Assembly: GCA_965243235.1 (NCBI GenBank)
Contig: CBDEUI010000004.1
Location: forward strand, 1,298,031 to 1,362,030
Length of the DNA stretch: 64,000 nt
Reading direction: 5' to 3'
Source: Dehalococcoidia bacterium
GTDB taxonomy: Bacteria; Chloroflexota; Dehalococcoidia; Lucifugimonadales; Lucifugimonadaceae
Shown here: positions 1 to 64,000 of the stretch, piece after piece
Numbering within the stretch: the stretch's first letter is position 1
How the letters are laid out: the number at the start of each line of letters is the position of its first letter
The notes under the pieces: model-generated
The model's database searches: none
What the model was told of the DNA's origin: nothing
Seen by the model: only the letters and a program-made list of their open reading frames with translations
Program-made: the position numbers and the translations under genes

Positions 1-425
1 CCCGGGAGCAGCTTAGCCACCGATGAGAACAACCGCGCCGGGCTTGTGGTGTTGTGCAGAGCGTCGATCACCACAATGCCATCCGTGTCCAACTCAGTGC
101 CCTCGATGTCATCGTTCTCAATTAGCTGAGGCACGACGTTGGTCAGATGGAGGTGATTGACTTCAGTCGCCAGCTCATCAAGTGTCGATTGGTCGCTATC
201 GAGAGCGATCACGTTGCCGTCATAGACATACTTCGCAATCGGGATCGTCAGCCCATCAACGCTCCCACCTAAGACAGCGACATGCTGCGACCTATGGATC
301 GGAAGCAGCGAAATGATCGCATGAGGATCGATCTGATCATTGAAAGTGTGCCAGCTCGCGGTCGGTCTCGTCGTCAATTTGGTTGTCTCGCGTCTCAGTC
401 GGAATTGCGGTTGTTTAATTGTCAT
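1..425 (-). CDS. Class I SAM-dependent methyltransferase-fold protein, N-terminal part only (gene runs off the window start)
   Basis: My own translation of the minus strand from the ATG at 425-423, which overlaps the hisA stop by 11 nt, gives MTIKQPQFRL...HVAVLGGSVDGLTIPIAKYVYDGNVIALDSDQSTLDEL...GIVVIDALHN. The frame is open to position 1. The Gly-rich loop followed by an acidic residue at a strand end resembles Rossmann methyltransferase motifs I/II. It is absent from the ORF track because no stop lies in the window. Confidence 0.4.
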   Translation of the reverse strand, partial: MTIKQPQFRLRRETTKLTTRPTASWHTFNDQIDPHAIISLLPIHRSQHVAVLGGSVDGLTIPIAKYVYDGNVIALDSDQSTLDELATEVNHLHLTNVVPQLIENDDIEGTELDTDGIVVIDALHNTTSPARLFSSVAKLLP

Positions 426-1140
426 TAACGGCTCGGATCGCAGCGGCGAGATCGAGAGAGCCAGTGTAAATAGCCATTCCAGTGATGGCACCGCCGGCGC
501 CGATGTCGCGAAGCTGCACCACGTCTTCGATCGTTGCGATTCCACCCGCCACCATTACTGGATATTCTATTTCCCGCACGACTTCGTCGACCGTTTCGAA
601 ATTGGGGTGCAACAGCGTCCCATCGCGCGTCGTGTCGGTATATATGAAATGTCGTACATGGCATTCAGCCGCCATCTCCTTGAGCAGATCTATCGCGCGC
701 ATCCCCGTTTCCGAGAGCCATCCCCTCGTACGGACCATACCGTTTTTGGCGTCTACTGATACGCAAACGCTGTCGGTGCCAAATCTTCCTACGGCGATCT
801 CGACGGCTTCGGGGTTTTCTACCGCCGCGGTCCCGAAGATCGCGAGCTGTACACCCATCTGGAACACCGCATCAGCGTCTTCAACAGAGCGAATACCACC
901 CCCCATCTGGATCGGCACATCGACTGAATTCACCACGCGCTCCACAGTCGCAGCATTGGTGCGCACACCGTCTTTGGCGCCATCCAGGTCGATGACGTGG
1001 AGCCGTTGAGCACCCATGTCAACCCACCGCAATGCGGCATCAACCGGATCATTGTCGAAAACAGTCTCTTGGGAGTAATCGCCCTTGAAAAGGCGCGCGC
1101 AACGACCACCGCGGATATCGATTGCTGGTATGACTTCCAT
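415..1140 (-). CDS. hisA: ProFAR isomerase (histidine biosynthesis)
   Basis: 241 aa. Motifs: IPAIDIRGG, HVIDLDGA, GGGIRS, YTDTTRDGTL, AGGI. Sits directly downstream of hisH. Confidence 0.9.
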   Translation of the reverse strand: MEVIPAIDIRGGRCARLFKGDYSQETVFDNDPVDAALRWVDMGAQRLHVIDLDGAKDGVRTNAATVERVVNSVDVPIQMGGGIRSVEDADAVFQMGVQLAIFGTAAVENPEAVEIAVGRFGTDSVCVSVDAKNGMVRTRGWLSETGMRAIDLLKEMAAECHVRHFIYTDTTRDGTLLHPNFETVDEVVREIEYPVMVAGGIATIEDVVQLRDIGAGGAITGMAIYTGSLDLAAAIRAVNDN

Positions 1141-1162
1141 TCGTGTCTATGCGTTCAAAGGT

Positions 1163-1822
1163 TCAGGTCAAACTTTGGGAGTATTCCAAAAATTTGTCGT
1201 AGATGCCTAATCCTGATCTCCCGCTCTTCTCCGGGTGAAACTGAGTTCCAACAATGTTTCCGCGAACGACTGCGGCACAAACATCGATGCCATGAGGCGA
1301 AGTAGCCGCTACATCTTGTGCATTTTCAACTTCGCAATGGTACGAGTGGACGAAGTAGAAATAGGTGTCCTGTGGGATGTCAGCGAATATGGGATGGCGC
1401 TGTACTGATTGGTCTTGGAAATGAACGGTGTTCCATCCCATGTGCGGGATTTTCAGAGGTAGTCCGTTCGAGCCGGATATGCCGTTCGGCAACCGAATAA
1501 CCTCCCCTCCTAAAACGCCAAGCCCTGGCAATTCGCCCTCTTCCGATCGTTCGAACAGTATCTGCATGCCGAGGCAGACGCACAACAACGGTCTTCCAGA
1601 GGCGGCGAACTCTCGGATCGTGTCGGGTAATTCCCGATCATTAAGTTGCTTCATCACGGCATCGTTAGCACCGACACCGGGGAGAATCGCCGCATGAGCA
1701 TCGGCGATCACATCTGCTGAGGTCGTAACTACGGGGTCTCCACCCACGATACGGACCGCCTTTTCGACGCTGTGGATGTTCGCAGCACCGGTGTTGATTA
1801 TTGCGAGACGAAAATCCTTCAA
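1163..1822 (-). CDS. hisH: Imidazole glycerol phosphate synthase, glutamine amidotransferase subunit
   Basis: 219 aa. Class I amidotransferase nucleophile context LLCVCLGMQ and C-terminal GTQFHPEKS. Confidence 0.9.
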   Translation of the reverse strand: MKDFRLAIINTGAANIHSVEKAVRIVGGDPVVTTSADVIADAHAAILPGVGANDAVMKQLNDRELPDTIREFAASGRPLLCVCLGMQILFERSEEGELPGLGVLGGEVIRLPNGISGSNGLPLKIPHMGWNTVHFQDQSVQRHPIFADIPQDTYFYFVHSYHCEVENAQDVAATSPHGIDVCAAVVRGNIVGTQFHPEKSGRSGLGIYDKFLEYSQSLT

Positions 1823-2391
1823 CTCGTGCGCCTCGTTCCAGTGACCATTTCTGGCGGCAATTCACGATCGACATACCTAGCCATCATGAATAAGCAGTCC
1901 GACAATCGATTGAGCCAAACGAGCAGGCTATCGTTCTCCAACATGTCGTCTTCGTAAAGTGTCACAGCCGCACGTTCAAGCTCGCGGACTTTGCAGCGGG
2001 CTACATCAAGCGTTGCGGACGCGACTGACGCGCCAGGAATGATGAAAGAAGGTGGGAGTTCGATTTCTTCCTCTAGCTTTTTGAGCAACCCGTCTAACTG
2101 GTCGATCTGTTCGTCGCCGATAGTTAGGAAGTGTTGTCGGAGACGATCAAGATGCGAAATCTCGGTCGTCAGTTCAGCATTGGCGATGAACATCAGGCGC
2201 TGAATCTCTAGCAGCTCGTCGTGCAGGAAACCCGAATCGCAATGCGCTCTCGCCAGTCCGAGAAGACTAACCGCCTCATCACCGATGCCGTTTGCTTCCA
2301 CACGCCGATTCGATTTCGACACGCGGCCGCCGTAAAGCAACGACGTCTCGCCGCTGTCTCCTGCCTTCGTGCTGATTGAATTCCTGACCAA
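1819..2391 (-). CDS. ATP:cob(I)alamin adenosyltransferase, PduO type
   Basis: 190 aa. N-terminal KAGDSGETSLLYGGRVSKS motif and helical-bundle remainder. 4-nt overlap with the hisH start. Confidence 0.75.
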   Translation of the reverse strand: MVRNSISTKAGDSGETSLLYGGRVSKSNRRVEANGIGDEAVSLLGLARAHCDSGFLHDELLEIQRLMFIANAELTTEISHLDRLRQHFLTIGDEQIDQLDGLLKKLEEEIELPPSFIIPGASVASATLDVARCKVRELERAAVTLYEDDMLENDSLLVWLNRLSDCLFMMARYVDRELPPEMVTGTRRTS

Positions 2392-2503
2392 TGGGGTGTA
2401 ATATCATGGGTATCGAGAGATATTTCCGATTCTACGTTGCGGACGGCAACCTCCCGGAACGCGACTGCAGAATATCCGCAACGGTCGGAGCACTCATAGA
2501 ACT

Positions 2504-2866
2504 ATGACCATCGCCGAACAGCAACATGCGGTCCCGATAAACACCGTTCACGTCACGCAAAAAGCGGCGTCAAAAGCAATGGAGTTCGCTCAGAAGGCGG
2601 GGCGTGATAATTGCGGACTGAAGATAGCGGTGCAGGGTGGAGGTTGCTCAGGCCTACAATACGTGCTTGAACTCGTTGACGGCCCTGAAGATTCTGACAA
2701 AATCATCAGCGAGCACGGCATCGAGGTGTACATCCCGAAACGGGCATTTGTGTTCCTAGCCGGAACCGTGCTCGACTTCTCAGACGGCCTTAACGGTCGG
2801 GGCTTCGAGTTCCACAACCCGAACGCTAAGCGCACGTGCGGATGCGGCGATTCCTTCGCCGTTTGA
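2504..2866 (+). CDS. Fe-S cluster assembly/insertion protein, IscA/HesB/ErpA family
   Basis: 120 aa. GGGCSG motif and C-terminal CGCGDSF cysteine signature. Confidence 0.85.
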   Translation: MTIAEQQHAVPINTVHVTQKAASKAMEFAQKAGRDNCGLKIAVQGGGCSGLQYVLELVDGPEDSDKIISEHGIEVYIPKRAFVFLAGTVLDFSDGLNGRGFEFHNPNAKRTCGCGDSFAV

Positions 2867-2875
2867 GCCCGTAAA

Positions 2876-3889
2876 GTGGCTCGTACCTCACAGAACGTCG
2901 CCACCGATTTGGCGCAAGCCTTCGCAACGTACGAAAAACGCGGCGTAGCCGTCTTCTCACCTCGTTTCGGGTCTACTTACAGGCACGTCGGTCCCGATGC
3001 TTTGGACTTGCTCCACCGGTTGACCACGAATTCGATCATCGATATCCCCGACGGATCAGCGCGTCGAACAATTCTGACGAATGAGAAAGGCAGAATTGTC
3101 GATGTATTTTGGGTGATGAAGCGGTCTGACGAAGAGCTGCTATTGGTAACCGACTCCACGGATCCATCTTCGATGCGAGATTGGATCGATCGCTTCACAA
3201 TCATCGAGGATGCAGAACTCATCGACGCGTCGGATTTCTTGACTCGTTGGTACGTGGTAGGCCCAAACGCGTCGGACGCATTGAGCGAGTCATTTCCAGA
3301 GTTGGACTTTACGGATTGCGATGTCCGTACGATACGTGGAATGGATGTGGTTGATGGCGGCATTGCGCTGTTTGTGAGGACAGACGCAGCAGGACAAGAG
3401 ACCTGGCTAGTCATTGGGGGCTCGCCTGCGGTCACAAAAATAAACTTTCGATTCGAAAATGCCGAGATTGAACCTGCGCCTAACAAGCTGTTCGACCACA
3501 TCCGCATATCCAACAAGGTCCCGATTGCCGGTTTTGATTTGACCGAAGACGTCAACCCTCTCGAAGCCGGGTTGCTGGATCTGATCGATTTCGAAAAAGG
3601 CTGCTACATCGGTCAAGAGGTGATTGCCCGTCTCGACACGTATGACAAGGTTCAGCGCTCACTCGTAGGATTTTCTCAAACGGATCTGACTAACGACGTG
3701 CAAAGGATCGAGATAGGCGACGACATCTTGTCGGACGACGGCGGCAGACGTGTTGGGTGGGTAACGTCAGTCGCACAAAGACCACGAACGAACGAATTGA
3801 TCGGATTAGCATACCTGCGTAAAACCCACACACAACCCGGATCTGTCATGACCACTTCCGAAGGATCGAGCCTGCAAATCTTGAAGTAG
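2876..3889 (+). CDS. YgfZ/GcvT-like folate-binding protein (Fe-S cluster maintenance family)
   Basis: 337 aa. Contains the KGCYIGQE motif typical of YgfZ. Adjacent to the IscA-like gene. Confidence 0.7.
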   Translation: MARTSQNVATDLAQAFATYEKRGVAVFSPRFGSTYRHVGPDALDLLHRLTTNSIIDIPDGSARRTILTNEKGRIVDVFWVMKRSDEELLLVTDSTDPSSMRDWIDRFTIIEDAELIDASDFLTRWYVVGPNASDALSESFPELDFTDCDVRTIRGMDVVDGGIALFVRTDAAGQETWLVIGGSPAVTKINFRFENAEIEPAPNKLFDHIRISNKVPIAGFDLTEDVNPLEAGLLDLIDFEKGCYIGQEVIARLDTYDKVQRSLVGFSQTDLTNDVQRIEIGDDILSDDGGRRVGWVTSVAQRPRTNELIGLAYLRKTHTQPGSVMTTSEGSSLQILK

Positions 3890-3927
3890 CAGACGCGACC
3901 CGACGCCGGTTTCGGAATGCGAGGCAA

Positions 3928-4002
3928 TGGAGCGGGAGACGGGATTCGAACCCGCGACACCCTGCTTGGAAGGCAGGCACTCTACCACTGAGTTACTCCC
4001 GC
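3928..4002 (-). tRNA. tRNA-Gly (anticodon UCC), CCA encoded
   Basis: The reverse complement reads GCGGGAGTAACTCAGTGGTAGAGTGCCTGCCTTCCAAGCAGGGTGTCGCGGGTTCGAATCCCGTCTCCCGCTCCA. Acceptor pairs GCGGGAG/CTCCCGC, the anticodon loop is CTTCCAA, and the T-loop is GGTTCGAATCC. Confidence 0.9.
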
Positions 4003-4111
4003 GTTCGTGAATTTCATTGTAACCCCCGCAGGTCGTGGAATTGACTTCGGGCCCTCTCCCTCGATTTGTAGAATCGATTGAGTCTGCTAATCGCGAACTG
4101 ACTGGTCAAAC

Positions 4112-5287
4112 ATGAAGACAACTGGCTTCCGCACGATCGTACTCGGCACGCCGTGGCGAAATCTAACCTACTGCATCATCGAGACCGACGAAGGCATCAC
4201 CGGCGTCGGCGAAGCCCGAGTCCTCGGTAAGACCCACACGGTTTGCGAGTACTTGAAAGATGTCGAACGTCATTTCATCGGACACGACCCCTTTGACATT
4301 GAGGCGCTCTACCGACGAATGACGCTTCTCGACTTCGGTAAAGCTGGCGAGGTAGTGCACACGGGCCTAGCGTTGGTCGAGCTCGCGTTCTGGGACATAA
4401 TCGGCAAAGCTTGCAACCAGCCTGTCTACAAGCTGATGGGGGGACAGGTCACCGACCGAGTTCAAGCCTATGCGAACGGTTGGTACACAGTCGAACGCGC
4501 ACCTGAACAGTTTGCCGCAGCTGCTCAGCGAGTAATCGATCGCGGGTATCGAGCGATGAAGTTCGACCCCTTCGGCAACGGCGACTTGGAACTGGAACGC
4601 GACGAATTTTTCAAATCCTTAGACCTGATCGAAGCAGTTGCATCTGTGACCGGCACATATGCCCAGATCATGATCGAGATGCATGGCCGATTCGCACCGC
4701 ATCAAGCCCGGGAAATTGCCAGACACATCGAACGCTTCAACATCGGGTGGATCGAAGAACCGGTTCGACCGGGAGATGTTCCGGCGCTCGAATCAGTCAG
4801 AAACCACACGAGTCTGCCAATCGCAACTGGCGAACGCCTCTATGGTGCCCCTGAATTCAGGGAGATCTGGGGAGGTCAGACCGTTGACATTATCCAACCA
4901 GACATTACGCAATGCGGCGGCATTCTTGAAGTCAAGAAGATCGCATCGACCGCAGAGACCTACTCGATTATGGTCGCACCTCATAACGTTGGTGGAATAA
5001 TCTCGACCATGGCCGCGTTGCAACTCTGTTTGACATTAAGAAATGTGAAAATCCTTGAGCACTTCAACGATTTCGCTGATCCGCACGTGAAAAACGCTGG
5101 GTCCAATTATCCAGAGGTCGTTGATGGCTACTTCCCGTTGCCTGACAAGCCAGGATGGGGAGTCGAACTGAACGAGGAATTCATCAATTCACAACTGCCA
5201 AACTACACTGATGCGGGCGTCATCGCCGACCCCGGACTCAACATGTTCGAGAACGCAGATTGGGCGAAACGCGGCCAAAATGATTAA
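4112..5287 (+). CDS. Enolase-superfamily enzyme (mandelate racemase/muconate lactonizing, sugar-acid dehydratase-like)
   Basis: 391 aa. N-terminal capping domain (ITGVGEA) and barrel motifs KFDPFG, WIEEP, ATGER. Confidence 0.8.
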   Translation: MKTTGFRTIVLGTPWRNLTYCIIETDEGITGVGEARVLGKTHTVCEYLKDVERHFIGHDPFDIEALYRRMTLLDFGKAGEVVHTGLALVELAFWDIIGKACNQPVYKLMGGQVTDRVQAYANGWYTVERAPEQFAAAAQRVIDRGYRAMKFDPFGNGDLELERDEFFKSLDLIEAVASVTGTYAQIMIEMHGRFAPHQAREIARHIERFNIGWIEEPVRPGDVPALESVRNHTSLPIATGERLYGAPEFREIWGGQTVDIIQPDITQCGGILEVKKIASTAETYSIMVAPHNVGGIISTMAALQLCLTLRNVKILEHFNDFADPHVKNAGSNYPEVVDGYFPLPDKPGWGVELNEEFINSQLPNYTDAGVIADPGLNMFENADWAKRGQND

Positions 5288-5347
5288 CTGATTGCCAGAA
5301 AAGCACACCGCTATTACATCCGACACACAAACAACCGGTAGAGGTAA

Positions 5348-6925
5348 ATGACAACAACAGCTGTATCTGAAGCAAACCGCTTAGTCGATCCGCATGGAGG
5401 AGAATTGGTGAACCTCCTTGTGGAGCCTAGGCGCAGCGCGGAACTTGAAATCGAAGCATCTGCTTTGCCGAAATGGGAGTTGACGCCGCGTCAGCTATGC
5501 GACATTGAGCAGTTGATAACCGGTGCGTTCTCACCGCTCAGAGGATTCATGAATCGCGGCGATTACGAAGGTGTGCGCGACGAGATGCGACTCACTGACG
5601 GCACGCTTTGGCCGATGCCCATAGTTCTAGACGTGCCAGCCGAGTTTGCAACTTCGTTATCCGAAGGCGATAGATTGGCCCTGATGCACCCTGAGGGTGT
5701 CCTGACCGCCGTGTTGACCGTCGGTGATGTCTGGCGACCAGATCGGACCGAAGAAGCCGAAAAAGTGTTCGGAACCGCCGACGAGTACCATCCCGGCGTT
5801 AACACACTGCTCAACGACACTGGTGAGTACTACGTTGGAGGATCTTTGGAAGGTGTGCGGGCTTCACAGCACCACACTTATGCCGGATTGCGACACACGC
5901 CGGCTGGGCTTCGACAGGAGTTCGAATCGCGCGGATGGTCAAGGGTCGTTGCATTCCAAACTCGCAATCCGATGCACCGGGCACACGTCGAGTTGACTCG
6001 TCGGGCGGCCGAGCAAGTTTCCGCAAATCTGTTGATCCACCCTGTCGTCGGTCTCACGAAACCGGGAGATGTCGAGTACCACACCCGGGTGCGCTGCTAC
6101 CGGGCGATCTTGGACGGTTACGCAGAAAACTCGGCAGCGTTGAGCTTGTTGCAACTCGCGATGCGCATGGGTGGTCCTCGCGAAGCTGTCTGGCATGCCA
6201 TTGTCCGTAAGAACTACGGCTGCACTCATTTCATAGTCGGAAGGGACCATGCAGGCCCCGGCAATGATGCGGATGGAAATCCGTTCTACGGTCCGTACGA
6301 TGCTCAATATCTGGTTGAAGAGCACCGCGATGAACTCGGCATTGACGTGGTGACTTTTCAAGAAGTCGTCTACGACGGAACCAGTGACCGCTACATGACG
6401 CGCGACGAGTTGACGGATACATCCGAAGTAATGAATCTTTCGGGCACCGAACTTCGAGATCGGCTACAGACCGGAGCGGATATACCTGAATGGTTCTCAT
6501 TCCCGAGCGTCATTGAAGAGTTGCGCAAATCTTACCCGGCAATGAACGAACGCGGATTTAACGTGTTTATCGCGGGCGATGGAGCATCGTCGAAGTCTTC
6601 CCTCGGCAATGCGATCGCCGAGATGCTTCTCGAAGAGGGTTCAAGACCAGTAACTGTCTTGGGCGACTCTGATCTAACAACTGACACCATCAACTTAGTT
6701 GCCCGTGAAGCGTCCCGAAACGGTGGCGCGGTGATTTCCATACCAAACAGTGGCCAAGGTGCAGAGGCAGCCCAACAGTTTGGGTTCGGTGAAGGGGTGT
6801 TCGTATGGGTCCAGCAAGGCGTAGGGGTTGATGGTGCTGATGTTTCAATCGGCCCTGATATGACACCCGGCGAGGGTGCAAGTGCCGTTATGGAGCACTT
6901 AAGTTCGTTGGGATTGATATCTTGA
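5348..6925 (+). CDS. sat: Sulfate adenylyltransferase (ATP sulfurylase) with C-terminal APS-kinase-like domain
   Basis: 525 aa. FQTRNPMHRAH and HFIVGRDHAGPG motifs. The C-terminal ~128 aa (from 6542) resembles APS kinase, but its P-loop is degenerate (IAGDGASSKSS). Confidence 0.85.
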   Translation: MTTTAVSEANRLVDPHGGELVNLLVEPRRSAELEIEASALPKWELTPRQLCDIEQLITGAFSPLRGFMNRGDYEGVRDEMRLTDGTLWPMPIVLDVPAEFATSLSEGDRLALMHPEGVLTAVLTVGDVWRPDRTEEAEKVFGTADEYHPGVNTLLNDTGEYYVGGSLEGVRASQHHTYAGLRHTPAGLRQEFESRGWSRVVAFQTRNPMHRAHVELTRRAAEQVSANLLIHPVVGLTKPGDVEYHTRVRCYRAILDGYAENSAALSLLQLAMRMGGPREAVWHAIVRKNYGCTHFIVGRDHAGPGNDADGNPFYGPYDAQYLVEEHRDELGIDVVTFQEVVYDGTSDRYMTRDELTDTSEVMNLSGTELRDRLQTGADIPEWFSFPSVIEELRKSYPAMNERGFNVFIAGDGASSKSSLGNAIAEMLLEEGSRPVTVLGDSDLTTDTINLVAREASRNGGAVISIPNSGQGAEAAQQFGFGEGVFVWVQQGVGVDGADVSIGPDMTPGEGASAVMEHLSSLGLIS

Positions 6926-7124
6926 ATAAAATCAATCTTGATTGCTACGATCCGTATGCGATAAACGAAGGCTACGAATAAACCGGAACAGAGCGCAATC
7001 AGAAATCACCAAACTCGCACCATCATATAGTTTGGAACGTCACACGGCGTGGTAATTTATCCAACTGAGAACGACGGGTGTATGGTTTGATTAGTGTTTA
7101 ACGACAGCGAGGAATGCGGTAAAC

Positions 7125-7430
7125 ATGAGAATCGAAGAAATATCACTCCGCGAAGTGCAAGAGGTGTGGGAAACTAACCGCAGATACTCCGCTGCTTCGC
7201 GATCGCCGGAGATGATCGCCCTTGTCGACGCACTGTCCAAAATGGATGTTGGAGATGCGAGGGCCATCGGGTATGCCGAAGATCGCACTCCAAACAATGT
7301 CAAGCTACAAGTGCAAAAAGCTGCGAAACTCGTCGGCAAAAATGTAAACGTAGTAATTGACGAAAGCCAACTCCGGGTCATGTTTTCTGTCATGGACCGT
7401 CCGGCACGTAGACTACGGGCCCGGACATAG
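7125..7430 (+). CDS. Hypothetical small protein (101 aa)
   Basis: ORF with protein-like composition in an AT-richer stretch, with AGGAA about 12 nt upstream. I recognise no motif. A 100-aa antisense ORF (7091-7393) competes with it. Confidence 0.4.
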   Translation: MRIEEISLREVQEVWETNRRYSAASRSPEMIALVDALSKMDVGDARAIGYAEDRTPNNVKLQVQKAAKLVGKNVNVVIDESQLRVMFSVMDRPARRLRART

Positions 7431-7447
7431 CAAGGATGATGTCAGCT

Positions 7448-8548
7448 TTATCCCAATTGCTGACCGACTAACGATCCCAATCCGAACGTAATCGCGCCGG
7501 CAGCCACGCCAACTAAGAGCATCCTCAAAGCTCCGTAAATCTTCCCGCTACCAGACATCCAACCTAATCCGCCGCCTACGATTGCGAGGGCAGCGCCCGA
7601 AGCGAGCGCACTGACGGTGATAGAGGTGGGGCCACTCAAACCCACCGCGTACGGTATAAGAGGTACGGCGGCCCCTCCAGCGAAGGCAACTAGAGAGCTA
7701 AAGGCGGCAGTCAACGGGGAGCCACCCAATTCATCTGGGTCGATGCCCAATTCTTCGCGTACATGCATCTCGAGGGCGGCTTCGTGGTCGCTCATGATGC
7801 GTGCGGCTGCCGATTTCGCCTCACTTGGCGAGAGACCTTTCGATTGGAGTAACTCGGCAAATTCCGCTTCCTCCTCCTCGCGCCAAAAATATAGTTCAGC
7901 GTTTTCCCAACGAACCAAGTTTTCATTGAATTCACGTTGAGAAACGACTGAAATATATTCGCCGGCTGCCATTGACAGGGCGCCACCTACTAGACCTGCG
8001 GTGCCCGCCAGCACGACGATGGCGGGGTCTGACGCTCCAGCCGCGACACCCAAGGTGAGCGTAGTATTCGAGACCAATCCATCGTTCATGCCCAACACCG
8101 CCGCTCGCAAGGCTCCCGATTTGGTAACCAATGAACCGTACTCGTGATGTTTCCCGTCGTCGGTCGTATCCTCAGCCAACTGATCCAGCAGATCCATACC
8201 CTCGGCCGCTTCGTCATTCAGGCCGGTATTCAGATACTCTTCGGTGTTGTTGCTCAGCGATTGGCGAAAACGGCTGCGAAGAAATCCTGCGATACGTGCG
8301 GAATTTAGGAATTTCGAGGCCAATCTGAACAAGACCAACGAAATCGAGAATCTACCGACGCTCTGAGACGCTACATTAGTCGCTGCGGATTGTGACCAAC
8401 GGCGGGCAATGGTGGTTTGAATCTCTTGCAGACGCTTGAAGCGCCGAACGCGTTCGGGGTCATCAACGACATCCGCCATCAATCCGTAGATGGCGGCGTC
8501 CTTCCAAGAATTTCGAATGAGATTTCGAGTCTTGGACGCATTAACCAT
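7448..8548 (-). CDS. VIT1/CCC1-family iron/manganese transporter with N-terminal soluble domain
   Basis: 366 aa. GMNDGLVSN motif and C-terminal TM helices typical of the VIT family. Confidence 0.75.
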   Translation of the reverse strand: MVNASKTRNLIRNSWKDAAIYGLMADVVDDPERVRRFKRLQEIQTTIARRWSQSAATNVASQSVGRFSISLVLFRLASKFLNSARIAGFLRSRFRQSLSNNTEEYLNTGLNDEAAEGMDLLDQLAEDTTDDGKHHEYGSLVTKSGALRAAVLGMNDGLVSNTTLTLGVAAGASDPAIVVLAGTAGLVGGALSMAAGEYISVVSQREFNENLVRWENAELYFWREEEEAEFAELLQSKGLSPSEAKSAAARIMSDHEAALEMHVREELGIDPDELGGSPLTAAFSSLVAFAGGAAVPLIPYAVGLSGPTSITVSALASGAALAIVGGGLGWMSGSGKIYGALRMLLVGVAAGAITFGLGSLVGQQLG

Positions 8549-8575
8549 CGATTTTGTAGCTTTCTGAGTTAATCA

Positions 8576-10237
8576 TTAGACCGAACCGTCCAAGATTACA
8601 TCCACACATGCAGGTTTTCCAGAGGCAACCGCCGCCTCGATTGCCGGCTTGATGTCATCGGCCTGGGTAACACGTATCCCGACACCCCCGTACGCCTCTG
8701 CCTGCGCCTTGAAGTCGAACGGCGTCGGGAAGTCCATCGCGTTGTAAACATCGGGCGGCGGCAGATCGTTCAGCTCATGGTAGACGTTCATATTGACCTT
8801 CAGCACGCGGTAAGCGGCATTGTTGCAGATGACGTACGTGACGGGGATGTCGTAGTTGACGGCTGTCCATAGTCCTTGAACCGTCATCATTGCGCTTCCA
8901 TCACCGACAATGCCAATCGTCGGGGATTCTGGATTCGCGAGCTTCATACCCATCGTCGCGCCGATACCCCAACCGATCGCGCCGCCTCGAGCGGCAATCA
9001 CGTTCAAATCGTCTCGATGCGCAATGCCAGCGTATACCATCCCCTGCGAAGAAATCGAGTCGTTAAAAACGTTGGCATTTTGGGGAATGGCGTCGCCGAG
9101 TGCCCTGCCTAACGAAGCGGGAGGGATCGGAGAACGGCTCCAACCCGATGCCGCGAGCTCCTCAAACGCGGCAGCTTTGGCACGATTATCGTGCGCGATC
9201 TTTTGTCGCCTCTCATCGGCTGCAACCTGCGCTTCGCGCCCCAACCGCGCCTTCACCGCCTCATCCAGCTGAAGCAACGCGTGTTTAGGGGATGCCCAAA
9301 TGCCGATGTCCGTGGGCTCTTTCTTCCCGATCTCGCCGCTGTTTATGTCAATGTGAATCAGCTTTGTGTCGTCGGGGACGAAATTGCCACTCTGATAGAA
9401 GAAATCCTCAAACACTGCGCACCCGACGGCCAGCACCACATCAGCATTTTGGATGGCGTCTCTGCCTTCTTTGGTCCTGAAGGACAAGGGGCCACACCAA
9501 AGCTGATGATCGCTAGGGAAATTCGTATGTCCTCCAGCTGCTCCGAATGCCCTGGCCGCCAAGGTATCTGCCAACTTGGCCGCCGCATCTGCGCCACCTG
9601 AGGCGTGAACGCGATCACCCACAACCAGCAATGGATTCTTAGCATTCACCAAGAGGTCTGCGGCATCTTCAACGGCCCCGGGTTCAGGAAGAGGATCGGC
9701 GTAAATGGGTACCGAAGGTGAGATGTCGATGTCGGCGAAGTCGTCGAACGCGTTGGTGGATACTGCCACAAACACAGGTCCGGTAGGTGGAGTTCTTGCT
9801 TCTTGGAACGCCCGGCGCATCACGGACGGAACCTGTTCAGGATGCGAGATCTCCGCGCTCCACTTTGCAAACGGCGCGGCCATATCCGCGAGATCGCTCC
9901 TGCCTGCCGCCATGTGTCGGATGTCCTTGTTGCCCGCGGTGATGACGACGGGCGATCCGGTGCGGTTTTGGTCGACCATCAGGCTGAATCCGTTGGCCAG
10001 CCCATTGTCGATGTGCAAACTCACGAACCCGACCTCGCCGCTGGCTCTGGCATACCCTTCGGCCATTCCGACCGCCACACCTTCCTGCACCACCATCAGA
10101 TATTCGAGATCGGGATACTCATGGATGACGCTCATCATCGGCGCCTCGCTTGTCCCCGGATTGCCGAAGATGTAGCGCACTCCTTCGGATCGTAGAGTCT
10201 GCAAGAATGCATGTCTGCCTTGGAGTTTGGTAGTCAT
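8576..10237 (-). CDS. Thiamine-diphosphate-dependent enzyme (acetolactate synthase / benzoylformate decarboxylase-like)
   Basis: 553 aa. N-terminal GVRYIFGNPGTSE and a ThDP-binding GDGSAMM...NN motif. Confidence 0.8.
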   Translation of the reverse strand: MTTKLQGRHAFLQTLRSEGVRYIFGNPGTSEAPMMSVIHEYPDLEYLMVVQEGVAVGMAEGYARASGEVGFVSLHIDNGLANGFSLMVDQNRTGSPVVITAGNKDIRHMAAGRSDLADMAAPFAKWSAEISHPEQVPSVMRRAFQEARTPPTGPVFVAVSTNAFDDFADIDISPSVPIYADPLPEPGAVEDAADLLVNAKNPLLVVGDRVHASGGADAAAKLADTLAARAFGAAGGHTNFPSDHQLWCGPLSFRTKEGRDAIQNADVVLAVGCAVFEDFFYQSGNFVPDDTKLIHIDINSGEIGKKEPTDIGIWASPKHALLQLDEAVKARLGREAQVAADERRQKIAHDNRAKAAAFEELAASGWSRSPIPPASLGRALGDAIPQNANVFNDSISSQGMVYAGIAHRDDLNVIAARGGAIGWGIGATMGMKLANPESPTIGIVGDGSAMMTVQGLWTAVNYDIPVTYVICNNAAYRVLKVNMNVYHELNDLPPPDVYNAMDFPTPFDFKAQAEAYGGVGIRVTQADDIKPAIEAAVASGKPACVDVILDGSV

Positions 10238-10270
10238 CGTTGTATCTCCTGATGTCGCCGTTGGTATGAT

Positions 10271-10900
10271 TCAGTTTCGAATTTCGACGGCTAGGTAGCG
10301 GAAGCGGGAGTATTCGCAACGGCCGAGATTTGAGTAATCATGCCATTGCATGTCGTACGAGCTTTGTAAAACGATTGGTCGTGTTTGACCTCGCGTAGTT
10401 CCTTCGCTTGCTTCCGGATGCCAACGCAAAGATCCAGACAAAGTGTTTCTGTCGTGGATTCGGAAGTCGGCATCATAAGTTTCTGTCCAACCATCCCTGG
10501 GTTCTACCCAATATTCGGGGTCATTAGTCAACATCACCGCGTACCCGCGCTTGACAGTTCCTGAACGCGATGTGGCTCGTTCGATCGCTTGCACACTCTT
10601 GACTAAGTCGTATCTACCTTGGTCTGCCGCTCCATGGCGCTTCAAGTTATATCCAACACCTTCGAACGAAACGTCCATCCTCTGGTGGCGTTGCACTAAT
10701 TCGATGACCAATTCCTTCGATGGAAACCAAATGTCCGAGGTTCCACCGTCACTTGAGGGGAACCTGTGCCATTCCCGTACGACACTGCCGCCGTATACCG
10801 TGCAGATATGAGATGCGAGTGCAAGTCGAAAATCGGCCTCCGAATGAAATACCGGTCGCTTTCTTGCGAGACCTCTGATGATTTCGTGAATGTCTAGCAC
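10271..10900 (-). CDS. Hypothetical protein, possible PD-(D/E)xK nuclease-like fold
   Basis: 209 aa. FHSEADFRLALA helix, then SDIWF...VIELV and GAADQGRYDLVKSVQAIE. By eye this has a restriction-endonuclease-like core pattern. Fold assignment is unverified. Confidence 0.5.
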   Translation of the reverse strand: MLDIHEIIRGLARKRPVFHSEADFRLALASHICTVYGGSVVREWHRFPSSDGGTSDIWFPSKELVIELVQRHQRMDVSFEGVGYNLKRHGAADQGRYDLVKSVQAIERATSRSGTVKRGYAVMLTNDPEYWVEPRDGWTETYDADFRIHDRNTLSGSLRWHPEASEGTTRGQTRPIVLQSSYDMQWHDYSNLGRCEYSRFRYLAVEIRN

Positions 10901-10926
10901 TGATCAGGACCTTCGACTAGCCTCCT

Positions 10927-12078
10927 TCAGGCCTCGTTTGAAGCGTCCAATAACACTCGCCTCAATTTGTCGGTGACTTGTTGGACTTCCTCGTCGGAGA
11001 GGTTCAGCGGGTCGACCCAAAAGTCTGGAACCTCTTCAAGGAACGTCAAAATCACGACGCGGTCTGGGCCTTCCAACATTCGCTCGCCGATGACGCTCTT
11101 GGGCGGACCGCGCCAAGAGTCGTTAAGCCTCAACACTGCGTGAGGGATGTAATGGTTGTAGTCGTGGACGACCTCCGCATCGACGCCCGGGATCTCGATT
11201 ACCTGATCGACGACCGACTGCATCAGCCTCGTGTACCGCCGGTTTTCCTCGTCCTCGTCTTCGTTGACGAACATTTCGACCGCCGCCAAGATACCAGCAA
11301 TCGATTCTTTGGAGACTTTTTGCGCTCGTGCCACGGTCGCATTCGGGGCATTATTCAACTTGGCGTATTCGATCCACTCCTCGCTGCCCAGCAATAGTCC
11401 GGTAGCCTGCGGCCCCCGAATACCTTTGCCGCCGGAGAAAGAGACCAGGTCGGAACCGGCCTCGACGAATTTGGTCAGATTCCTACGCGGTGGAAGGCGA
11501 GAAGCGGCATCGCACATCAAGGGGACACCATTTCGGTGCGCTATCTCGACCAGCGTTTCGATTGGGAGGACGTTGTCGCCGCTGTACGGAGATTCAAGAT
11601 GAATGATGGCTGCGGTCTTGTCAGTGATCGCATCTTCAACTTCCTCGGGGGAGCATCCGTCTGCAGTTCCGACCTCAACGAAGCGAGCGCCCGGTGTCAG
11701 GTACAGATGGTCGTAACCGAATCGGTGGTTGCGTTGGATGATCAGTTCGTTCGGTACATCATCCGAGATTGGTAGCTGGAAGATCTTTTCGGGGTCATCC
11801 TTCGCCATTGCTGCAGCCGTCTGAACCGTGAGGCCTCCAGATGCGCCGCTGGTAATGGTCGCGGCTGGGACGCCGATGATCTCGGCGATCCGTTTTCCTG
11901 CGGCGTCGATGAGTTCGGGAAGCTCAACGAACGGATCAACCATCGCCATCATCGCCTGCATGGCTTCAGGACGTGGTCGCGTGCCCGAAAATCGTGTGAC
12001 GGGTCCGGCGGCGTTGATTATGGGTGTTACGCCTAGGCTTTCGAGAATCTGCTCGCCACTGCTGTAATCCATCATCAA
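10927..12078 (-). CDS. SelA-like / DgaE-like PLP-dependent enzyme (not a canonical Sec synthase)
   Basis: 383 aa. PLP-lysine context SFSGGKGIRGPQ. Lacks the N-terminal tRNA-binding extension of true SelA. Confidence 0.7.
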   Translation of the reverse strand: MMMDYSSGEQILESLGVTPIINAAGPVTRFSGTRPRPEAMQAMMAMVDPFVELPELIDAAGKRIAEIIGVPAATITSGASGGLTVQTAAAMAKDDPEKIFQLPISDDVPNELIIQRNHRFGYDHLYLTPGARFVEVGTADGCSPEEVEDAITDKTAAIIHLESPYSGDNVLPIETLVEIAHRNGVPLMCDAASRLPPRRNLTKFVEAGSDLVSFSGGKGIRGPQATGLLLGSEEWIEYAKLNNAPNATVARAQKVSKESIAGILAAVEMFVNEDEDEENRRYTRLMQSVVDQVIEIPGVDAEVVHDYNHYIPHAVLRLNDSWRGPPKSVIGERMLEGPDRVVILTFLEEVPDFWVDPLNLSDEEVQQVTDKLRRVLLDASNEA

Positions 12079-12185
12079 TATCTGACCTTGTTATTTGCCT
12101 TCGTCCATCGCGTTTCATGGCGGGGACGAGGATTGGTGTAAGGATGTTTGGTGCAATTATCGTTCAAAACGGTTCAGATGGACGC

Positions 12186-13310
12186 TCAGAGATCGATTGT
12201 TGAAATACGGTGATGCATGACGAAGTCCCCGTCGATCTCAAAACCAAGACCAGGCGCAGTCGGCGCGGTCAAGACACCATCCGAGTTGACCAAGATCTCC
12301 TGCTCTAACCCGAACTGTTGCGCTTCCAATGGACTCCAATACTCATAGAAATCACAGTTCAGTACCGACATGATGACGTTGAGATTCGCCGCGTTCATCA
12401 ATGAATTGCCGGCGGTACCCACTTCGCAATTGACGTTAAAACCTTCGGCCATTCCACACTGTTTTTTCAGTCCAGTGATTCCGATTTTGCGGGTCGTGCC
12501 TCGGATGGTTGGAGGCCAACCTTGCTCGAGGGCGCGGGCGGCTTCGTGGAAAAGGAATTCCCCTGCGTCGCTCATGTTGAGCGGAGTATCGAGTTCCTCG
12601 GAAAGTGTGCGGATGGCGCGCCAGTCTCCCCATGGGACGGGGTCTTCGAACCAGTGGAAGTTGGTTTCGTCTAACGCTCGTCCGATTTTCAAAGCGTCGC
12701 GAAGGTTGTACCCGTTGTTGGGATCGAGCATTAAACGCATCTCGTCACCGACCTCTTGACGGACTGCGCGGACCATCTGGATGACTCGGTCTGCAGGCAT
12801 TGCACCGGGGTGGATTTTGTATGCGGTGAAGCCTTGTTCGACGAGTTCGGCTGCTTCGGCGACGTAGCCTTCGACGGTGGAGTTTCGCGGTGGGTACGTG
12901 GCATAGACCTCTGTGGTTCGACGTGCGGTTCCGAGCATTTCGTGGACGGGCATGTCGGCGGCTTTACCAGCGGCGTCCCACATTGCTACGTCGATGTGTG
13001 ACCAGAGGGCGTGCAAGGATGTGGTTGCGCCGTGCCCGGACATGGGGTTGAGTTGATGCCAGAGCGCTTCGCGGTCTGCGATTTTCGTGCCGATTAGGCG
13101 ACCTTCGAACGCTGATTGGAACGCGCGGATCGTCGTTGCGCCTCCACCACCCCGGTCGCCGATGTGTGCGTTGCCTTCAACACCCGACTCGGTGATGAGC
13201 CTCAGAACACCGGCTGTCAACTTGCCACCCATGCCGCCGCGAGCATCGTTGACGCTTATGCGTGGGACATCGAACTCGATGACATCGATCATGGCTTCTG
13301 CTATCTTCAT
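12186..13310 (-). CDS. Enolase-superfamily enzyme (mandelate racemase/muconate lactonizing family)
   Basis: 374 aa. Motifs YKIHPG, LMLDPNNGY, FEDPVP. Second paralog in the window. Confidence 0.8.
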   Translation of the reverse strand: MKIAEAMIDVIEFDVPRISVNDARGGMGGKLTAGVLRLITESGVEGNAHIGDRGGGGATTIRAFQSAFEGRLIGTKIADREALWHQLNPMSGHGATTSLHALWSHIDVAMWDAAGKAADMPVHEMLGTARRTTEVYATYPPRNSTVEGYVAEAAELVEQGFTAYKIHPGAMPADRVIQMVRAVRQEVGDEMRLMLDPNNGYNLRDALKIGRALDETNFHWFEDPVPWGDWRAIRTLSEELDTPLNMSDAGEFLFHEAARALEQGWPPTIRGTTRKIGITGLKKQCGMAEGFNVNCEVGTAGNSLMNAANLNVIMSVLNCDFYEYWSPLEAQQFGLEQEILVNSDGVLTAPTAPGLGFEIDGDFVMHHRISTIDL

Positions 13311-13405
13311 CGTGCCGGATACCCGTGCTAGGCGATTTAGTATTCAGTGTTGGTGATGTTAAATCGTTGAACGTCGATAGTCCTACCAGCCTAGAACAAC
13401 GCAAC

Positions 13406-14791
13406 ATGTCTTCTTCTGATCCCAACGACAAGATCCAGATGTGGGAAGACTACGTCGAAGAAGTGCGGCTCGCGCATCGAATTCCCGGGATCGCGGTTGG
13501 AATGGTCTGCGGATCGGAACTAGCTTGGTTCAAGGGGTTCGGAGAGACGCAGCTTGGGAACGGGCAAGCACCCGATGAACACAGCATTTTCCGGGTCGCG
13601 TCCAACACCAAAACGGCAACCGCGACGGCGTTGATGATGCTGCAAGAATCGTCGATGCTGTCATTGGATGATCCGCTCTTGCTCTACATCCCGGAGTTCA
13701 CGTCAGCCGCCGGAATCGCAGGTGACCTCGAAGACGTGACGCTACGACGGATGACGGCTCACTATTCGGGACTTACTACTGAGCATCCTGCGACTGATTG
13801 GGATGCGCCAGCGTTTGCCACGATGCAGACGATGCTAGATCGCATCGACGAAGTGCAAATGGTCATCCCGCCCGACAGCGCTTGGAAATACTCGAATATG
13901 GCTTATGGCTTCCTGGGCGAAGTGATAAGTCGATTGTCAGGTCAACCGTACGAGCAATTCGTCGAGAAGGAGATTTTGGATCCACTCGGTATGATGCAGA
14001 CGGTTTTCGACATGGCCTCGGTTGTGGGTCTGCATCAAGTAATCGGATATAGCCAACCAGCACCGGGTTCGGAAACGTTGCGGGTTGCTCCGTACTCTGA
14101 ACTCGAAGGCATGAACGCTGCCGGCCAGATGATGACCAACGTCGCTGATTTAACAAAGTGGCTGGCACATATTATGCGACGAGGTGAAGATCACGGACAT
14201 AGGTTGTTCGGTGACCGCAGCCGTCGAGAGATGTTGCATCCTGCGTACCTCGACGGAGATTGGACGTTTGGAAATTGCGTCGGTTGGCGCGCTACCAGGT
14301 CGGGTGAGCGGGTATATCACGGACACGGCGGTGGTATTCATGGTTTCGGTACGCAGACGATGTTCCACGCTCCGTTTCAGACTGGGGTGATTGTTCTAAC
14401 GAACCTTTGGCCGAACGCGATTTCCGCATCCTTGGCTCAGACATTGCTAGATGCAGTGATTGAGGATTGGGATGAGATGCCCATCGCTCCTACGAATGTC
14501 ATGCATGAGATTCCGATATCGGATGAGAGTTCGAAGCTGCGGGAGTTCGAGGGAGTGTATTTCACCGAACCCGGATTCTGGATGCGGATCACCGCAGTTT
14601 CGGATGATGGGTTGCAGTTCAGCGGACATGAGGCTTCGGCGTACCTTCTGCATGCTCCGGCTACTGCTCGATTGATCTCCGACACCACTTTCAAAGTGTC
14701 CGGCAATAGGGGAGCAGGGGAGACGTTCTCCATTCAAGACGGCGAGTTCCGATTGGGCGGTTTCAAATACACGTTAGTCGGCGACAACTGA
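13406..14791 (+). CDS. Serine hydrolase, beta-lactamase (class C/PBP-like) family
   Basis: SxxK motif (ASNTK), YSN motif (WKYSNMAYG) and HGG triad region. I place the start at ATG 13406 rather than at the ORF-track position 13325. Confidence 0.8.
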   Translation: MSSSDPNDKIQMWEDYVEEVRLAHRIPGIAVGMVCGSELAWFKGFGETQLGNGQAPDEHSIFRVASNTKTATATALMMLQESSMLSLDDPLLLYIPEFTSAAGIAGDLEDVTLRRMTAHYSGLTTEHPATDWDAPAFATMQTMLDRIDEVQMVIPPDSAWKYSNMAYGFLGEVISRLSGQPYEQFVEKEILDPLGMMQTVFDMASVVGLHQVIGYSQPAPGSETLRVAPYSELEGMNAAGQMMTNVADLTKWLAHIMRRGEDHGHRLFGDRSRREMLHPAYLDGDWTFGNCVGWRATRSGERVYHGHGGGIHGFGTQTMFHAPFQTGVIVLTNLWPNAISASLAQTLLDAVIEDWDEMPIAPTNVMHEIPISDESSKLREFEGVYFTEPGFWMRITAVSDDGLQFSGHEASAYLLHAPATARLISDTTFKVSGNRGAGETFSIQDGEFRLGGFKYTLVGDN

Positions 14792-14803
14792 GGAGAAAGA
14801 TAG

Positions 14804-16474
14804 ATGTCGAAAATCTTTGAGATCGCGGACGGTTTCGTTGAGACGCTGGCGGCGATCAATCCCATCGTGGCGACCTATCTCGGAGTTCCGGGTTACGACC
14901 ATCTGATGCCGGACTATTCACCCGACGGGTCGCAACGGTCGTATGATGCTGAGCGGGATGTGTTGAAGCGGATTCAAGCAGAAAGAGCAGAGACGTTGCG
15001 GGAGAGGAGGTGCAGCGAGACGGTGCAAGAGGAGATGTCGTGGTCAATCGACCAGCACGAAGCCGGGTTGCACTACTCCGGAATGAACATCCTACATTCG
15101 CCGGTGCAGTCTCTCCGTCAGATCTTCGATCTAATGCCTAGATCTTCAACGGAAGACTGGGAAAACATCGCGTCTCGGATGGAAGGGATCGGAGATTCTC
15201 TGGCGTCTTACCAAGCGACTTTGGACGAGGGTATCGACAGGAAGATAACTGCTTCGAAACGACAGACGGCTGGTTGCATCGAGCAGATCGAGACTTGGAT
15301 TGGCAAAGGCGATGCGACGCCATTCTTCGGCGGGATCGCCGATTCCGGTGCCGGGTCAGATGAGGTCGACCATGCCTTGGCATCAAGATTGTCGGACGCC
15401 GCGACTTCAGCGAACGTTGCGTATTCCAAGTTCGCTGAGTATCTGCGGAGCGACTATTTGCCAAAAGCTCGCGAGCGGGACGCAGTGGGAAAAGAGCACT
15501 ACGCGCTTACCTCGCGTTCTTACAACGGCATAGACCTGAATCTGAACGAGACGTACGAATGGGGCTGGGAACAACTCCGGTGGGTACAGTCAGAGATGCA
15601 GAAAGCAGCAGACCAGATCAAACCAGGATCCACAATCGACGAAGCGGTAGAGGTGTTGGAGAGCGATCCGAACCGGGCGATCGATGGCGTGGACGAGTTT
15701 CGGGAATGGATGCAAAACCTCCAGGATTCGACGATCACCGACATGGACGGCACGCATTTCGACATCGCGGACGACGTTAGGAAAATCGAGGCGATGATCG
15801 CTCCACCAGGCGGCGCGCTTGCTATGTACTACACCGGCCCCTCGGAGGATTTCTCCAGACCCGGGCGGACTTGGTATCCCACCGGAGGCAAAACATCGTT
15901 CCCTCTGTGGCGCGAGGTCTCAATCGCATATCACGAGGGGGTACCCGGACACCATTTCCAGATCGCGACAACGATGACATTGTCGGACCAACTGTCTCGA
16001 TACCAACGCCTCCTCGCCGGCACATCCGGCTATGTCGAAGGATGGGCGCTGTACGCCGAGAGATTGATGCACGAGCTCGGATATCTCGAAAACCCCGACT
16101 ACTACATGGGAATGCTCGATGCCCAAGCCCTACGATCCGTACGTGTCATCATCGACATCGGAATGCACCTCGAAAAGCGCATACCAGACGATTCCGAGTT
16201 CCATCCCGGCAAAGTTTGGACACCCGATCTCGCACTGGAGTTCATGCGCGATCGCGTACATTTCCCGCCTGACTTCGTCGCCAGCGAGATAGACCGTTAT
16301 CTCGGCATTCCGGGGCAGGCGATTTCTTACAAAGTCGGTGAACGAGTCTGGTTGGAGGCCCGCCAACGAGCGCGAAAAGCGCAAGGCTCTTCCTTCGATT
16401 TGAAGGATTGGCATAATCGCGCGCTGGAGCTCGGACCGATGGGCTTGGCTCAGATGCAGCGCGAAATGGTTTAA
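14804..16474 (+). CDS. DUF885-family protein (metallopeptidase-like)
   Basis: 556 aa. HEGVPGHHFQ motif and overall DUF885 layout. Confidence 0.8.
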   Translation: MSKIFEIADGFVETLAAINPIVATYLGVPGYDHLMPDYSPDGSQRSYDAERDVLKRIQAERAETLRERRCSETVQEEMSWSIDQHEAGLHYSGMNILHSPVQSLRQIFDLMPRSSTEDWENIASRMEGIGDSLASYQATLDEGIDRKITASKRQTAGCIEQIETWIGKGDATPFFGGIADSGAGSDEVDHALASRLSDAATSANVAYSKFAEYLRSDYLPKARERDAVGKEHYALTSRSYNGIDLNLNETYEWGWEQLRWVQSEMQKAADQIKPGSTIDEAVEVLESDPNRAIDGVDEFREWMQNLQDSTITDMDGTHFDIADDVRKIEAMIAPPGGALAMYYTGPSEDFSRPGRTWYPTGGKTSFPLWREVSIAYHEGVPGHHFQIATTMTLSDQLSRYQRLLAGTSGYVEGWALYAERLMHELGYLENPDYYMGMLDAQALRSVRVIIDIGMHLEKRIPDDSEFHPGKVWTPDLALEFMRDRVHFPPDFVASEIDRYLGIPGQAISYKVGERVWLEARQRARKAQGSSFDLKDWHNRALELGPMGLAQMQREMV

Positions 16475-16476
16475 TC

Positions 16477-16530
16477 CCCTATCCCTCTGTGGGATAGGGA
16501 TAGGGATAGGGTTAGGGTGTTGGACACCCT
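16477..16530. terminator. Two back-to-back GC hairpins between convergent genes
   Basis: Hairpin 1: CCCTATCCC (16477-16485), loop TCTGT, GGGATAGGG (16491-16499). Hairpin 2: AGGGTGT (16514-16520), loop TGG, ACACCCT (16524-16530). They lie between the DUF885 stop and the SulP stop. Confidence 0.5.
16491..16520 (+). repeat. Tandem hexamers GGGATA x3, GGGTTA, GGGTGT (G3N3 array)
   Basis: Read directly: gggata gggata gggata gggtta gggtgt. That is five GGG runs, each separated by 3 nt. Confidence 0.8.
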
Positions 16531-16538
16531 GAAAACGC

Positions 16539-18182
16539 CTAAGCAGTGGCTTCGGCTCGACGGTCGAGAATGCTTCGTGCGATCTCTCTAGCTTCGTCTA
16601 AGTTGTCGGCGAAGTGATCCTCAGGAACGTTCTGCAGGATGTTGAGGGCTCGCAGCGTTGTGGCGGGAAGCCCGTCTAGCCCCATGACGATGCATTCAGT
16701 ATCTTCGTTGTCCGCAGTGTCGATCATCTGCTCGACGACGAGTGCTGCGCTGTCATCCATGTATACGGTGTCGGAGAAGTCGAGGATTACGACCTCGTGG
16801 TCGCGGATGTCGATACTGATGGCGTTGATCAATTTGGAGGCGGAAGCGACGGAGAATGTGCCTTTGAGGGCTACCAAACCGACTTGTGCGGAGAACACAT
16901 CGATATCATCGAGATTCTCATAGTCTTTGAAGAAGACTTGGTCGAGCAGGGGAACGGAAATGACGCTGTCCAACTCGAGTCGTTCGAATTGTTTAGCGCT
17001 GGTGACGCCGGCAGCGATCATACCGACAGCGACGGCGGTGACCAGGTCGAGAAACACGGTGAGTCCCAGAGTGAGGAGCATCACTAGGAGGTGATCTTTT
17101 TGGACGTAGAAGATTCTTGTGATGAATCGCCAATCGATGGTGTCCCATCCGACCTTTATGAGGATTCCGGCAAGGACAGCGATGGGGATGGATGCGACAT
17201 ATTGCCCAAGTTCTATCACGATCGCCAACAGTATTGCTACACACAAGACGCCTGAAAGGGGTGTCCAACCGCCAGCCCTGATGTTGGCGACGGTTCCGGG
17301 GGTCGCGCCGGATCCAGGGAGTCCGCCGATGAATCCGGTAACGACATTTCCGATTCCCTGTCCTAGGAGTTCGCGGTCGGGGTTGTGTCGAGTGTGGGTC
17401 ATCGAGTCGGCTACTAACGATGTGAGCAAAGTGTCAACTGATCCAACGAGTGCAATGACGAGTGCGGGTTGTATGGCTCTGAGCAAGGTGCCAGTCGAAA
17501 GGTCTGGAGTTACGAGTTCAGGCAATCCGGTGGGGACTTCGCCAATGACTGGAGCGTCGGTGAACCAGAGTACTCCGAGGAATGTGCCGATGACCAGAGC
17601 GGCCATTGTGGCGGGGAAGAACTTGCTGAATCGTTCGGGCCAAAGTGCTGCGACAGCAAGAGTCACAGCCCCGAGGATGAGCGCGCTGGGATTGAAGTGG
17701 TTGATCAAGTCGGGCCAAGCACGGATGGCCCCTACGGGTCCGCCAGTGGCGATCTCAGCACCTAGGAATGGCAGTGTCTGGGTCAGGAATATGATGATTC
17801 CGACTCCGGACATGAAGCCGGAGATGACGGAGTAGGGTGTGTATTCGACAAAGCGTCCGATCCGGAGCACCCCTAGCAAGAGCTGTATCAGTCCGGCCAT
17901 GATGACGATGGTGAACGCGGCGGCTAAGTTGTCGGCGTTCGCGGTGACGATGACGCCCATGGCCACGGTCATCGATCCTGTGGGCCCGGAGATCTGGGAT
18001 CGTGTTCCGCCGAACACTGCCGCGAAGAAACCGACTGCGATCGCACCATAGATGCCGGCGACGGGATCCAGCCCTGCTGCGATGGCAAAAGCGAGAGCTA
18101 CCGGCAACGCGATCACTGCGGACGTGATGCCGCCGAACACATCTCCTCGCAAGGTCTGGAAGTCGTAATTTATTTTCGGCAT
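16539..18182 (-). CDS. SulP-family anion (sulfate) permease with C-terminal STAS domain
   Basis: 547 aa. Multi-TM SulP core followed by a soluble STAS-like tail. Confidence 0.9.
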   Translation of the reverse strand: MPKINYDFQTLRGDVFGGITSAVIALPVALAFAIAAGLDPVAGIYGAIAVGFFAAVFGGTRSQISGPTGSMTVAMGVIVTANADNLAAAFTIVIMAGLIQLLLGVLRIGRFVEYTPYSVISGFMSGVGIIIFLTQTLPFLGAEIATGGPVGAIRAWPDLINHFNPSALILGAVTLAVAALWPERFSKFFPATMAALVIGTFLGVLWFTDAPVIGEVPTGLPELVTPDLSTGTLLRAIQPALVIALVGSVDTLLTSLVADSMTHTRHNPDRELLGQGIGNVVTGFIGGLPGSGATPGTVANIRAGGWTPLSGVLCVAILLAIVIELGQYVASIPIAVLAGILIKVGWDTIDWRFITRIFYVQKDHLLVMLLTLGLTVFLDLVTAVAVGMIAAGVTSAKQFERLELDSVISVPLLDQVFFKDYENLDDIDVFSAQVGLVALKGTFSVASASKLINAISIDIRDHEVVILDFSDTVYMDDSAALVVEQMIDTADNEDTECIVMGLDGLPATTLRALNILQNVPEDHFADNLDEAREIARSILDRRAEATA

Positions 18183-18455
18183 ACTAGACGACTCGAACCG
18201 GCTTAATTAGAAGCAGTAAGGGAATGTGCAGGGCCGTTTCGGGTTCGAGCGCATGTGATTGGGAAACGCTGTCCTCGTCAATCCAGCCGTCGCGCACACA
18301 GAACGCGTCATTCAAGCTCAGGTTTCTCACGACTTCAACATCTTGAACTAGGGTGTGCGTCTATCTTCGTGCTGACGCGACCAGTTCACTTTATCAGTAA
18401 GACATCGGAATGAAAGATCGGCGGAAGTTTGGCGCGATTCGGAGGGTGTCTTACG

Positions 18456-19325
18456 TTAGATTTCGAGTTTCATGAGTTCTTCCGCGAAGATGATTTTTCC
18501 ACTGTAGTGTTCGCGGGTGTCACCGATGGCTCGTTCCATGGGGCCATGTATGGCTAAGTCGGGCGACGTGTGGGTGAGGACGAGGGTTTTAGCTTCCGCG
18601 GTTGCGGCCATTTGGGCGGCGGTTACCGTTCCGAGTTGTCCGTGGTTGAGACCTCGGGCTTCGAGAGTGGCTTGATCGTTGGCGCAGTTAGCGACTAGAA
18701 CGTCAGCGTTTTGAGCGAGGTCGGTTAGGGAGTCGCAGGGTTCGGTGTCGCCGGTGAAGACGATGGACTTGCCGGACGCGGTGTCGACGCGGTAGGCGAG
18801 AGATTCAAGGTAGGGCTGGACGTGGACTGTGGAAACGGCGGTGATTTTCCAACCTTCATTGGTCAAAAAAGTGCCAGGTCCTATGTCTCGCGAGTAGACG
18901 ACCGGCGGGTCCCGCGGAAGCGTACCGCCCCGATTGACGTAAACGTTTTGACTGATTGGGAAGTGGACGCGAGCATACCAGTCGTGAGAAAAAACGCCAA
19001 TTTCTTCGTCCATGATGCCGTGAACCAGGCGTTCGGTCGGTGGCGGGCCGTAGATGTTCAGGGTGTTTTCTTTGCCAATGGACTGATCCCAACGGCAGAG
19101 TAGGAAACACGGCAAGTCTACGTCGTGGTCGAAGTGGTGGTGAGTGAAAAAGAGGTGGTCGATCTTTGTGGGCCAGAGTCCAGCTTTTACCAGCTTGTGC
19201 GTCGTTGCCGGACCGCAATCAAACATCAGGAATTCACCGTCGATTTCCAGAACGGAGGACGATCCGAAGCGGAACGGCGTTGGATGTGGTGTGCCAGCAC
19301 CTAGGATGTGGAGGGTTGTGGGCAT
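18456..19325 (-). CDS. MBL-fold metallo-hydrolase (RNase Z/ElaC/AtsA-like), paralog 1
   Basis: 289 aa. HHHFDHD (HxHxDH) motif. Confidence 0.8.
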   Translation of the reverse strand: MPTTLHILGAGTPHPTPFRFGSSSVLEIDGEFLMFDCGPATTHKLVKAGLWPTKIDHLFFTHHHFDHDVDLPCFLLCRWDQSIGKENTLNIYGPPPTERLVHGIMDEEIGVFSHDWYARVHFPISQNVYVNRGGTLPRDPPVVYSRDIGPGTFLTNEGWKITAVSTVHVQPYLESLAYRVDTASGKSIVFTGDTEPCDSLTDLAQNADVLVANCANDQATLEARGLNHGQLGTVTAAQMAATAEAKTLVLTHTSPDLAIHGPMERAIGDTREHYSGKIIFAEELMKLEI

Positions 19326-19346
19326 AATCGGTCGCCCAGCTGAAAA

Positions 19347-20255
19347 TTAGACGTCGAGTTTCATCAGCTCCTCGGCGTAGACTACTTGGCCGTTGTAGAC
19401 CTCGCGGATGTCGCCGATGCCCTTTTCTAACGGGCCGTGCTGTGAGATGTGTGGCCCCATATGAACGAGCACGAGCTTTTTGACACCCGCGGCTTCGGCC
19501 ATTCGACCGGCGCCAGTAGTGCCGCACTGTCCAAACGACTCTCCATCCTCGTCCATCAGCTCTTGATCGTCCCAACACATGCACAACATAACGTCGGCAT
19601 CACGCGCCAGTTCCGTAACCGAGTCGCAAGGCTGAGTGTCACCAGTGAAAACTATGGATTTGCCACCTTTGGTGTCGAGACGATAAGCCAGGGAGTCGAG
19701 ATATGGCTGCACGTGCTCGGCAGGCGCAGCCGTAACCTCCCACTTGTCAGCGATTTTGACGGTGCCGGGCCCTATGTCTCGCGAGTAGACGACCGGAGGT
19801 TTGCGCGGCAGAGTTCCTCCTCGATTGACGTGGATTTTCTGACTGAGCGGATGACTCACCCGCGCGATCCAATCATGAGCAAAAATCCCCTCCTCTTTGT
19901 CCAGCACCCCATGCGTGATCCGCTCAGTCAGCGTCGGACCATACACGCTCAACGTGTTCTCCTTCCCAATCGACTGATCCCAGCGGCATAGCAGGAAGCA
20001 GGGATAGTCAATGTCGTGATCGAAGTGGTGGTGAGTGAAAAACAGATTGTCAATCTCAGTCGGCCAAAGTCCAGACTGCACCAACTTATGAGTAGCCGCA
20101 GGCCCGCAATCGAACATGATCTTCTCCCCATCAACATCTGCAACGTAAGCGGAGCCGAAGCGGGTAGGAGTTGGCGTCGGAGTGCCAGCGCCTAGGATGT
20201 GGAGGGACGTGGGGAGTTTGGAGTTGGGCATGGGGGGTAGTTTAGTGGGTTTCAA
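19347..20255 (-). CDS. MBL-fold metallo-hydrolase, paralog 2 (tandem duplicate)
   Basis: 302 aa. Colinear with the neighbouring gene and roughly 60% identical by eye (LHILGAGTP..., [50 protein letters not shown]). Confidence 0.8.
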
Positions 20256-20290
20256 AGGTGTTTACTTGTGCCTCCGATAAACTTGAAATC

Positions 20291-22159
20291 GTGACCACCC
20301 AACACCTAATACGCAATTTCTGCATCATCGCACACGTCGATCATGGGAAGTCGACGTTGGCTGATCGGATGATCGAGTTGACGGGCGCAGTTTCGGAGCG
20401 GGAACTAGTGGAGCAGCATCTGGATACGATGGATCTGGAGCGCGAGCGGGGGATCACAATCAAGGCGCAAGCGGTGCGGTTGGGATTTGAGTCGCGGGAT
20501 GGTGAGGTGTATCAGCTGAATCTGATCGATACGCCCGGGCATGTCGACTTCTCGTACGAGGTGTCTCGGAGTCTGGCGGCTTGCGAGGCGGCGGTGTTGT
20601 TGATAGACGCGTCGCAGGGAATTCAGGCGCAGACGATGGCGAATGTCTATCTGGCGCTGGAGAACGATCTGGTGATTATTCCGGCGATCAACAAGATCGA
20701 TATGCCGAACGCGGAGCCGGAACGTGTGGCATCAGAGATGGTGGACACGTTCGGGTTCAGCGAAGACGAGATGCTATGGGTCTCGGGCAAGACGGGCGAG
20801 GGCGTGGAAGAACTGCTGGAGCGGATTGTTGAGTTGACGCCTCCACCTGTGGGTGAGTTGGATCAACCATTGCAGGCGTTGGTATTCGACAGCAAGTACG
20901 ACTCGTTCAAAGGCGTGGTTGCGTACGTTCGCGTTCTCGACGGGCAGATCAAGGCGCGTGACCGGGCGAAGTTCATGGATTCTGGAGCGAACGGCGAGGT
21001 TTTGGAGGTGGGATACTTTTCGCCGACGGTAATGCGTGCGCCAGAGGGCTTGAGAGTCGGAGAGGTCGGATACGTAGCAACGGGCATCAAGGAGGTTGGC
21101 GATGTGATGGTTGGCGACACGATGACGCTGGTCAAGGAAGCCGCTGTCGAACCTCGTGTGCAGTACCAAGAGCAGAAACCGATGGTGTTCACGGGGCTAT
21201 ATCCGTCCGACGCAAACGACTACGGCGAGCTGCGGGAAGCACTTGGGAAGTTGAGGTTGAATGATGCCGCGCTGGTATTCGAGCCGGAGTCGTCATCGGC
21301 ATTGGGCTTCGGATTCAGATGCGGTTTCCTCGGACTCCTACACATGGAGGTGGTGCAGGAGCGATTGGAGCGCGAGTACGAGTTGGAATTGATCACGACG
21401 GCTCCGAGTGTGGAGTTTCAGGTCATGCTGAACGACGGCGAGATCATCTACGTCGAGAACCCGTCAAAGTTGCCTGAGAAGAAGGACTACGCCGAGATTT
21501 TGGAGCCTTGGGTTGACTTGTCCATTATCGTCCCAGCGGCCTACTACGGGAATGTGATGGAACTGGTGACGCAGAAACGCGGCGTGTTCAAACGGATGGA
21601 GTATTTGCAGACGCAGGCAGCGGGGTCGGCCAACGGTACGACGTCAGGCTCGATTAACGGTGCAGGTCGCAACGCGCGAGTGATGCTGGAATACGAGGCC
21701 CCGCTATCCGCGATATTAGTAGATTTCCACGACATGCTGAAATCGGCTACGCAAGGATACGCGTCGATGGACTACCAGACGTCTGGCTATCGTGAGGCGA
21801 ACATGGTCAAACTCGACATTCTCGTCAACCACGAGGAGGTCGATGCTCTGAGCAGCATCGTCCACTCGTCGGAGGCGGCTGATACTGGTCGAAAGCTGGC
21901 GTCGAAATTGAAGGATCTGATTCCGCGGCAGATGTTTGCGGTGCCGATACAAGCCGCGATTGGTGGCAAGATCGTGGCGCGGACTAACGTAAAGGCGTTG
22001 CGGAAGAATGTGCTAGCAAAATGCTATGGCGGCGACGTGACGCGTAAACGGAAGCTTCTGGAACGTCAGAAGGAAGGGAAGAGACGGCGCGCCAAAATGG
22101 TTGGTTCGGTCGAAGTGCCCCAAGAGGCATTCATGGCCGTCTTGCAGTTGCGGAACTGA
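20291..22159 (+). CDS. lepA: Translation elongation factor 4
   Basis: G-domain motifs [21 protein letters not shown], plus the LepA C-terminal domain. GTG 20291 gives the canonical N-terminus ([10 protein letters not shown]...). The ORF track starts at 20258. Confidence 0.9.
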
Positions 22160-22174
22160 TCGCTCGATTTCCCT

Positions 22175-22377
22175 CTAGTTACCGATCAACGTTTGGATCA
22201 GCGTGGCAATTGCCGATGCGGCGACGGTTGAGGCGACAAAGAGCCCGAACATTCGCCGCGTCAGCCGAGTTTCAAACTCTGCGATCTCCGCCCGCAGATC
22301 GGCTTTGGTGGGAAGTGCACCAAGACGTGGCCTAGTTCTTCGCGGAATTCTGATCTGGTTATGGGTTGTTCGGTCAT
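22175..22377 (-). pseudogene. Small tail-anchored membrane protein ORF with an apparent 1-nt frameshift
   Basis: From ATG 22377 one frame reads MTEQPITRSEFREELGHVLVHFP and then hits a stop. The adjacent frame continues TKADLRAEIAEFETRLTRRMFGLFVASTVAASAIATLIQTLIGN*. The switch point is at the CCC run near 22305. Confidence 0.3.
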
Positions 22378-22392
22378 TGCCGTTAGGCGCTT

Positions 22393-23265
22393 CTAAAGTT
22401 CCGCTGCGAAGTCGACGATCATTTGGCGCATAGTCGGGTCTTTAGCCGCTTGGTGCAGAGTCGCACCGAACATGCCTTCAGGGACGCCCGCGTCATAGCG
22501 TGTGGCCTCTACGGTGACGGCGTGAGTGGGGTAATCGTCCATACATGCGATGATGGCGTCGGTGAGCCATATCTCCCCGCCTGCTCCTCGCTCCATTCGT
22601 TCAAGGTGCTCGAAGACCGCAGGATCCAAGGCGTAGCGCCCAATGATTGCGAGGTTGCTTGGAGCCTCATCGCGTGGCGGTTTTTCGACCATCTGCTCGA
22701 TTGCGATGACGTTCGGCTCGACGGAGGGTCCAGCAACGATTCCTTTAGTGTGGACATCGTCCCACGAGGTTTCGGTGACGGCGATGACGTTTCCACCGTA
22801 TCGGTCTCGGACATCGAGGATCTGAGCGGTAGACGAGTACTCGCCCCATAGGATTTCGTCGGGAAAGATGACGACGAAGGGTTCATCGTCTACGAAGTTC
22901 TTTGCGAGAAGAATGGCGTGTCCATTGCCGAGGGGTTCGAGTTGTTTGATGGATGTGATCCGTGCTTGGCTAGATATCTCGACCATTTGATCGGCGAGTT
23001 CGTCGCGTCCGGTCTGCCTGAGTCTCCCTTCGAGGTCAGGCATGGAGTGGAAGTATGAACCGACGCTTCTTGCGTCTTCGACTATTGCGATGTCGGTGAT
23101 GCCGGCTTCAACGGCATCGTTGACAGCGTGTTGGACGAGGGGGATTCCAAGTACCGGAAGCAGGGCCTTGGGAACACTGCGGGTCACTGGCAGAAATCGA
23201 GTGCCTAGTCCGGCGACAGGGATTATTGCTTTTGTAGTCGCGGAATTTGCGCTGTTTAAGGTCAT
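22393..23265 (-). CDS. galU: UTP--glucose-1-phosphate uridylyltransferase
   Basis: AIIPVAGLGTRFLPVTRSVPKALLPV motif. Start placed at Met 23265, because the longer ORF (to 23391) would overlap the SRP RNA gene. Confidence 0.85.
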   Translation of the reverse strand: MTLNSANSATTKAIIPVAGLGTRFLPVTRSVPKALLPVLGIPLVQHAVNDAVEAGITDIAIVEDARSVGSYFHSMPDLEGRLRQTGRDELADQMVEISSQARITSIKQLEPLGNGHAILLAKNFVDDEPFVVIFPDEILWGEYSSTAQILDVRDRYGGNVIAVTETSWDDVHTKGIVAGPSVEPNVIAIEQMVEKPPRDEAPSNLAIIGRYALDPAVFEHLERMERGAGGEIWLTDAIIACMDDYPTHAVTVEATRYDAGVPEGMFGATLHQAAKDPTMRQMIVDFAAEL

Positions 23266-23345
23266 TTGTCTTGAGTCTAACCGAGTAGATTGCCCCTTCT
23301 TTGGTTTGATACGACGAAGATAGTCCGATGGTTTACGATTCAAGG

Positions 23346-23622
23346 ATGCGGTCGTGCCAAGCGGGGAGCTAGCGGTGCCCTGAACCTGCAATCCGCTCAG
23401 CAGGGCCGGAATCCTCGTGGAGGTTTCGCAGTTCGAACCGCTGGCATTCGATGCTCGGTGTTGAGAGTCGGGTTCTTGCGCGGCAGAGTCCCGTGAACCC
23501 CGTCAGGTCCGGAAGGAAGCAGCGGTAAGCGGATAGCTCTGGGCGACGCAGGGTGATCTGATTCGAGCCGAGGCGGGTGCCAAGTACGGGCTACATTCCG
23601 AATTCGAGGTGCACGGCCGCAT
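23346..23622 (+). ncRNA. ffs: Signal recognition particle RNA, long (Bacillus-type, with Alu domain)
   Basis: Domain IV motif GTCAGGTCCGGAAGGAAGCAGCGGTAAG at about 23502-23529. The 5' region GCGGGGAGCTAGCGGTGCCCTGAACCTGCAATCCGCTCAGCAGGGCCGGAATCC resembles, from my memory of it, the Alu-domain 5' region of long Bacillus-type SRP RNA (not re-aligned against a reference). Terminal helix pairs ATGCGGTCGTGC (23346-23357) with GCACGGCCGCAT (23611-23622). Confidence 0.85.
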
Positions 23623-23650
23623 TGACCTGTTCAGATATCGAAATCGCCAT

Positions 23651-24487
23651 ATGCCGCGCCGACGACTAGGTCAGCACTTTCTACGCGACAGCTCAGTCGC
23701 CCGACGTATCGTCAACGCGGCCGATATATCGGTCGGCGACACTGTCGTTGAGATCGGTCCCGGTAATGGCGCGTTAACGCATCACATCGTTGATGCCGCG
23801 AGCTTCGCCGGCAGTTCTGTTGTACTAGTCGAAATCGACCCGAAATACGCGGTCCTGATGGAAGACAAATTCGCATCCAATCCTGATGTGCGAGTTGTAT
23901 GCGCTGACGCCCGGGACGTCGATTTCGAAGATTTGCCGGAGTTGTCTAAGGGAAATCCATACAAGATAGTTGCCAATCTTCCGTACTATGCTGGAACGCC
24001 GATCGTCAGATCGTTTCTGGAACGCGAACACAAACCGAAAAGTATGATCGTGATGCTGCAACGCGAGGTCGCGCGGGATATGTGCGCAACACCCGGCAAA
24101 ATGAGTCTGTTGTCGCTGGCGGTCCAGATATACGCAGAACCCAAGAAACTCTTTGATGTCCCGCCCGCAGCGTTTCGCCCGCCGCCAAAGGTACATTCGA
24201 CGGTGATCAAGTTAGTGCCACGGTCGGAGCCATTAACAGCTTTGGACGAGATTGATGACCTCTTCAAAGTTGCGCGTTCCGCTTTCGTGGGTCGTCGCAA
24301 GCAGCTTCACAACTCGTTGGCGAACGGATTGGGCATGACGACAGATGAAGTGAAAGAGATGACGGCCGCGGTCGGGATCGACAGCGAGCGACGTCCCGCG
24401 ACATTGGGTATCGATGAGTGGATCGTGTTGACGCATCATTGGCGAAACGCATATCGGAGTGATAAGACCGAAGTCGTCGCAGGCTAA
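23651..24487 (+). CDS. rsmA: 16S rRNA (adenine1518/1519-N6)-dimethyltransferase
   Basis: RRLGQHFL N-terminus and SAM motif VVEIGPGNGALT. Start placed at ATG 23651, downstream of the SRP RNA. Confidence 0.9.
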   Translation: MPRRRLGQHFLRDSSVARRIVNAADISVGDTVVEIGPGNGALTHHIVDAASFAGSSVVLVEIDPKYAVLMEDKFASNPDVRVVCADARDVDFEDLPELSKGNPYKIVANLPYYAGTPIVRSFLEREHKPKSMIVMLQREVARDMCATPGKMSLLSLAVQIYAEPKKLFDVPPAAFRPPPKVHSTVIKLVPRSEPLTALDEIDDLFKVARSAFVGRRKQLHNSLANGLGMTTDEVKEMTAAVGIDSERRPATLGIDEWIVLTHHWRNAYRSDKTEVVAG

Positions 24488-24493
24488 ACGATC

Positions 24494-25381
24494 GTGATCG
24501 TTGAACACGCATACGCGAAGCTGAATCTGACGCTTGAGGTGATCAGAAAGCGCACCGATGGGTATCACGATTTGGCGACGATATTGCAGACAGTCGACCT
24601 TCACGACACGCTGGAATTTCGCGACAACGAAGGGATCGAATTCGAGTGTTCTGACGCGTCGTTAGCCGATAACGACAATCTCGTGGTTCGTTCAGCCGAA
24701 GCGCTCCTCAAAACTGCTGGTACTGACCGGGGAGCACATATCAACCTACGCAAACGAATTCCGGTTTCTGCCGGGTTAGGTGGCGGTTCTGCCGATGCGG
24801 CAGCCACGTTGCGAGGATTGAATCGGCTGTGGGAATTGGGATTATCTGAAAACGAGTTAGTCGAGATTGCAGCTGAAGTAGGTTCGGACGTGCCGTTTCT
24901 GATTAGCGGCGGTACAGCCTTGGCAAGCGGACGAGGAGAGAGATTGGAGCGTTTGCCGGCTCCCGAGCACGGGTGGTTCGTGATCGTTACGCCGCGCAAT
25001 GTTGGTGATGATGGTTCGGGATTGAACAAGACGGCGCGGATGTTCGGCATGTTGACTTCAACCGCGCATACGACCGGGAGCCTGACGCGGAAGTTGGCAG
25101 CTCGGATGATCGAGAAAGGCGATTGCCATACGGCATTCATGTTCAACGTCTTTCAGCAGCTTGCACCGCACACGTTTCCGGGTTGGCAGAAGATTCACGA
25201 CGGATTCGCAGGCCTGGGTGCCTCCGACATCGTTCTGACTGGCGCGGGCCCCTCGATGTTCGCGGTCGCACCAAGCAAGGAAGTGGCGACGGCTTGGGCT
25301 TTGTTGACGAAAGCGCGTATGGGATGTGAAGCGTTTGCGGTGGGATTGGCGTCCCGCATCGAGATCGATCCGGAGCAATGA
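24494..25381 (+). CDS. ispE: 4-diphosphocytidyl-2-C-methyl-D-erythritol kinase
   Basis: AYAKLNLTLEV N-terminus and GHMP kinase motif PVSAGLGGGSADAAA. Confidence 0.9.
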   Translation: MIVEHAYAKLNLTLEVIRKRTDGYHDLATILQTVDLHDTLEFRDNEGIEFECSDASLADNDNLVVRSAEALLKTAGTDRGAHINLRKRIPVSAGLGGGSADAAATLRGLNRLWELGLSENELVEIAAEVGSDVPFLISGGTALASGRGERLERLPAPEHGWFVIVTPRNVGDDGSGLNKTARMFGMLTSTAHTTGSLTRKLAARMIEKGDCHTAFMFNVFQQLAPHTFPGWQKIHDGFAGLGASDIVLTGAGPSMFAVAPSKEVATAWALLTKARMGCEAFAVGLASRIEIDPEQ

Positions 25382-25806
25382 CACCCGCATTGGACATATT
25401 GGCGGGAATGCTGTGTGGCACGTTGATGGGATTGATAGCCTCCGCACACGCGGCAGTCATGTTGACGGCCCGCCCACCGCGGATGATTCAACAGCGTATC
25501 GAGGAAGGCGGATCGTCAAATCTGGTGACTGTGATCGTGTTCGGATTGGTAGTGGTGTGGACGATATTAGGTGTGTTTGCCGCACTCGCCGCGGATGCGG
25601 TGTTGCCTGATGTAGTAGCAATGACACTGGTGCCAAATTCGGCGTATCTGGTAGCTGTGGTTTTGGTTTTGGTGATGATGGGCGCGCCCGTAATGCTGTT
25701 TCTACGAGACAGATGGATGCACGGAATGTTCAGTTTGCTGATCGCACTCTGTATCTACGGATTCTTGATTCCCAACGCAGTGATCGCGTTGCAGAATCGA
25801 GCGTGA
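25378..25806 (+). CDS. Hypothetical integral membrane protein (about 4 TM)
   Basis: 142 aa, hydrophobic helices. ATGA overlap with the ispE stop. Confidence 0.6.
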   Translation: MTPALDILAGMLCGTLMGLIASAHAAVMLTARPPRMIQQRIEEGGSSNLVTVIVFGLVVVWTILGVFAALAADAVLPDVVAMTLVPNSAYLVAVVLVLVMMGAPVMLFLRDRWMHGMFSLLIALCIYGFLIPNAVIALQNRA

Positions 25807-25840
25807 CGAACATAAGCAGTCCAAAAGGCGGTTTTCGGAT

Positions 25841-26653
25841 ATGACGAGCAGAAATAGATTTGAGGGCAAGGTTGCTTTGCTGACTGGTTCGGCGTCTGCG
25901 TTGAAGGATGCGCGGATGGGGTTTGGTGGGTGTGCGGCTTGGAAGATGTTGGAAGAGGGTGGGAAGGTTGTGATTTCGGATATTCAGGATGAGAAGGGCG
26001 AGGCTTCAGCGGAGCAGATGCGTTCGGAGGGGCATGATGCGATTTACATGCGGTTGGACGTTTTAGATGAGGGGAACTGGTCTGAAATCGTTGCGAAAAC
26101 GGTGGAGGCGTTCGGGCGTTTGGACATCTTGGTGAACTTGGCAGGTGCTCAGGATCGAGGTACGCTCTACGAGGTAGATGTCGATGAGTGGCGAAGAGTG
26201 ATGGAGATCAGCACGACGGGAATTCTCCTCGGTACGCGCGCCGTGATACCGCCGATGACGGAAACCGGGGGCGGCTCGATAGTCAACATGTCCTCGATGG
26301 CCGGTAAGTTTGCGGGCGAATACGGTTCCGCTTATGCGATGTCCCGCGCCGGAATGTTGCACTTCACCCGCGCCTCAGCGATTCAGCTCGCGAAGTTCGG
26401 TATACGTTGCAACTCAGTCCTGCCAGGATGGGTTCACACACCCTTCACCGAGCACATCTACGCGGTCGATTCAGAACGTGATTGGCGATCTGAACGAGTA
26501 CCCCTAGGCAGATGGGGCGAGCCGGAAGAGATCGCCGACGCAGTCTGTTTCCTCGCCTCAGACGAGGCTTCATACATCACGGGCTCGGAGTTGTTGGTGG
26601 ATGGTGGCGTTACGGCAGGATTCAAGGGCAATACGATGCCGGATGGGGATTGA
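25841..26653 (+). CDS. Short-chain dehydrogenase/reductase, divergent
   Basis: 270 aa with SDR layout. The catalytic Tyr is present, but the usual YxxxK reads YAMSR, and the Gly-rich loop carries an insertion. Confidence 0.8.
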   Translation: MTSRNRFEGKVALLTGSASALKDARMGFGGCAAWKMLEEGGKVVISDIQDEKGEASAEQMRSEGHDAIYMRLDVLDEGNWSEIVAKTVEAFGRLDILVNLAGAQDRGTLYEVDVDEWRRVMEISTTGILLGTRAVIPPMTETGGGSIVNMSSMAGKFAGEYGSAYAMSRAGMLHFTRASAIQLAKFGIRCNSVLPGWVHTPFTEHIYAVDSERDWRSERVPLGRWGEPEEIADAVCFLASDEASYITGSELLVDGGVTAGFKGNTMPDGD

Positions 26654-26747
26654 AGACGGATACTCTGCGCGTTAAGATTACTTCCTCGGAATCCGAAAAG
26701 TTGGTACACGCTTGAATGCCATCAAACCCACAAAGAGAATTTGATCG

Positions 26748-28094
26748 ATGATTGATCAGGTGAGAAGCCGGATTTTGGAGTGGGATTGGCGACTCTTCTC
26801 GTTCATCATCTTGTTCTTGGGATTGCCGAACGTATATCAGCTGTATCGCGTGCGATTGATCGGCAACGAGATCCCTGATCCTGGCAGTCTGGCGATAGTT
26901 TCACAGTGGCAGTTTGTGGGGTTAGTGGTGGAAGTGTTCCAAGAGGCTTCCGTGTTGGCGATTTTCTTTTTCTTGGGTTCACAACTGGGACGTGGCCGTA
27001 TCGTTCAACTAGATCGAGCGAAAAGTGTGATGTCAATCATCTTCGTCGCTTCGTTGATCTTTTCAATCGGTATTTTTCTGTTCAGAGACCAGTTCATCAC
27101 GCTTATCGGCACGTCTGACGAAATCCAAGCTCAAACGCGTAGCTTTCTAGGGATCAACATATTCAGCGTTCCGTTCAGTCTGTTGGCTGCTGCGATAGTT
27201 GTCCTGTTCCAATCACTGCGAATGCGTCGATACGTGTTTCTGATGGCGATCGTCAACGTTGCCCTACAGTTCGCACTGGATAGTCTTTTGTTCGGAGGGT
27301 ATGCCTTTTCGCTTGACGCAGGCGTGATTGGAGTAGGGTGGTCAACTTTGCTTTCCAGTGCGGGATTGTTCGCAGTTGGGCTAATTCTGTTGATTTTGGA
27401 CCGCGGTGTGTCAACAGAAATGTTAGCTACGCTTCCGACTTTCGCCGATGTGAAGGATTATCTGCGCGTCGGATTGGGAAGCGGCACCGACAGCTTAGTT
27501 CGCAACGTGGCTTACTTCGTGATGATCGTACGGATCGTCAACACGATCGGTTCTGAGGAAATCGGAGGTTACTACCTCGCCATCCAAGTCCTGTGGAGTT
27601 TCATGTTGGTACCGGTGCTGGCTTTGGCGGACACTACAAAGGCATTGGTTGCCAACTCAGCTCACGATATTCCACGGGTGCGGATTCTTTGGTACACATC
27701 TATGGGCATTACGGCTTGCATGATCTTGATTTGGCTGGCCTTGGTTCCGCTTTTCTCGAGTTTCGCGAATTTCTTGTCCGATGATGAGACAACGGTAAGG
27801 TGGGCGATCACGGCATTCAGCCTACTTTTCGTGCCATATGTGTTGTTCTGCTTCAATACGGTTTCAGATGGTGTGTTTTACGGGGTCGGACAGACCAAAT
27901 TCATGGCTTACCAATCGCTGTTAACCAACGGTACGGTCTATCTTGTCGGTTTCGTGCTCTACGCGTTGGGCATCTGGGAACCAACATTCCAGAGTGTCAT
28001 GTTGCTGTTCTCGCTAGGTATTCTCGTGGATTCGATTCTCACGATACTTTTCCTGCTTAAGGTCCTCTACTTAGATACGACCGATCGCTTATAG
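26748..28094 (+). CDS. MATE/MOP-superfamily efflux or flippase-like transporter
   Basis: 448 aa, about 12 TM, with a MATE-like internal repeat. Confidence 0.7.
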   Translation: MIDQVRSRILEWDWRLFSFIILFLGLPNVYQLYRVRLIGNEIPDPGSLAIVSQWQFVGLVVEVFQEASVLAIFFFLGSQLGRGRIVQLDRAKSVMSIIFVASLIFSIGIFLFRDQFITLIGTSDEIQAQTRSFLGINIFSVPFSLLAAAIVVLFQSLRMRRYVFLMAIVNVALQFALDSLLFGGYAFSLDAGVIGVGWSTLLSSAGLFAVGLILLILDRGVSTEMLATLPTFADVKDYLRVGLGSGTDSLVRNVAYFVMIVRIVNTIGSEEIGGYYLAIQVLWSFMLVPVLALADTTKALVANSAHDIPRVRILWYTSMGITACMILIWLALVPLFSSFANFLSDDETTVRWAITAFSLLFVPYVLFCFNTVSDGVFYGVGQTKFMAYQSLLTNGTVYLVGFVLYALGIWEPTFQSVMLLFSLGILVDSILTILFLLKVLYLDTTDRL

Positions 28095-28116
28095 GTTCCA
28101 GTCAGACAACCGGCAC

Positions 28117-28144
28117 TTGATAATCACTACAATTGTAGTAATAT
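28117..28144 (+). promoter_or_regulatory. Candidate sigma70-type promoter TTGATA-N16-TAATAT with an embedded 14-nt perfect palindrome
   Basis: -35 TTGATA at 28117-28122 and -10 TAATAT at 28139-28144. The spacer contains ACTACAATTGTAGT (28126-28139). The block is AT-rich in otherwise GC-rich sequence. Confidence 0.35.
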
Positions 28145-28149
28145 AGCAA

Positions 28150-28800
28150 CTAGGCGCCGATCCGACCACCGTTGGAGCGGCGCCCCGAAAAACGAAGAAT
28201 CGCCGCGTCGCAACGGAGAGCGTGCACCCTCCTTGTCGGCGCCGACAAACAAACACAATTGAATACTGCATCGGTCGCGGGCGGGTAGCACGGAGCCGCC
28301 AACACACGGCTCCGCGACGGTGTCCGCCAAAAGTCATGGAAGACGTCTGAGAGGATGGGCGAAACGCGACCGCAAAATCCGGTTACGGGGGTCGTTGTAG
28401 CTCCAGGGTCCGAATGCGGAGTGTTACGCTGGCTCCGACTAGCAAGCCAGACGTGCCTCTCCCTCCCCCTCCAGAGGGGGCCTCAGATCCCCCTCCTTCA
28501 GGAGGGGGCTGGGGGGAGGTCACGTTCAAGGTTCGGGCGAACGCATCCCCTATCCGGCAGACGTCTGCCCGATTCGTCGGTCGGGTGAGGCTACGGCATC
28601 AGCGAGGGGAGGAACCGAGCGATGACAGGGGTCGATCTTCAAGACGCCCCCGGAGAGCCGACGGTCTGGCGACGTCGGCGATGCCGGATCAAGTCGTGCA
28701 GCTACCTATCGCACGCGACCCGAAAGAAACGGCGCGGCGATGATTCGAACATCGAACAGCCGAACAAAATCCCCCCAAAGGGAGAATTGAACGCGTCCAG
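28150..28800 (+). other. Hairpin-dense non-coding spacer; candidate unclassified structured RNA or repeat cluster
   Basis: No protein-like ORF in six frames. Hairpins or palindromes at 28153-28184, 28235-28246, 28291-28314, 28465-28480, 28489-28508, 28556-28569 and 28657-28679. Strand assigned only from the putative promoter. Confidence 0.3.
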
Positions 28801-28819
28801 ACAGCGCCCACCCTAGTTC

Positions 28820-28839
28820 AAAAACGCCAAACGCGCTTT
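28820..28839 (-). terminator. Candidate intrinsic terminator of the peroxiredoxin gene
   Basis: The minus strand reads AAAGCGC-GTTTG-GCGTTTTT downstream of the stop at 28888. It is preceded by a CCTCT/AGAGG hairpin (28847-28862). Confidence 0.4.
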
Positions 28840-28887
28840 CCAACCGCCTCTGAGAGAAGAGGAACGATGAGGATTTGGAATGACGTA

Positions 28888-29361
28888 CTAAATCGCCGCG
28901 ACCGCTGCCTTCACATCATCGTACGAAGGCTCGTTCAGCGGAGAATCAGAAACCCATGCCCAGCGGACGTGCCCATCGCCGTCGATGACGAATACCGAGC
29001 GTTGGGCGACGTTGTAGCCTTCGATGCCGGCAAGGTTCGGGAGGCTTACTCCATACGCGTCGACAGTGGCACCGCCGAGGTCGCTCAGGAGAGGGAAGGT
29101 GAGGTCGTTCTGGGAGTGGAATTCGGCTTGCGAGAACGGAGGATCAACAGAGATGCCGAAGACTTTGGCGTTCATGCCGTTGAATTCAGCGAGAGAGTCG
29201 CGGAATGTGCACATCTCGGTCTGGCAAACGCCGGTGAAGGCAGCCGGGAAGAAGGCGAGGACGACGTTTGAGCCGCTCTGGTCGCTGAGAGAGACCATCT
29301 CTCCGTCTGTGGATCTGAGATTGAAATCTGGGGCGTGATCGCCCACCTTAACTGCGGCCAT
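28888..29361 (-). CDS. Peroxiredoxin (AhpC/TSA, AhpE/Bcp-like)
   Basis: 157 aa. [15 protein letters not shown] active-site context. Confidence 0.85.
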
Positions 29362-29444
29362 GTTTAACTCCGTTGGATGTCGTGCAAATCAGTTGCTGGT
29401 TTAGATTGACGATAGCGATTCTACTAAGATTCGGGCTATCGTTA

Positions 29445-30566
29445 ATGGATGCGGTTCGATTGGACAAGGCAAAGGAAACGAATTTGAACGACGGGAAACT
29501 CAAGAAACGAGTGTTGGTAGTTGGCGCTGGCGCAGTTGGCAGCTATATCGGCGGATGGCTGGCACACACAGGTCACGACGTGGTTTTCGCCGATTCCTGG
29601 GCGGAGCAGGTAGACATTATCAACTCCGAGGGCTTGCGCGTCGAAGGCCCTCACGAGCCTTTCGTGTCCCATCCACGGGCCTTCCACCTCCATCAGTCGC
29701 AGGCGTTAGCCTTGGAGCCCAAGTTCGATATCGCGTTCATCGCAGTCAAGGCCTATGACACCTCTTGGGCAGCGCGCTTCGCATTGCGCTTCGTCAAGGA
29801 TGATGGCTACTTTGTGTCGTCACAGAACTGCATGCCGGACAGCGACATGGCAGACGCGATTGGCGCAGACCGATGCATCGGATTGATCATGTCGTCAATC
29901 GCGGTTCGGGTCGGCGGACCTGGATTATCGCAACGCGCGGGGACAAAGAGACGTCGAGATTTGGGACACATCGTATTCCGGGCAGGCGAACATGACGGTG
30001 CTGAATCGGAGCGAATCGCAGAGTTGATTTCGATACTCGAACCGATAGACGGTGGCAAGACGACGACCAATCTGCAAGGGGAGCGTTGGGCCAAGCTCTG
30101 TCAGAACAGCATGGGCAACCCGGTCGTCGGTGCTACGATGTGCGGATCAGCGACAGTCGCGTCGTCGCCGCGCGGGCGCGAGTTACAGATACGGTTGGCA
30201 TCAGAGTCAGCGCAGGTCGGATTGGCGTTGGGGCTGGATGTCGTTAGTTTTGGCAGCTCGACGCCGCAGAAATGGTCGGCAGCATCGACCGATGGCGAGA
30301 TGTACGAGGAACTCGACAACATGTTGGCGGCCAACGCGGGTGCCGGGACTGGAGATTGGCATCCGTCGATGGGTCAGGACGTTCAGAACGGTAGACCGTC
30401 AGAGATCGATTTCATGAACGGGCATGTGCTGAAGATGGGTCGAGAAGTAGGTGTCGCTACGCCGGTCACGGCGTCGATAGTCGATGCGATGCGCCAGGTT
30501 GATCGCGGAGAGTTGGTGCCTGACGAATCGAACATCGAATTGGTACTTTCGAACGCTGGTTTCTGA
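29445..30566 (+). CDS. Ketopantoate reductase (PanE/ApbA) family oxidoreductase
   Basis: Rossmann motif VVGAGAVGSYIGGWLA. Start placed at ATG 29445; the ORF track starts at 29373. Confidence 0.75.
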   Translation: MDAVRLDKAKETNLNDGKLKKRVLVVGAGAVGSYIGGWLAHTGHDVVFADSWAEQVDIINSEGLRVEGPHEPFVSHPRAFHLHQSQALALEPKFDIAFIAVKAYDTSWAARFALRFVKDDGYFVSSQNCMPDSDMADAIGADRCIGLIMSSIAVRVGGPGLSQRAGTKRRRDLGHIVFRAGEHDGAESERIAELISILEPIDGGKTTTNLQGERWAKLCQNSMGNPVVGATMCGSATVASSPRGRELQIRLASESAQVGLALGLDVVSFGSSTPQKWSAASTDGEMYEELDNMLAANAGAGTGDWHPSMGQDVQNGRPSEIDFMNGHVLKMGREVGVATPVTASIVDAMRQVDRGELVPDESNIELVLSNAGF

Positions 30567-30580
30567 GCGATTCGCGAACC

Positions 30581-33466
30581 TTGATTTCAGACGACATCTC
30601 AAAACCCCCTTCAATTCCCCCTTTCCCAAAGGGGGAGGGAGAGAAGGTCTCGCCACGCGCCGAGACTTTGGTGGCGTTGGACCTTGAGACGACTGGACTG
30701 AACTCTGCAAGCGATCGTATTATCGATGTCGGAGCGGTCAAATTCCGAGGCGATGAACAGATCGGCGAGTTCCATTCGCTGGTGAATCCGCGCTCCCGGC
30801 TATCGGATTTCATCGTTTCTCTCACAGGCATATCCCAAGCAGACGTCGACGATGCGCCGGATTGGAACGCGATCCGGGACGATCTCCAAGAGTTCATCGG
30901 CGATGCGAGGCTAGTAGGACACAACGTCGAGTTCGATGTCGGATTCCTACGCTCGCATCGGATCCACGTCGAGAAGCTCAGTTATGACACCGAGCAGATG
31001 GCGAGAGTCGCTTTGCCGGGAGGTCCGGAGTTCGGACTGGTTCGGCTGGCGCAACGGTTCGGAGTCCTGCATGACGATCCGCATCGGGCATTGTCGGATG
31101 CGTTAGCGTCGAGGGATCTCTTCCTGATATTGTTGGCGAGATTCGAGGCGATGCCGACAGCGGCTTTGACACGGATCGCCGCGTTAGGCTCGCGATCGAA
31201 CTGGAGTGTCAGCGAGTTGGCATCCAATATGGTGGCCGCTGGCGATGGGACCGACGAAATAGTAGGTCGACTTGGGATTGACGAAGATCTGTTGAGCGAT
31301 CGCATTAGGCTGCCGGGCAGACCAGCAACTTGGGGCGAAGGAGCCAGCGAGGATGAGGGTGGTTTTTCGGACGAACATGTAGTCCAAACGGAGATGGCGT
31401 TCTTGCCCGGAGGCTTGGTGGAGGAGACGATGCCAGCGTTCGAGGCTCGGGACGGACAGCGCGAAATGGCGGTAGCGGTCGCCCGCGCGATTGCCGGTCA
31501 GCAAAAGCTGATGGTTGAAGCAGGAACCGGGATCGGCAAATCATTGGCCTATCTTCTGCCAGCCGCGTTGATGGTTGCAGGACAGGGCGGCAGGGCTGTG
31601 ATCTCAACCAACACGCTGAACCTGCAAGAGCAGCTTTTGAACAAAGATTTCGGAACGGTTCGAGAAATCGTGAAGCGGGAAACAGGCGTCGAGTTGGACG
31701 CGGTGCAGCTGAAGGGGCGGTCAAACTACCTGTGTGTCCAGAGATGGCGGGATGCGGTTTCGCAACCTAATCATGACCAGTCGGAAGCGCGGGTGTTATC
31801 GCAATGCATGAATTGGCTTGGCAAGACCGAGACGGGAGACCGGTCTGAGTTGTCTTTGGGGTGGGATACCGGGATTTTCAGTCGTCTTTCAGCGGAAGGT
31901 TGTCCTCCGACCACAGTTGGCGGTGGTTACCCCTGTCAGGGTCCTCCATGTTTCATGCTCAAGGCACGTTCGGACGCGCACCAAGCCGATGTCCTGATAG
32001 TCAATCACGCGCTACTGATTAGCGATATGGCAGCAGAGAACAATATCCTGCCGCCTCATCAAGTCTTGGTAATTGACGAGGCTCACCACCTGCGCGACGT
32101 TGCTACTCGCCATCTCGGATTCGAAATCAGGGAAACGCAGTTCATGGACGATCTTGGCGCTTTGACGCGGGCCGATGGGATGTTCCCCCGTCTGGTTCGC
32201 CTCGCCACATCGCGCGGCGGAGGGGAAGAGGCGCTATCGTCTGTGCCCGACCTGCAACGCCGAGTCGTTGAAGCGGCAGACAAGGCGACGCTCGAGTCGA
32301 GCCGGATGTTTGAGGCACTTCGCGACCTGACGGGTTACGTGACGCGGCAGGAACGGACACGCGAGATGCGGATTTTGGGAATGACACGCATCACGAGCGA
32401 ATGGCGGCGGGGCGTTGACGAGCCATGGGTCGTGCTGCACCCGGCGTTGAGCACGGTCGTCACAGGACTGCGCTCGTTGTTGGATCTAGCGGGTAACGAT
32501 AGTCAACCAGACGCCGCGGTCATAAACGTCAACGCTCTCTACGAGCGTCTTAGAGACATCAATAGTTGGTTGATGGCCCTGATCGAGCAGCCCGACGAGA
32601 ACTTCGTCTATTGGAGTTCAGTGAATCAGCGCCGAAACATGGAACTCCATCTCAGCGGTGCACCTCTGGATGTGGCCTCGGAATTGCGATCGGGACTGTT
32701 TAGTCAAGACCGTGCCCACATCTTGACTGGTGCCACGATTAGTGAATCTGGCAGTTTCGAACGCGTTCAGACCACGTTAGGTTTCGATGCGGACGAGACT
32801 CTGAGCATCGGTTCTCCGTTCGATTTCAAGAACGCAGCACTGATCTTGGTGCCTGAAGATATCCCGCAGCCCAACACGCCCGGTTACAACGAAGCGGTCA
32901 CAAGCGCGGTTCACGACATTGCGTCGGCGACGCAGGGTCGGACTCTCGCATTGTTCACTGCGAACTCGGCGCTGAACAACACTCGTGACGTGCTGTTCAA
33001 CCAATTCAAGAACACGGAGACTCAGGTGTTTGGTCAAGGCCGGGACGGCCCAGCGGCGCGGGTGATGCAGCTTTTGAACGATACCGAGAACGCCGTCGCG
33101 TTGGGAGCGATGAGCCTGTGGGAAGGCATCGATCTGCAGGACGCGTCGATCGATTCGCTGGTGATGACAAGACTCCCATTTCCGGTGCCGCGAGATCCGA
33201 TTCACGAGGCTCGGTCAGAGAATCTTGAGAACCCGTTCAATGGGTATTTCGTCCCAGAGGCAGTCACGAAGTTCCGCCAAGGTTTCGGCAGATTAATACG
33301 TTCTCGAACTGACCGGGGCGTTTTTGTCGTTTTAGATAGGCGCATCATCTCGAAGAGATACGGACGATTGTTCCAGAAATCTATCCCGCAGGGCACGGTT
33401 CGACGTGTCACGTTAGGCACGATTTCAGAGTACGTGGAGAAATGGTTGGCGGGAGTGCCGGTTTGA
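30581..33466 (+). CDS. dinG: DinG-family ATP-dependent DNA helicase fused to an N-terminal DnaQ-like 3'-5' exonuclease
   Basis: Exonuclease motif ALDLETTGL. Helicase motifs AGTGIGKS and DEAHH. A four-Cys Fe-S region is present. The true start is uncertain; TTG 30668 or GTG 30671 is plausible, because 30581-30667 consists of hairpin repeats. Confidence 0.85.
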   Translation: MISDDISKPPSIPPFPKGEGEKVSPRAETLVALDLETTGLNSASDRIIDVGAVKFRGDEQIGEFHSLVNPRSRLSDFIVSLTGISQADVDDAPDWNAIRDDLQEFIGDARLVGHNVEFDVGFLRSHRIHVEKLSYDTEQMARVALPGGPEFGLVRLAQRFGVLHDDPHRALSDALASRDLFLILLARFEAMPTAALTRIAALGSRSNWSVSELASNMVAAGDGTDEIVGRLGIDEDLLSDRIRLPGRPATWGEGASEDEGGFSDEHVVQTEMAFLPGGLVEETMPAFEARDGQREMAVAVARAIAGQQKLMVEAGTGIGKSLAYLLPAALMVAGQGGRAVISTNTLNLQEQLLNKDFGTVREIVKRETGVELDAVQLKGRSNYLCVQRWRDAVSQPNHDQSEARVLSQCMNWLGKTETGDRSELSLGWDTGIFSRLSAEGCPPTTVGGGYPCQGPPCFMLKARSDAHQADVLIVNHALLISDMAAENNILPPHQVLVIDEAHHLRDVATRHLGFEIRETQFMDDLGALTRADGMFPRLVRLATSRGGGEEALSSVPDLQRRVVEAADKATLESSRMFEALRDLTGYVTRQERTREMRILGMTRITSEWRRGVDEPWVVLHPALSTVVTGLRSLLDLAGNDSQPDAAVINVNALYERLRDINSWLMALIEQPDENFVYWSSVNQRRNMELHLSGAPLDVASELRSGLFSQDRAHILTGATISESGSFERVQTTLGFDADETLSIGSPFDFKNAALILVPEDIPQPNTPGYNEAVTSAVHDIASATQGRTLALFTANSALNNTRDVLFNQFKNTETQVFGQGRDGPAARVMQLLNDTENAVALGAMSLWEGIDLQDASIDSLVMTRLPFPVPRDPIHEARSENLENPFNGYFVPEAVTKFRQGFGRLIRSRTDRGVFVVLDRRIISKRYGRLFQKSIPQGTVRRVTLGTISEYVEKWLAGVPV
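30617..30666 (+). terminator. Two hairpins between the PanE-like gene and dinG
   Basis: Hairpin 1: CCCCCTTT-CCC-AAAGGGGG (30617-30635). Hairpin 2: GTCTCG-CCACGCGC-CGAGAC (30647-30666). No clear U-tract follows. Confidence 0.35.
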
Positions 33467-34359
33467 AATCTGCTACCGAATTGTCGGACACCGAACAAAG
33501 TGAAATCGTCTCATTGAAGCTCGATGTCGAGCCTTTCGATTTGCAGCAGACTTTAGACGGTGGTCAGGCATTCAGATGGTACGGCGCTGGCCATGGGATG
33601 TTCCGCGGAGTTTTGGGTTCTTGCGTTGTAACCATAGAACGCGACGGAACAATCGTTTCGGTAGACAGGACGAACGGAATTGATTGCAAAGCTCTAAGGC
33701 GTGACATCGAAGACTACCTAGTCGCGACCGCTGATGTAGCGAGGTTGCGTGCGTTGCTCTCGGGTGAGCCGGGGTTCGGACATGATGTCGCCGAGTCACC
33801 GCTAATCCGTGTAATGCGGCAAGAGCCTTGGGAATGCTTGGTTGGATTCATCTGCTCGCAGAACTCGAACATTCCTCGCATCAAGCAGATGGTGGCCGCC
33901 GTTGCACGGATGGGGCGGCGCATCGGATCCCAAGATTGGGCTTTCGAGTTGCCGGATCCAAATGTGGTCGCCGACGCTGGCGAAACGTACCTGCGTGAGG
34001 TCGGATTGGGTTATCGTGCCAAACATCTCGCGTCAACTGCCGAGATGTTGGTGAATTCATCGGATATCGGCGAACTGCGCGACGCATCATACTACGACGC
34101 GAAAGAAGCATTGATGGAGTTTCCGGGAGTGGGACCGAAGGTGGCAGACTGCGTGCTGGCTTACTCGTTGGACAAGGGCGAGGCGTTCCCCGTGGATGTG
34201 CACGTTCGGCGTGCTGCAATCCGACTCTACGGTCTCGACGAGGACATCAAGAACGACGCCGTAGGGGAATGGGCCCGCGATCGTTTCGGCGAATACGCAG
34301 CGTGGGCGCAACTCTACATGTTCCGCGACGAGATCAACCGCCGGCTAAACGGCGCATGA
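33442..34359 (+). CDS. 8-oxoguanine DNA glycosylase / HhH-GPD family N-glycosylase-lyase
   Basis: GGQAFRW N-terminal domain and HhH-GPD motif FPGVGPKVADCVL...D. Overlaps the dinG 3' end by 25 nt if it starts at 33442. A later TTG near 33514 is also possible. Confidence 0.8.
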   Translation: MVGGSAGLKSATELSDTEQSEIVSLKLDVEPFDLQQTLDGGQAFRWYGAGHGMFRGVLGSCVVTIERDGTIVSVDRTNGIDCKALRRDIEDYLVATADVARLRALLSGEPGFGHDVAESPLIRVMRQEPWECLVGFICSQNSNIPRIKQMVAAVARMGRRIGSQDWAFELPDPNVVADAGETYLREVGLGYRAKHLASTAEMLVNSSDIGELRDASYYDAKEALMEFPGVGPKVADCVLAYSLDKGEAFPVDVHVRRAAIRLYGLDEDIKNDAVGEWARDRFGEYAAWAQLYMFRDEINRRLNGA

Positions 34360-35569
34360 CGTAGGCGCGTTCCTCGCCGGCGTTCGAGATCGAGCCTTCA
34401 ATGCGGGCTACCAGCAACTCGTCCAAAATTTGGCCGATCATCGGACCGCGCTCAACTCCGAGCGAGATCAAGTCGTCGCCATTGATAGCGGTTCGCATAG
34501 GTCGCAACCGATCTCTAAAATCGACCAAACGTCGCGAAACCTCAGAGTCGGTTTCGACGCAGATCGCAGCGCGGACGACTTCGTCGCGGACATCAATGAG
34601 CGATCGCCACAGTTCGACATCATTAAGATGTTCGCTTCGGAATCTCTTTGCAACGTTACCTACGATGTCGGTTTCACTGACGATTGCGCACCAATCCGAC
34701 GGTATCCTCAACCTCTCTGCGAGATTGGTCATCACACCCATTGGCGCAAGATAAGCGAAAGCAGCGAATCGTTCGGACTCAGTAGCGTCCTGAGAAATTT
34801 GTCGGAATGCCCCATCCCGAAAATCGGCGGTGGGAACGAATACGTTCAATATCCCATGTTTGGCTGCCATCGTCGTCAAGGCGCCTAGATCTTCGTGAGG
34901 TTGGAACCATAGACGAAACTCGTTGAAAACCCTTTGTGGCGACGCGTCACACATTTTTTCTAGGTGACGTAATGACGGCTGTGCCTCTTTCGCGGTTTCA
35001 GCGTCAAATGTGTAGCCGTACCGCGCAGCAAGTCGGACGCCACGCAACATGCGCAATGGGTCTTCGGCGAACGAATCATTGCGGATCACGCGCAGGATTT
35101 TTCTTGCCACGTCTCGCCGCCCCTTGAACGGATCGATTACTACTCCGAGGCCGTCGCAGGAAAGTTGGATTGCCATTGCGTTCACACTGAAGTCTCGCCT
35201 CTCCAGATCGGCATGTATGTTGTCAACCAGTGTTATCTGGGGCAATGAGCCCCAAGGTTCGTATAGGTCGGTACGCGCCGAAGCGATATCGATAGTCAGG
35301 CATCCGATATTGACTTTGACGGTGTGGAGCTGCGATGCGGATAGCAACGAACAATTGGCGTTTTCTTCGGTTAATGCCTCGGCGAACTTTACGGCATCAC
35401 CGATGATGGTTATGTCAGGCGAGGTGGCGATTTTCGGGAGCCGTGCAACGATGTCACGAACCATGCCGCCCACCAAATAGGCTTTGGTGTCATGGTTTGA
35501 CGCGGCGCGCGCGATCGTTCCGATAGCGTGGATCGACGCGTCTGGTAATCGGACATCGTCGAGCGACAA
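34334..35569 (-). CDS. CCA-adding enzyme / poly(A) polymerase-family tRNA nucleotidyltransferase
   Basis: YLVGGMVRD and RRDFSVNAMA motifs. The ORF is open to 35815, but that N-terminal stretch is Arg-rich and non-protein-like. TTG 35569 is a plausible start. Confidence 0.75.
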   Translation of the reverse strand: MSLDDVRLPDASIHAIGTIARAASNHDTKAYLVGGMVRDIVARLPKIATSPDITIIGDAVKFAEALTEENANCSLLSASQLHTVKVNIGCLTIDIASARTDLYEPWGSLPQITLVDNIHADLERRDFSVNAMAIQLSCDGLGVVIDPFKGRRDVARKILRVIRNDSFAEDPLRMLRGVRLAARYGYTFDAETAKEAQPSLRHLEKMCDASPQRVFNEFRLWFQPHEDLGALTTMAAKHGILNVFVPTADFRDGAFRQISQDATESERFAAFAYLAPMGVMTNLAERLRIPSDWCAIVSETDIVGNVAKRFRSEHLNDVELWRSLIDVRDEVVRAAICVETDSEVSRRLVDFRDRLRPMRTAINGDDLISLGVERGPMIGQILDELLVARIEGSISNAGEERAYVMRRLAGG

Positions 35570-35777
35570 ATATCCGCCGTCGCTATTCGGGTTTTCGTGC
35601 GTTTGATTGATCACTGGGCCGATATTTGGATCGATGGTCGCGAAATTGTTGATCAATGCGATGTTGGGTTCGCTGGTAGAATCTCTACGAGTTCGTGAAT
35701 TCCGAAATCTACGTGGACGCGTGTCGTTAGGATATCTGTAACACCTGAGCGTCCAATTGAAGAAAGGTCGGCCGACC

Positions 35778-36413
35778 ATGATTAACGACCTACCTATGAA
35801 AATCGATGTGTTCATCGACTACACCTGACCCTGGGTCCGCCAAGCTGGGATCTGGTTATCCCGGGTGAAGAATGAATTAGGCGACGACTTGCAGTTGAAT
35901 TACCGCAGTTTCGCGTTGGAGCAGGTGAATTCCAAAGAAGGACCAGATTGGAAGGCTTGGGAGCAGGGGCCGGATTACGAAAGCCGTGGTCTGTGGTCGT
36001 TGAGAGGTGGTATCGCGGCGCGGATGCAAGGCTACGACGCACACGACAAGTTCATGCTGGAGTTGCAGCATTTCAAGTTCGTTGAACGCGGCGACATCCG
36101 GGATCGGGAGCCGATAGTGGAGGCAGCACAGCGGGCCGGGCTTGACATCGACAAATTCGTCGCCGACCTCGATTCGCCAGAGCGACTTGCAGAAATCGGA
36201 CGAGACCATGAGGAGGCAGTGTCAAAGGGAATCTTCGGAACCCCCACGTTCATTTTCGAAGATGGCTCCGCGGCCTTCCTCAAGACGTTTACTCCTCCCG
36301 AGGAAGATTCCTTGGCTGCGTTCGAAAACATGGTGCTGATGGCGCGCAACCGTCCGTACTTTGGCGAGTTGAAGCGACCACAGCCGCCTTGGCCTCAGGG
36401 TGTAGAGGTCTGA
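35778..36413 (+). CDS. DsbA/FrnE-like thioredoxin-fold protein with in-frame TGA (35826-35828) at the active-site position; candidate selenoprotein
   Basis: Extending the frame of ORF 35865-36413 upstream gives M(35778)INDLPM(35796)KIDVFIDYT-TGA-PWVRQAGIWLSRVKNELGDD... GAAAGG lies 10 nt before ATG 35778. The cis-Pro region GIFGTPTFIF lies downstream. selC is present in the window. Confidence 0.6.
35845..35864 (+). promoter_or_regulatory. Candidate bacterial SECIS stem-loop
   Basis: CUGGGAU-[CUGGUU]-AUCCCGG: a 7-bp stem including one G-U pair, with a GU-containing apical loop. It starts 17 nt after the UGA. Confidence 0.35.
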
Positions 36414-36417
36414 GTCC

Positions 36418-37350
36418 TTGGCTCCTGAAATCATTCCAGAATCGGAAATAGACGAGCTTGAAACCAAGCTCGGAGTCAACTTCTCAAATCGAAGCTTGTT
36501 GCGTCAAGCATTGACGCACGAGTCGTTCGTCAACGAATGGGGCGCTGATGACGTTGAGAGAGGTATGCAATCGTACGAGCGCTTGGAGTACCTCGGCGAC
36601 GCAGTGTTGAACTACACAGTTGCCAACGCTCTGTTCGAGCGATCGTTGACCGCTACAGAAGGTGAAATGTCGATCGGGAGAGCGCACATCGTTTGCAGGG
36701 ATTCCCTAGCGCAAGCCGCACAGCGCTTGAACCTAGGCGACCACGTTTTGCGCGGCAAAGGCGAAGCAGCGTACAGCCCAAACGTCAGAGAATCCGTCCT
36801 AGAGGATTCTTTTGAGGCGATTATCGGAGCTATTCACGAGGATCAGGGCTACGAAGCGGCGAGCGGATTCGTTTTTCGGCACCTAGGAAAGCAGATTGAG
36901 CGAGTCGCCGCGCATGGCGTGGACAAAGACCCCAAATCGGCGTTTCAGGAGTTGGTGCAAGGCATCGGACTCCGGACGCCACGTTACTGGACGGGTAATG
37001 CCGGCACTGGTGCCGACGGTCAGCAACAATACGTCGCCAGGGTATCCATTGACGGAGAGATCGTCGCGTCAGGTTTCGGGAATAGCAAGTCGAAGGCGCA
37101 GAAGAGCGCCGCGGCGAATGCCCAATCGATCTTTGCCGACGGCGTACCGGAAAAATTCGTCAAGACTGCAATGAAATCCCAAAAAGCTGCTGCTACAAGC
37201 GGACAGACTTCGATCTCGTCTTCGGGTGTCAGAGCGTCTGGATCGACGTTCGATGGCTTCAGGCGCATTGGAAACTGGTTGGGCAATGTTGTGCTCCGCA
37301 GGAACAACTCATCACCCCGCCGACAGTTAATCTACAAGCGCTCCGATTAG
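36418..37350 (+). CDS. rnc: Ribonuclease III with C-terminal extension
   Basis: ERLEYLGDAVL signature and a dsRBD region, plus about 70 extra low-complexity C-terminal residues. Confidence 0.9.
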   Translation: MAPEIIPESEIDELETKLGVNFSNRSLLRQALTHESFVNEWGADDVERGMQSYERLEYLGDAVLNYTVANALFERSLTATEGEMSIGRAHIVCRDSLAQAAQRLNLGDHVLRGKGEAAYSPNVRESVLEDSFEAIIGAIHEDQGYEAASGFVFRHLGKQIERVAAHGVDKDPKSAFQELVQGIGLRTPRYWTGNAGTGADGQQQYVARVSIDGEIVASGFGNSKSKAQKSAAANAQSIFADGVPEKFVKTAMKSQKAAATSGQTSISSSGVRASGSTFDGFRRIGNWLGNVVLRRNNSSPRRQLIYKRSD

Positions 37351-37369
37351 CGCAGCAATCGTTCTTTGG

Positions 37370-38296
37370 ATGCTCCGACTACTTGGCAGACGTGACAAGA
37401 CGTCCGAATCGTCCGCGGAAACTCGCCGATCATGGACAAATCTTGTCGGTGGAGTATTTCGTCGCACCAAGGTTGACGACGAGTTTTGGGAGGCCCTAGA
37501 AGAAGCGCTGATCGTGGCTGACGTCGGTGTCGAGACGGCGATGCAACTCGTCGAGAAGATCCAAGAAGAGGCTAGATGGAGAGGGGCCCGAACTCCCGAC
37601 GCGGTCTACGAATTGTTACGAACCGAAATATCCGAGATGCTCACTGACGGTGAGGCTGCCGCAGCTTTCGCTGAAGATGGTCCCGTTGCGGTGATGGTTG
37701 TTGGGGTAAACGGTTCCGGTAAGACCACCAGCATCGGAAAACTTGCGCAAGCCGCCAAATCAGACGGGCGTGTTCCACTGATCGCGGCCGCCGACACCTT
37801 CAGAGCTGGTGCCATATCCCAACTGGAGACATGGGCGCGGAGAACCGACACGATGTTTGTTTCTTCGGCCGCCGGAGCAGATCCGGGTTCCGTCGTCTAC
37901 GACGCGTTGAATGCGGCTAAATCCCGCGGGGCCGATTTCGTCGTAATCGATACCGCGGGCAGGTTGCACACCGCGCACAACTTGATGGAAGAACTCAAGA
38001 AAATGCGACGGATTCTCGATCGGCATTCAAGCGATTTCAAACCGCGAGTGTTGCTGGTCATTGATGGCAATACTGGTCAGAATGGTGTCACGCAGGCCAA
38101 AGTGTTCACAGAAGCGGTCGGTTGCGACGGAGTGATTCTGACGAAACTGGACAGCACGGCGAAGGGCGGCGTGATATTGGCGATCCGCGGCGAAATGGGA
38201 CTGCCGGTCAGGTACATCGGCACGGGCGAGGGCATTGACGACATCGCACCGTTCGATCCTCGAGGCTTTGCAGAGACGATACTTCCCGCCGCGTAA
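37370..38296 (+). CDS. ftsY: Signal recognition particle receptor
   Basis: NG domain motifs GVNGSGKTTSIGK, DTAGR, TKLD. Confidence 0.9.
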   Translation: MLRLLGRRDKTSESSAETRRSWTNLVGGVFRRTKVDDEFWEALEEALIVADVGVETAMQLVEKIQEEARWRGARTPDAVYELLRTEISEMLTDGEAAAAFAEDGPVAVMVVGVNGSGKTTSIGKLAQAAKSDGRVPLIAAADTFRAGAISQLETWARRTDTMFVSSAAGADPGSVVYDALNAAKSRGADFVVIDTAGRLHTAHNLMEELKKMRRILDRHSSDFKPRVLLVIDGNTGQNGVTQAKVFTEAVGCDGVILTKLDSTAKGGVILAIRGEMGLPVRYIGTGEGIDDIAPFDPRGFAETILPAA

Positions 38297-38307
38297 TCGA
38301 TTGATAG

Positions 38308-40695
38308 ATGTCTGATCTGATTTTTTGGCTACTGACCACTTACGCGGTCGGTTTAGCTGCGATACCTGTGGTGTATATCGCACTTCCCAATCTGACAGAT
38401 CGCGGGTTCGGGCTAGTGCGTCCGATTGGGATGTTAGCGTTCGGTTCGGTGGTTTGGGTGTTGAGTCTGTTGAAAATTCTTCCGAATGTACCGTGGTCTT
38501 GGTGGTTGATAGCGTTTCTCGCTGCCGTAGCAGGTTGGGCGTGGATCGCACTGAGGAAACGAACCGACTTCGTTGGATTCCTTCGCCGTCGGTGGCTGCA
38601 GCTGATTTTGACCGAAGCCGTGTTCTTGGTATTTTTTGTCGTTTTCGCGTTTGTGAAGGCGTTGGATCCCGACATTTCGCATACCGAAAAGCCGATGGAT
38701 CTGACGATGTTGAACGCGGTAATTAGCGCGCAACACGCGCCACCGACGGATCTCTGGCTAAGCGGCTTTCCGATCGCGTACTACTACTTCGGGTACTGGA
38801 TGCTCGGCGGCATCGCACAGATGTCAGGCGTGCAAGCGAGCATCGCTTACAACTTGGCTTTGGCTACCGTTGCCGCGATGTCGGCGGCGGCGATTTTCTC
38901 GCTGGTTTCGAACCTGGTTCGCCGCGATGGTGCGACAACTATGCAGATGCTTGCCGGTGGATTGATCGCCGCAGTGCTGCTGCTCTTCATCTCGAACCTC
39001 AACGGATTATGGGAGCTACTGTCGCTGGCCGGTATCGGGTCGGATGGGTTCTACGACTGGCTCGGCATAAAAGGCGTTGACCTGACCGACACCAGCACGG
39101 GTTGGCGGCCCGAAGGCTGGTGGTGGTGGTGGGCATCGTCGAGAGTGATCAACCGCTTCCTACCTGATGGCACTGAACTCGATTTCACTATCCAAGAGTT
39201 CCCGTTCTTCAGCTTCATGCTGGGTGATCTGCATCCGCATGTAATGTCGATACCGTTCGTGCTGACTGCTATCTCGGTGATCGCAAACCTGCTGTTCTCG
39301 CGTGTCAAGTGGGGTCTCGGTTGGTTGCGCAGTAATCCGATCTCCGCCGTCGTGCTGATGCTGGTCGTAGGGTCGGCTGGATTCATCAACACTTGGGACA
39401 TGTTGTGGATGCTGCTTGCGTTGGGAGGAGCAATTTACTTCAAGTCGTACCGAGAGAACGGACGGATGCACCTGCAGGCGATCCGTACCGCGGCACCAGG
39501 GTTTGTGGTCGTTGCTTTAGTCGGTGCCGCGTTTTTCTCGAACTACTACTTCGTAACCATGCAGAGCCAGATACAGTTTCCACCGGCGATACCCACGAAA
39601 TACGCGACACGCCCCATCCATTTCTTCACAGTGTGGGGCGGGTTGATCGCAGTACTGCTAGTGTTCGCAAGTGCAGTCGTAGTACCGGCGGTGTCGCGTG
39701 AGTTTGCGATATTGAGGCGGAACGTCACCACGCTCGGGCTCAACTCTAGTACGTATGCGAAGTTTCCATGGATCGTCTCTGTCGGATTCGTGGCTTTCAC
39801 TTACTTCGCTTGGGTTATTGCCCACTACAGCTTCAACGACAATGCGGATGGTGCCGATCTAATTACCCGATTGCCGTTGACGGCGTTACTCGGAGCCGCG
39901 TTCGTCGGTCTGTTCGTGACAACCTATCGTCGCGGAATGCGCGGGGCCGATGACGGAGCGCAGATAGCGGTTATTTTGCTCACGATCTCGGCACTGCTTC
40001 TGTTTTGGGCCGAGCTGTTTCGGCTGCACGACATGTTCGGCGGTCGACACAACACCGTGTTCAAGTTCTACTACCAAGTATGGATCTTCTTTGCGGTAGT
40101 CGGCGGTTACAGCGTCTATTTTTGGATGCGTCGACATCCTTCGTTCATAGGCCGAGTCAGATACCTGAGTGTCGCAGCGGTTGTAATCGCAACGTTATTG
40201 ATCGCGGTTTCTCTCTACTACCCCTTTGCAGCCACAGCAGGCAAGTCATCGGAGTCGGGAACCGAGTTCACCCTTGACGGGCTCAGGTTCTTGGAAAATA
40301 GCGGATCAGCAGTCCCCGAAGCGATGGACTGGATTCGCGAGAACGTCAGCAATGACGATGTCCTGATCGAAGCACCGGGAAACAGCTATACGCAGCATGG
40401 TCGATTCTCAGGATGGACCGGCAGGCCGGCAATCTTAGGCTGGACCGGGCACCAGAGCCAATGGCGCGGCGGTGATGAATGGTGGATAGATCGGAATAGC
40501 GATGTTGAGCGTATCTACAGCAGTGCCGATGATGCGGAGACATTCGCATTGATTGAGCGTTACAGCGCCGACTATTTGGTCGTCAGCCCAAACGAACGTC
40601 AAAAATATACTGAATTAGATGTCTCGAAATTCGACCGTATCGGGCGCCGTGTGTTTGAGAACGAACAAGTGATCATTTTCGCCTTGGGAGAGTAG
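38308..40695 (+). CDS. DUF2298 / Chlor_Arch_YYY-domain polytopic membrane protein
   Basis: 795 aa, many TM helices, with the hallmark PIAYYYFGYW (YYY codons at 38779-38787). Confidence 0.8.
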   Translation: MSDLIFWLLTTYAVGLAAIPVVYIALPNLTDRGFGLVRPIGMLAFGSVVWVLSLLKILPNVPWSWWLIAFLAAVAGWAWIALRKRTDFVGFLRRRWLQLILTEAVFLVFFVVFAFVKALDPDISHTEKPMDLTMLNAVISAQHAPPTDLWLSGFPIAYYYFGYWMLGGIAQMSGVQASIAYNLALATVAAMSAAAIFSLVSNLVRRDGATTMQMLAGGLIAAVLLLFISNLNGLWELLSLAGIGSDGFYDWLGIKGVDLTDTSTGWRPEGWWWWWASSRVINRFLPDGTELDFTIQEFPFFSFMLGDLHPHVMSIPFVLTAISVIANLLFSRVKWGLGWLRSNPISAVVLMLVVGSAGFINTWDMLWMLLALGGAIYFKSYRENGRMHLQAIRTAAPGFVVVALVGAAFFSNYYFVTMQSQIQFPPAIPTKYATRPIHFFTVWGGLIAVLLVFASAVVVPAVSREFAILRRNVTTLGLNSSTYAKFPWIVSVGFVAFTYFAWVIAHYSFNDNADGADLITRLPLTALLGAAFVGLFVTTYRRGMRGADDGAQIAVILLTISALLLFWAELFRLHDMFGGRHNTVFKFYYQVWIFFAVVGGYSVYFWMRRHPSFIGRVRYLSVAAVVIATLLIAVSLYYPFAATAGKSSESGTEFTLDGLRFLENSGSAVPEAMDWIRENVSNDDVLIEAPGNSYTQHGRFSGWTGRPAILGWTGHQSQWRGGDEWWIDRNSDVERIYSSADDAETFALIERYSADYLVVSPNERQKYTELDVSKFDRIGRRVFENEQVIIFALGE

Positions 40696-40697
40696 GC

Positions 40698-43067
40698 TTG
40701 GACACGGCACATACTCGACCGGAAGATGGTGCGTCCGAATCGTCTGTCCGATCAACTGGAATGCGCGCGGGATGGGTCGACGGAGCGTGGACTACAGTCA
40801 CTCGCACGAGCGCGACAGTAGTCGATACGGCCACTGAACTCTCGATATCACCTCGTGTTCAGTACGGCATTTACGCCGCTCTTTTCCTCATCGGTTTAGG
40901 GATGCGGTTGGTGCGCTTGGGCGACCAAGCGGTGCATCACGACGAGAGCCTGCATGGCTACTTCGGTTACCAAATCGCAATCGGCAACGAGTACGAACAC
41001 TCGCCGCTGACCCACGGAATGTTCCTCTTCGAGCTGATCGCGGCGATGTTTTTCCTGTTCGGCGATTCGGAGTTCACGCTCCGCCTTGGGATGGTGCTAT
41101 TTGGTGCCGCCTTGATTCCCATGCCCTTGCTGTTGCGCAAGCAGCTGGGCGATGTCGGAGCGATTCTCACCTCGGTAATGCTCACTTTCTCGCCGGCGCT
41201 CTTCTACTTTTCGAGGTTTGCCCGCAACGACATTCTCATGGCTCTCTTCATCGCGTTGCTCGTGGTCGCGATGTGGAGGTACATCGAAGAGCAGCGTCAT
41301 CGATGGCTCTACATAGTGGCCGCGGTGCTCGGGTTTTCGATGGCCACCAAAGAGACGGCATATATCTTCGTCGTCATCTTCGCCGCCTACTTCGCATGGG
41401 CGACGCGCTACGAACTTCGTGACATTCTGCTAGGGCACATGAAGCTGAATGAGATCAGTCCACAGGGTCACATCTTGGTGTTGCTCGTCGGGCTGACCGC
41501 GCCGTTCTATGTCGCGGGGATCGCGTTATTCCAAGAGCTGTTTGGGCTGACTCTGGCGGCTGTTGAGGGCACCCCTAACGTAGCCACTGGCGCGCCTGAC
41601 GGTTCAACGGCGACCGCAGTCGCGGCTGTATTGACCTTGTTGGTGTTCGGTGTCGGCGTCGCGATCGGGGCATGGTGGAATTGGCGCCGATTCTGGGTCG
41701 CATTGGCGATTTTCTGGGCGATCTACGCCGTCATCATGACGAACTTCGGAAGCCACTACCCGGGCGTCATCACTGGGGTATGGCAGTCTCTCGGGTACTG
41801 GCTCGCTCAACAAGATGTTCGTCGCGGCGACCAGCCTTGGTACTACTACTTCATCATGGGCTCGGTTTATGAGTTTCTTCCGATGTTGTCGGCCATGGGA
41901 ATCGCGCTCTACTACGCTATTCGCACGGGATGGCGATCCATAGGTTTGATCGCGATTAGCGTGATCAGCTTCGCGATATCGACGACTCTGCTCTACACGC
42001 AGTACTACAAAAAGCCCGATCCTCCGTCGGAACTGCTTATTCTGCCTTTCTTGGCGTTGGCATTCGTCACGTTGATATTCATACCGCTGACGCTGAATAC
42101 GTCGAGGTTCATGCGCTTCCTGTTGTTCTGGGCGTTCGCGACCTTTTTGGCATTGTCGGTAGCGGGGGAGAAGATGCCATGGCTACTTGCCCAGTTGACG
42201 CTCCCCTTCATTTTCGTAGCAGGTCACGGATTGGGCATACTCTCCAACCATGTCGATTGGCACTACGTGTGGCAGCGTAAGGGTTGGGTCGTGTTTGCAT
42301 TGGTGCCTCTCGCTCTGGTCGCGATATATCGGTTGATCTTTTTCGAGTTCTACGACAATTTCGACATCAGCAACTCGCGTGACTTGAGCCAATTCTTCGA
42401 GTTATGGGCCTTGATAGCGTTCTGCGGTGTCGGATTATTGCTGTTGATCCAGAGCGGATTGTCGCAAGGTTTCCGGATGGTTCTCAGTGTGATTGCGGTC
42501 GCACTCGTTGTAGTTATGTTCGCGTTCACATTACGCGCCTCGTTCAACGCCGTGTACAAGCACGGGGACGTGCCTAGGGAGATGCTCGTATACACGCAGA
42601 CGACACCAGACCTGCACCAAACTGCCAAGGAGTTCGATTTGGCGCGCGACTTGGCATGGAACAAGAGTGAGTTCAGCGTTGCGATAGATAATCGAGACGG
42701 TTTTGCTTGGCCATGGAGCTGGTACCTGCGTGACTATGAGGGTGTCGGTTACATCGACCTCGAAGGGGAAGGCGCGACAGTAGGGGATGACCGCACAATC
42801 GCGGTGATCAACGCCCGCAACCACGACAAGGTCAAAGAATCTTTGCCAGAGCGTTTCGACGAAGGCAGACACATGATCCACCGCTGGTGGTTCCCAGAGG
42901 TCTACAAAGAGAAGACCCCGGGCGATGTGTGGAATGGTTTGACCAACCGAGAGTTGTTGCGACCGATTGCGGACTTCTGGTTCCATCGCAAACTGTCAAC
43001 AGATATCGGGTACATCGATTCGTACGTCTACTACAGAGACGATACGCCATCCGCGCCTCTACGATGA
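40698..43067 (+). CDS. GT-C-like polytopic membrane protein (TIGR03663 / PMT_2-ArnT-like glycosyltransferase family)
   Basis: 789 aa. AVHHDESLHGYFGY first-loop motif and about 14 TM helices. It directly follows the YYY gene. Start uncertain. Confidence 0.7.
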   Translation: MDTAHTRPEDGASESSVRSTGMRAGWVDGAWTTVTRTSATVVDTATELSISPRVQYGIYAALFLIGLGMRLVRLGDQAVHHDESLHGYFGYQIAIGNEYEHSPLTHGMFLFELIAAMFFLFGDSEFTLRLGMVLFGAALIPMPLLLRKQLGDVGAILTSVMLTFSPALFYFSRFARNDILMALFIALLVVAMWRYIEEQRHRWLYIVAAVLGFSMATKETAYIFVVIFAAYFAWATRYELRDILLGHMKLNEISPQGHILVLLVGLTAPFYVAGIALFQELFGLTLAAVEGTPNVATGAPDGSTATAVAAVLTLLVFGVGVAIGAWWNWRRFWVALAIFWAIYAVIMTNFGSHYPGVITGVWQSLGYWLAQQDVRRGDQPWYYYFIMGSVYEFLPMLSAMGIALYYAIRTGWRSIGLIAISVISFAISTTLLYTQYYKKPDPPSELLILPFLALAFVTLIFIPLTLNTSRFMRFLLFWAFATFLALSVAGEKMPWLLAQLTLPFIFVAGHGLGILSNHVDWHYVWQRKGWVVFALVPLALVAIYRLIFFEFYDNFDISNSRDLSQFFELWALIAFCGVGLLLLIQSGLSQGFRMVLSVIAVALVVVMFAFTLRASFNAVYKHGDVPREMLVYTQTTPDLHQTAKEFDLARDLAWNKSEFSVAIDNRDGFAWPWSWYLRDYEGVGYIDLEGEGATVGDDRTIAVINARNHDKVKESLPERFDEGRHMIHRWWFPEVYKEKTPGDVWNGLTNRELLRPIADFWFHRKLSTDIGYIDSYVYYRDDTPSAPLR

Positions 43068-43114
43068 CGGCCGCATAGCGATGCGGCTCACCCACTAGTC
43101 ATGGCTAACCCACA

Positions 43115-44239
43115 GTGATTAAGAGCCGCGCATTCTGGATAGGCTTGCTCGGAAGCGCCGCATTTCTAGGCATCTTCTTCTTCGCGATCATCGATGATTT
43201 CGATCAAGTCGTAGACGTGTTCGCTTCAGCAAACTACATCTACGCTATTCCGTCTCTGGCCTTCTATACGCTGGCTCTGTGGTTCCGAACCGTTCGATGG
43301 CGGTACCTGCTCAAGCCGTTCACTGGCGAATCTACCCGCCGCGCGCTGTTTCCAGTAGTGGTCGTCGGTTACATGGCGAACAACCTGATACCCCTCAGGA
43401 TCGGAGAGTTGATGCGCGCGTACTACCTCTCTCTGCGTGAAGGCATCAGCACAATGGCCGGATTCGGAACCGTCGCCTTGGAGCGCGCATCCGACGTGAT
43501 CGCGTTGCTGCTGCTCATAGCAATTGCCGCGGTAGTCGGAGCGATCGGATTCCAGACGACTGTGAGCGGTGTGGCCGACCAAGTGCCGGGCGGTGTTGCC
43601 GTCCTCACGATAGGCGCTTTGTTGCCATTTGTGGCAGTTTTCGCCGTCGTCGCGTATGTAGTCGTCATGTCGCCAGAGAGCATACGTCGACTGATGGGCG
43701 GGATGCTATTCATGATTCCGCCAAGGATCCGAGTCAAGATCATCAATCTCGCGATGAATCTGATCGAGGGATTGACAGTGATCCGGACATGGCAAGGTTT
43801 GCTGAAAGTGATTGCACTTTCGATCCCCGTCTGGATCGCCGAGATCACAATGTATTACGTGATCGCTCTAGGTTTCGACATCCGACCGGAGTTCGGGAGT
43901 CAAATCGAATTCATCGCCGCGATCGTAGCTTTCGGAGCGGCCGCTAACCTTGCAGGCATATTGCCGTCGAGTGCCGGAAGTCTAGGACCGTTTGAACTGC
44001 TTGGAGCCGCGGCGTTGACCACACTTGGCATCGATGGCGACATTGCCGCCGCATACGCGTTGACGGTTCACATGGTTTTGTGGGCCCCAGTCACGATCGC
44101 GGGCGCCATCATACTGTTCTTTGATCGAACATCGTTTGTCAACCTTGCGCGGGGCGCGAGGTCCGTGAGAGGTAGAAGGCACAACTCCGCGTCAAACGTC
44201 TCCCACGTTTCGGAAAATTCTGCGGAGTTGAAGCCATGA
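43115..44239 (+). CDS. UPF0104 / LPG-synthase-TM (flippase-like) membrane protein
   Basis: 374 aa. NLIPLRIGELMRAYYL motif typical of the family. Confidence 0.7.
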   Translation: MIKSRAFWIGLLGSAAFLGIFFFAIIDDFDQVVDVFASANYIYAIPSLAFYTLALWFRTVRWRYLLKPFTGESTRRALFPVVVVGYMANNLIPLRIGELMRAYYLSLREGISTMAGFGTVALERASDVIALLLLIAIAAVVGAIGFQTTVSGVADQVPGGVAVLTIGALLPFVAVFAVVAYVVVMSPESIRRLMGGMLFMIPPRIRVKIINLAMNLIEGLTVIRTWQGLLKVIALSIPVWIAEITMYYVIALGFDIRPEFGSQIEFIAAIVAFGAAANLAGILPSSAGSLGPFELLGAAALTTLGIDGDIAAAYALTVHMVLWAPVTIAGAIILFFDRTSFVNLARGARSVRGRRHNSASNVSHVSENSAELKP

Positions 44240-45582
44240 AGGTTGGGATAGTTGGAGCCGGCGCGGCGGGGCTGGCAGCCGCTTATGATCTCGCTCGTGC
44301 AGGTCACGATGTCGTCGTATACGAATCGGCGCCATTCATTGGCGGTCAAGCGTCCACCATCCCCGTGGGCGGATATCCGCTCGAACGCGGCTATCACCAC
44401 CTGTTCACCAACGACCGCGCGATCTTGGATCTGATGGACGAAGTGGGCATCAGCAACGCGATGGAGTGGTATCCGTCAAACGTCGGTACTTACGTCGACG
44501 GAGGTTTGCATCGCACGACTACGGCGTTCGATCTCTTGCGCTTCAGCGCCATCCCGATGTTCGAACGTATCCGAATGGGATTGTTCACGCTTCGCGTCCA
44601 ACGCATCAAAGACTGGCAAAGCCTTGAGCCTTACACCGCAGACCAATGGCTGAGCGAGAAACTCGGCGGCAAAGCCTACGACGTGCTTTGGAACCCTTTG
44701 CTGCGCGGAAAGTTCGGCCGATTTTATGGCGAAGTCGGAATGCCTTGGTTCTGGTCGAAGATTCAAACTAGATTCGCTTCGCGCGAAGGGATGTTGGCGA
44801 AAGAAGTCCTCGGATATCCAACCGGCAGCTTTGACGTAGTCTTCGATACGTTGGCAGATAAGATACGTGGTCTCGGGGGCCGGATTCGAATCGAGAATCC
44901 CGTCACAAAGATCGTCCCGCGAAACGAATCTGGCAAGGTAGGGATTGAATCCATCTCTGAAGGACGAGAGCAAACAGATCTCTTCGACTGCATACTTTCT
45001 ACGGTTCCATCATTCTCGATGCCGAGCCTTATGGACTCGATTCCGTCCGAATATCTCTCGCGCTTGGATGATGTTCAATATCTGGCTGCGGTCGTCGTGA
45101 TACTTGAGATGGATCGGAGACTCACCGACTATTACTGGATGAACATCGCCTCGGATGATGTGCCGTTCCTTGGCATCATCGAGCACACCAACATGTTGCC
45201 CAAGGAGTGGTACAACGATCGCCATGTCGTATACCTCACCAACTATCTGCACCGGCGGGATGAACTGTTCAGCTTGTCGCCAGAGGAGTTGACAGACCTC
45301 TATTTCAATCACCTTCATAAGTTCAATCCCGACTTCAACCGCTCTTGGGTAAAGGATGTCCACTACAACGCGGTTAGCGCGGCGCAACCGATAATCGGCA
45401 CTGAGTACGGTGCGAAGAAGCCATCACATCGAACGCCGTTTGAACGCATATATTTGGCGAACACGACACAAATCTACCCGGAAGATCGCGGCACTAACTA
45501 CTCGATTCGGATGGGTCGGGAGATGGCGACTATGATGTTGTCCGATGCCGCCAAAGGATGGTCGGATTGGCGATCTAACTGA
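44236..45582 (+). CDS. FAD/NAD(P)-dependent oxidoreductase (amine oxidase / phytoene desaturase-like)
   Basis: 448 aa. N-terminal VGAGAAGLAAAYDLARAGHDVVVYESAPFIGG dinucleotide fold. 4-nt overlap with the upstream gene. Confidence 0.8.
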   Translation: MKVGIVGAGAAGLAAAYDLARAGHDVVVYESAPFIGGQASTIPVGGYPLERGYHHLFTNDRAILDLMDEVGISNAMEWYPSNVGTYVDGGLHRTTTAFDLLRFSAIPMFERIRMGLFTLRVQRIKDWQSLEPYTADQWLSEKLGGKAYDVLWNPLLRGKFGRFYGEVGMPWFWSKIQTRFASREGMLAKEVLGYPTGSFDVVFDTLADKIRGLGGRIRIENPVTKIVPRNESGKVGIESISEGREQTDLFDCILSTVPSFSMPSLMDSIPSEYLSRLDDVQYLAAVVVILEMDRRLTDYYWMNIASDDVPFLGIIEHTNMLPKEWYNDRHVVYLTNYLHRRDELFSLSPEELTDLYFNHLHKFNPDFNRSWVKDVHYNAVSAAQPIIGTEYGAKKPSHRTPFERIYLANTTQIYPEDRGTNYSIRMGREMATMMLSDAAKGWSDWRSN

Positions 45583-45679
45583 TATTCGTCTATGGGACTT
45601 GGCAGCGGACGCTCTGAGTTAACCTATATGCGTGTTTGAACTTGAACCAAAGTTGTGAGCCAATCAGGAGACTAAACGC

Positions 45680-46459
45680 ATGGGCGTCATGGACGGCAAG
45701 GTATCTATCATCACTGGCGCAGGCACTGGCATCGGCAAGGTCGCCGCAGTCATGTTCGCCGAAGCTGGCTCGGATCTGGTTCTTGCCGGGAGACGCCAAG
45801 CGCCGCTCGATGAGGTCGCAGAACTAGCGCGGGAACACGGGGTGGAAGTCAAGGTCAAACCGACAGACCTCGAAAACGGTGATGCCGCGGCGGATTTGGG
45901 AAGGTGGAGTTTGGAACGCTTCGGAAAAGTCGACATCTTGGTCAACAACGCCGGGCATAGCAGCCGTGTGCGATCGTTGCGATACGTAGGCCCTGAGGAG
46001 TGGGATTCGGTGTTCAAGGTGAATGTCGAAGGCGTTTACCGGCTGACGCAATCGGTATTGGCAAACATGATCGACCGAGGCACCGGCACCGTGATCACAG
46101 TGTCGTCGATGGCGGCGTTGAATCCGGGTCTTCTCGGTGGAGCACCATATAGTGCGGCGAAAGCGGCGTCCCTGAATATGATCCGCGGCATGAATACCGA
46201 ACTCGCGAAGTTCGGAGTCCGCGCTTGTGCCATCATGCCCGGTGAAGTTGACACCCCGATTTTGGAAAATCGTCCGCGCCCACCGGATGCAGATGATCGT
46301 TCGACGATGATGCAGGCCGAGGACATCGCGCAGGCGATATTCCTCTGCGCGGCGATGCCGCAACGAACAATCGTCGAACAGGTCGTGATGATGCCTACCC
46401 TGCGTCGCGACACGTCGCGCGACATGGTCGCGGCAGAAAACGAAGGTTCCGGCCGATGA
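45680..46459 (+). CDS. Short-chain dehydrogenase/reductase
   Basis: 259 aa. TGAGTGIG, NNAG, YSAAK motifs. Confidence 0.85.
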   Translation: MGVMDGKVSIITGAGTGIGKVAAVMFAEAGSDLVLAGRRQAPLDEVAELAREHGVEVKVKPTDLENGDAAADLGRWSLERFGKVDILVNNAGHSSRVRSLRYVGPEEWDSVFKVNVEGVYRLTQSVLANMIDRGTGTVITVSSMAALNPGLLGGAPYSAAKAASLNMIRGMNTELAKFGVRACAIMPGEVDTPILENRPRPPDADDRSTMMQAEDIAQAIFLCAAMPQRTIVEQVVMMPTLRRDTSRDMVAAENEGSGR

Positions 46460-46584
46460 AGCCACACTGGGTAATTCTGCGCGCCGAATAATGATGCTCT
46501 GTTACGATTCCATCTAGGCGGATATGTGAGCAGAGCAACGCGCCGCATACCCGAACTGAGTCTCTCGACTACGCTGGAGATAGA

Positions 46585-47109
46585 TTGACGACAAGTCAGC
46601 AACAGAGCCGACCGGAGTTGCGCGAGCGAATCCGTGGAGCACTCGAATCCCAGCGCACCGACAAGGAGAGGGTACCGAGCATCACCGTACTTTCTTCGCT
46701 TCTCGCGGTCCAAGACGATCTGCACTATATCCCCGATGAAGCGATCGAAGAGACCGCGATCTTCTGCAACGCCACCATAAACGACGTTTGGAGCGTCGCA
46801 TCTTTCTATACCAACTTCCGGTTTACCCCGCCGGGTATGACTACGGTCGATGTTTGCTGGGGACCGACCTGCCACCTCATGGGAGCGCAGAAAGTGTTGG
46901 ATGCCGTGCAGGATGAGTTGGGTGTGGACTCCGAAGAAACCAGCGCCGATGGCAAAATCACGTTGCGTTACAGCACTTGTCTCGGGGCGTGCGCCCAAGC
47001 CCCGGTCATCGCACGCGACCACATCCTGAAAGGGCGCGCTAACCCAGATTCAGCCCGCCAATACATAGTTGACCTTCAACAGGAACTCGAGAATGGTATC
47101 GCGCACTGA
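46585..47109 (+). CDS. NuoE-like [2Fe-2S] thioredoxin-fold ferredoxin subunit
   Basis: 174 aa. Cys motifs CWGPTCHLMG and CLGACAQAP. Confidence 0.85.
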   Translation: MTTSQQQSRPELRERIRGALESQRTDKERVPSITVLSSLLAVQDDLHYIPDEAIEETAIFCNATINDVWSVASFYTNFRFTPPGMTTVDVCWGPTCHLMGAQKVLDAVQDELGVDSEETSADGKITLRYSTCLGACAQAPVIARDHILKGRANPDSARQYIVDLQQELENGIAH

Positions 47110-48874
47110 AGCACCTGTGGACACCTACGCAGAGGCGATGAGTCAGCAGACGCAGTACGCATTGCTGCGCGCTCGTGCACGTCAACGATGGGATGATCTG
47201 ACAGAGGGTGACAAACCCTGGGTGCGGGTCGGATTTGGAGCATCAGGTCAAGCCGCTGGAGCACAAGCCGTTTTCAATGCCCTAAAACCTTATGGACCAG
47301 AGGGCACCGACCAGATCAATCTGTCTATGGTCGGAGCACACGGGTTGATGTACCTTGAACCGCTCGTCGACATCATCGTTCCCCGCGCAAATCGCGTGTT
47401 CCACGCAAATGTGACACCCGAAATAGTGCCGGACATAATGTCCCACTACATCGATGGGCGCGATCAGCATCCCATGCACGCTTCCGCGTACGCATATTCT
47501 GGACACGTAGACGATTACACATCGCATTTGTCCGACTGGGATCAGTTGCCACCTAATCAGCTCCAGAAAAAGATACTCACCGAAAATTTCGGGAACATCG
47601 ATCCGCACGATATCTTCCAGTACATCGCCCAAGACGGATACTCAGCCCTGAACAAAGCGGTGCTGTCAATGACCCCGGACGAAGTTTTGGAAGAGGTCAA
47701 GACATCTGGCCTGCGAGGGCGCGGGGGAGCAGCATTCCCGACCGGCCTGAAGTGGTCTTTTCTCGCCCCTAGCAATGCACCTGTGAAGTATGTGCTCTGC
47801 AACTGCGAAGAGGGGGACCCGGGCGCGTTTAACGACAAGGGCATTCTTGAGAGCGATCCGCACCGATTGATTGAGGGATTGATACTCAACGGCTACGCGA
47901 CCAACTCTACTCACGGCGTCGTGTTTATCCGACAGGGACACGACATCCCCATCGAGGCAACCCGTCGCGCGATCGGTGAGGCATACGAAAACGGCGTCCT
48001 TGGCGAGAACATCCTCGGATCCGACTTCTCGTTCGAAATGGAAGTTTCGTTGACCGGTGACTCATATGTCGCTGGTGAAGAGACTGCGATGATGGAGGCG
48101 ATTGAAGGAAAACGCTCGACGCCAAGATACAAGCCACCATTCCCCGCACAGGCTGGACTTTTCCAGAAACCGACCAACATCAACAACGTCAAGACAATCG
48201 CCTATGTGCCAAGCATCGTGGCGACCAGTGGTGATGAATTCAAAAAGGTAGGCACCGAATCGTCATCTGGAACCGCGTTGGTGTGCCTTACCGGCCACAT
48301 CAAGCGTCCGGGGATGTATGAAGTCGAGATGGGAGTAACCATTCGTCAGGTCTTGGACGACATCGGCGGCGGTGTTGCTGATGGTTCCGAGCGCATCAAG
48401 GTTCTACAGACCGGTGGCCCACTCGGCGGCGTGATGGGCGAAGAAGCGTTTGACACCGAGATCGATTTCGACGCTATGGCCCAATCAGGCGCGATCCTCG
48501 GTTCAGGCGGCATCATCGTCGGCGACGAAACAACCGATGTCGTTGACCTGATACGTAACCTCGTGGCTTTCAACCAGTTCGAGTCATGCGGCAAGTGCTT
48601 CCCGTGCAGATTGGGCAACACTCACATGCTGGACGTGCTTGACAGAATGTGCAAGAACGAAGCCAAACCTGGTGACATGCAGTTGCTGGAGACGGTTGGA
48701 AATAATATGAAGATCGGTTCGCTCTGCGGACACGGCCAACTCGGCTACAACCCGATATCTTCGGCGATAACCTACTTCGGCGAGGAGTTCGAGAAACGGT
48801 TCAACGGTGAGTTGGAGAAGTCCGGACCATTTGGCGATGGTTCGATGATCCTCCCGAGCCGCACGCGCCCATGA
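47093..48874 (+). CDS. NuoF-like NAD(H)-binding FMN/[4Fe-4S] flavoprotein subunit
   Basis: GLRGRGGAAFPTGLKW (FMN/NADH site) and CGKCFPCRLG (N3 cluster). An N-terminal extension of about 180 aa is present. Start uncertain (47069, 47093 or 47138). Confidence 0.85.
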   Translation: MVSRTEAPVDTYAEAMSQQTQYALLRARARQRWDDLTEGDKPWVRVGFGASGQAAGAQAVFNALKPYGPEGTDQINLSMVGAHGLMYLEPLVDIIVPRANRVFHANVTPEIVPDIMSHYIDGRDQHPMHASAYAYSGHVDDYTSHLSDWDQLPPNQLQKKILTENFGNIDPHDIFQYIAQDGYSALNKAVLSMTPDEVLEEVKTSGLRGRGGAAFPTGLKWSFLAPSNAPVKYVLCNCEEGDPGAFNDKGILESDPHRLIEGLILNGYATNSTHGVVFIRQGHDIPIEATRRAIGEAYENGVLGENILGSDFSFEMEVSLTGDSYVAGEETAMMEAIEGKRSTPRYKPPFPAQAGLFQKPTNINNVKTIAYVPSIVATSGDEFKKVGTESSSGTALVCLTGHIKRPGMYEVEMGVTIRQVLDDIGGGVADGSERIKVLQTGGPLGGVMGEEAFDTEIDFDAMAQSGAILGSGGIIVGDETTDVVDLIRNLVAFNQFESCGKCFPCRLGNTHMLDVLDRMCKNEAKPGDMQLLETVGNNMKIGSLCGHGQLGYNPISSAITYFGEEFEKRFNGELEKSGPFGDGSMILPSRTRP

Positions 48875-48907
48875 GATCGATTTACACGACTGGTGGCGAG
48901 AGACAAC

Positions 48908-51628
48908 ATGCCTGAACCTATCAAGTTCACAATCGACGGTCAGCAAGTCGAGGCTGCTCCTGGTCAAACGATCCTTCAAGCAGCGCTGGAAGCCGGGATC
49001 TACATCCCCTATCTCTGTTATTTCCCGAACATGAAGCCATACGGCGCTTGTCGCACCTGCGTCGTCGACACCGAGGCAGGCGGCCGCAAGATGACGTTGG
49101 CGTCATGCACTGCTACACCGATGCCGGACATGGTGGTAGAGACGAAAAACGAGTCGGTAAGCGAACTGCGACGTGGAATCATTGAACTATTAATGTCGGA
49201 ACATCCTCATGGATGTCTGACGTGTCACCGGATCGAGTTGTGTGGACCGCAAGACGTCTGTCAGAGGCACGTAGATGTCACCGATCGATGCACGATCTGC
49301 CCGAAGAACGAGCGATGCGAGCTTAAGGACACCGTAAGATCAGTCGAACTCGACCTGCGTACGCCCCTCAACTACAACCGTCGCGACCTTCCGATTCACG
49401 CCGACGATCCGCTCTACGACCGCGACTACAACCTCTGCATCGTATGCGCTCGTTGTGTGCGCGTGTGCGACGAAGTGCGAGGGGATACCGCATTGACGCT
49501 AACATCTCGATCCGGTGTCTCACTCGTCGGCACATCGCACGGCACTTCTTTAATGGAGTCGGGTTGCGAGTTCTGTGGCGCATGTATCGACGTCTGCCCC
49601 ACTGGGGCGTTGGTGGAGCGGGAATACAAGTGGGAAAAGGCGAGCCGACAAGTCACGACGACCTGTACCAACTGTGCCGTCGGTTGTCAGATGATTGCTG
49701 AGGTCAACCGCTTCGACAAGGTGATACGGTTCCGCGGCGATGTCAACGGTGCTCCAAATCTCGGCCAGGCCTGCTTCAAAGGCAAATTTGGTTACGACTA
49801 CCCCAACCATCGGTCTAGGCTAAAGCGCCCATACTTCAGAAAAGGCGGCATTCTCACCAACGCGACGACAGAAGACGCATTTACTGCCGCGGCTAGTGCG
49901 CTGTCGAAGTATTCCCCCGATGAAATCGCGGTCATTGCTTCTCCGCGCGGAAGCAACGAAGATAACTTCATAGCCCAGAAATTCGCACGAACCGCGTTGA
50001 AGACCAACAACGTGGACAGCGCACATAACTTCATCGACGATATGACGAAGCACATCGCAGAGCGTTGGGACATCGAACACACCAAGCGGTCGATATGGGA
50101 CATCGAAGATTCCAAGTCCGTCATGGTCGTGTCAGGAAATCCAACTGAAGACCAGAACGTGCTAGCGGTGCCGGTGAAACGAGCCGCCAAGCGTGGCGCC
50201 AAGATCGTCGTCATCGATCAGCGAGAGACCGAGTTGACGCGTTACGCCGATGTCTGGCTCAGACCGAGAATCGGCACGGCACACATGGCTGTCATGGGTA
50301 TCATTCGATCAGTATTCGACGCAACTTTGGAGCAGGTCGACTTCATTCGTGAAAACGTCAAGAACAGCGAGGATTTCAAAGCCTCGCTATGGGATTACGA
50401 TCTGGGTCGAATTGCCCGTTACTGCGACATCCCCATCGAAGACTTTTCGGAGGCTGCTTCCGCACTCGCGAGCCACCGCGAAATGGCCGTATTGCTTGGA
50501 GAAGATACCGTTCCGCAGATCAGGCATGACGCATTGGTAGACGCGGTTATGAATCTGCGTCTGCTCAACGGCACGACGGATGGCCCTGGCCAAGGCGTCT
50601 ATCCACTCTATTTCGGCGCGAACACCCGCGGCTCGGAGCAAGTTGGATGTCGCCCATTGTCCGCAAAATCTGAACTCGCACAAACCTTGAGTCAGGCGTG
50701 GGGCATGGATTTCCCCAGCGAGGAACCCAAGGGAGTTACTGAGATTTTTGATGCAATGCGAGACGGGAAGATCAAGGCGGCAATCGTTATGGCCGATGGC
50801 GTGAATCACACGGCGAGGCAGTTTGGCGACATCGACTCCGCTTTGGGATCGCTAGAGACTCTCATCGTCTCATCCGTGTTCGACAACGAGATAACCGCGA
50901 AAGCCAGTATCGTATTCCCTGCCGCGCCATTCTCTGAGCAGACTTCCACTGCGACCAATCTTGAGTCCCGAGTGCAACTCATCCGCCAAGCAAGCGAACC
51001 TCGATTCGATGAGATTGCAGGTTGGGAATTATTCGTTGGACTGGCGAATGCGATGGGAGCATCAGGGTTTGACTACAGTTCGTCGAGCGAGATATTCGAC
51101 TTGATCTGCGCGACGATACCCGAGTACTCGGGCTTGAGTTACGATGCCTTGGCAAGCAGCGGCAAGATTACCAAAGCACCTGACGCCGGTTCGGTTGAGC
51201 CAACGTTCGAGATCAATAAACCTGATTTCACCGCTTATGCATCGAACGGAATGTATTACGCGCCGGGACGGGTGTTGCATCAACCCGACCGCGAAACCAC
51301 GCTTTCAGAACGTAACTACTTGAACGTGATCGATCGCGTTGAGGTGATCGAAATACATGAAGAGGATGCCGCGTCCCTTGGTGTTTCGGACGGTGATTCC
51401 GTGCTGATTAAGGACTACAGCGGCACGACTGTTGCTGAGGGCGTTGCAAACATCACCGATACGATGCGCGGCATGGTATGCAGCACGACTCTGTTTGCAG
51501 AATTGGCAACATACATCGAAGATTGCGAATACCCGGACCCTTCACCGACAGTGCCCGCACTCGACGTTCGATCGGTTACAGTTGAAGTCGTCGCTAAGGC
51601 ACCAATACGAGAATTGGCGCAGGTTTGA
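48908..51628 (+). CDS. NuoG/FdhA-like Fe-S + molybdopterin-oxidoreductase-fold subunit lacking the Sec/Cys-His catalytic pair
   Basis: N-terminal 2Fe-2S and 4Fe-4S Cys motifs, then an MopB-type CTNCAVGC cluster. The region TNNVDSAHNFIDDM aligns by eye to TNNVDCCARVUHGP of FdhF. Confidence 0.8.
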   Translation: MPEPIKFTIDGQQVEAAPGQTILQAALEAGIYIPYLCYFPNMKPYGACRTCVVDTEAGGRKMTLASCTATPMPDMVVETKNESVSELRRGIIELLMSEHPHGCLTCHRIELCGPQDVCQRHVDVTDRCTICPKNERCELKDTVRSVELDLRTPLNYNRRDLPIHADDPLYDRDYNLCIVCARCVRVCDEVRGDTALTLTSRSGVSLVGTSHGTSLMESGCEFCGACIDVCPTGALVEREYKWEKASRQVTTTCTNCAVGCQMIAEVNRFDKVIRFRGDVNGAPNLGQACFKGKFGYDYPNHRSRLKRPYFRKGGILTNATTEDAFTAAASALSKYSPDEIAVIASPRGSNEDNFIAQKFARTALKTNNVDSAHNFIDDMTKHIAERWDIEHTKRSIWDIEDSKSVMVVSGNPTEDQNVLAVPVKRAAKRGAKIVVIDQRETELTRYADVWLRPRIGTAHMAVMGIIRSVFDATLEQVDFIRENVKNSEDFKASLWDYDLGRIARYCDIPIEDFSEAASALASHREMAVLLGEDTVPQIRHDALVDAVMNLRLLNGTTDGPGQGVYPLYFGANTRGSEQVGCRPLSAKSELAQTLSQAWGMDFPSEEPKGVTEIFDAMRDGKIKAAIVMADGVNHTARQFGDIDSALGSLETLIVSSVFDNEITAKASIVFPAAPFSEQTSTATNLESRVQLIRQASEPRFDEIAGWELFVGLANAMGASGFDYSSSSEIFDLICATIPEYSGLSYDALASSGKITKAPDAGSVEPTFEINKPDFTAYASNGMYYAPGRVLHQPDRETTLSERNYLNVIDRVEVIEIHEEDAASLGVSDGDSVLIKDYSGTTVAEGVANITDTMRGMVCSTTLFAELATYIEDCEYPDPSPTVPALDVRSVTVEVVAKAPIRELAQV

Positions 51629-51766
51629 CGTTACCGCTTGTAATCGCTGCACGAGGTTTGTACTGCATACAGAGGTTGTAGAATCTCATGTATGCGACCG
51701 TTCGTTTATAGAGGTTGCGCGGAGTTGCGGCAGGCAACAAATTAACGGAGAAACGGAGTTTAAGTA

Positions 51767-52102
51767 ATGGCACATCCCATTGATGTTAACGATGCCGATT
51801 TCCAATCTGAAGTTCTCTCTTCTGACATCCCGGTACTTGTAGATTTTTGGGCCGAATGGTGCGGGCCGTGCAAGATGGTCGCACCTGTCGTCGAGAAACT
51901 GGCAAACGATTATGAAGGTGTGGTCAAATTCGCGAAGGTCGACGTAGACCAGAACCCTGGATTGTCAGGCACGTACGGAGTACGAAGCATCCCGACATTG
52001 TTGATCTTCAGAGACGGTAGCCCTGTGGAGCAGGTTGTCGGCGCCGTGCCGGAGAGCGTCTTGAAAGATAAGCTTCAAGGCGTCCTTCAGATGGCTGCTT
52101 GA
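51767..52102 (+). CDS. trxA: Thioredoxin
   Basis: 111 aa. WAEWCGPCK active site. Confidence 0.9.
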   Translation: MAHPIDVNDADFQSEVLSSDIPVLVDFWAEWCGPCKMVAPVVEKLANDYEGVVKFAKVDVDQNPGLSGTYGVRSIPTLLIFRDGSPVEQVVGAVPESVLKDKLQGVLQMAA

Positions 52103-52132
52103 TCTACTGCATCCCAAAGCGCTTGCATTGTG

Positions 52133-52166
52133 AAAGGACGGTTCATTGAACCGTCCTTTTCGTTTG
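52133..52166 (+). terminator. Intrinsic terminator after trxA
   Basis: AAAGGACGGTTCA / TGAACCGTCCTTT stem followed by TTTTCGTTTG. Confidence 0.6.
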
Positions 52167-52231
52167 TTGAGCTTTGCCAATACACGAATTTGAAACTTTC
52201 GCGCTTTAGTATCGTGATAAGACAAACGCGT

Positions 52232-52329
52232 GGGAGTGGATGGGTCCCGGTGGGCTTCACGGACTTCAAATCCGCTGGCGTGCATCCTTCGATGTGCGCG
52301 GAGGGTTCGACTCCCTTGCACTCCCGCCA
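52232..52329 (+). tRNA. selC: tRNA-Sec (anticodon UCA), CCA encoded
   Basis: 98 nt: GGGAGTGGATGGGTCCCGGTGGGCTTCACGGACTTCAAATCCGCTGGCGTGCATCCTTCGATGTGCGCGGAGGGTTCGACTCCCTTGCACTCCCGCCA. Anticodon loop CTTCAAA. 6-bp D stem with a 4-nt loop. 9-bp variable arm (GCGTGCATC/GATGTGCGC). T-loop TTCGACT. G discriminator. The layout resembles my recollection of E. coli selC. Confidence 0.8.
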
Positions 52330-52406
52330 CGCCATGTTCGGCGTTGGATCGACGAATAGGAACCAATGTCCGTAGCACTAATCTTCGATGAAGTGAGGAG
52401 CGAAAG

Positions 52407-53399
52407 ATGCGATACGCAACGCTAGGGGATACCGGAATCGAAGTATCCCGAATGGCACTCGGATGCTGGCCGTTTGCCGGTGGAAGAGTGTGGGGGCCGC
52501 AAGACGACAACGACTCGATCGCCGCGGTGCACGCGTCGCTTGATGCTGGCGTCACCTTCTTCGACACGGCTGAGGGATATTCCGACGATTCCAACTCCGA
52601 AGAGGTACTCGGACGGGCATTGATAGGGCGACGCGCCGATGCGGTCATTGCCACGAAGATCGGCAACACGAATCTCCATCCGTCGGTTGTCGCCGAACAT
52701 TGCGATGCAAGCCTCGATCGTCTACAAACTGACTACATCGATCTCTACCAGATCCACTGGCCGAACCACGACATTCCGATCGAGGACACGATGGCTGAGC
52801 TGCTCAAGCTTCAAGACAGTGGCAAAGTCCGGGCCCTCGGCGTTTGCAACTTCGCAGTCCGCGACCTCACAGACATTCTCGAATGCGGCGACATCGTCAC
52901 CAACCAACTCCCATACAATCTGCTCTGGCGAGCATTAGAGTTTGCGATCAAACCGACATGTGTCGCCAGCGATGTAGGCGTAATTTGCTATAGCCCATTG
53001 CAGCAGGGGATGTTGACTGGTCACTACGCTACTGCAGACGATGTGCCCCCAGGCTTGTCACGGTCCCGCCATTTCAACAAGAACCGGGAGCAGGCGATTC
53101 ACGGGGAAGAGGGTTGCGAAGAAGAGACTTTCGCAACGATAGCGTCGGTGTTGAGCATCGCCGAGGAGATCGGAGAGCACCCGGCAAAGATTTCTTTGGC
53201 TTGGCTCTTGGCACAAGAGGGTGTTACGAGCCTACTGGTCGGGGCGCGCAATCCCGCCGAAGTGGCACTCAATACACCGACGTTCGATTACGACTTACCT
53301 TCCGATGTAGTCGCCGCGCTGTCCGACGCAACGGACGGACTCAAGCAGACCCTAGGCGAAAACGCCGACTTCTGGCAGTCACCAGGGCGCATGCGCTGA
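52407..53399 (+). CDS. Aldo/keto reductase
   Basis: 330 aa. AKR layout (GCWPFAG, FFDTAEGY, LYQIHWP) with a GAGGAG RBS upstream. Confidence 0.85.
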   Translation: MRYATLGDTGIEVSRMALGCWPFAGGRVWGPQDDNDSIAAVHASLDAGVTFFDTAEGYSDDSNSEEVLGRALIGRRADAVIATKIGNTNLHPSVVAEHCDASLDRLQTDYIDLYQIHWPNHDIPIEDTMAELLKLQDSGKVRALGVCNFAVRDLTDILECGDIVTNQLPYNLLWRALEFAIKPTCVASDVGVICYSPLQQGMLTGHYATADDVPPGLSRSRHFNKNREQAIHGEEGCEEETFATIASVLSIAEEIGEHPAKISLAWLLAQEGVTSLLVGARNPAEVALNTPTFDYDLPSDVVAALSDATDGLKQTLGENADFWQSPGRMR

Positions 53400-53563
53400 T
53401 GACGCGTTCGGGTTCAGGAATTTGCGCGCTAATATGCGCCAATCTTCATAGTTTGGAGATTGTGGATATTTACATGCGTAAACTGCCACAATGTATTAGT
53501 AGGGGTTGATGCAGTCGTAACTCGGACGATTCTCACTTTTTCTGCGCGACCTCGCAATATCGG

Positions 53564-56506
53564 ATGATCGACAAGACGCGAACCACACCCGACAACGGCA
53601 AGCCCGATTCCCTGTTCGACGCGTTTGGCGGTATCAACGAAGGTTACGTCGCCAGCATGCTGGAAGGCGATTCCGTGGTCGACGCGTCAAACGGTCCAGA
53701 TGGGTTTGGGACGGACTTCGAATACGACGGTCTTTTAATGGATCCCGATTTCTTGGATCGAGAGATCGTTATTGTCGACGGCGAAACCGGAGCGCGAAAC
53801 GATACGGAGGAAGGCTCAAAATCAACGACTGACTCTCCAGTTTCGACCGAAGAGGTAACAGTCGCCGACCCGGCACCAGAGGTGTCAGTTGACCAGATCG
53901 TTCGCGTCGAGCGCTTGATCAACGCGATCCGAGAAGACGGTCATCAAGCCGCGGACATCGATCCCCTCAAGATGCTTCAGAGAACTGACGAGCATCTGAA
54001 TCCTGAACGCTTTGGAGTCCTTCCTGAGACCCTCGCAGCATCGACGTACCTCTTAGCCGAAGCCAACGACGAGATGCGACCTTGGCTGGCCAAATCGACG
54101 ATTGGCGAAGCCATTGCAGAGTTGAAGTCATACTACTGCGACACCATCGGGTACGAGTTCGGTCACATCCACAGCGTCGAAGAGCGGAACTGGTTGCAGG
54201 ATCAAGTCGAAAACCAATCGGCGATGCAGTTCATGACCGATGCTCAAAAGCGGTATCAACTCGAACTCCTGACAAAGGTCGAGGGTTTTGAGAAATACCT
54301 TCACGCAACCTTCCCTGGAAAACGATGGTACGGACTTGAGGGGTTAGATGCTCTGATACCGCTGATCGACCAGATAATCCTCCAGTCAGCGTTTAACGTC
54401 AAGCAGATCGTCATGGGCATGCCGCATCGCGGGCGGTTGAATACCTTGGCTCACCTGCTCGAACAGCCTTACGAATCGTTGCTAACCGGGTTTTTAGAAG
54501 GCAGGTTCGCTCACCTAGCCGCGATGGAAGCAGCTGGTTGGATGACCGATGTCAAGTACCACCTCGGGTCTCGAGCTGATGTCGATGTGAATCAAGACGG
54601 CTCCACAGACATCATGTTGCGCCTGCTTCCGAACCCCAGCCATCTAGAGATGGTAGACCCGGTTGTCTTGGGCGCGGTCAGAGCCACCCAGGACGAAGCC
54701 ACGGATGAAAACGACCCTCATTTAGAAGCAATGGCTTTGCTGATACACGGCGATGCCGCGTTTGCAGGTCAGGGCGTTGTTGCAGAATCCCTCAACTTGG
54801 TAAACCTTGACGGCTATTCGGTTGGAGGCGCTATCCATGTGATCGCCAACAACCAGTTGGGATTCACAACACAGCCGAATGAAGGCTATTCAGGACAATA
54901 CTGCTCTGATATTGCACGCGGATACGAGATCCCTGTCGTTCATGTCAATGCGGATGACCTTGAAGCGTGTTCCCTCGTCGCCAAGATGGCGGTTTCGTAT
55001 CGATTGAAATTCCGCAAAGAGTTCGTCATCGATCTGGTCGGATATCGCCGTCACGGTCACAACGAGAACGACGAACCGCGATTCACCCAACCGATCACCT
55101 ACAGTAAGCTCGAACAGCATCCTACATTGCGTGAGCAGTGGGCGAGTCGATTGGTCGCAGAGGAAGTCGTCTCTGAGCAAGAAGCCGACGAATTGGTTGC
55201 GGAAACATTCGAGGCATTGACCACCGCCATGCAGGCCGTCGATGGATCCGGTCGAGGAACGAATCGCCAAGCACCCACAGACTTGGGTTTGAGCCCGGAA
55301 CCGATGCAGGGGATGGAATATCCCGAGACCTCGATAGATGAGCAACGTCTCATCAGACTCAATGCCCAGATCACCTCGCTGCCAGTCGATTTCAAGGCGC
55401 ATCCCACCGTTGCCCGAGCTTTTGGCCGACGCGTCCAAGCGATCGAAGACGAGGAGCCAAATATCGATTGGGCCCACGCCGAGGCATTGGCTCTCGGATC
55501 GGTGCTCCAAGACGGCATCGCGGTGCGACTCACCGGGCAGGACTGCGCTCGTGGCACCTTCAGTCAGCGACACGCCGTCATTTGGGAGCAAAACACCGGT
55601 CGTCAATATTCCCCACTGAATCAAGTCGAAGGTGCCAATTTCTCGATCTTCAATAGCCCATTATCGGAAGCCGGACCTGTCGGTTTCGAGCATGGATACA
55701 GCGTGTTTTCCGAGGCGAGCCTCGTGCTATGGGAAGCTCAGTTCGGCGACTTCGTAAACAACGCACAAGCCGTGATCGATGAGATGATCGTCTCAGCGAA
55801 AGAGAAGTGGGGGCAAGACTCCAATCTAGTCTTGCTATTGCCTCACGGCTACGAAGGCCAAGGCCCGAACCACTCCCATGCACACCTTGAACGCTTCTTG
55901 GACCTCGCGTCCAGCGGCAACATGCGAATCGCGAATCCAACCACCGCCGCGCAGTACTTCCACCTTCTGCGGACACAAGCAGCATCGCTGAGCGAACCGG
56001 AAAGGTCGAGACCCTTGGTGGTCATGACGCCCAAGAGCCTTCTGAGACATCCACTGGCGGCAAGTTCGATAAGCGAACTGAGCTCAGGCAAGTTCCGACC
56101 GATCCGCAAGTTCGCACTCTCCAAGTCCGGGCCAGACAGGGTCAAAAGGATCGTCCTGTGCAGCGGCAAGGTCTTCGTTGATTTGGCAACCCACCCGAAG
56201 ATAAACACCGTCGACGACATCGGACTGATCGTTATAGAAGAGCTGTACCCGTTCCCTGAGGAACTAATCTCTGAAGCCTTTGAATCGTTTTCCAACTACG
56301 AAGATGTTGTCTGGCTGCAAGAAGAGCCTCGAAACCGCGGAGCCTGGGACTTCGTCAGAACACCGATCGCCTCGATAGTGAAGTCGGGCATCAGGTACAT
56401 CGGGCGACCTCGCAGCCCGAGCCCGGCATCAGGGTCGAACTGGCTCCACCGTCGGCAACAAGACCGATTGATCCGCATCGCGCTCAAGCTTGACCACGAG
56501 GATTGA
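53564..56506 (+). CDS. sucA: 2-oxoglutarate dehydrogenase E1 component
   Basis: 980 aa. ThDP-enzyme motifs including GYRRHGHNENDEP and the overall OGDH E1 layout. Confidence 0.9.
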   Translation: MIDKTRTTPDNGKPDSLFDAFGGINEGYVASMLEGDSVVDASNGPDGFGTDFEYDGLLMDPDFLDREIVIVDGETGARNDTEEGSKSTTDSPVSTEEVTVADPAPEVSVDQIVRVERLINAIREDGHQAADIDPLKMLQRTDEHLNPERFGVLPETLAASTYLLAEANDEMRPWLAKSTIGEAIAELKSYYCDTIGYEFGHIHSVEERNWLQDQVENQSAMQFMTDAQKRYQLELLTKVEGFEKYLHATFPGKRWYGLEGLDALIPLIDQIILQSAFNVKQIVMGMPHRGRLNTLAHLLEQPYESLLTGFLEGRFAHLAAMEAAGWMTDVKYHLGSRADVDVNQDGSTDIMLRLLPNPSHLEMVDPVVLGAVRATQDEATDENDPHLEAMALLIHGDAAFAGQGVVAESLNLVNLDGYSVGGAIHVIANNQLGFTTQPNEGYSGQYCSDIARGYEIPVVHVNADDLEACSLVAKMAVSYRLKFRKEFVIDLVGYRRHGHNENDEPRFTQPITYSKLEQHPTLREQWASRLVAEEVVSEQEADELVAETFEALTTAMQAVDGSGRGTNRQAPTDLGLSPEPMQGMEYPETSIDEQRLIRLNAQITSLPVDFKAHPTVARAFGRRVQAIEDEEPNIDWAHAEALALGSVLQDGIAVRLTGQDCARGTFSQRHAVIWEQNTGRQYSPLNQVEGANFSIFNSPLSEAGPVGFEHGYSVFSEASLVLWEAQFGDFVNNAQAVIDEMIVSAKEKWGQDSNLVLLLPHGYEGQGPNHSHAHLERFLDLASSGNMRIANPTTAAQYFHLLRTQAASLSEPERSRPLVVMTPKSLLRHPLAASSISELSSGKFRPIRKFALSKSGPDRVKRIVLCSGKVFVDLATHPKINTVDDIGLIVIEELYPFPEELISEAFESFSNYEDVVWLQEEPRNRGAWDFVRTPIASIVKSGIRYIGRPRSPSPASGSNWLHRRQQDRLIRIALKLDHED

Positions 56507-56572
56507 AGTGGTACGTCTTCATCGTTAAAGACGGGAATTCGACACGGCAAGTCAAATAGGACGAAGAATTAG

Positions 56573-57859
56573 ATGGAAGAAATAGTCGCACCTGATTTCG
56601 GAGAATCGGTCTTCGAAGCCTCTGTCGGCCAGTGGTTCAAATCCACTGGCGACGCTGTTGAGGTCGGAGAGCCGATAGTAGAGTTGCACACCGACAAAGC
56701 TGTTCAGGAAATAAACGCGGTGCAGAGCGGCACTATTGGAACGCTGCTCAAGCAGGTCGATGACGTAGTGCGACCAGGAGACGCCCTTTGCGAATTCCAA
56801 TCGGCTGGTTCACAACCGCCGTCAGCACGGGAAGAAGAACCAGTCGATGTAGTTGCAACTGAAGAGGTTGCGATAATCGAGATGGCCGTGGAGGACGAAC
56901 CGGAAATAGATGAGGCTCCAGACATCGAAGCCGCTTCGGATGACGCCGACCAGGAAGACGACGGATATGTAGAGATCCAGTTCGGCCCCTTTGTCGAAAT
57001 GCCCTCCATCCCAGAAGCAGTCGAAGAGGAAGGCGTAGAGGAATCTCTAGACACAGGTGCCACTGAAGGTGACGCATCGGCAACCGAGACGGCTGCACCA
57101 GCGGTGGTAGAACCTGAGGCAGACCCCCAAATCTCCGAGTTGCATCAGATCGTTGAGGACAAACCGGTACGTCGCGAACGGCTGTCTCGCCGTCGATTAA
57201 CGACCGCTCGGCGCATGTCACAAGTACAAGCTGAAGCGGTGATGACGACCACCTACAACGAGGTCGACATGTACGAGGTTATCCGCATTCGCCGCGACTT
57301 CGGCCCACAGTTTTTGGAGTCCAATGGTGTGAGACTCGGCTTCATGTCGTTCTTCGTCAAAGCCGTCCTCAACGGCCTGAAGGCGTTCCCGATACTCAAC
57401 TCCGAGCTAGATGAGAACGAACTCGTCTACAAGGAGTACTACGACATCGGCGTCGCCGTTGCCAGCGACCACGGCTTGGTCGTGCCTGTGGTACGTGACG
57501 CGGACGATAAGTCATTCGCAGAGATAGAAACCGAAATCCGCGGCTTCGCCGACAAAGCCCGTACAGGATCATTTGCGCTGGAAGACCTAGTCGGAGGCAC
57601 GTTCACCATCACCAACGGCGGAGTGTTCGGATCGATGATGTCAACCCCGATACTGAACCCGCCCCAAGTCGGCATCTTGGGTATGCACAACATCGTTGAT
57701 AGGGCAGTGGTCGTTGACGGGCAGATTACGATCCGCCCAATGATGTACCTCGCGGTCACCTACGACCACCGCGTCGTCGAAGGCGCTCAAGCCGTTCAGT
57801 TCCTCATGCGGATAAAGGAATCTCTCGAATCGGCAGAGCTTCTGATGCTCGCCAACTGA
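56573..57859 (+). CDS. sucB: Dihydrolipoyllysine-residue succinyltransferase E2 component
   Basis: Lipoyl domain (ELHTDKA), an acidic/Ala-Pro linker, and a catalytic domain ending in DHRVVEGAQAVQFL. Confidence 0.9.
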   Translation: MEEIVAPDFGESVFEASVGQWFKSTGDAVEVGEPIVELHTDKAVQEINAVQSGTIGTLLKQVDDVVRPGDALCEFQSAGSQPPSAREEEPVDVVATEEVAIIEMAVEDEPEIDEAPDIEAASDDADQEDDGYVEIQFGPFVEMPSIPEAVEEEGVEESLDTGATEGDASATETAAPAVVEPEADPQISELHQIVEDKPVRRERLSRRRLTTARRMSQVQAEAVMTTTYNEVDMYEVIRIRRDFGPQFLESNGVRLGFMSFFVKAVLNGLKAFPILNSELDENELVYKEYYDIGVAVASDHGLVVPVVRDADDKSFAEIETEIRGFADKARTGSFALEDLVGGTFTITNGGVFGSMMSTPILNPPQVGILGMHNIVDRAVVVDGQITIRPMMYLAVTYDHRVVEGAQAVQFLMRIKESLESAELLMLAN

Positions 57860-57867
57860 CCAGCCCT

Positions 57868-59094
57868 TTAGAAGCTGAAGTTGGCCTCCGCCTTGTCGGC
57901 GATGTAGTTGCCGATAACCAGCGAAGATGTTGCGCCGGGAGACGGAGCGTTTAGGACGTGCACCGCGGTCGAACTCTCGTCGATGCGGAAGTCGTCCAAC
58001 AGCGTGCCGTCGCTGTGGACCGCCTGCGCTCTCACACCCGAACCTCCAGGCGCTAGATCTGACTTCTTCAACGAAGGCATCAGCTTCTGCAGGCTCTTCA
58101 GAAACACCCCTTTGCGCAGAGAACGGTTCATCTCCCAAAGGCCGACCTTCCAGCTCTGCATCGACATCTTCCAGAAACCCGGGAAGGCGACGGTTCGTCC
58201 GAAATCCGTAAACGAGAAGTCGCGTTTGCGATAACCCTCTCGTTTGAGTGCCAACACCGCGTTGGGGCCCGCCTCGACCCAACCTTTCATAGTCTGTGTG
58301 AGGTGCACGCCGAGGAACGGAAATGCCGGATCTGGCACCGGGTAAATCAACCCTTTGACCATGTGCTCGCTCGATTTGGCTAGTGTGTAGTACTCGCCTC
58401 GGAAGGGAATGATGCGGAGCCCTGGGTTCACACCACTCATCGCTGCCACGAGATCGGAGTGCAGACCGGCGCAGTTCACTAGGAACTTTGTTTCTATCTC
58501 TCCAGATGTCGTCTCCAAGGTGTAGTTGGTGCCATCAGACCTGCGAATGCCGTTGCTGATGTTTTTGACTTCCGAATTGAACCGGATATCGCCGCCTAGT
58601 GACTGAACCTTTTCGCGATAGACATCCGCGACCTTGCGGTAGTCGACGATACCCGTTTTCGGCGCGTAAAGTGCCTTTGTGCCCTCAACGAACGGCTCAA
58701 TCTCGCCCATCTCCTCACGGTTGACGAGCCGGAGTCCTTCGACCGCGTTATTGGTGCCGCGCTCGAACAGATCATCGAGCCGCGCTTCCTCAGCGGGATT
58801 AGTCGCCACGATCAACTTGCCGCAGGTCCAGACGGGTATTTCATTGTCGAGACAGAACTGCGTCATTGACGCGCGACCTTCGACGCAGAATTGGGCTTTG
58901 AACGATCCGGGTTTGTAGTAGATGCCAGAATGGATGACGCCGCTGTTGTGTCCGGACTGCTGAGAAGCCGGCGCGTCAGCCTTTTCCACAACCGTCAGCT
59001 TCAATCCCGGTCGGCGTTGCAAAAGTTGCATAGCCGTTGATAGCCCGATTAGTCCCGCCCCGACCACAGTTACATCTTGCCGACCGTTACTCAA
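57868..59094 (-). CDS. lhgO: L-2-hydroxyglutarate oxidase/dehydrogenase (FAD)
   Basis: 408 aa. VVGAGLIGLSTA and SGHNSGVIHSGIYYKPGS motifs. Confidence 0.8.
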   Translation of the reverse strand: MSNGRQDVTVVGAGLIGLSTAMQLLQRRPGLKLTVVEKADAPASQQSGHNSGVIHSGIYYKPGSFKAQFCVEGRASMTQFCLDNEIPVWTCGKLIVATNPAEEARLDDLFERGTNNAVEGLRLVNREEMGEIEPFVEGTKALYAPKTGIVDYRKVADVYREKVQSLGGDIRFNSEVKNISNGIRRSDGTNYTLETTSGEIETKFLVNCAGLHSDLVAAMSGVNPGLRIIPFRGEYYTLAKSSEHMVKGLIYPVPDPAFPFLGVHLTQTMKGWVEAGPNAVLALKREGYRKRDFSFTDFGRTVAFPGFWKMSMQSWKVGLWEMNRSLRKGVFLKSLQKLMPSLKKSDLAPGGSGVRAQAVHSDGTLLDDFRIDESSTAVHVLNAPSPGATSSLVIGNYIADKAEANFSF

Positions 59095-59234
59095 TTGTCA
59101 CGCCTCGCTGTATGACACTGACGGCGCAGTCCGGGACATGCCAACTCGAATGTCAACGCGCCGTAGCATGTTCCCGATTTTAGCAGTGGGCTAAGTGCCG
59201 AATCTTCGCCCACGCGTTTTATGCTGAATAGGTC

Positions 59235-60014
59235 ATGGACAACGGAAACGCCAGCGAATTGCCGACAAGGGTAAACCTGTTCGTCACCTGTCTCGTCGAT
59301 CAATTCGCGCCGAATGTCGGCATGAGTGTCGTCAACATCTTGGAAGCGCAGGGCATAGAGGTCCATTTCCCTCCCGACCAGACTTGCTGCGGTCAACCGG
59401 CCTTTAACAGCGGGTTTCGAAACGACGCTCGCCCCGTGGCATCGAGGTTCTTGGATGTCTTCGAAGCGACCGAGGGACCTATCGTTTGCCCATCTGGCTC
59501 GTGCGTGGCGATGGTTAGGAACTTCTACGAAGATCTCTTCCGCGGACAGCCTAATGAGTTGGCTAGAGCTCAACGACTGTCCGAACGCATTTACGAATTC
59601 ACCGAGTTCATCGTCGACGTACTCGGCATCGAAGATTTGAACGTCGAAACCAACATCGATGCCACCTATCATCGCTGTTGCCACCTTCTAAGAGAGCTCC
59701 ACATCGACGAGCAACCGACTTCGCTTTTGGAGAACGTCGATGGATTGACAGTGAAACCGATGGAGCGCAACGAGGTGTGCTGCGGCTTTGGCGGCGCGTT
59801 CTCGGTAAAGATGTCAGATGTCTCCACCGCGATGCTGAATGAGAAGTTGGACAACGTTGTAGCTACAGGTGCATCGACTCTCATAGCAGGCGACACTGGC
59901 TGCATCATGCACATGCAGGGTGGACTGCGAAGACGCGGCGAGGATGTTCAAGTCGTCCACATAGCAGAACTGCTGGACGCCGAATCAGACTTGAATCGAG
60001 CCTCGAAGTCGTGA
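59235..60014 (+). CDS. lutA: Lactate utilization protein A (CCG-domain Fe-S oxidoreductase)
   Basis: Two CCG motifs (CCGQPAF and CCGFGGAF). Confidence 0.85.
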   Translation: MDNGNASELPTRVNLFVTCLVDQFAPNVGMSVVNILEAQGIEVHFPPDQTCCGQPAFNSGFRNDARPVASRFLDVFEATEGPIVCPSGSCVAMVRNFYEDLFRGQPNELARAQRLSERIYEFTEFIVDVLGIEDLNVETNIDATYHRCCHLLRELHIDEQPTSLLENVDGLTVKPMERNEVCCGFGGAFSVKMSDVSTAMLNEKLDNVVATGASTLIAGDTGCIMHMQGGLRRRGEDVQVVHIAELLDAESDLNRASKS

Positions 60015-61450
60015 AATCGACGACAAAAGAGTTTCGCAACGCGGCTTCGCGAGCGTTGGCCGATGTCCGTCTCCAACAGGCCCACGAGGTTGTTTACAAC
60101 GGATTCCACAAGGCCCGACTCTCAGCCGCGGGTGATACTGACGACTGGGAAGCCCAACGGACTCTCGGCAAGGCGATCAAAGACCACACCATCGCCAATC
60201 TCGACTACTACCTCGACATGCTCGCCACCAATGTCGAGAAAAACGGAGGGAACGTCTACTTCGCGCGCGACGGCGAAGACGCCAATGCATACATCCGCGG
60301 AATAGCAGCTAAAAACGATGTCTCAACGGTTATTAAGAGCAAGTCGATGGTTTCCGAGGAGATGGGTCTCAATCATGTCCTCGAAGCCGATGGCATCGAA
60401 GTCGTTGAGACCGACTTGGGCGAATACATCGTTCAACTGGCAGGCGAGGCACCGTACCACATCATCGCGCCCGCCATCCACAAGACAAAGGCGCAGGTCG
60501 CCGATTTGTTGGCTGAGGAGTCGAGATCGGAACGTCGTGAAACCGCCGAGGAACTGACGCGTCAAGCGCGCGAAATGCTTCGCGAGGTATTCCAACGCGC
60601 TGATCTTTCAGTAACCGGGGCCAACTTTGCCGTCGCAGAAACCGGTTCCATCGTCCTCGTTACAAACGAGGGCAATGGCCGTATGGCTACATCGATGCCA
60701 CGCATCCACGTCGCTGCAATGGGTATGGAAAAGCTGGTACCGTCCGCCGCCGATCTCAGCGCGATGTTGCGGATACTCATCCGATCCGCCACAGGCCAAC
60801 GTATCTCCGCCTACGTAACGATGGTCAACGGCCCTCGCGCGCAGGACGAGGAGGATGGCCCTGAAGAGTTCCACCTCGTAATCATGAACAATGGTCGCGA
60901 CAGACTGTTGCGAGACGAGTCTTTGCGCGAAGCCTTGAACTGCATCCGTTGCGGCGCCTGCATGAACTCGTGCCCCGTGTACCGCAAAGTGGGCGGGCAC
61001 TCTTATGGATGGGTATACCCGGGTCCGATTGGATCGATAGTATCGCCGGTACTAACCGGACTAAAAGACGGTGCCAAATTACCAGCGGCTTCGTCGCTGT
61101 GTGGCGCGTGTCACGAGGCCTGCCCAGTGAAAATCAACATCCCCCGGATGTTGCTCGAACTGCGGTCGCAGACCGCGCAGGGCGATCCTGACCCGCAGCA
61201 ACGAGCGTCGGGATTTGTTGAGCGTATGACATGGAAGGCTTGGCGACAAGGTATGATGAGCCGGTCACGATTCGAGGCCGGATCAAGCGTCGGCAAAATC
61301 GCCACCGCGCCGTTAAAGCGGGACGGTTGGCTTAGGAAGGTCCCACCGCCGATTTCAGGTTGGACTGAGAGCAGGGATTTTCCTGCTCCTGCCGCCAAGA
61401 CGTTCGGCAAGATGTTTGCGGAACGCAACAAAGCCAAAAACGGACGATGA
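60011..61450 (+). CDS. lutB: Lactate utilization protein B (4Fe-4S, LUD domain)
   Basis: CIRCGACMNSCPVY and CGACHEACPV ferredoxin motifs. Confidence 0.85.
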   Translation: MKSTTKEFRNAASRALADVRLQQAHEVVYNGFHKARLSAAGDTDDWEAQRTLGKAIKDHTIANLDYYLDMLATNVEKNGGNVYFARDGEDANAYIRGIAAKNDVSTVIKSKSMVSEEMGLNHVLEADGIEVVETDLGEYIVQLAGEAPYHIIAPAIHKTKAQVADLLAEESRSERRETAEELTRQAREMLREVFQRADLSVTGANFAVAETGSIVLVTNEGNGRMATSMPRIHVAAMGMEKLVPSAADLSAMLRILIRSATGQRISAYVTMVNGPRAQDEEDGPEEFHLVIMNNGRDRLLRDESLREALNCIRCGACMNSCPVYRKVGGHSYGWVYPGPIGSIVSPVLTGLKDGAKLPAASSLCGACHEACPVKINIPRMLLELRSQTAQGDPDPQQRASGFVERMTWKAWRQGMMSRSRFEAGSSVGKIATAPLKRDGWLRKVPPPISGWTESRDFPAPAAKTFGKMFAERNKAKNGR

Positions 61451-61481
61451 TCTAGCTACATACGCGACGACGAGGAACACC

Positions 61482-61700
61482 ATGAAAGACGAGAGTTCGA
61501 CAGATAGTACGCAGCATGTCCCCAGCATCCCGAGATACGTCATCGGCATAATCGTCGGCGTTGTCTCTGTGCTACTCGGCGCGTTCTTCCTGACAGAGCC
61601 GACTTGGTTGCGAATCTTGATCCTAGTGCTCGGCGTGCTCCAATTGATCGTCACAGGTTTCCATACACGTCAGGTAATTCAATACTTTTCATCGAAGTAA
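61482..61700 (+). CDS. Small 2-TM membrane protein (73 aa) between lutB and lutC
   Basis: MKDESSTDSTQHVPSIPRYVIGIIVGVVSVLLGAFFLTEPTWLRILILVLGVLQLIVTGF... Two clear hydrophobic helices. Confidence 0.45.
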   Translation: MKDESSTDSTQHVPSIPRYVIGIIVGVVSVLLGAFFLTEPTWLRILILVLGVLQLIVTGFHTRQVIQYFSSK

Positions 61701-61721
61701 AGCCTGAGTAGCAATTCCACC

Positions 61722-62465
61722 ATGGACCGTCAGGAATTCTTATCAAACATCAGCTCCGCTTTGGGCCGTGCTGCGCCGCCGACAGATGTTGCCCCAACAC
61801 CTGTGCGCTACCCCGATCTGTCAGAGGCCCAAATTGTTGCCGAAGAGACACGCTCTGAAGTAGCCGCACGATCGGCAGAACTGCTTGACGACGCTGCTGA
61901 AGCGATGGCGACCGCGGGATGGAACGTGCACCGAGCAGAGACCATGGAAGACGTTGGCGACATGATAGCCGGGATCTGCCGGGATATTGGCGCTGAAAAG
62001 GCACTGCGTTCCGGTCACGAGGTTCTGGACGAAGCCCTTATCGACGCGGCGTTAGAACGTGCAGATATCGAACTCCGCGACATGACGCTAAACGTCGGGA
62101 TGTCCGAAGAAGAACGCAATGCAATGCGATCGGAGCATAGAGAGGAAGTGTTCCAAACCAACGTGGGCATCACGGGAGGGGACTATGTCGTAGCTGAAAC
62201 CGGCACCCTCGTCATCCATCCGAAAAAGGGCGTGTCCAGACTCACCTCACTCGCACCTCCGGTCCACATCGCGGTCATCAAACGCGGTCAAGTCCTGCCG
62301 TCGTTGGATGAATTGTTCTTGCTCGAACACGTTGACCTGAACAGCGGCGAACGGCACGCGGCGATGAACCTCATTTCAGGTCCGTCTCGCACTGGTGACA
62401 TCGAAGCCACAATTGTGCATGGGATCCACGGCCCCGTGGAGACGCACGTGGTTCTGGTGGGCTGA
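61722..62465 (+). CDS. lutC: Lactate utilization protein C (LUD domain)
   Basis: 247 aa, position after lutAB, with an LUD-type C-terminal region (GPSRTGDIE). Confidence 0.8.
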   Translation: MDRQEFLSNISSALGRAAPPTDVAPTPVRYPDLSEAQIVAEETRSEVAARSAELLDDAAEAMATAGWNVHRAETMEDVGDMIAGICRDIGAEKALRSGHEVLDEALIDAALERADIELRDMTLNVGMSEEERNAMRSEHREEVFQTNVGITGGDYVVAETGTLVIHPKKGVSRLTSLAPPVHIAVIKRGQVLPSLDELFLLEHVDLNSGERHAAMNLISGPSRTGDIEATIVHGIHGPVETHVVLVG

Positions 62466-62474
62466 TTCACCGCC

Positions 62475-62494
62475 ATTCCCGCGCAGGCGGGAAT
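62475..62494. repeat. REP-like palindrome ATTCCC-N8-GGGAAT
   Basis: ATTCCCGCGCAGGCGGGAAT read directly. A diverged same-orientation copy, ACACCCGCGTAGGCAGGTAT, lies at 62628-62647. Confidence 0.5.
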
Positions 62495-62875
62495 CCAGAG
62501 GGGTGGTGCGAACGGACTACAGACCCTTCGCAATGCTTAGAGATCCGCAAGGGACATACACACAAACACGCGTCTAAACTCAGTCATTCAAAGTGAAACT
62601 ACCATCGTCCCTATCACAACTACCATCACACCCGCGTAGGCAGGTATCCAAGTGGACCACGCACCGACTGGTTTATTCCGGTTGCGACACTTTTGCAATC
62701 GTCTCCGATTCAGAAGAGGGTCAGGGATCGGGGACGAGCAAATAAAGCACATATATCGCATGCTCATCTCAATTTGTGCCACATTGAAATCGTGTCAATA
62801 ATGCGATCCGCGTAAGATTTGGGCTTGGATCAGCAGGAGCACTCGCGAGTAGTACCGGCGAGAGCGGCTCAGGCA

Positions 62876-64000
62876 ATGCATACACCAGAAAACACGCCAC
62901 AACCCGTAATCTACACTCCCGGAGACATCCCTGAACTTGGCGAAGGTCCCGAACTAGCAACGATTGAGCAGAGGCTGGGCGCGTTTCTGATTGACGCAAT
63001 CCTTGGCGGTGGGGTAGTACTCGCCGCATTCGTATTCTCGGCATGGTGTTCGAATGGCGAATTGTGGTTTAACGATTCTGGCGCCTTGCTTGGATTCATC
63101 CCCACTCTAGCGGTCCTGCTTCTAGGATGGTCCATCTTTGTGATCGACAAGGTTGGAACTACTGGTCAGACAATCGGCAAAAGCATCGTTGGCATAAAAG
63201 TCATCCCAGTTGAACCGATCATCGATGGCGAAGAAATCCGGCTGGGGTTTGGTAGGGCATTCGCAAGGGAGATCGTAGGTAAAAACATCCTCGGTTCACT
63301 GACCTTAGGAATAGGGTTGCTAGCTGCCCTTTTCAGCGAGCGCCGGCAGGGTTTGCAAGACCAATTGGCAGCAACGATTGTAGTTAAGTCGGAAGAGTAC
63401 GAAGAATGGATTTATTGGGCGAGTGAAGCAACGTGGCAATTGGAACAGGAACAACGAAGCCAGGAAGAGCGGTGGGAACTCGAGCTTAATCGGATCGAAC
63501 GCGATAAAAGACTGCGCGCCACGCAAGAACGAGAGCGCCAGCGGTTGATAGAGGAAAGCCGTGCCAGGCGCGAAGAGACCAACAGGATGTTTGGTAAATG
63601 GGAAACCGAGGATCAAAGAAATGAAAGGATACAGCGGCAGGAACGTGCGGATCGTGAAGAGAGGCGAAGACGCGATAGAGAACGGATTGAATACGAGAGA
63701 AATCAGCGCGCCTATCAGCAAAGCGAAGTAGGGCGGATCATCCAAGAAAACCGAGCTAGTCGGCAAACAATCAATTCGCTGAAACGTAAACTCGGGCGAA
63801 GGGAAACCGATGTCGAAAGACGCGAACGTATGAAGGCGGAAGAACGCGCCGAACGTGAACTGAGAAAACGGCTTGAACAGGAGATGGGATTGATTAAAAC
63901 CGATGACGAAGAACGAGAGACGAGAGAACGACGAGTGCGGGAACAGCATGAACAGCGCGAGCGAGAACGTCTGAAACGTGAAGGACTGGAACGCGCAGAC
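62876..64000 (+). CDS. RDD-family membrane protein with a long Glu/Arg-rich coiled-coil tail (3' end beyond the window)
   Basis: My own translation from ATG 62876 gives MHTPENTPQP...RLGAFLIDAILGG...GQTIGKSIVGIKV..., then more than 190 aa of ERRERMKAEERAERELRKRLEQE-type sequence. It is open for exactly 375 codons to 64000. It is absent from the ORF track, which shows only the antisense shadow 63320-63949. Confidence 0.75.
   Translation, partial: MHTPENTPQPVIYTPGDIPELGEGPELATIEQRLGAFLIDAILGGGVVLAAFVFSAWCSNGELWFNDSGALLGFIPTLAVLLLGWSIFVIDKVGTTGQTIGKSIVGIKVIPVEPIIDGEEIRLGFGRAFAREIVGKNILGSLTLGIGLLAALFSERRQGLQDQLAATIVVKSEEYEEWIYWASEATWQLEQEQRSQEERWELELNRIERDKRLRATQERERQRLIEESRARREETNRMFGKWETEDQRNERIQRQERADREERRRRDRERIEYERNQRAYQQSEVGRIIQENRASRQTINSLKRKLGRRETDVERRERMKAEERAERELRKRLEQEMGLIKTDDEERETRERRVREQHEQRERERLKREGLERAD

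Follow-up and report, generated by a model that had tools for sequence, protein, structure and literature searches.

We find that positions 35778-36413 on the plus strand of the analyzed stretch of DNA (64,000 nucleotides, here called the window) very probably form one gene, which encodes a 211-residue cytoplasmic DsbA-fold protein. Its sole redox residue would be selenocysteine (Sec) at position 17, decoded from the UGA at 35826-35828 within the motif D-Y-T-U-P-W-V. An earlier note on this DNA had proposed a U-P-W-V selenoprotein that is truncated in the open reading frame (ORF) track. That proposal is supported by the alignment of TGA with Cys codons, by conserved flanking sequence, by a hairpin in the TGA forms, and by a tRNA-Sec gene in the window. 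The features referred to in the text are as follows.

35762-35767, plus strand: possible ribosome-binding site GAAAGG, 10 nt 5' of ATG 35778, putative and read by eye
35778-36413, plus strand: predicted DsbA-like selenoprotein coding sequence of 211 codons, the 17th of which encodes Sec, closed by an ordinary TGA stop (36411-36413) (translation)
35826-35828, plus strand: predicted Sec UGA, residue 17, first position of the CxxC slot (codon alignment with relatives)
35845-35864, plus strand: SECIS-like hairpin with a 7-bp stem, CUGGGAU (35845-35851) and AUCCCGG (35858-35864), including one U-G pair (folding)
35852-35857, plus strand: hairpin loop CUGGUU, 6 nt, which holds the invariant Trp26 codon UGG and starts 23 nt after the UGA
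36418-37350, plus strand: RNase III gene, which begins 5 nt past the stop of the selenoprotein gene (Pfam)
37370-38296, plus strand: ftsY, downstream of the RNase III gene
52232-52329, plus strand: tRNA-Sec (anticodon UCA); its variable arm is long and its CCA end is encoded (ARAGORN; Rfam RF01852)

The ORF track starts this gene at 35865, and the same-frame extension through a TGA that had been described upstream of that start is present. Followed in the 5' direction, the 35865-36413 frame reads M(35778)INDLPM(35796)KIDVFIDYT, TGA (35826-35828), PWVRQAGIWLSRV(GTG 35865)KNELG, with P-W-V-R-Q-A-G-I-W-L-S-R-V(GTG 35865)-K-N-E-L as the peptide that follows the UGA. Besides TGA 35826, the frame is free of stops back to 35739. 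With U entered as C, the product matched the Pfam DSBA profile (PF01323) at 63.8 bits (cut-off, 25.6) across residues 9-165 and HMM positions 2-176. The match reaches HMM position 2 only when the upstream extension is included, which indicates that the 29 residues dropped by the ORF track are strand β1 and the active-site turn. Many genes in the window, the DsbA-like gene itself among them (36411-36413), also use TGA as their normal stop, so the genetic code has not been reassigned.

When one genome per species was scanned at the DNA level, 80 loci were obtained, 79 of which cover the UGA site. All 80 belong to Dehalococcoidia, SAR202, or unclassified Chloroflexota. One of them, locus L045, is from the cultured Candidatus Lucifugimonas marina JH545, whose complete genome (NZ_CP046146.1) carries the TGA form; so does the complete chromosome OZ220682.1, which is 99% identical to the window at this gene. 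The codon aligned to 35826 is TGA in 78 of the 79 loci and TGT in one (L032), and an in-frame TGA at this frequency is far beyond chance once the relatives are compared. Relatives with as little as 55% overall identity keep the flanking peptide, DVFIDYT-U-PWVRQAG, on both sides of the codon. The orthologs also keep the start Met at 35778; the second Met (35796) is I or V in most of them. The earlier note had named disruption of the upstream frame by other stops as evidence that would count against a selenoprotein, and none of the orthologs has such a stop; apart from the TGA, every one of them has an intact frame. The predicted lone-Sec DsbA-fold selenoprotein is near-universal in the sampled SAR202 genomes.

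Cys takes the place of the TGA in full-length protein homologs and, as TGT, in the one genome ortholog mentioned above. The Cys-form orthologs recovered at the DNA level number six (L032 and L081 to L085). One of these, L085, shares with the window the gene order DinG-like helicase-exonuclease, 8-oxoguanine glycosylase (OGG), CCA-adding enzyme (minus strand), DsbA-like protein, RNase III, FtsY, and DUF2298; the shorter run from the DsbA-like gene through the RNase III gene to ftsY is found in both L082 and L085. Because the gene order around L085 is the same, the Cys-form loci are true orthologs, in which the exchange of Sec and Cys took place in situ.

Folding placed the 7-bp hairpin at exactly the positions given in the earlier note, 35845-35864, its first base being the 17th nucleotide past the UGA. 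The window hairpin by itself is indistinguishable from chance: relative to dinucleotide shuffles, the 60-nt MFE had a z score of -0.30, and 68 of the 200 shuffled sequences folded equally well. Its hairpin-only energy of -9.6 kcal/mol beats 97.7% of synonymous recodings. Among the relatives, a hairpin of about 7 bp is found in all clades, with its loop over the I/V25-W26 codons 21-24 nt past the UGA, in three registers.

Window clade: 5' strand CUGGGAU, loop CUGGUU, 3' strand AUCCCGG
Second clade: 5' strand GGCNGGC, loop AUUUG, 3' strand GCNGGCC
Third clade: 5' strand GGCGGCC, loop GUUU, 3' strand GGCUGUC

Across these relatives the hairpin lies 16-20 nt downstream of the UGA, and a hairpin of 7-8 bp with its loop starting 21-24 nt past the UGA occurs in 75 of the 79 TGA forms. 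Loss of the hairpin among orthologs was another outcome that the earlier note had counted against Sec; instead, the hairpin appears to be kept in the TGA forms by compensatory synonymous changes and is not significant in the Cys forms. Pair 21-33 of the second register joins the third codon position of an Ala to the third position of a Leu, and it is found as C-G (18 sequences), U-G (14), G-C (3), G-U (2), and U-A (1). Its covariation score was 0.136, compared with a shuffled mean of 0.085, and was reached in 0 of 500 shuffles. A single consensus structure imposed on all relatives fitted poorly, there being three registers, and the unpaired cells came mostly from the clade with the GUUU loop.

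When the whole 45-nt region was compared with synonymous recodings, the MFE gave a mean z score of -0.46, and only 4 of 79 sequences were at or below the 0.05 level. In 59 of the 79 TGA forms, the best single hairpin within the published bSECIS window was better than 95% or more of the recodings (median fraction, 0.023); this hairpin-only statistic was chosen after the whole-region test had failed, and it is computed over 79 phylogenetically related sequences. The Cys-form controls gave fractions of 0.10-0.66, and none of the six had a significant hairpin. Since the whole-region MFE is not significant, the structural signal resides in the position-restricted statistic and in covariation at essentially one pair. 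The hairpin codons were only slightly less diverse at synonymous sites than the remaining codons of the gene (0.79 versus 0.87; p = 0.03).

An alternative hypothesis is that the hairpin is a by-product of the peptide A-G-I-W-L-A/S, the codons of which are GC rich and partly self-complementary, and that the true SECIS lies elsewhere or is recognized in an unusual way. Three of the seven stem pairs are indeed fixed by the amino acid sequence, and the Cys form L081, which has the identical peptide QAGIWLARV, keeps six of the seven. The whole-region MFE, being no better than that of recodings, and a loop without G in its first two positions point in the same direction. Nevertheless, pairs at free synonymous sites are kept, with five pair types at pair 21-33; the three clades arrive at a 7-bp hairpin at the same distance through different registers; and the 59 of 79 TGA forms that outperform 95% of recodings stand against 0 of 6 Cys forms. 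We consider the by-product hypothesis unlikely for these reasons. In our view, the peptide already makes the RNA prone to pairing at this site, and in the TGA forms pairing is additionally maintained at the free positions.

The published bSECIS model calls for a stem of 4-16 bp, a loop of 3-9 nt, a distance of 16-37 nt from UGA to loop, and an energy of -7.5 kcal/mol or lower (PMC13188914). The window hairpin, with 7 bp, a 6-nt loop, a spacing of 23 nt, and -9.6 kcal/mol, agrees with this geometry. Criterion (ii) of the same model requires a G in one of the first two loop positions (PMC13188914). The window loop, CUGGUU, departs from this rule because its G residues are at positions 3-4; the loops of the AUUUG clade depart from it as well, and only the GUUU clade conforms. 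A minority of accepted selenoprotein genes also fail the model (PMC13188914), the canonical share in BSepDB being 87.4% (PMC13326102). The proposal that the hairpin sits where a bacterial SECIS should be thus held for stem, loop length, spacing, and energy and did not hold for the loop-G rule.

Following the established bacterial pathway, SelB-GTP-Sec-tRNA(Sec) would bind the hairpin (35845-35864) when the ribosome arrives at the UGA and would insert Sec at codon 17. Translation would end at the terminal UGA (36411-36413), which lies outside such a context.

The tRNA-Sec(UCA) gene that had been noticed in the window was called at 52232-52329 by both ARAGORN and Rfam RF01852 (68.2 bits; gathering score, 47; E = 8.7e-12), and its fold has the long extra arm typical of tRNA-Sec. 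It lies 16 kb from the DsbA-like gene. No selA, selB, or selD gene was found within the 64-kb window. A 633-aa GTPase considered as SelB proved to be LepA, and the ORF at 10927-12078, considered as SelA, is a DgaE-family (selA_rel) paralog that scored 55.6 bits on selA (cut-off, 267.9). The remaining window ORFs are unrelated to the Sec machinery. Two Dehalococcoidia metagenome-assembled genomes (MAGs), with 46 and 49 selenoprotein genes, rank in the top ten bacteria for selenoprotein content (PMC13326102); these document Sec decoding for the class, as distinct from the selA, selB, and selD of this particular genome.

Other TGA-interrupted candidates in the window were rejected. The one at 2504-3889 consists of separate adjacent genes (IscA/HesB-like and YgfZ-like), the one at 28147-29400 is noise opposite a peroxiredoxin gene, and further candidates are neighboring genes that share a frame. 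The formate dehydrogenase (FDH)-like gene that adjoins the tRNA-Sec gene is not a selenoprotein gene.

Near-cognate or suppressor decoding could in principle insert Trp or Cys at the UGA, with the hairpin merely stimulating read-through. The lack of selB and selD in the 64-kb window and a loop that is off the canonical SelB-binding consensus (PMC13188914) are compatible with this idea. We regard it as quite improbable, given that a bona fide tRNA-Sec(UCA) gene is present in the window, that the class is documented as Sec using (PMC13326102), and that the recoded site is the catalytic Cys position, at which Cys is the only alternative seen. Such a Sec/Cys pair is the classic signature by which selenoproteins are defined (PMC1088965).

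A search of 5.8 billion proteins returned 394 homologs, of which the best 120 were inspected. Among these best 120 of 394, 112 were short forms of 124-195 aa that lacked the N-terminus, and the other 8 were full-length (211-218 aa), all of them metagenomic and all reading DYTCPWVRQ. Many of the short homologs begin with MRQAG, from which it follows that the gene caller took the GTG of the motif Val as a start codon. The corresponding records at NCBI, JGI, and ENA are truncated and are named "DsbA family protein" or "hypothetical protein." All automatic public gene calls examined begin after the TGA and are left without an active site.

These gene calls, together with a GTG situated directly after the hairpin, would suit a gene that starts past the TGA, at GTG 35865; the DsbA-like product would then lack its N-terminus and its active site, with the upstream frame serving as an untranslated leader. 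The earlier note had regarded orthologs that begin at the equivalent of 35865 as evidence against its proposal, and the comparison came out the other way: the upstream frame is kept in the relatives, and their start Met aligns with ATG 35778. The 16 upstream codons (KIDVFIDYT) are conserved as protein in 78 species with the start Met kept and no other stops, and they supply strand β1 and the active-site turn of the DSBA domain. The start positions called after the TGA are themselves not conserved, differing between relatives (products of 178, 182, 185, 187, and 192 aa), and no Shine-Dalgarno-like sequence is seen in the sequence ahead of GTG 35865. A downstream start is therefore very improbable. 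A pseudogene, or a Cys codon (TGT or TGC, each one base away) turned into TGA by an assembly or sequencing error in metagenome-derived sequence, has next to no likelihood, since the same TGA recurs in 78 independent species-level genomes, including the complete genome L045, with frames otherwise intact. Taken together, the conserved frame and flanks, the retained start Met, and the lack of other stops exclude the pseudogene, assembly-error, and downstream-start readings, and they leave a full-length gene in which the UGA is read as Sec as the preferred interpretation.

The active-site motif of the protein is U-P-W-V, or C-P-W-V in the Cys forms, and a CxxC dithiol active site was found in neither. 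The window protein contains no Cys at all. Its DsbA-like homologs have no second conserved Cys, and 72 of 85 lack any other Cys. The prediction of a lone Sec in a UxxV arrangement was thereby borne out, and the same two observations make Sec17 the sole redox-active residue. By eye, we saw no signal peptide of the classical periplasmic DsbA kind; strand β1 begins at residue 7, and the N-terminus has no hydrophobic segment.

An AlphaFold2 model of P0009, a Cys ortholog that is 71% identical to the window protein, had a pLDDT of 92.5 and a pTM of 0.88. It has a β-α-β layout, followed by a helical insert and then β-β-α, and residue 17 falls between a strand (7-13) and a helix (18-37). According to this model, residue 17 is at the canonical DsbA/thioredoxin active-site position, the N-terminus of helix α1, opposite the cis-Pro loop. 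The cis-Pro stretch GIFGTPTFIF that had been read from the sequence is present, and its T155-P156 is invariant in 85 homologs. Membership in the DSBA thioredoxin domain family is supported by the profile match above cut-off, by a predicted thioredoxin fold with an inserted helical domain, and by Foldseek matches that are DsbA-family throughout. There was no specific NCBIfam model for the protein; the best, Rcas_1661 selenolipoprotein, scored 22.8 bits against a cut-off of 190.

The best solved relative is DR_2335 of Deinococcus radiodurans (PDB 7DK9; 7DKA is the C24S variant), a predicted cytoplasmic single-Cys DsbA-like protein. It ranked best by profile (E = 4.5e-16 across residues 9-203; DYTCPWVR aligns with DFLCPYAW) and also by fold, when the P0009 model was searched with Foldseek (TM score, 0.80; rmsd, 2.7-2.8 Å). 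DR_2335 has a single conserved Cys, in D-F-L-C-P-Y-A, that aligns with the Sec, and it shares the cis-Pro GTPT loop and a C-terminal R-P-x-P tail; it differs in having Cys instead of Sec and is about 25% identical to the window protein. With full-length homology and a lone Cys or Sec at the N-terminus of helix α1, the window protein belongs to the DR_2335 type. No function is reported for DR_2335 (PMC8945050, PMC6300522).

After DR_2335, Foldseek returned the Spx adaptor YjbH and Rv2466c, with kappa-GST/HCCA isomerases and DsbM lower. Rv2466c of Mycobacterium tuberculosis (4NXI, 4ZIL, 5XUR) is a mycothiol-dependent DsbA-like reductase that aligned over the full length (E of about 4e-4; TM score, 0.63-0.68). 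Rv2466c and FrnE (5CNW) share the cytoplasmic DsbA fold and the C-P-W-x motif with the window protein, but both use CPWC dithiol chemistry, unlike the window protein. FrnE gave a weak, partial match (E = 1e-3, residues 95-160), and the window protein has neither a second Cys nor the C-terminal CxxxxC tail of FrnE, which places it outside the FrnE subfamily.

DsbA-like selenoproteins are not new. Nine UxxC sequences were described from a Sargasso Sea survey in 2005 (PMC1088965), a 2016 census listed DsbA-like selenoproteins in 41 organisms (PMC5029168), and a 2026 catalogue distinguished form 1 (UxxC) from form 2 (DxxUP; representative MDP6049977.1, named crotonase family) (PMC13188914). Form 1, described by Zhang and Gladyshev (PMC1088965, PMC13188914), has much in common with the window protein: PF01323, Sec first in the CxxC slot, a UGA with a downstream stem-loop, Cys homologs, and marine origin. 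The window protein differs in that its +3 residue is Val and not Cys, with no Cys anywhere, and the Val at +3 makes an intramolecular selenenylsulfide impossible.

Form 2, which we compared by motif and name only, also belongs to PF01323; its motif fits D14-Y-T-U17-P18 and specifies no Cys at +3. The crotonase name hints at another architecture, and a crotonase domain was found in 0 of the best 120 homologs of the window protein, while the gene upstream of the window gene is on the opposite strand. Literature searches returned nothing specific for SAR202 with selenocysteine and nothing specific for accession MDP6049977.1 beyond the review that lists it (PMC13188914). The lone-Sec, DR_2335-type DsbA-fold selenoprotein is an addition to a class that is already catalogued.

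The combination of a DsbA fold, no signal peptide, and no resolving Cys suggests that the mechanism is probably of the monothiol type; with one selenium and no sulfur redox center, it must be monoselenol. We speculate that the protein works in the cytoplasm as a monoselenol oxidoreductase: it would combine with its substrate in a Se-S or Se-OH intermediate, from which an external thiol would regenerate it. We see this role as possible but somewhat short of probable. The selenolate would attack an oxidized substrate (a mixed disulfide, a sulfenate, or a peroxide), and the resulting Se-S or Se-OH intermediate would be resolved by a low-molecular-weight thiol or by thioredoxin. Such a cycle would resemble those of monothiol glutaredoxin/bacilliredoxin and of the mycothiol-dependent DsbA-like reductase Rv2466c.

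More tentatively still, and with doubt prevailing, we postulate that these proteins make up an uncatalogued lone-Sec U-P-W-V subfamily of the DR_2335 type, whose gene would be syntenic and part of the core set in SAR202, a clade abundant in the deep ocean. Sec would be ancestral in it and Cys sporadic, the SECIS loop would do without the canonical leading G, the stem register would have shifted at least twice, and the partner would be an external thiol.

With corrected gene models, at least 78 SAR202/Dehalococcoidia species would gain a core selenoprotein, and the Sec/Cys pairing marks residue 17 as catalytic for the whole single-Cys subfamily. The three hairpin registers at one site, two of them outside the canonical loop rule, could serve as useful test cases for bacterial SECIS predictors. 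Current understanding is not overturned, as thioredoxin-fold selenoproteins and selenoprotein-rich Dehalococcoidia are already documented; for a selenoprotein specialist the result is no surprise, but it corrects an annotation cleanly and provides a good subject for experiments, with a cultured carrier available in Candidatus Lucifugimonas marina JH545.

The surroundings of the gene offer some further context. No terminator-like site was found on the plus strand between the DsbA-like and RNase III genes, and the RNase III gene is probably cotranscribed with the selenoprotein gene. On the other side, the immediate upstream neighbor encodes the CCA-adding enzyme on the minus strand, and genes for the 8-oxoguanine glycosylase, the DinG-like helicase-exonuclease, and a peroxiredoxin are located farther upstream. 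The peroxiredoxin, the DinG-like helicase, and the 8-oxoguanine glycosylase fit a role of the selenoprotein in oxidative damage or protection.

Synonymous sites are nearly frozen in the two codons immediately 5' of the Sec-UGA of the DsbA-like selenoprotein gene (window 35817-35825; aligned codons, 79 loci). The Tyr15 codon is UAC in 76 of 77 loci and the Thr16 codon is ACC in 69 of 79, compared with a normalised codon entropy of about 0.87 across the gene. This pattern in the alignment suggests either that UGA recoding constrains the codon context or that the two codons belong to an extended structure. On the 3' side, the hairpin that lies 17 to 39 nt after the UGA occurs in three registers among loci L001 to L080 (the relatives' loci, one genome per species), with loops CUGGUU, AUUUG, and GUUU; only the GUUU clade obeys the rule that loop position 1 or 2 be a G. 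Judging from the aligned sequences, it appears that the loop kept its place over the Ile/Val-Trp codons as the stem shifted along the mRNA.

Orthologs with a Cys codon in place of the UGA are rare, accounting for 1 of 79 genomes and for 8 of the best 120 proteins; the Cys-form loci are L032 and L081 to L085. At least one Cys form is from soil (L082, from a farmland soil metagenome), in contrast to the loci whose source is evident from their names, which are marine or sponge associated. Selenocysteine use is reported to show an aquatic preference, and the occurrence of a Cys form in soil may reflect it.

Upstream of the selenoprotein gene, we observed a set of oxidative-damage genes (window 28888-34359), followed by a polymerase-family gene:
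28888-29361, minus strand, peroxiredoxin
30581-33466, DinG-like exonuclease-helicase
33442-34359, 8-oxoguanine glycosylase
34334-35815, minus strand, CCA-adding/poly(A) polymerase-family gene (maximal ORF, 493 aa)

The oxidative-damage set is also kept around the Cys-form ortholog L085 (L085 positions 1-4450). The initial 38 nt of the selenoprotein gene also fall, in antisense, within the maximal polymerase-family ORF. Because the Pfam domain of this ORF does not begin until residue 112 and its L085 ortholog has 425 aa, its true start is probably further downstream and the overlap probably not real.

Several other genes in the window resemble Sec machinery or selenoproteins, or lie beside the tRNA-Sec gene:
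2504-2866, plus strand, IscA/HesB-like gene ending in CGCGDSFAV-TGA
2876-3889, plus strand, YgfZ/GcvT-like gene, in frame with the former and 9 nt downstream
10927-12078, minus strand, SelA-like PLP enzyme, DgaE-family ammonia-lyase paralog (TIGR01437, 201.8 bits)
46585-47109, NuoE-like gene
47069-48874, NuoF-like gene
48893-51628, plus strand, NuoG/FdhA-like molybdopterin protein (911 aa), downstream of the preceding two and directly upstream of tRNA-Sec (52232)

A quick scan could take the DgaE-family gene for selA, but it is not selenocysteine synthase; sugar-acid genes surround it (enolase superfamily, 12186-13310; TPP enzyme, 8576-10237). The HesB-like family is known to include selenoproteins; the copy here is a Cys form, and 2504-3889 is two genes rather than a single TGA-interrupted ORF. 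In the 911-aa protein, the segment TNNVDSAHNF, which we take to be the FdhF-type catalytic Sec/Cys site by its position in Escherichia coli FdhF (unaligned), contains neither Sec nor Cys. We therefore rejected this protein as a selenoprotein, and it may have no formate dehydrogenase activity.

The window also carries two genes of the signal recognition particle (SRP) system:
23352-23616, plus strand, bacterial large SRP RNA (Rfam RF01854, 163 bits), overlapping the maximal ORF of GalU (opposite strand) at its 5' end
37370-38296, ftsY, SRP receptor gene
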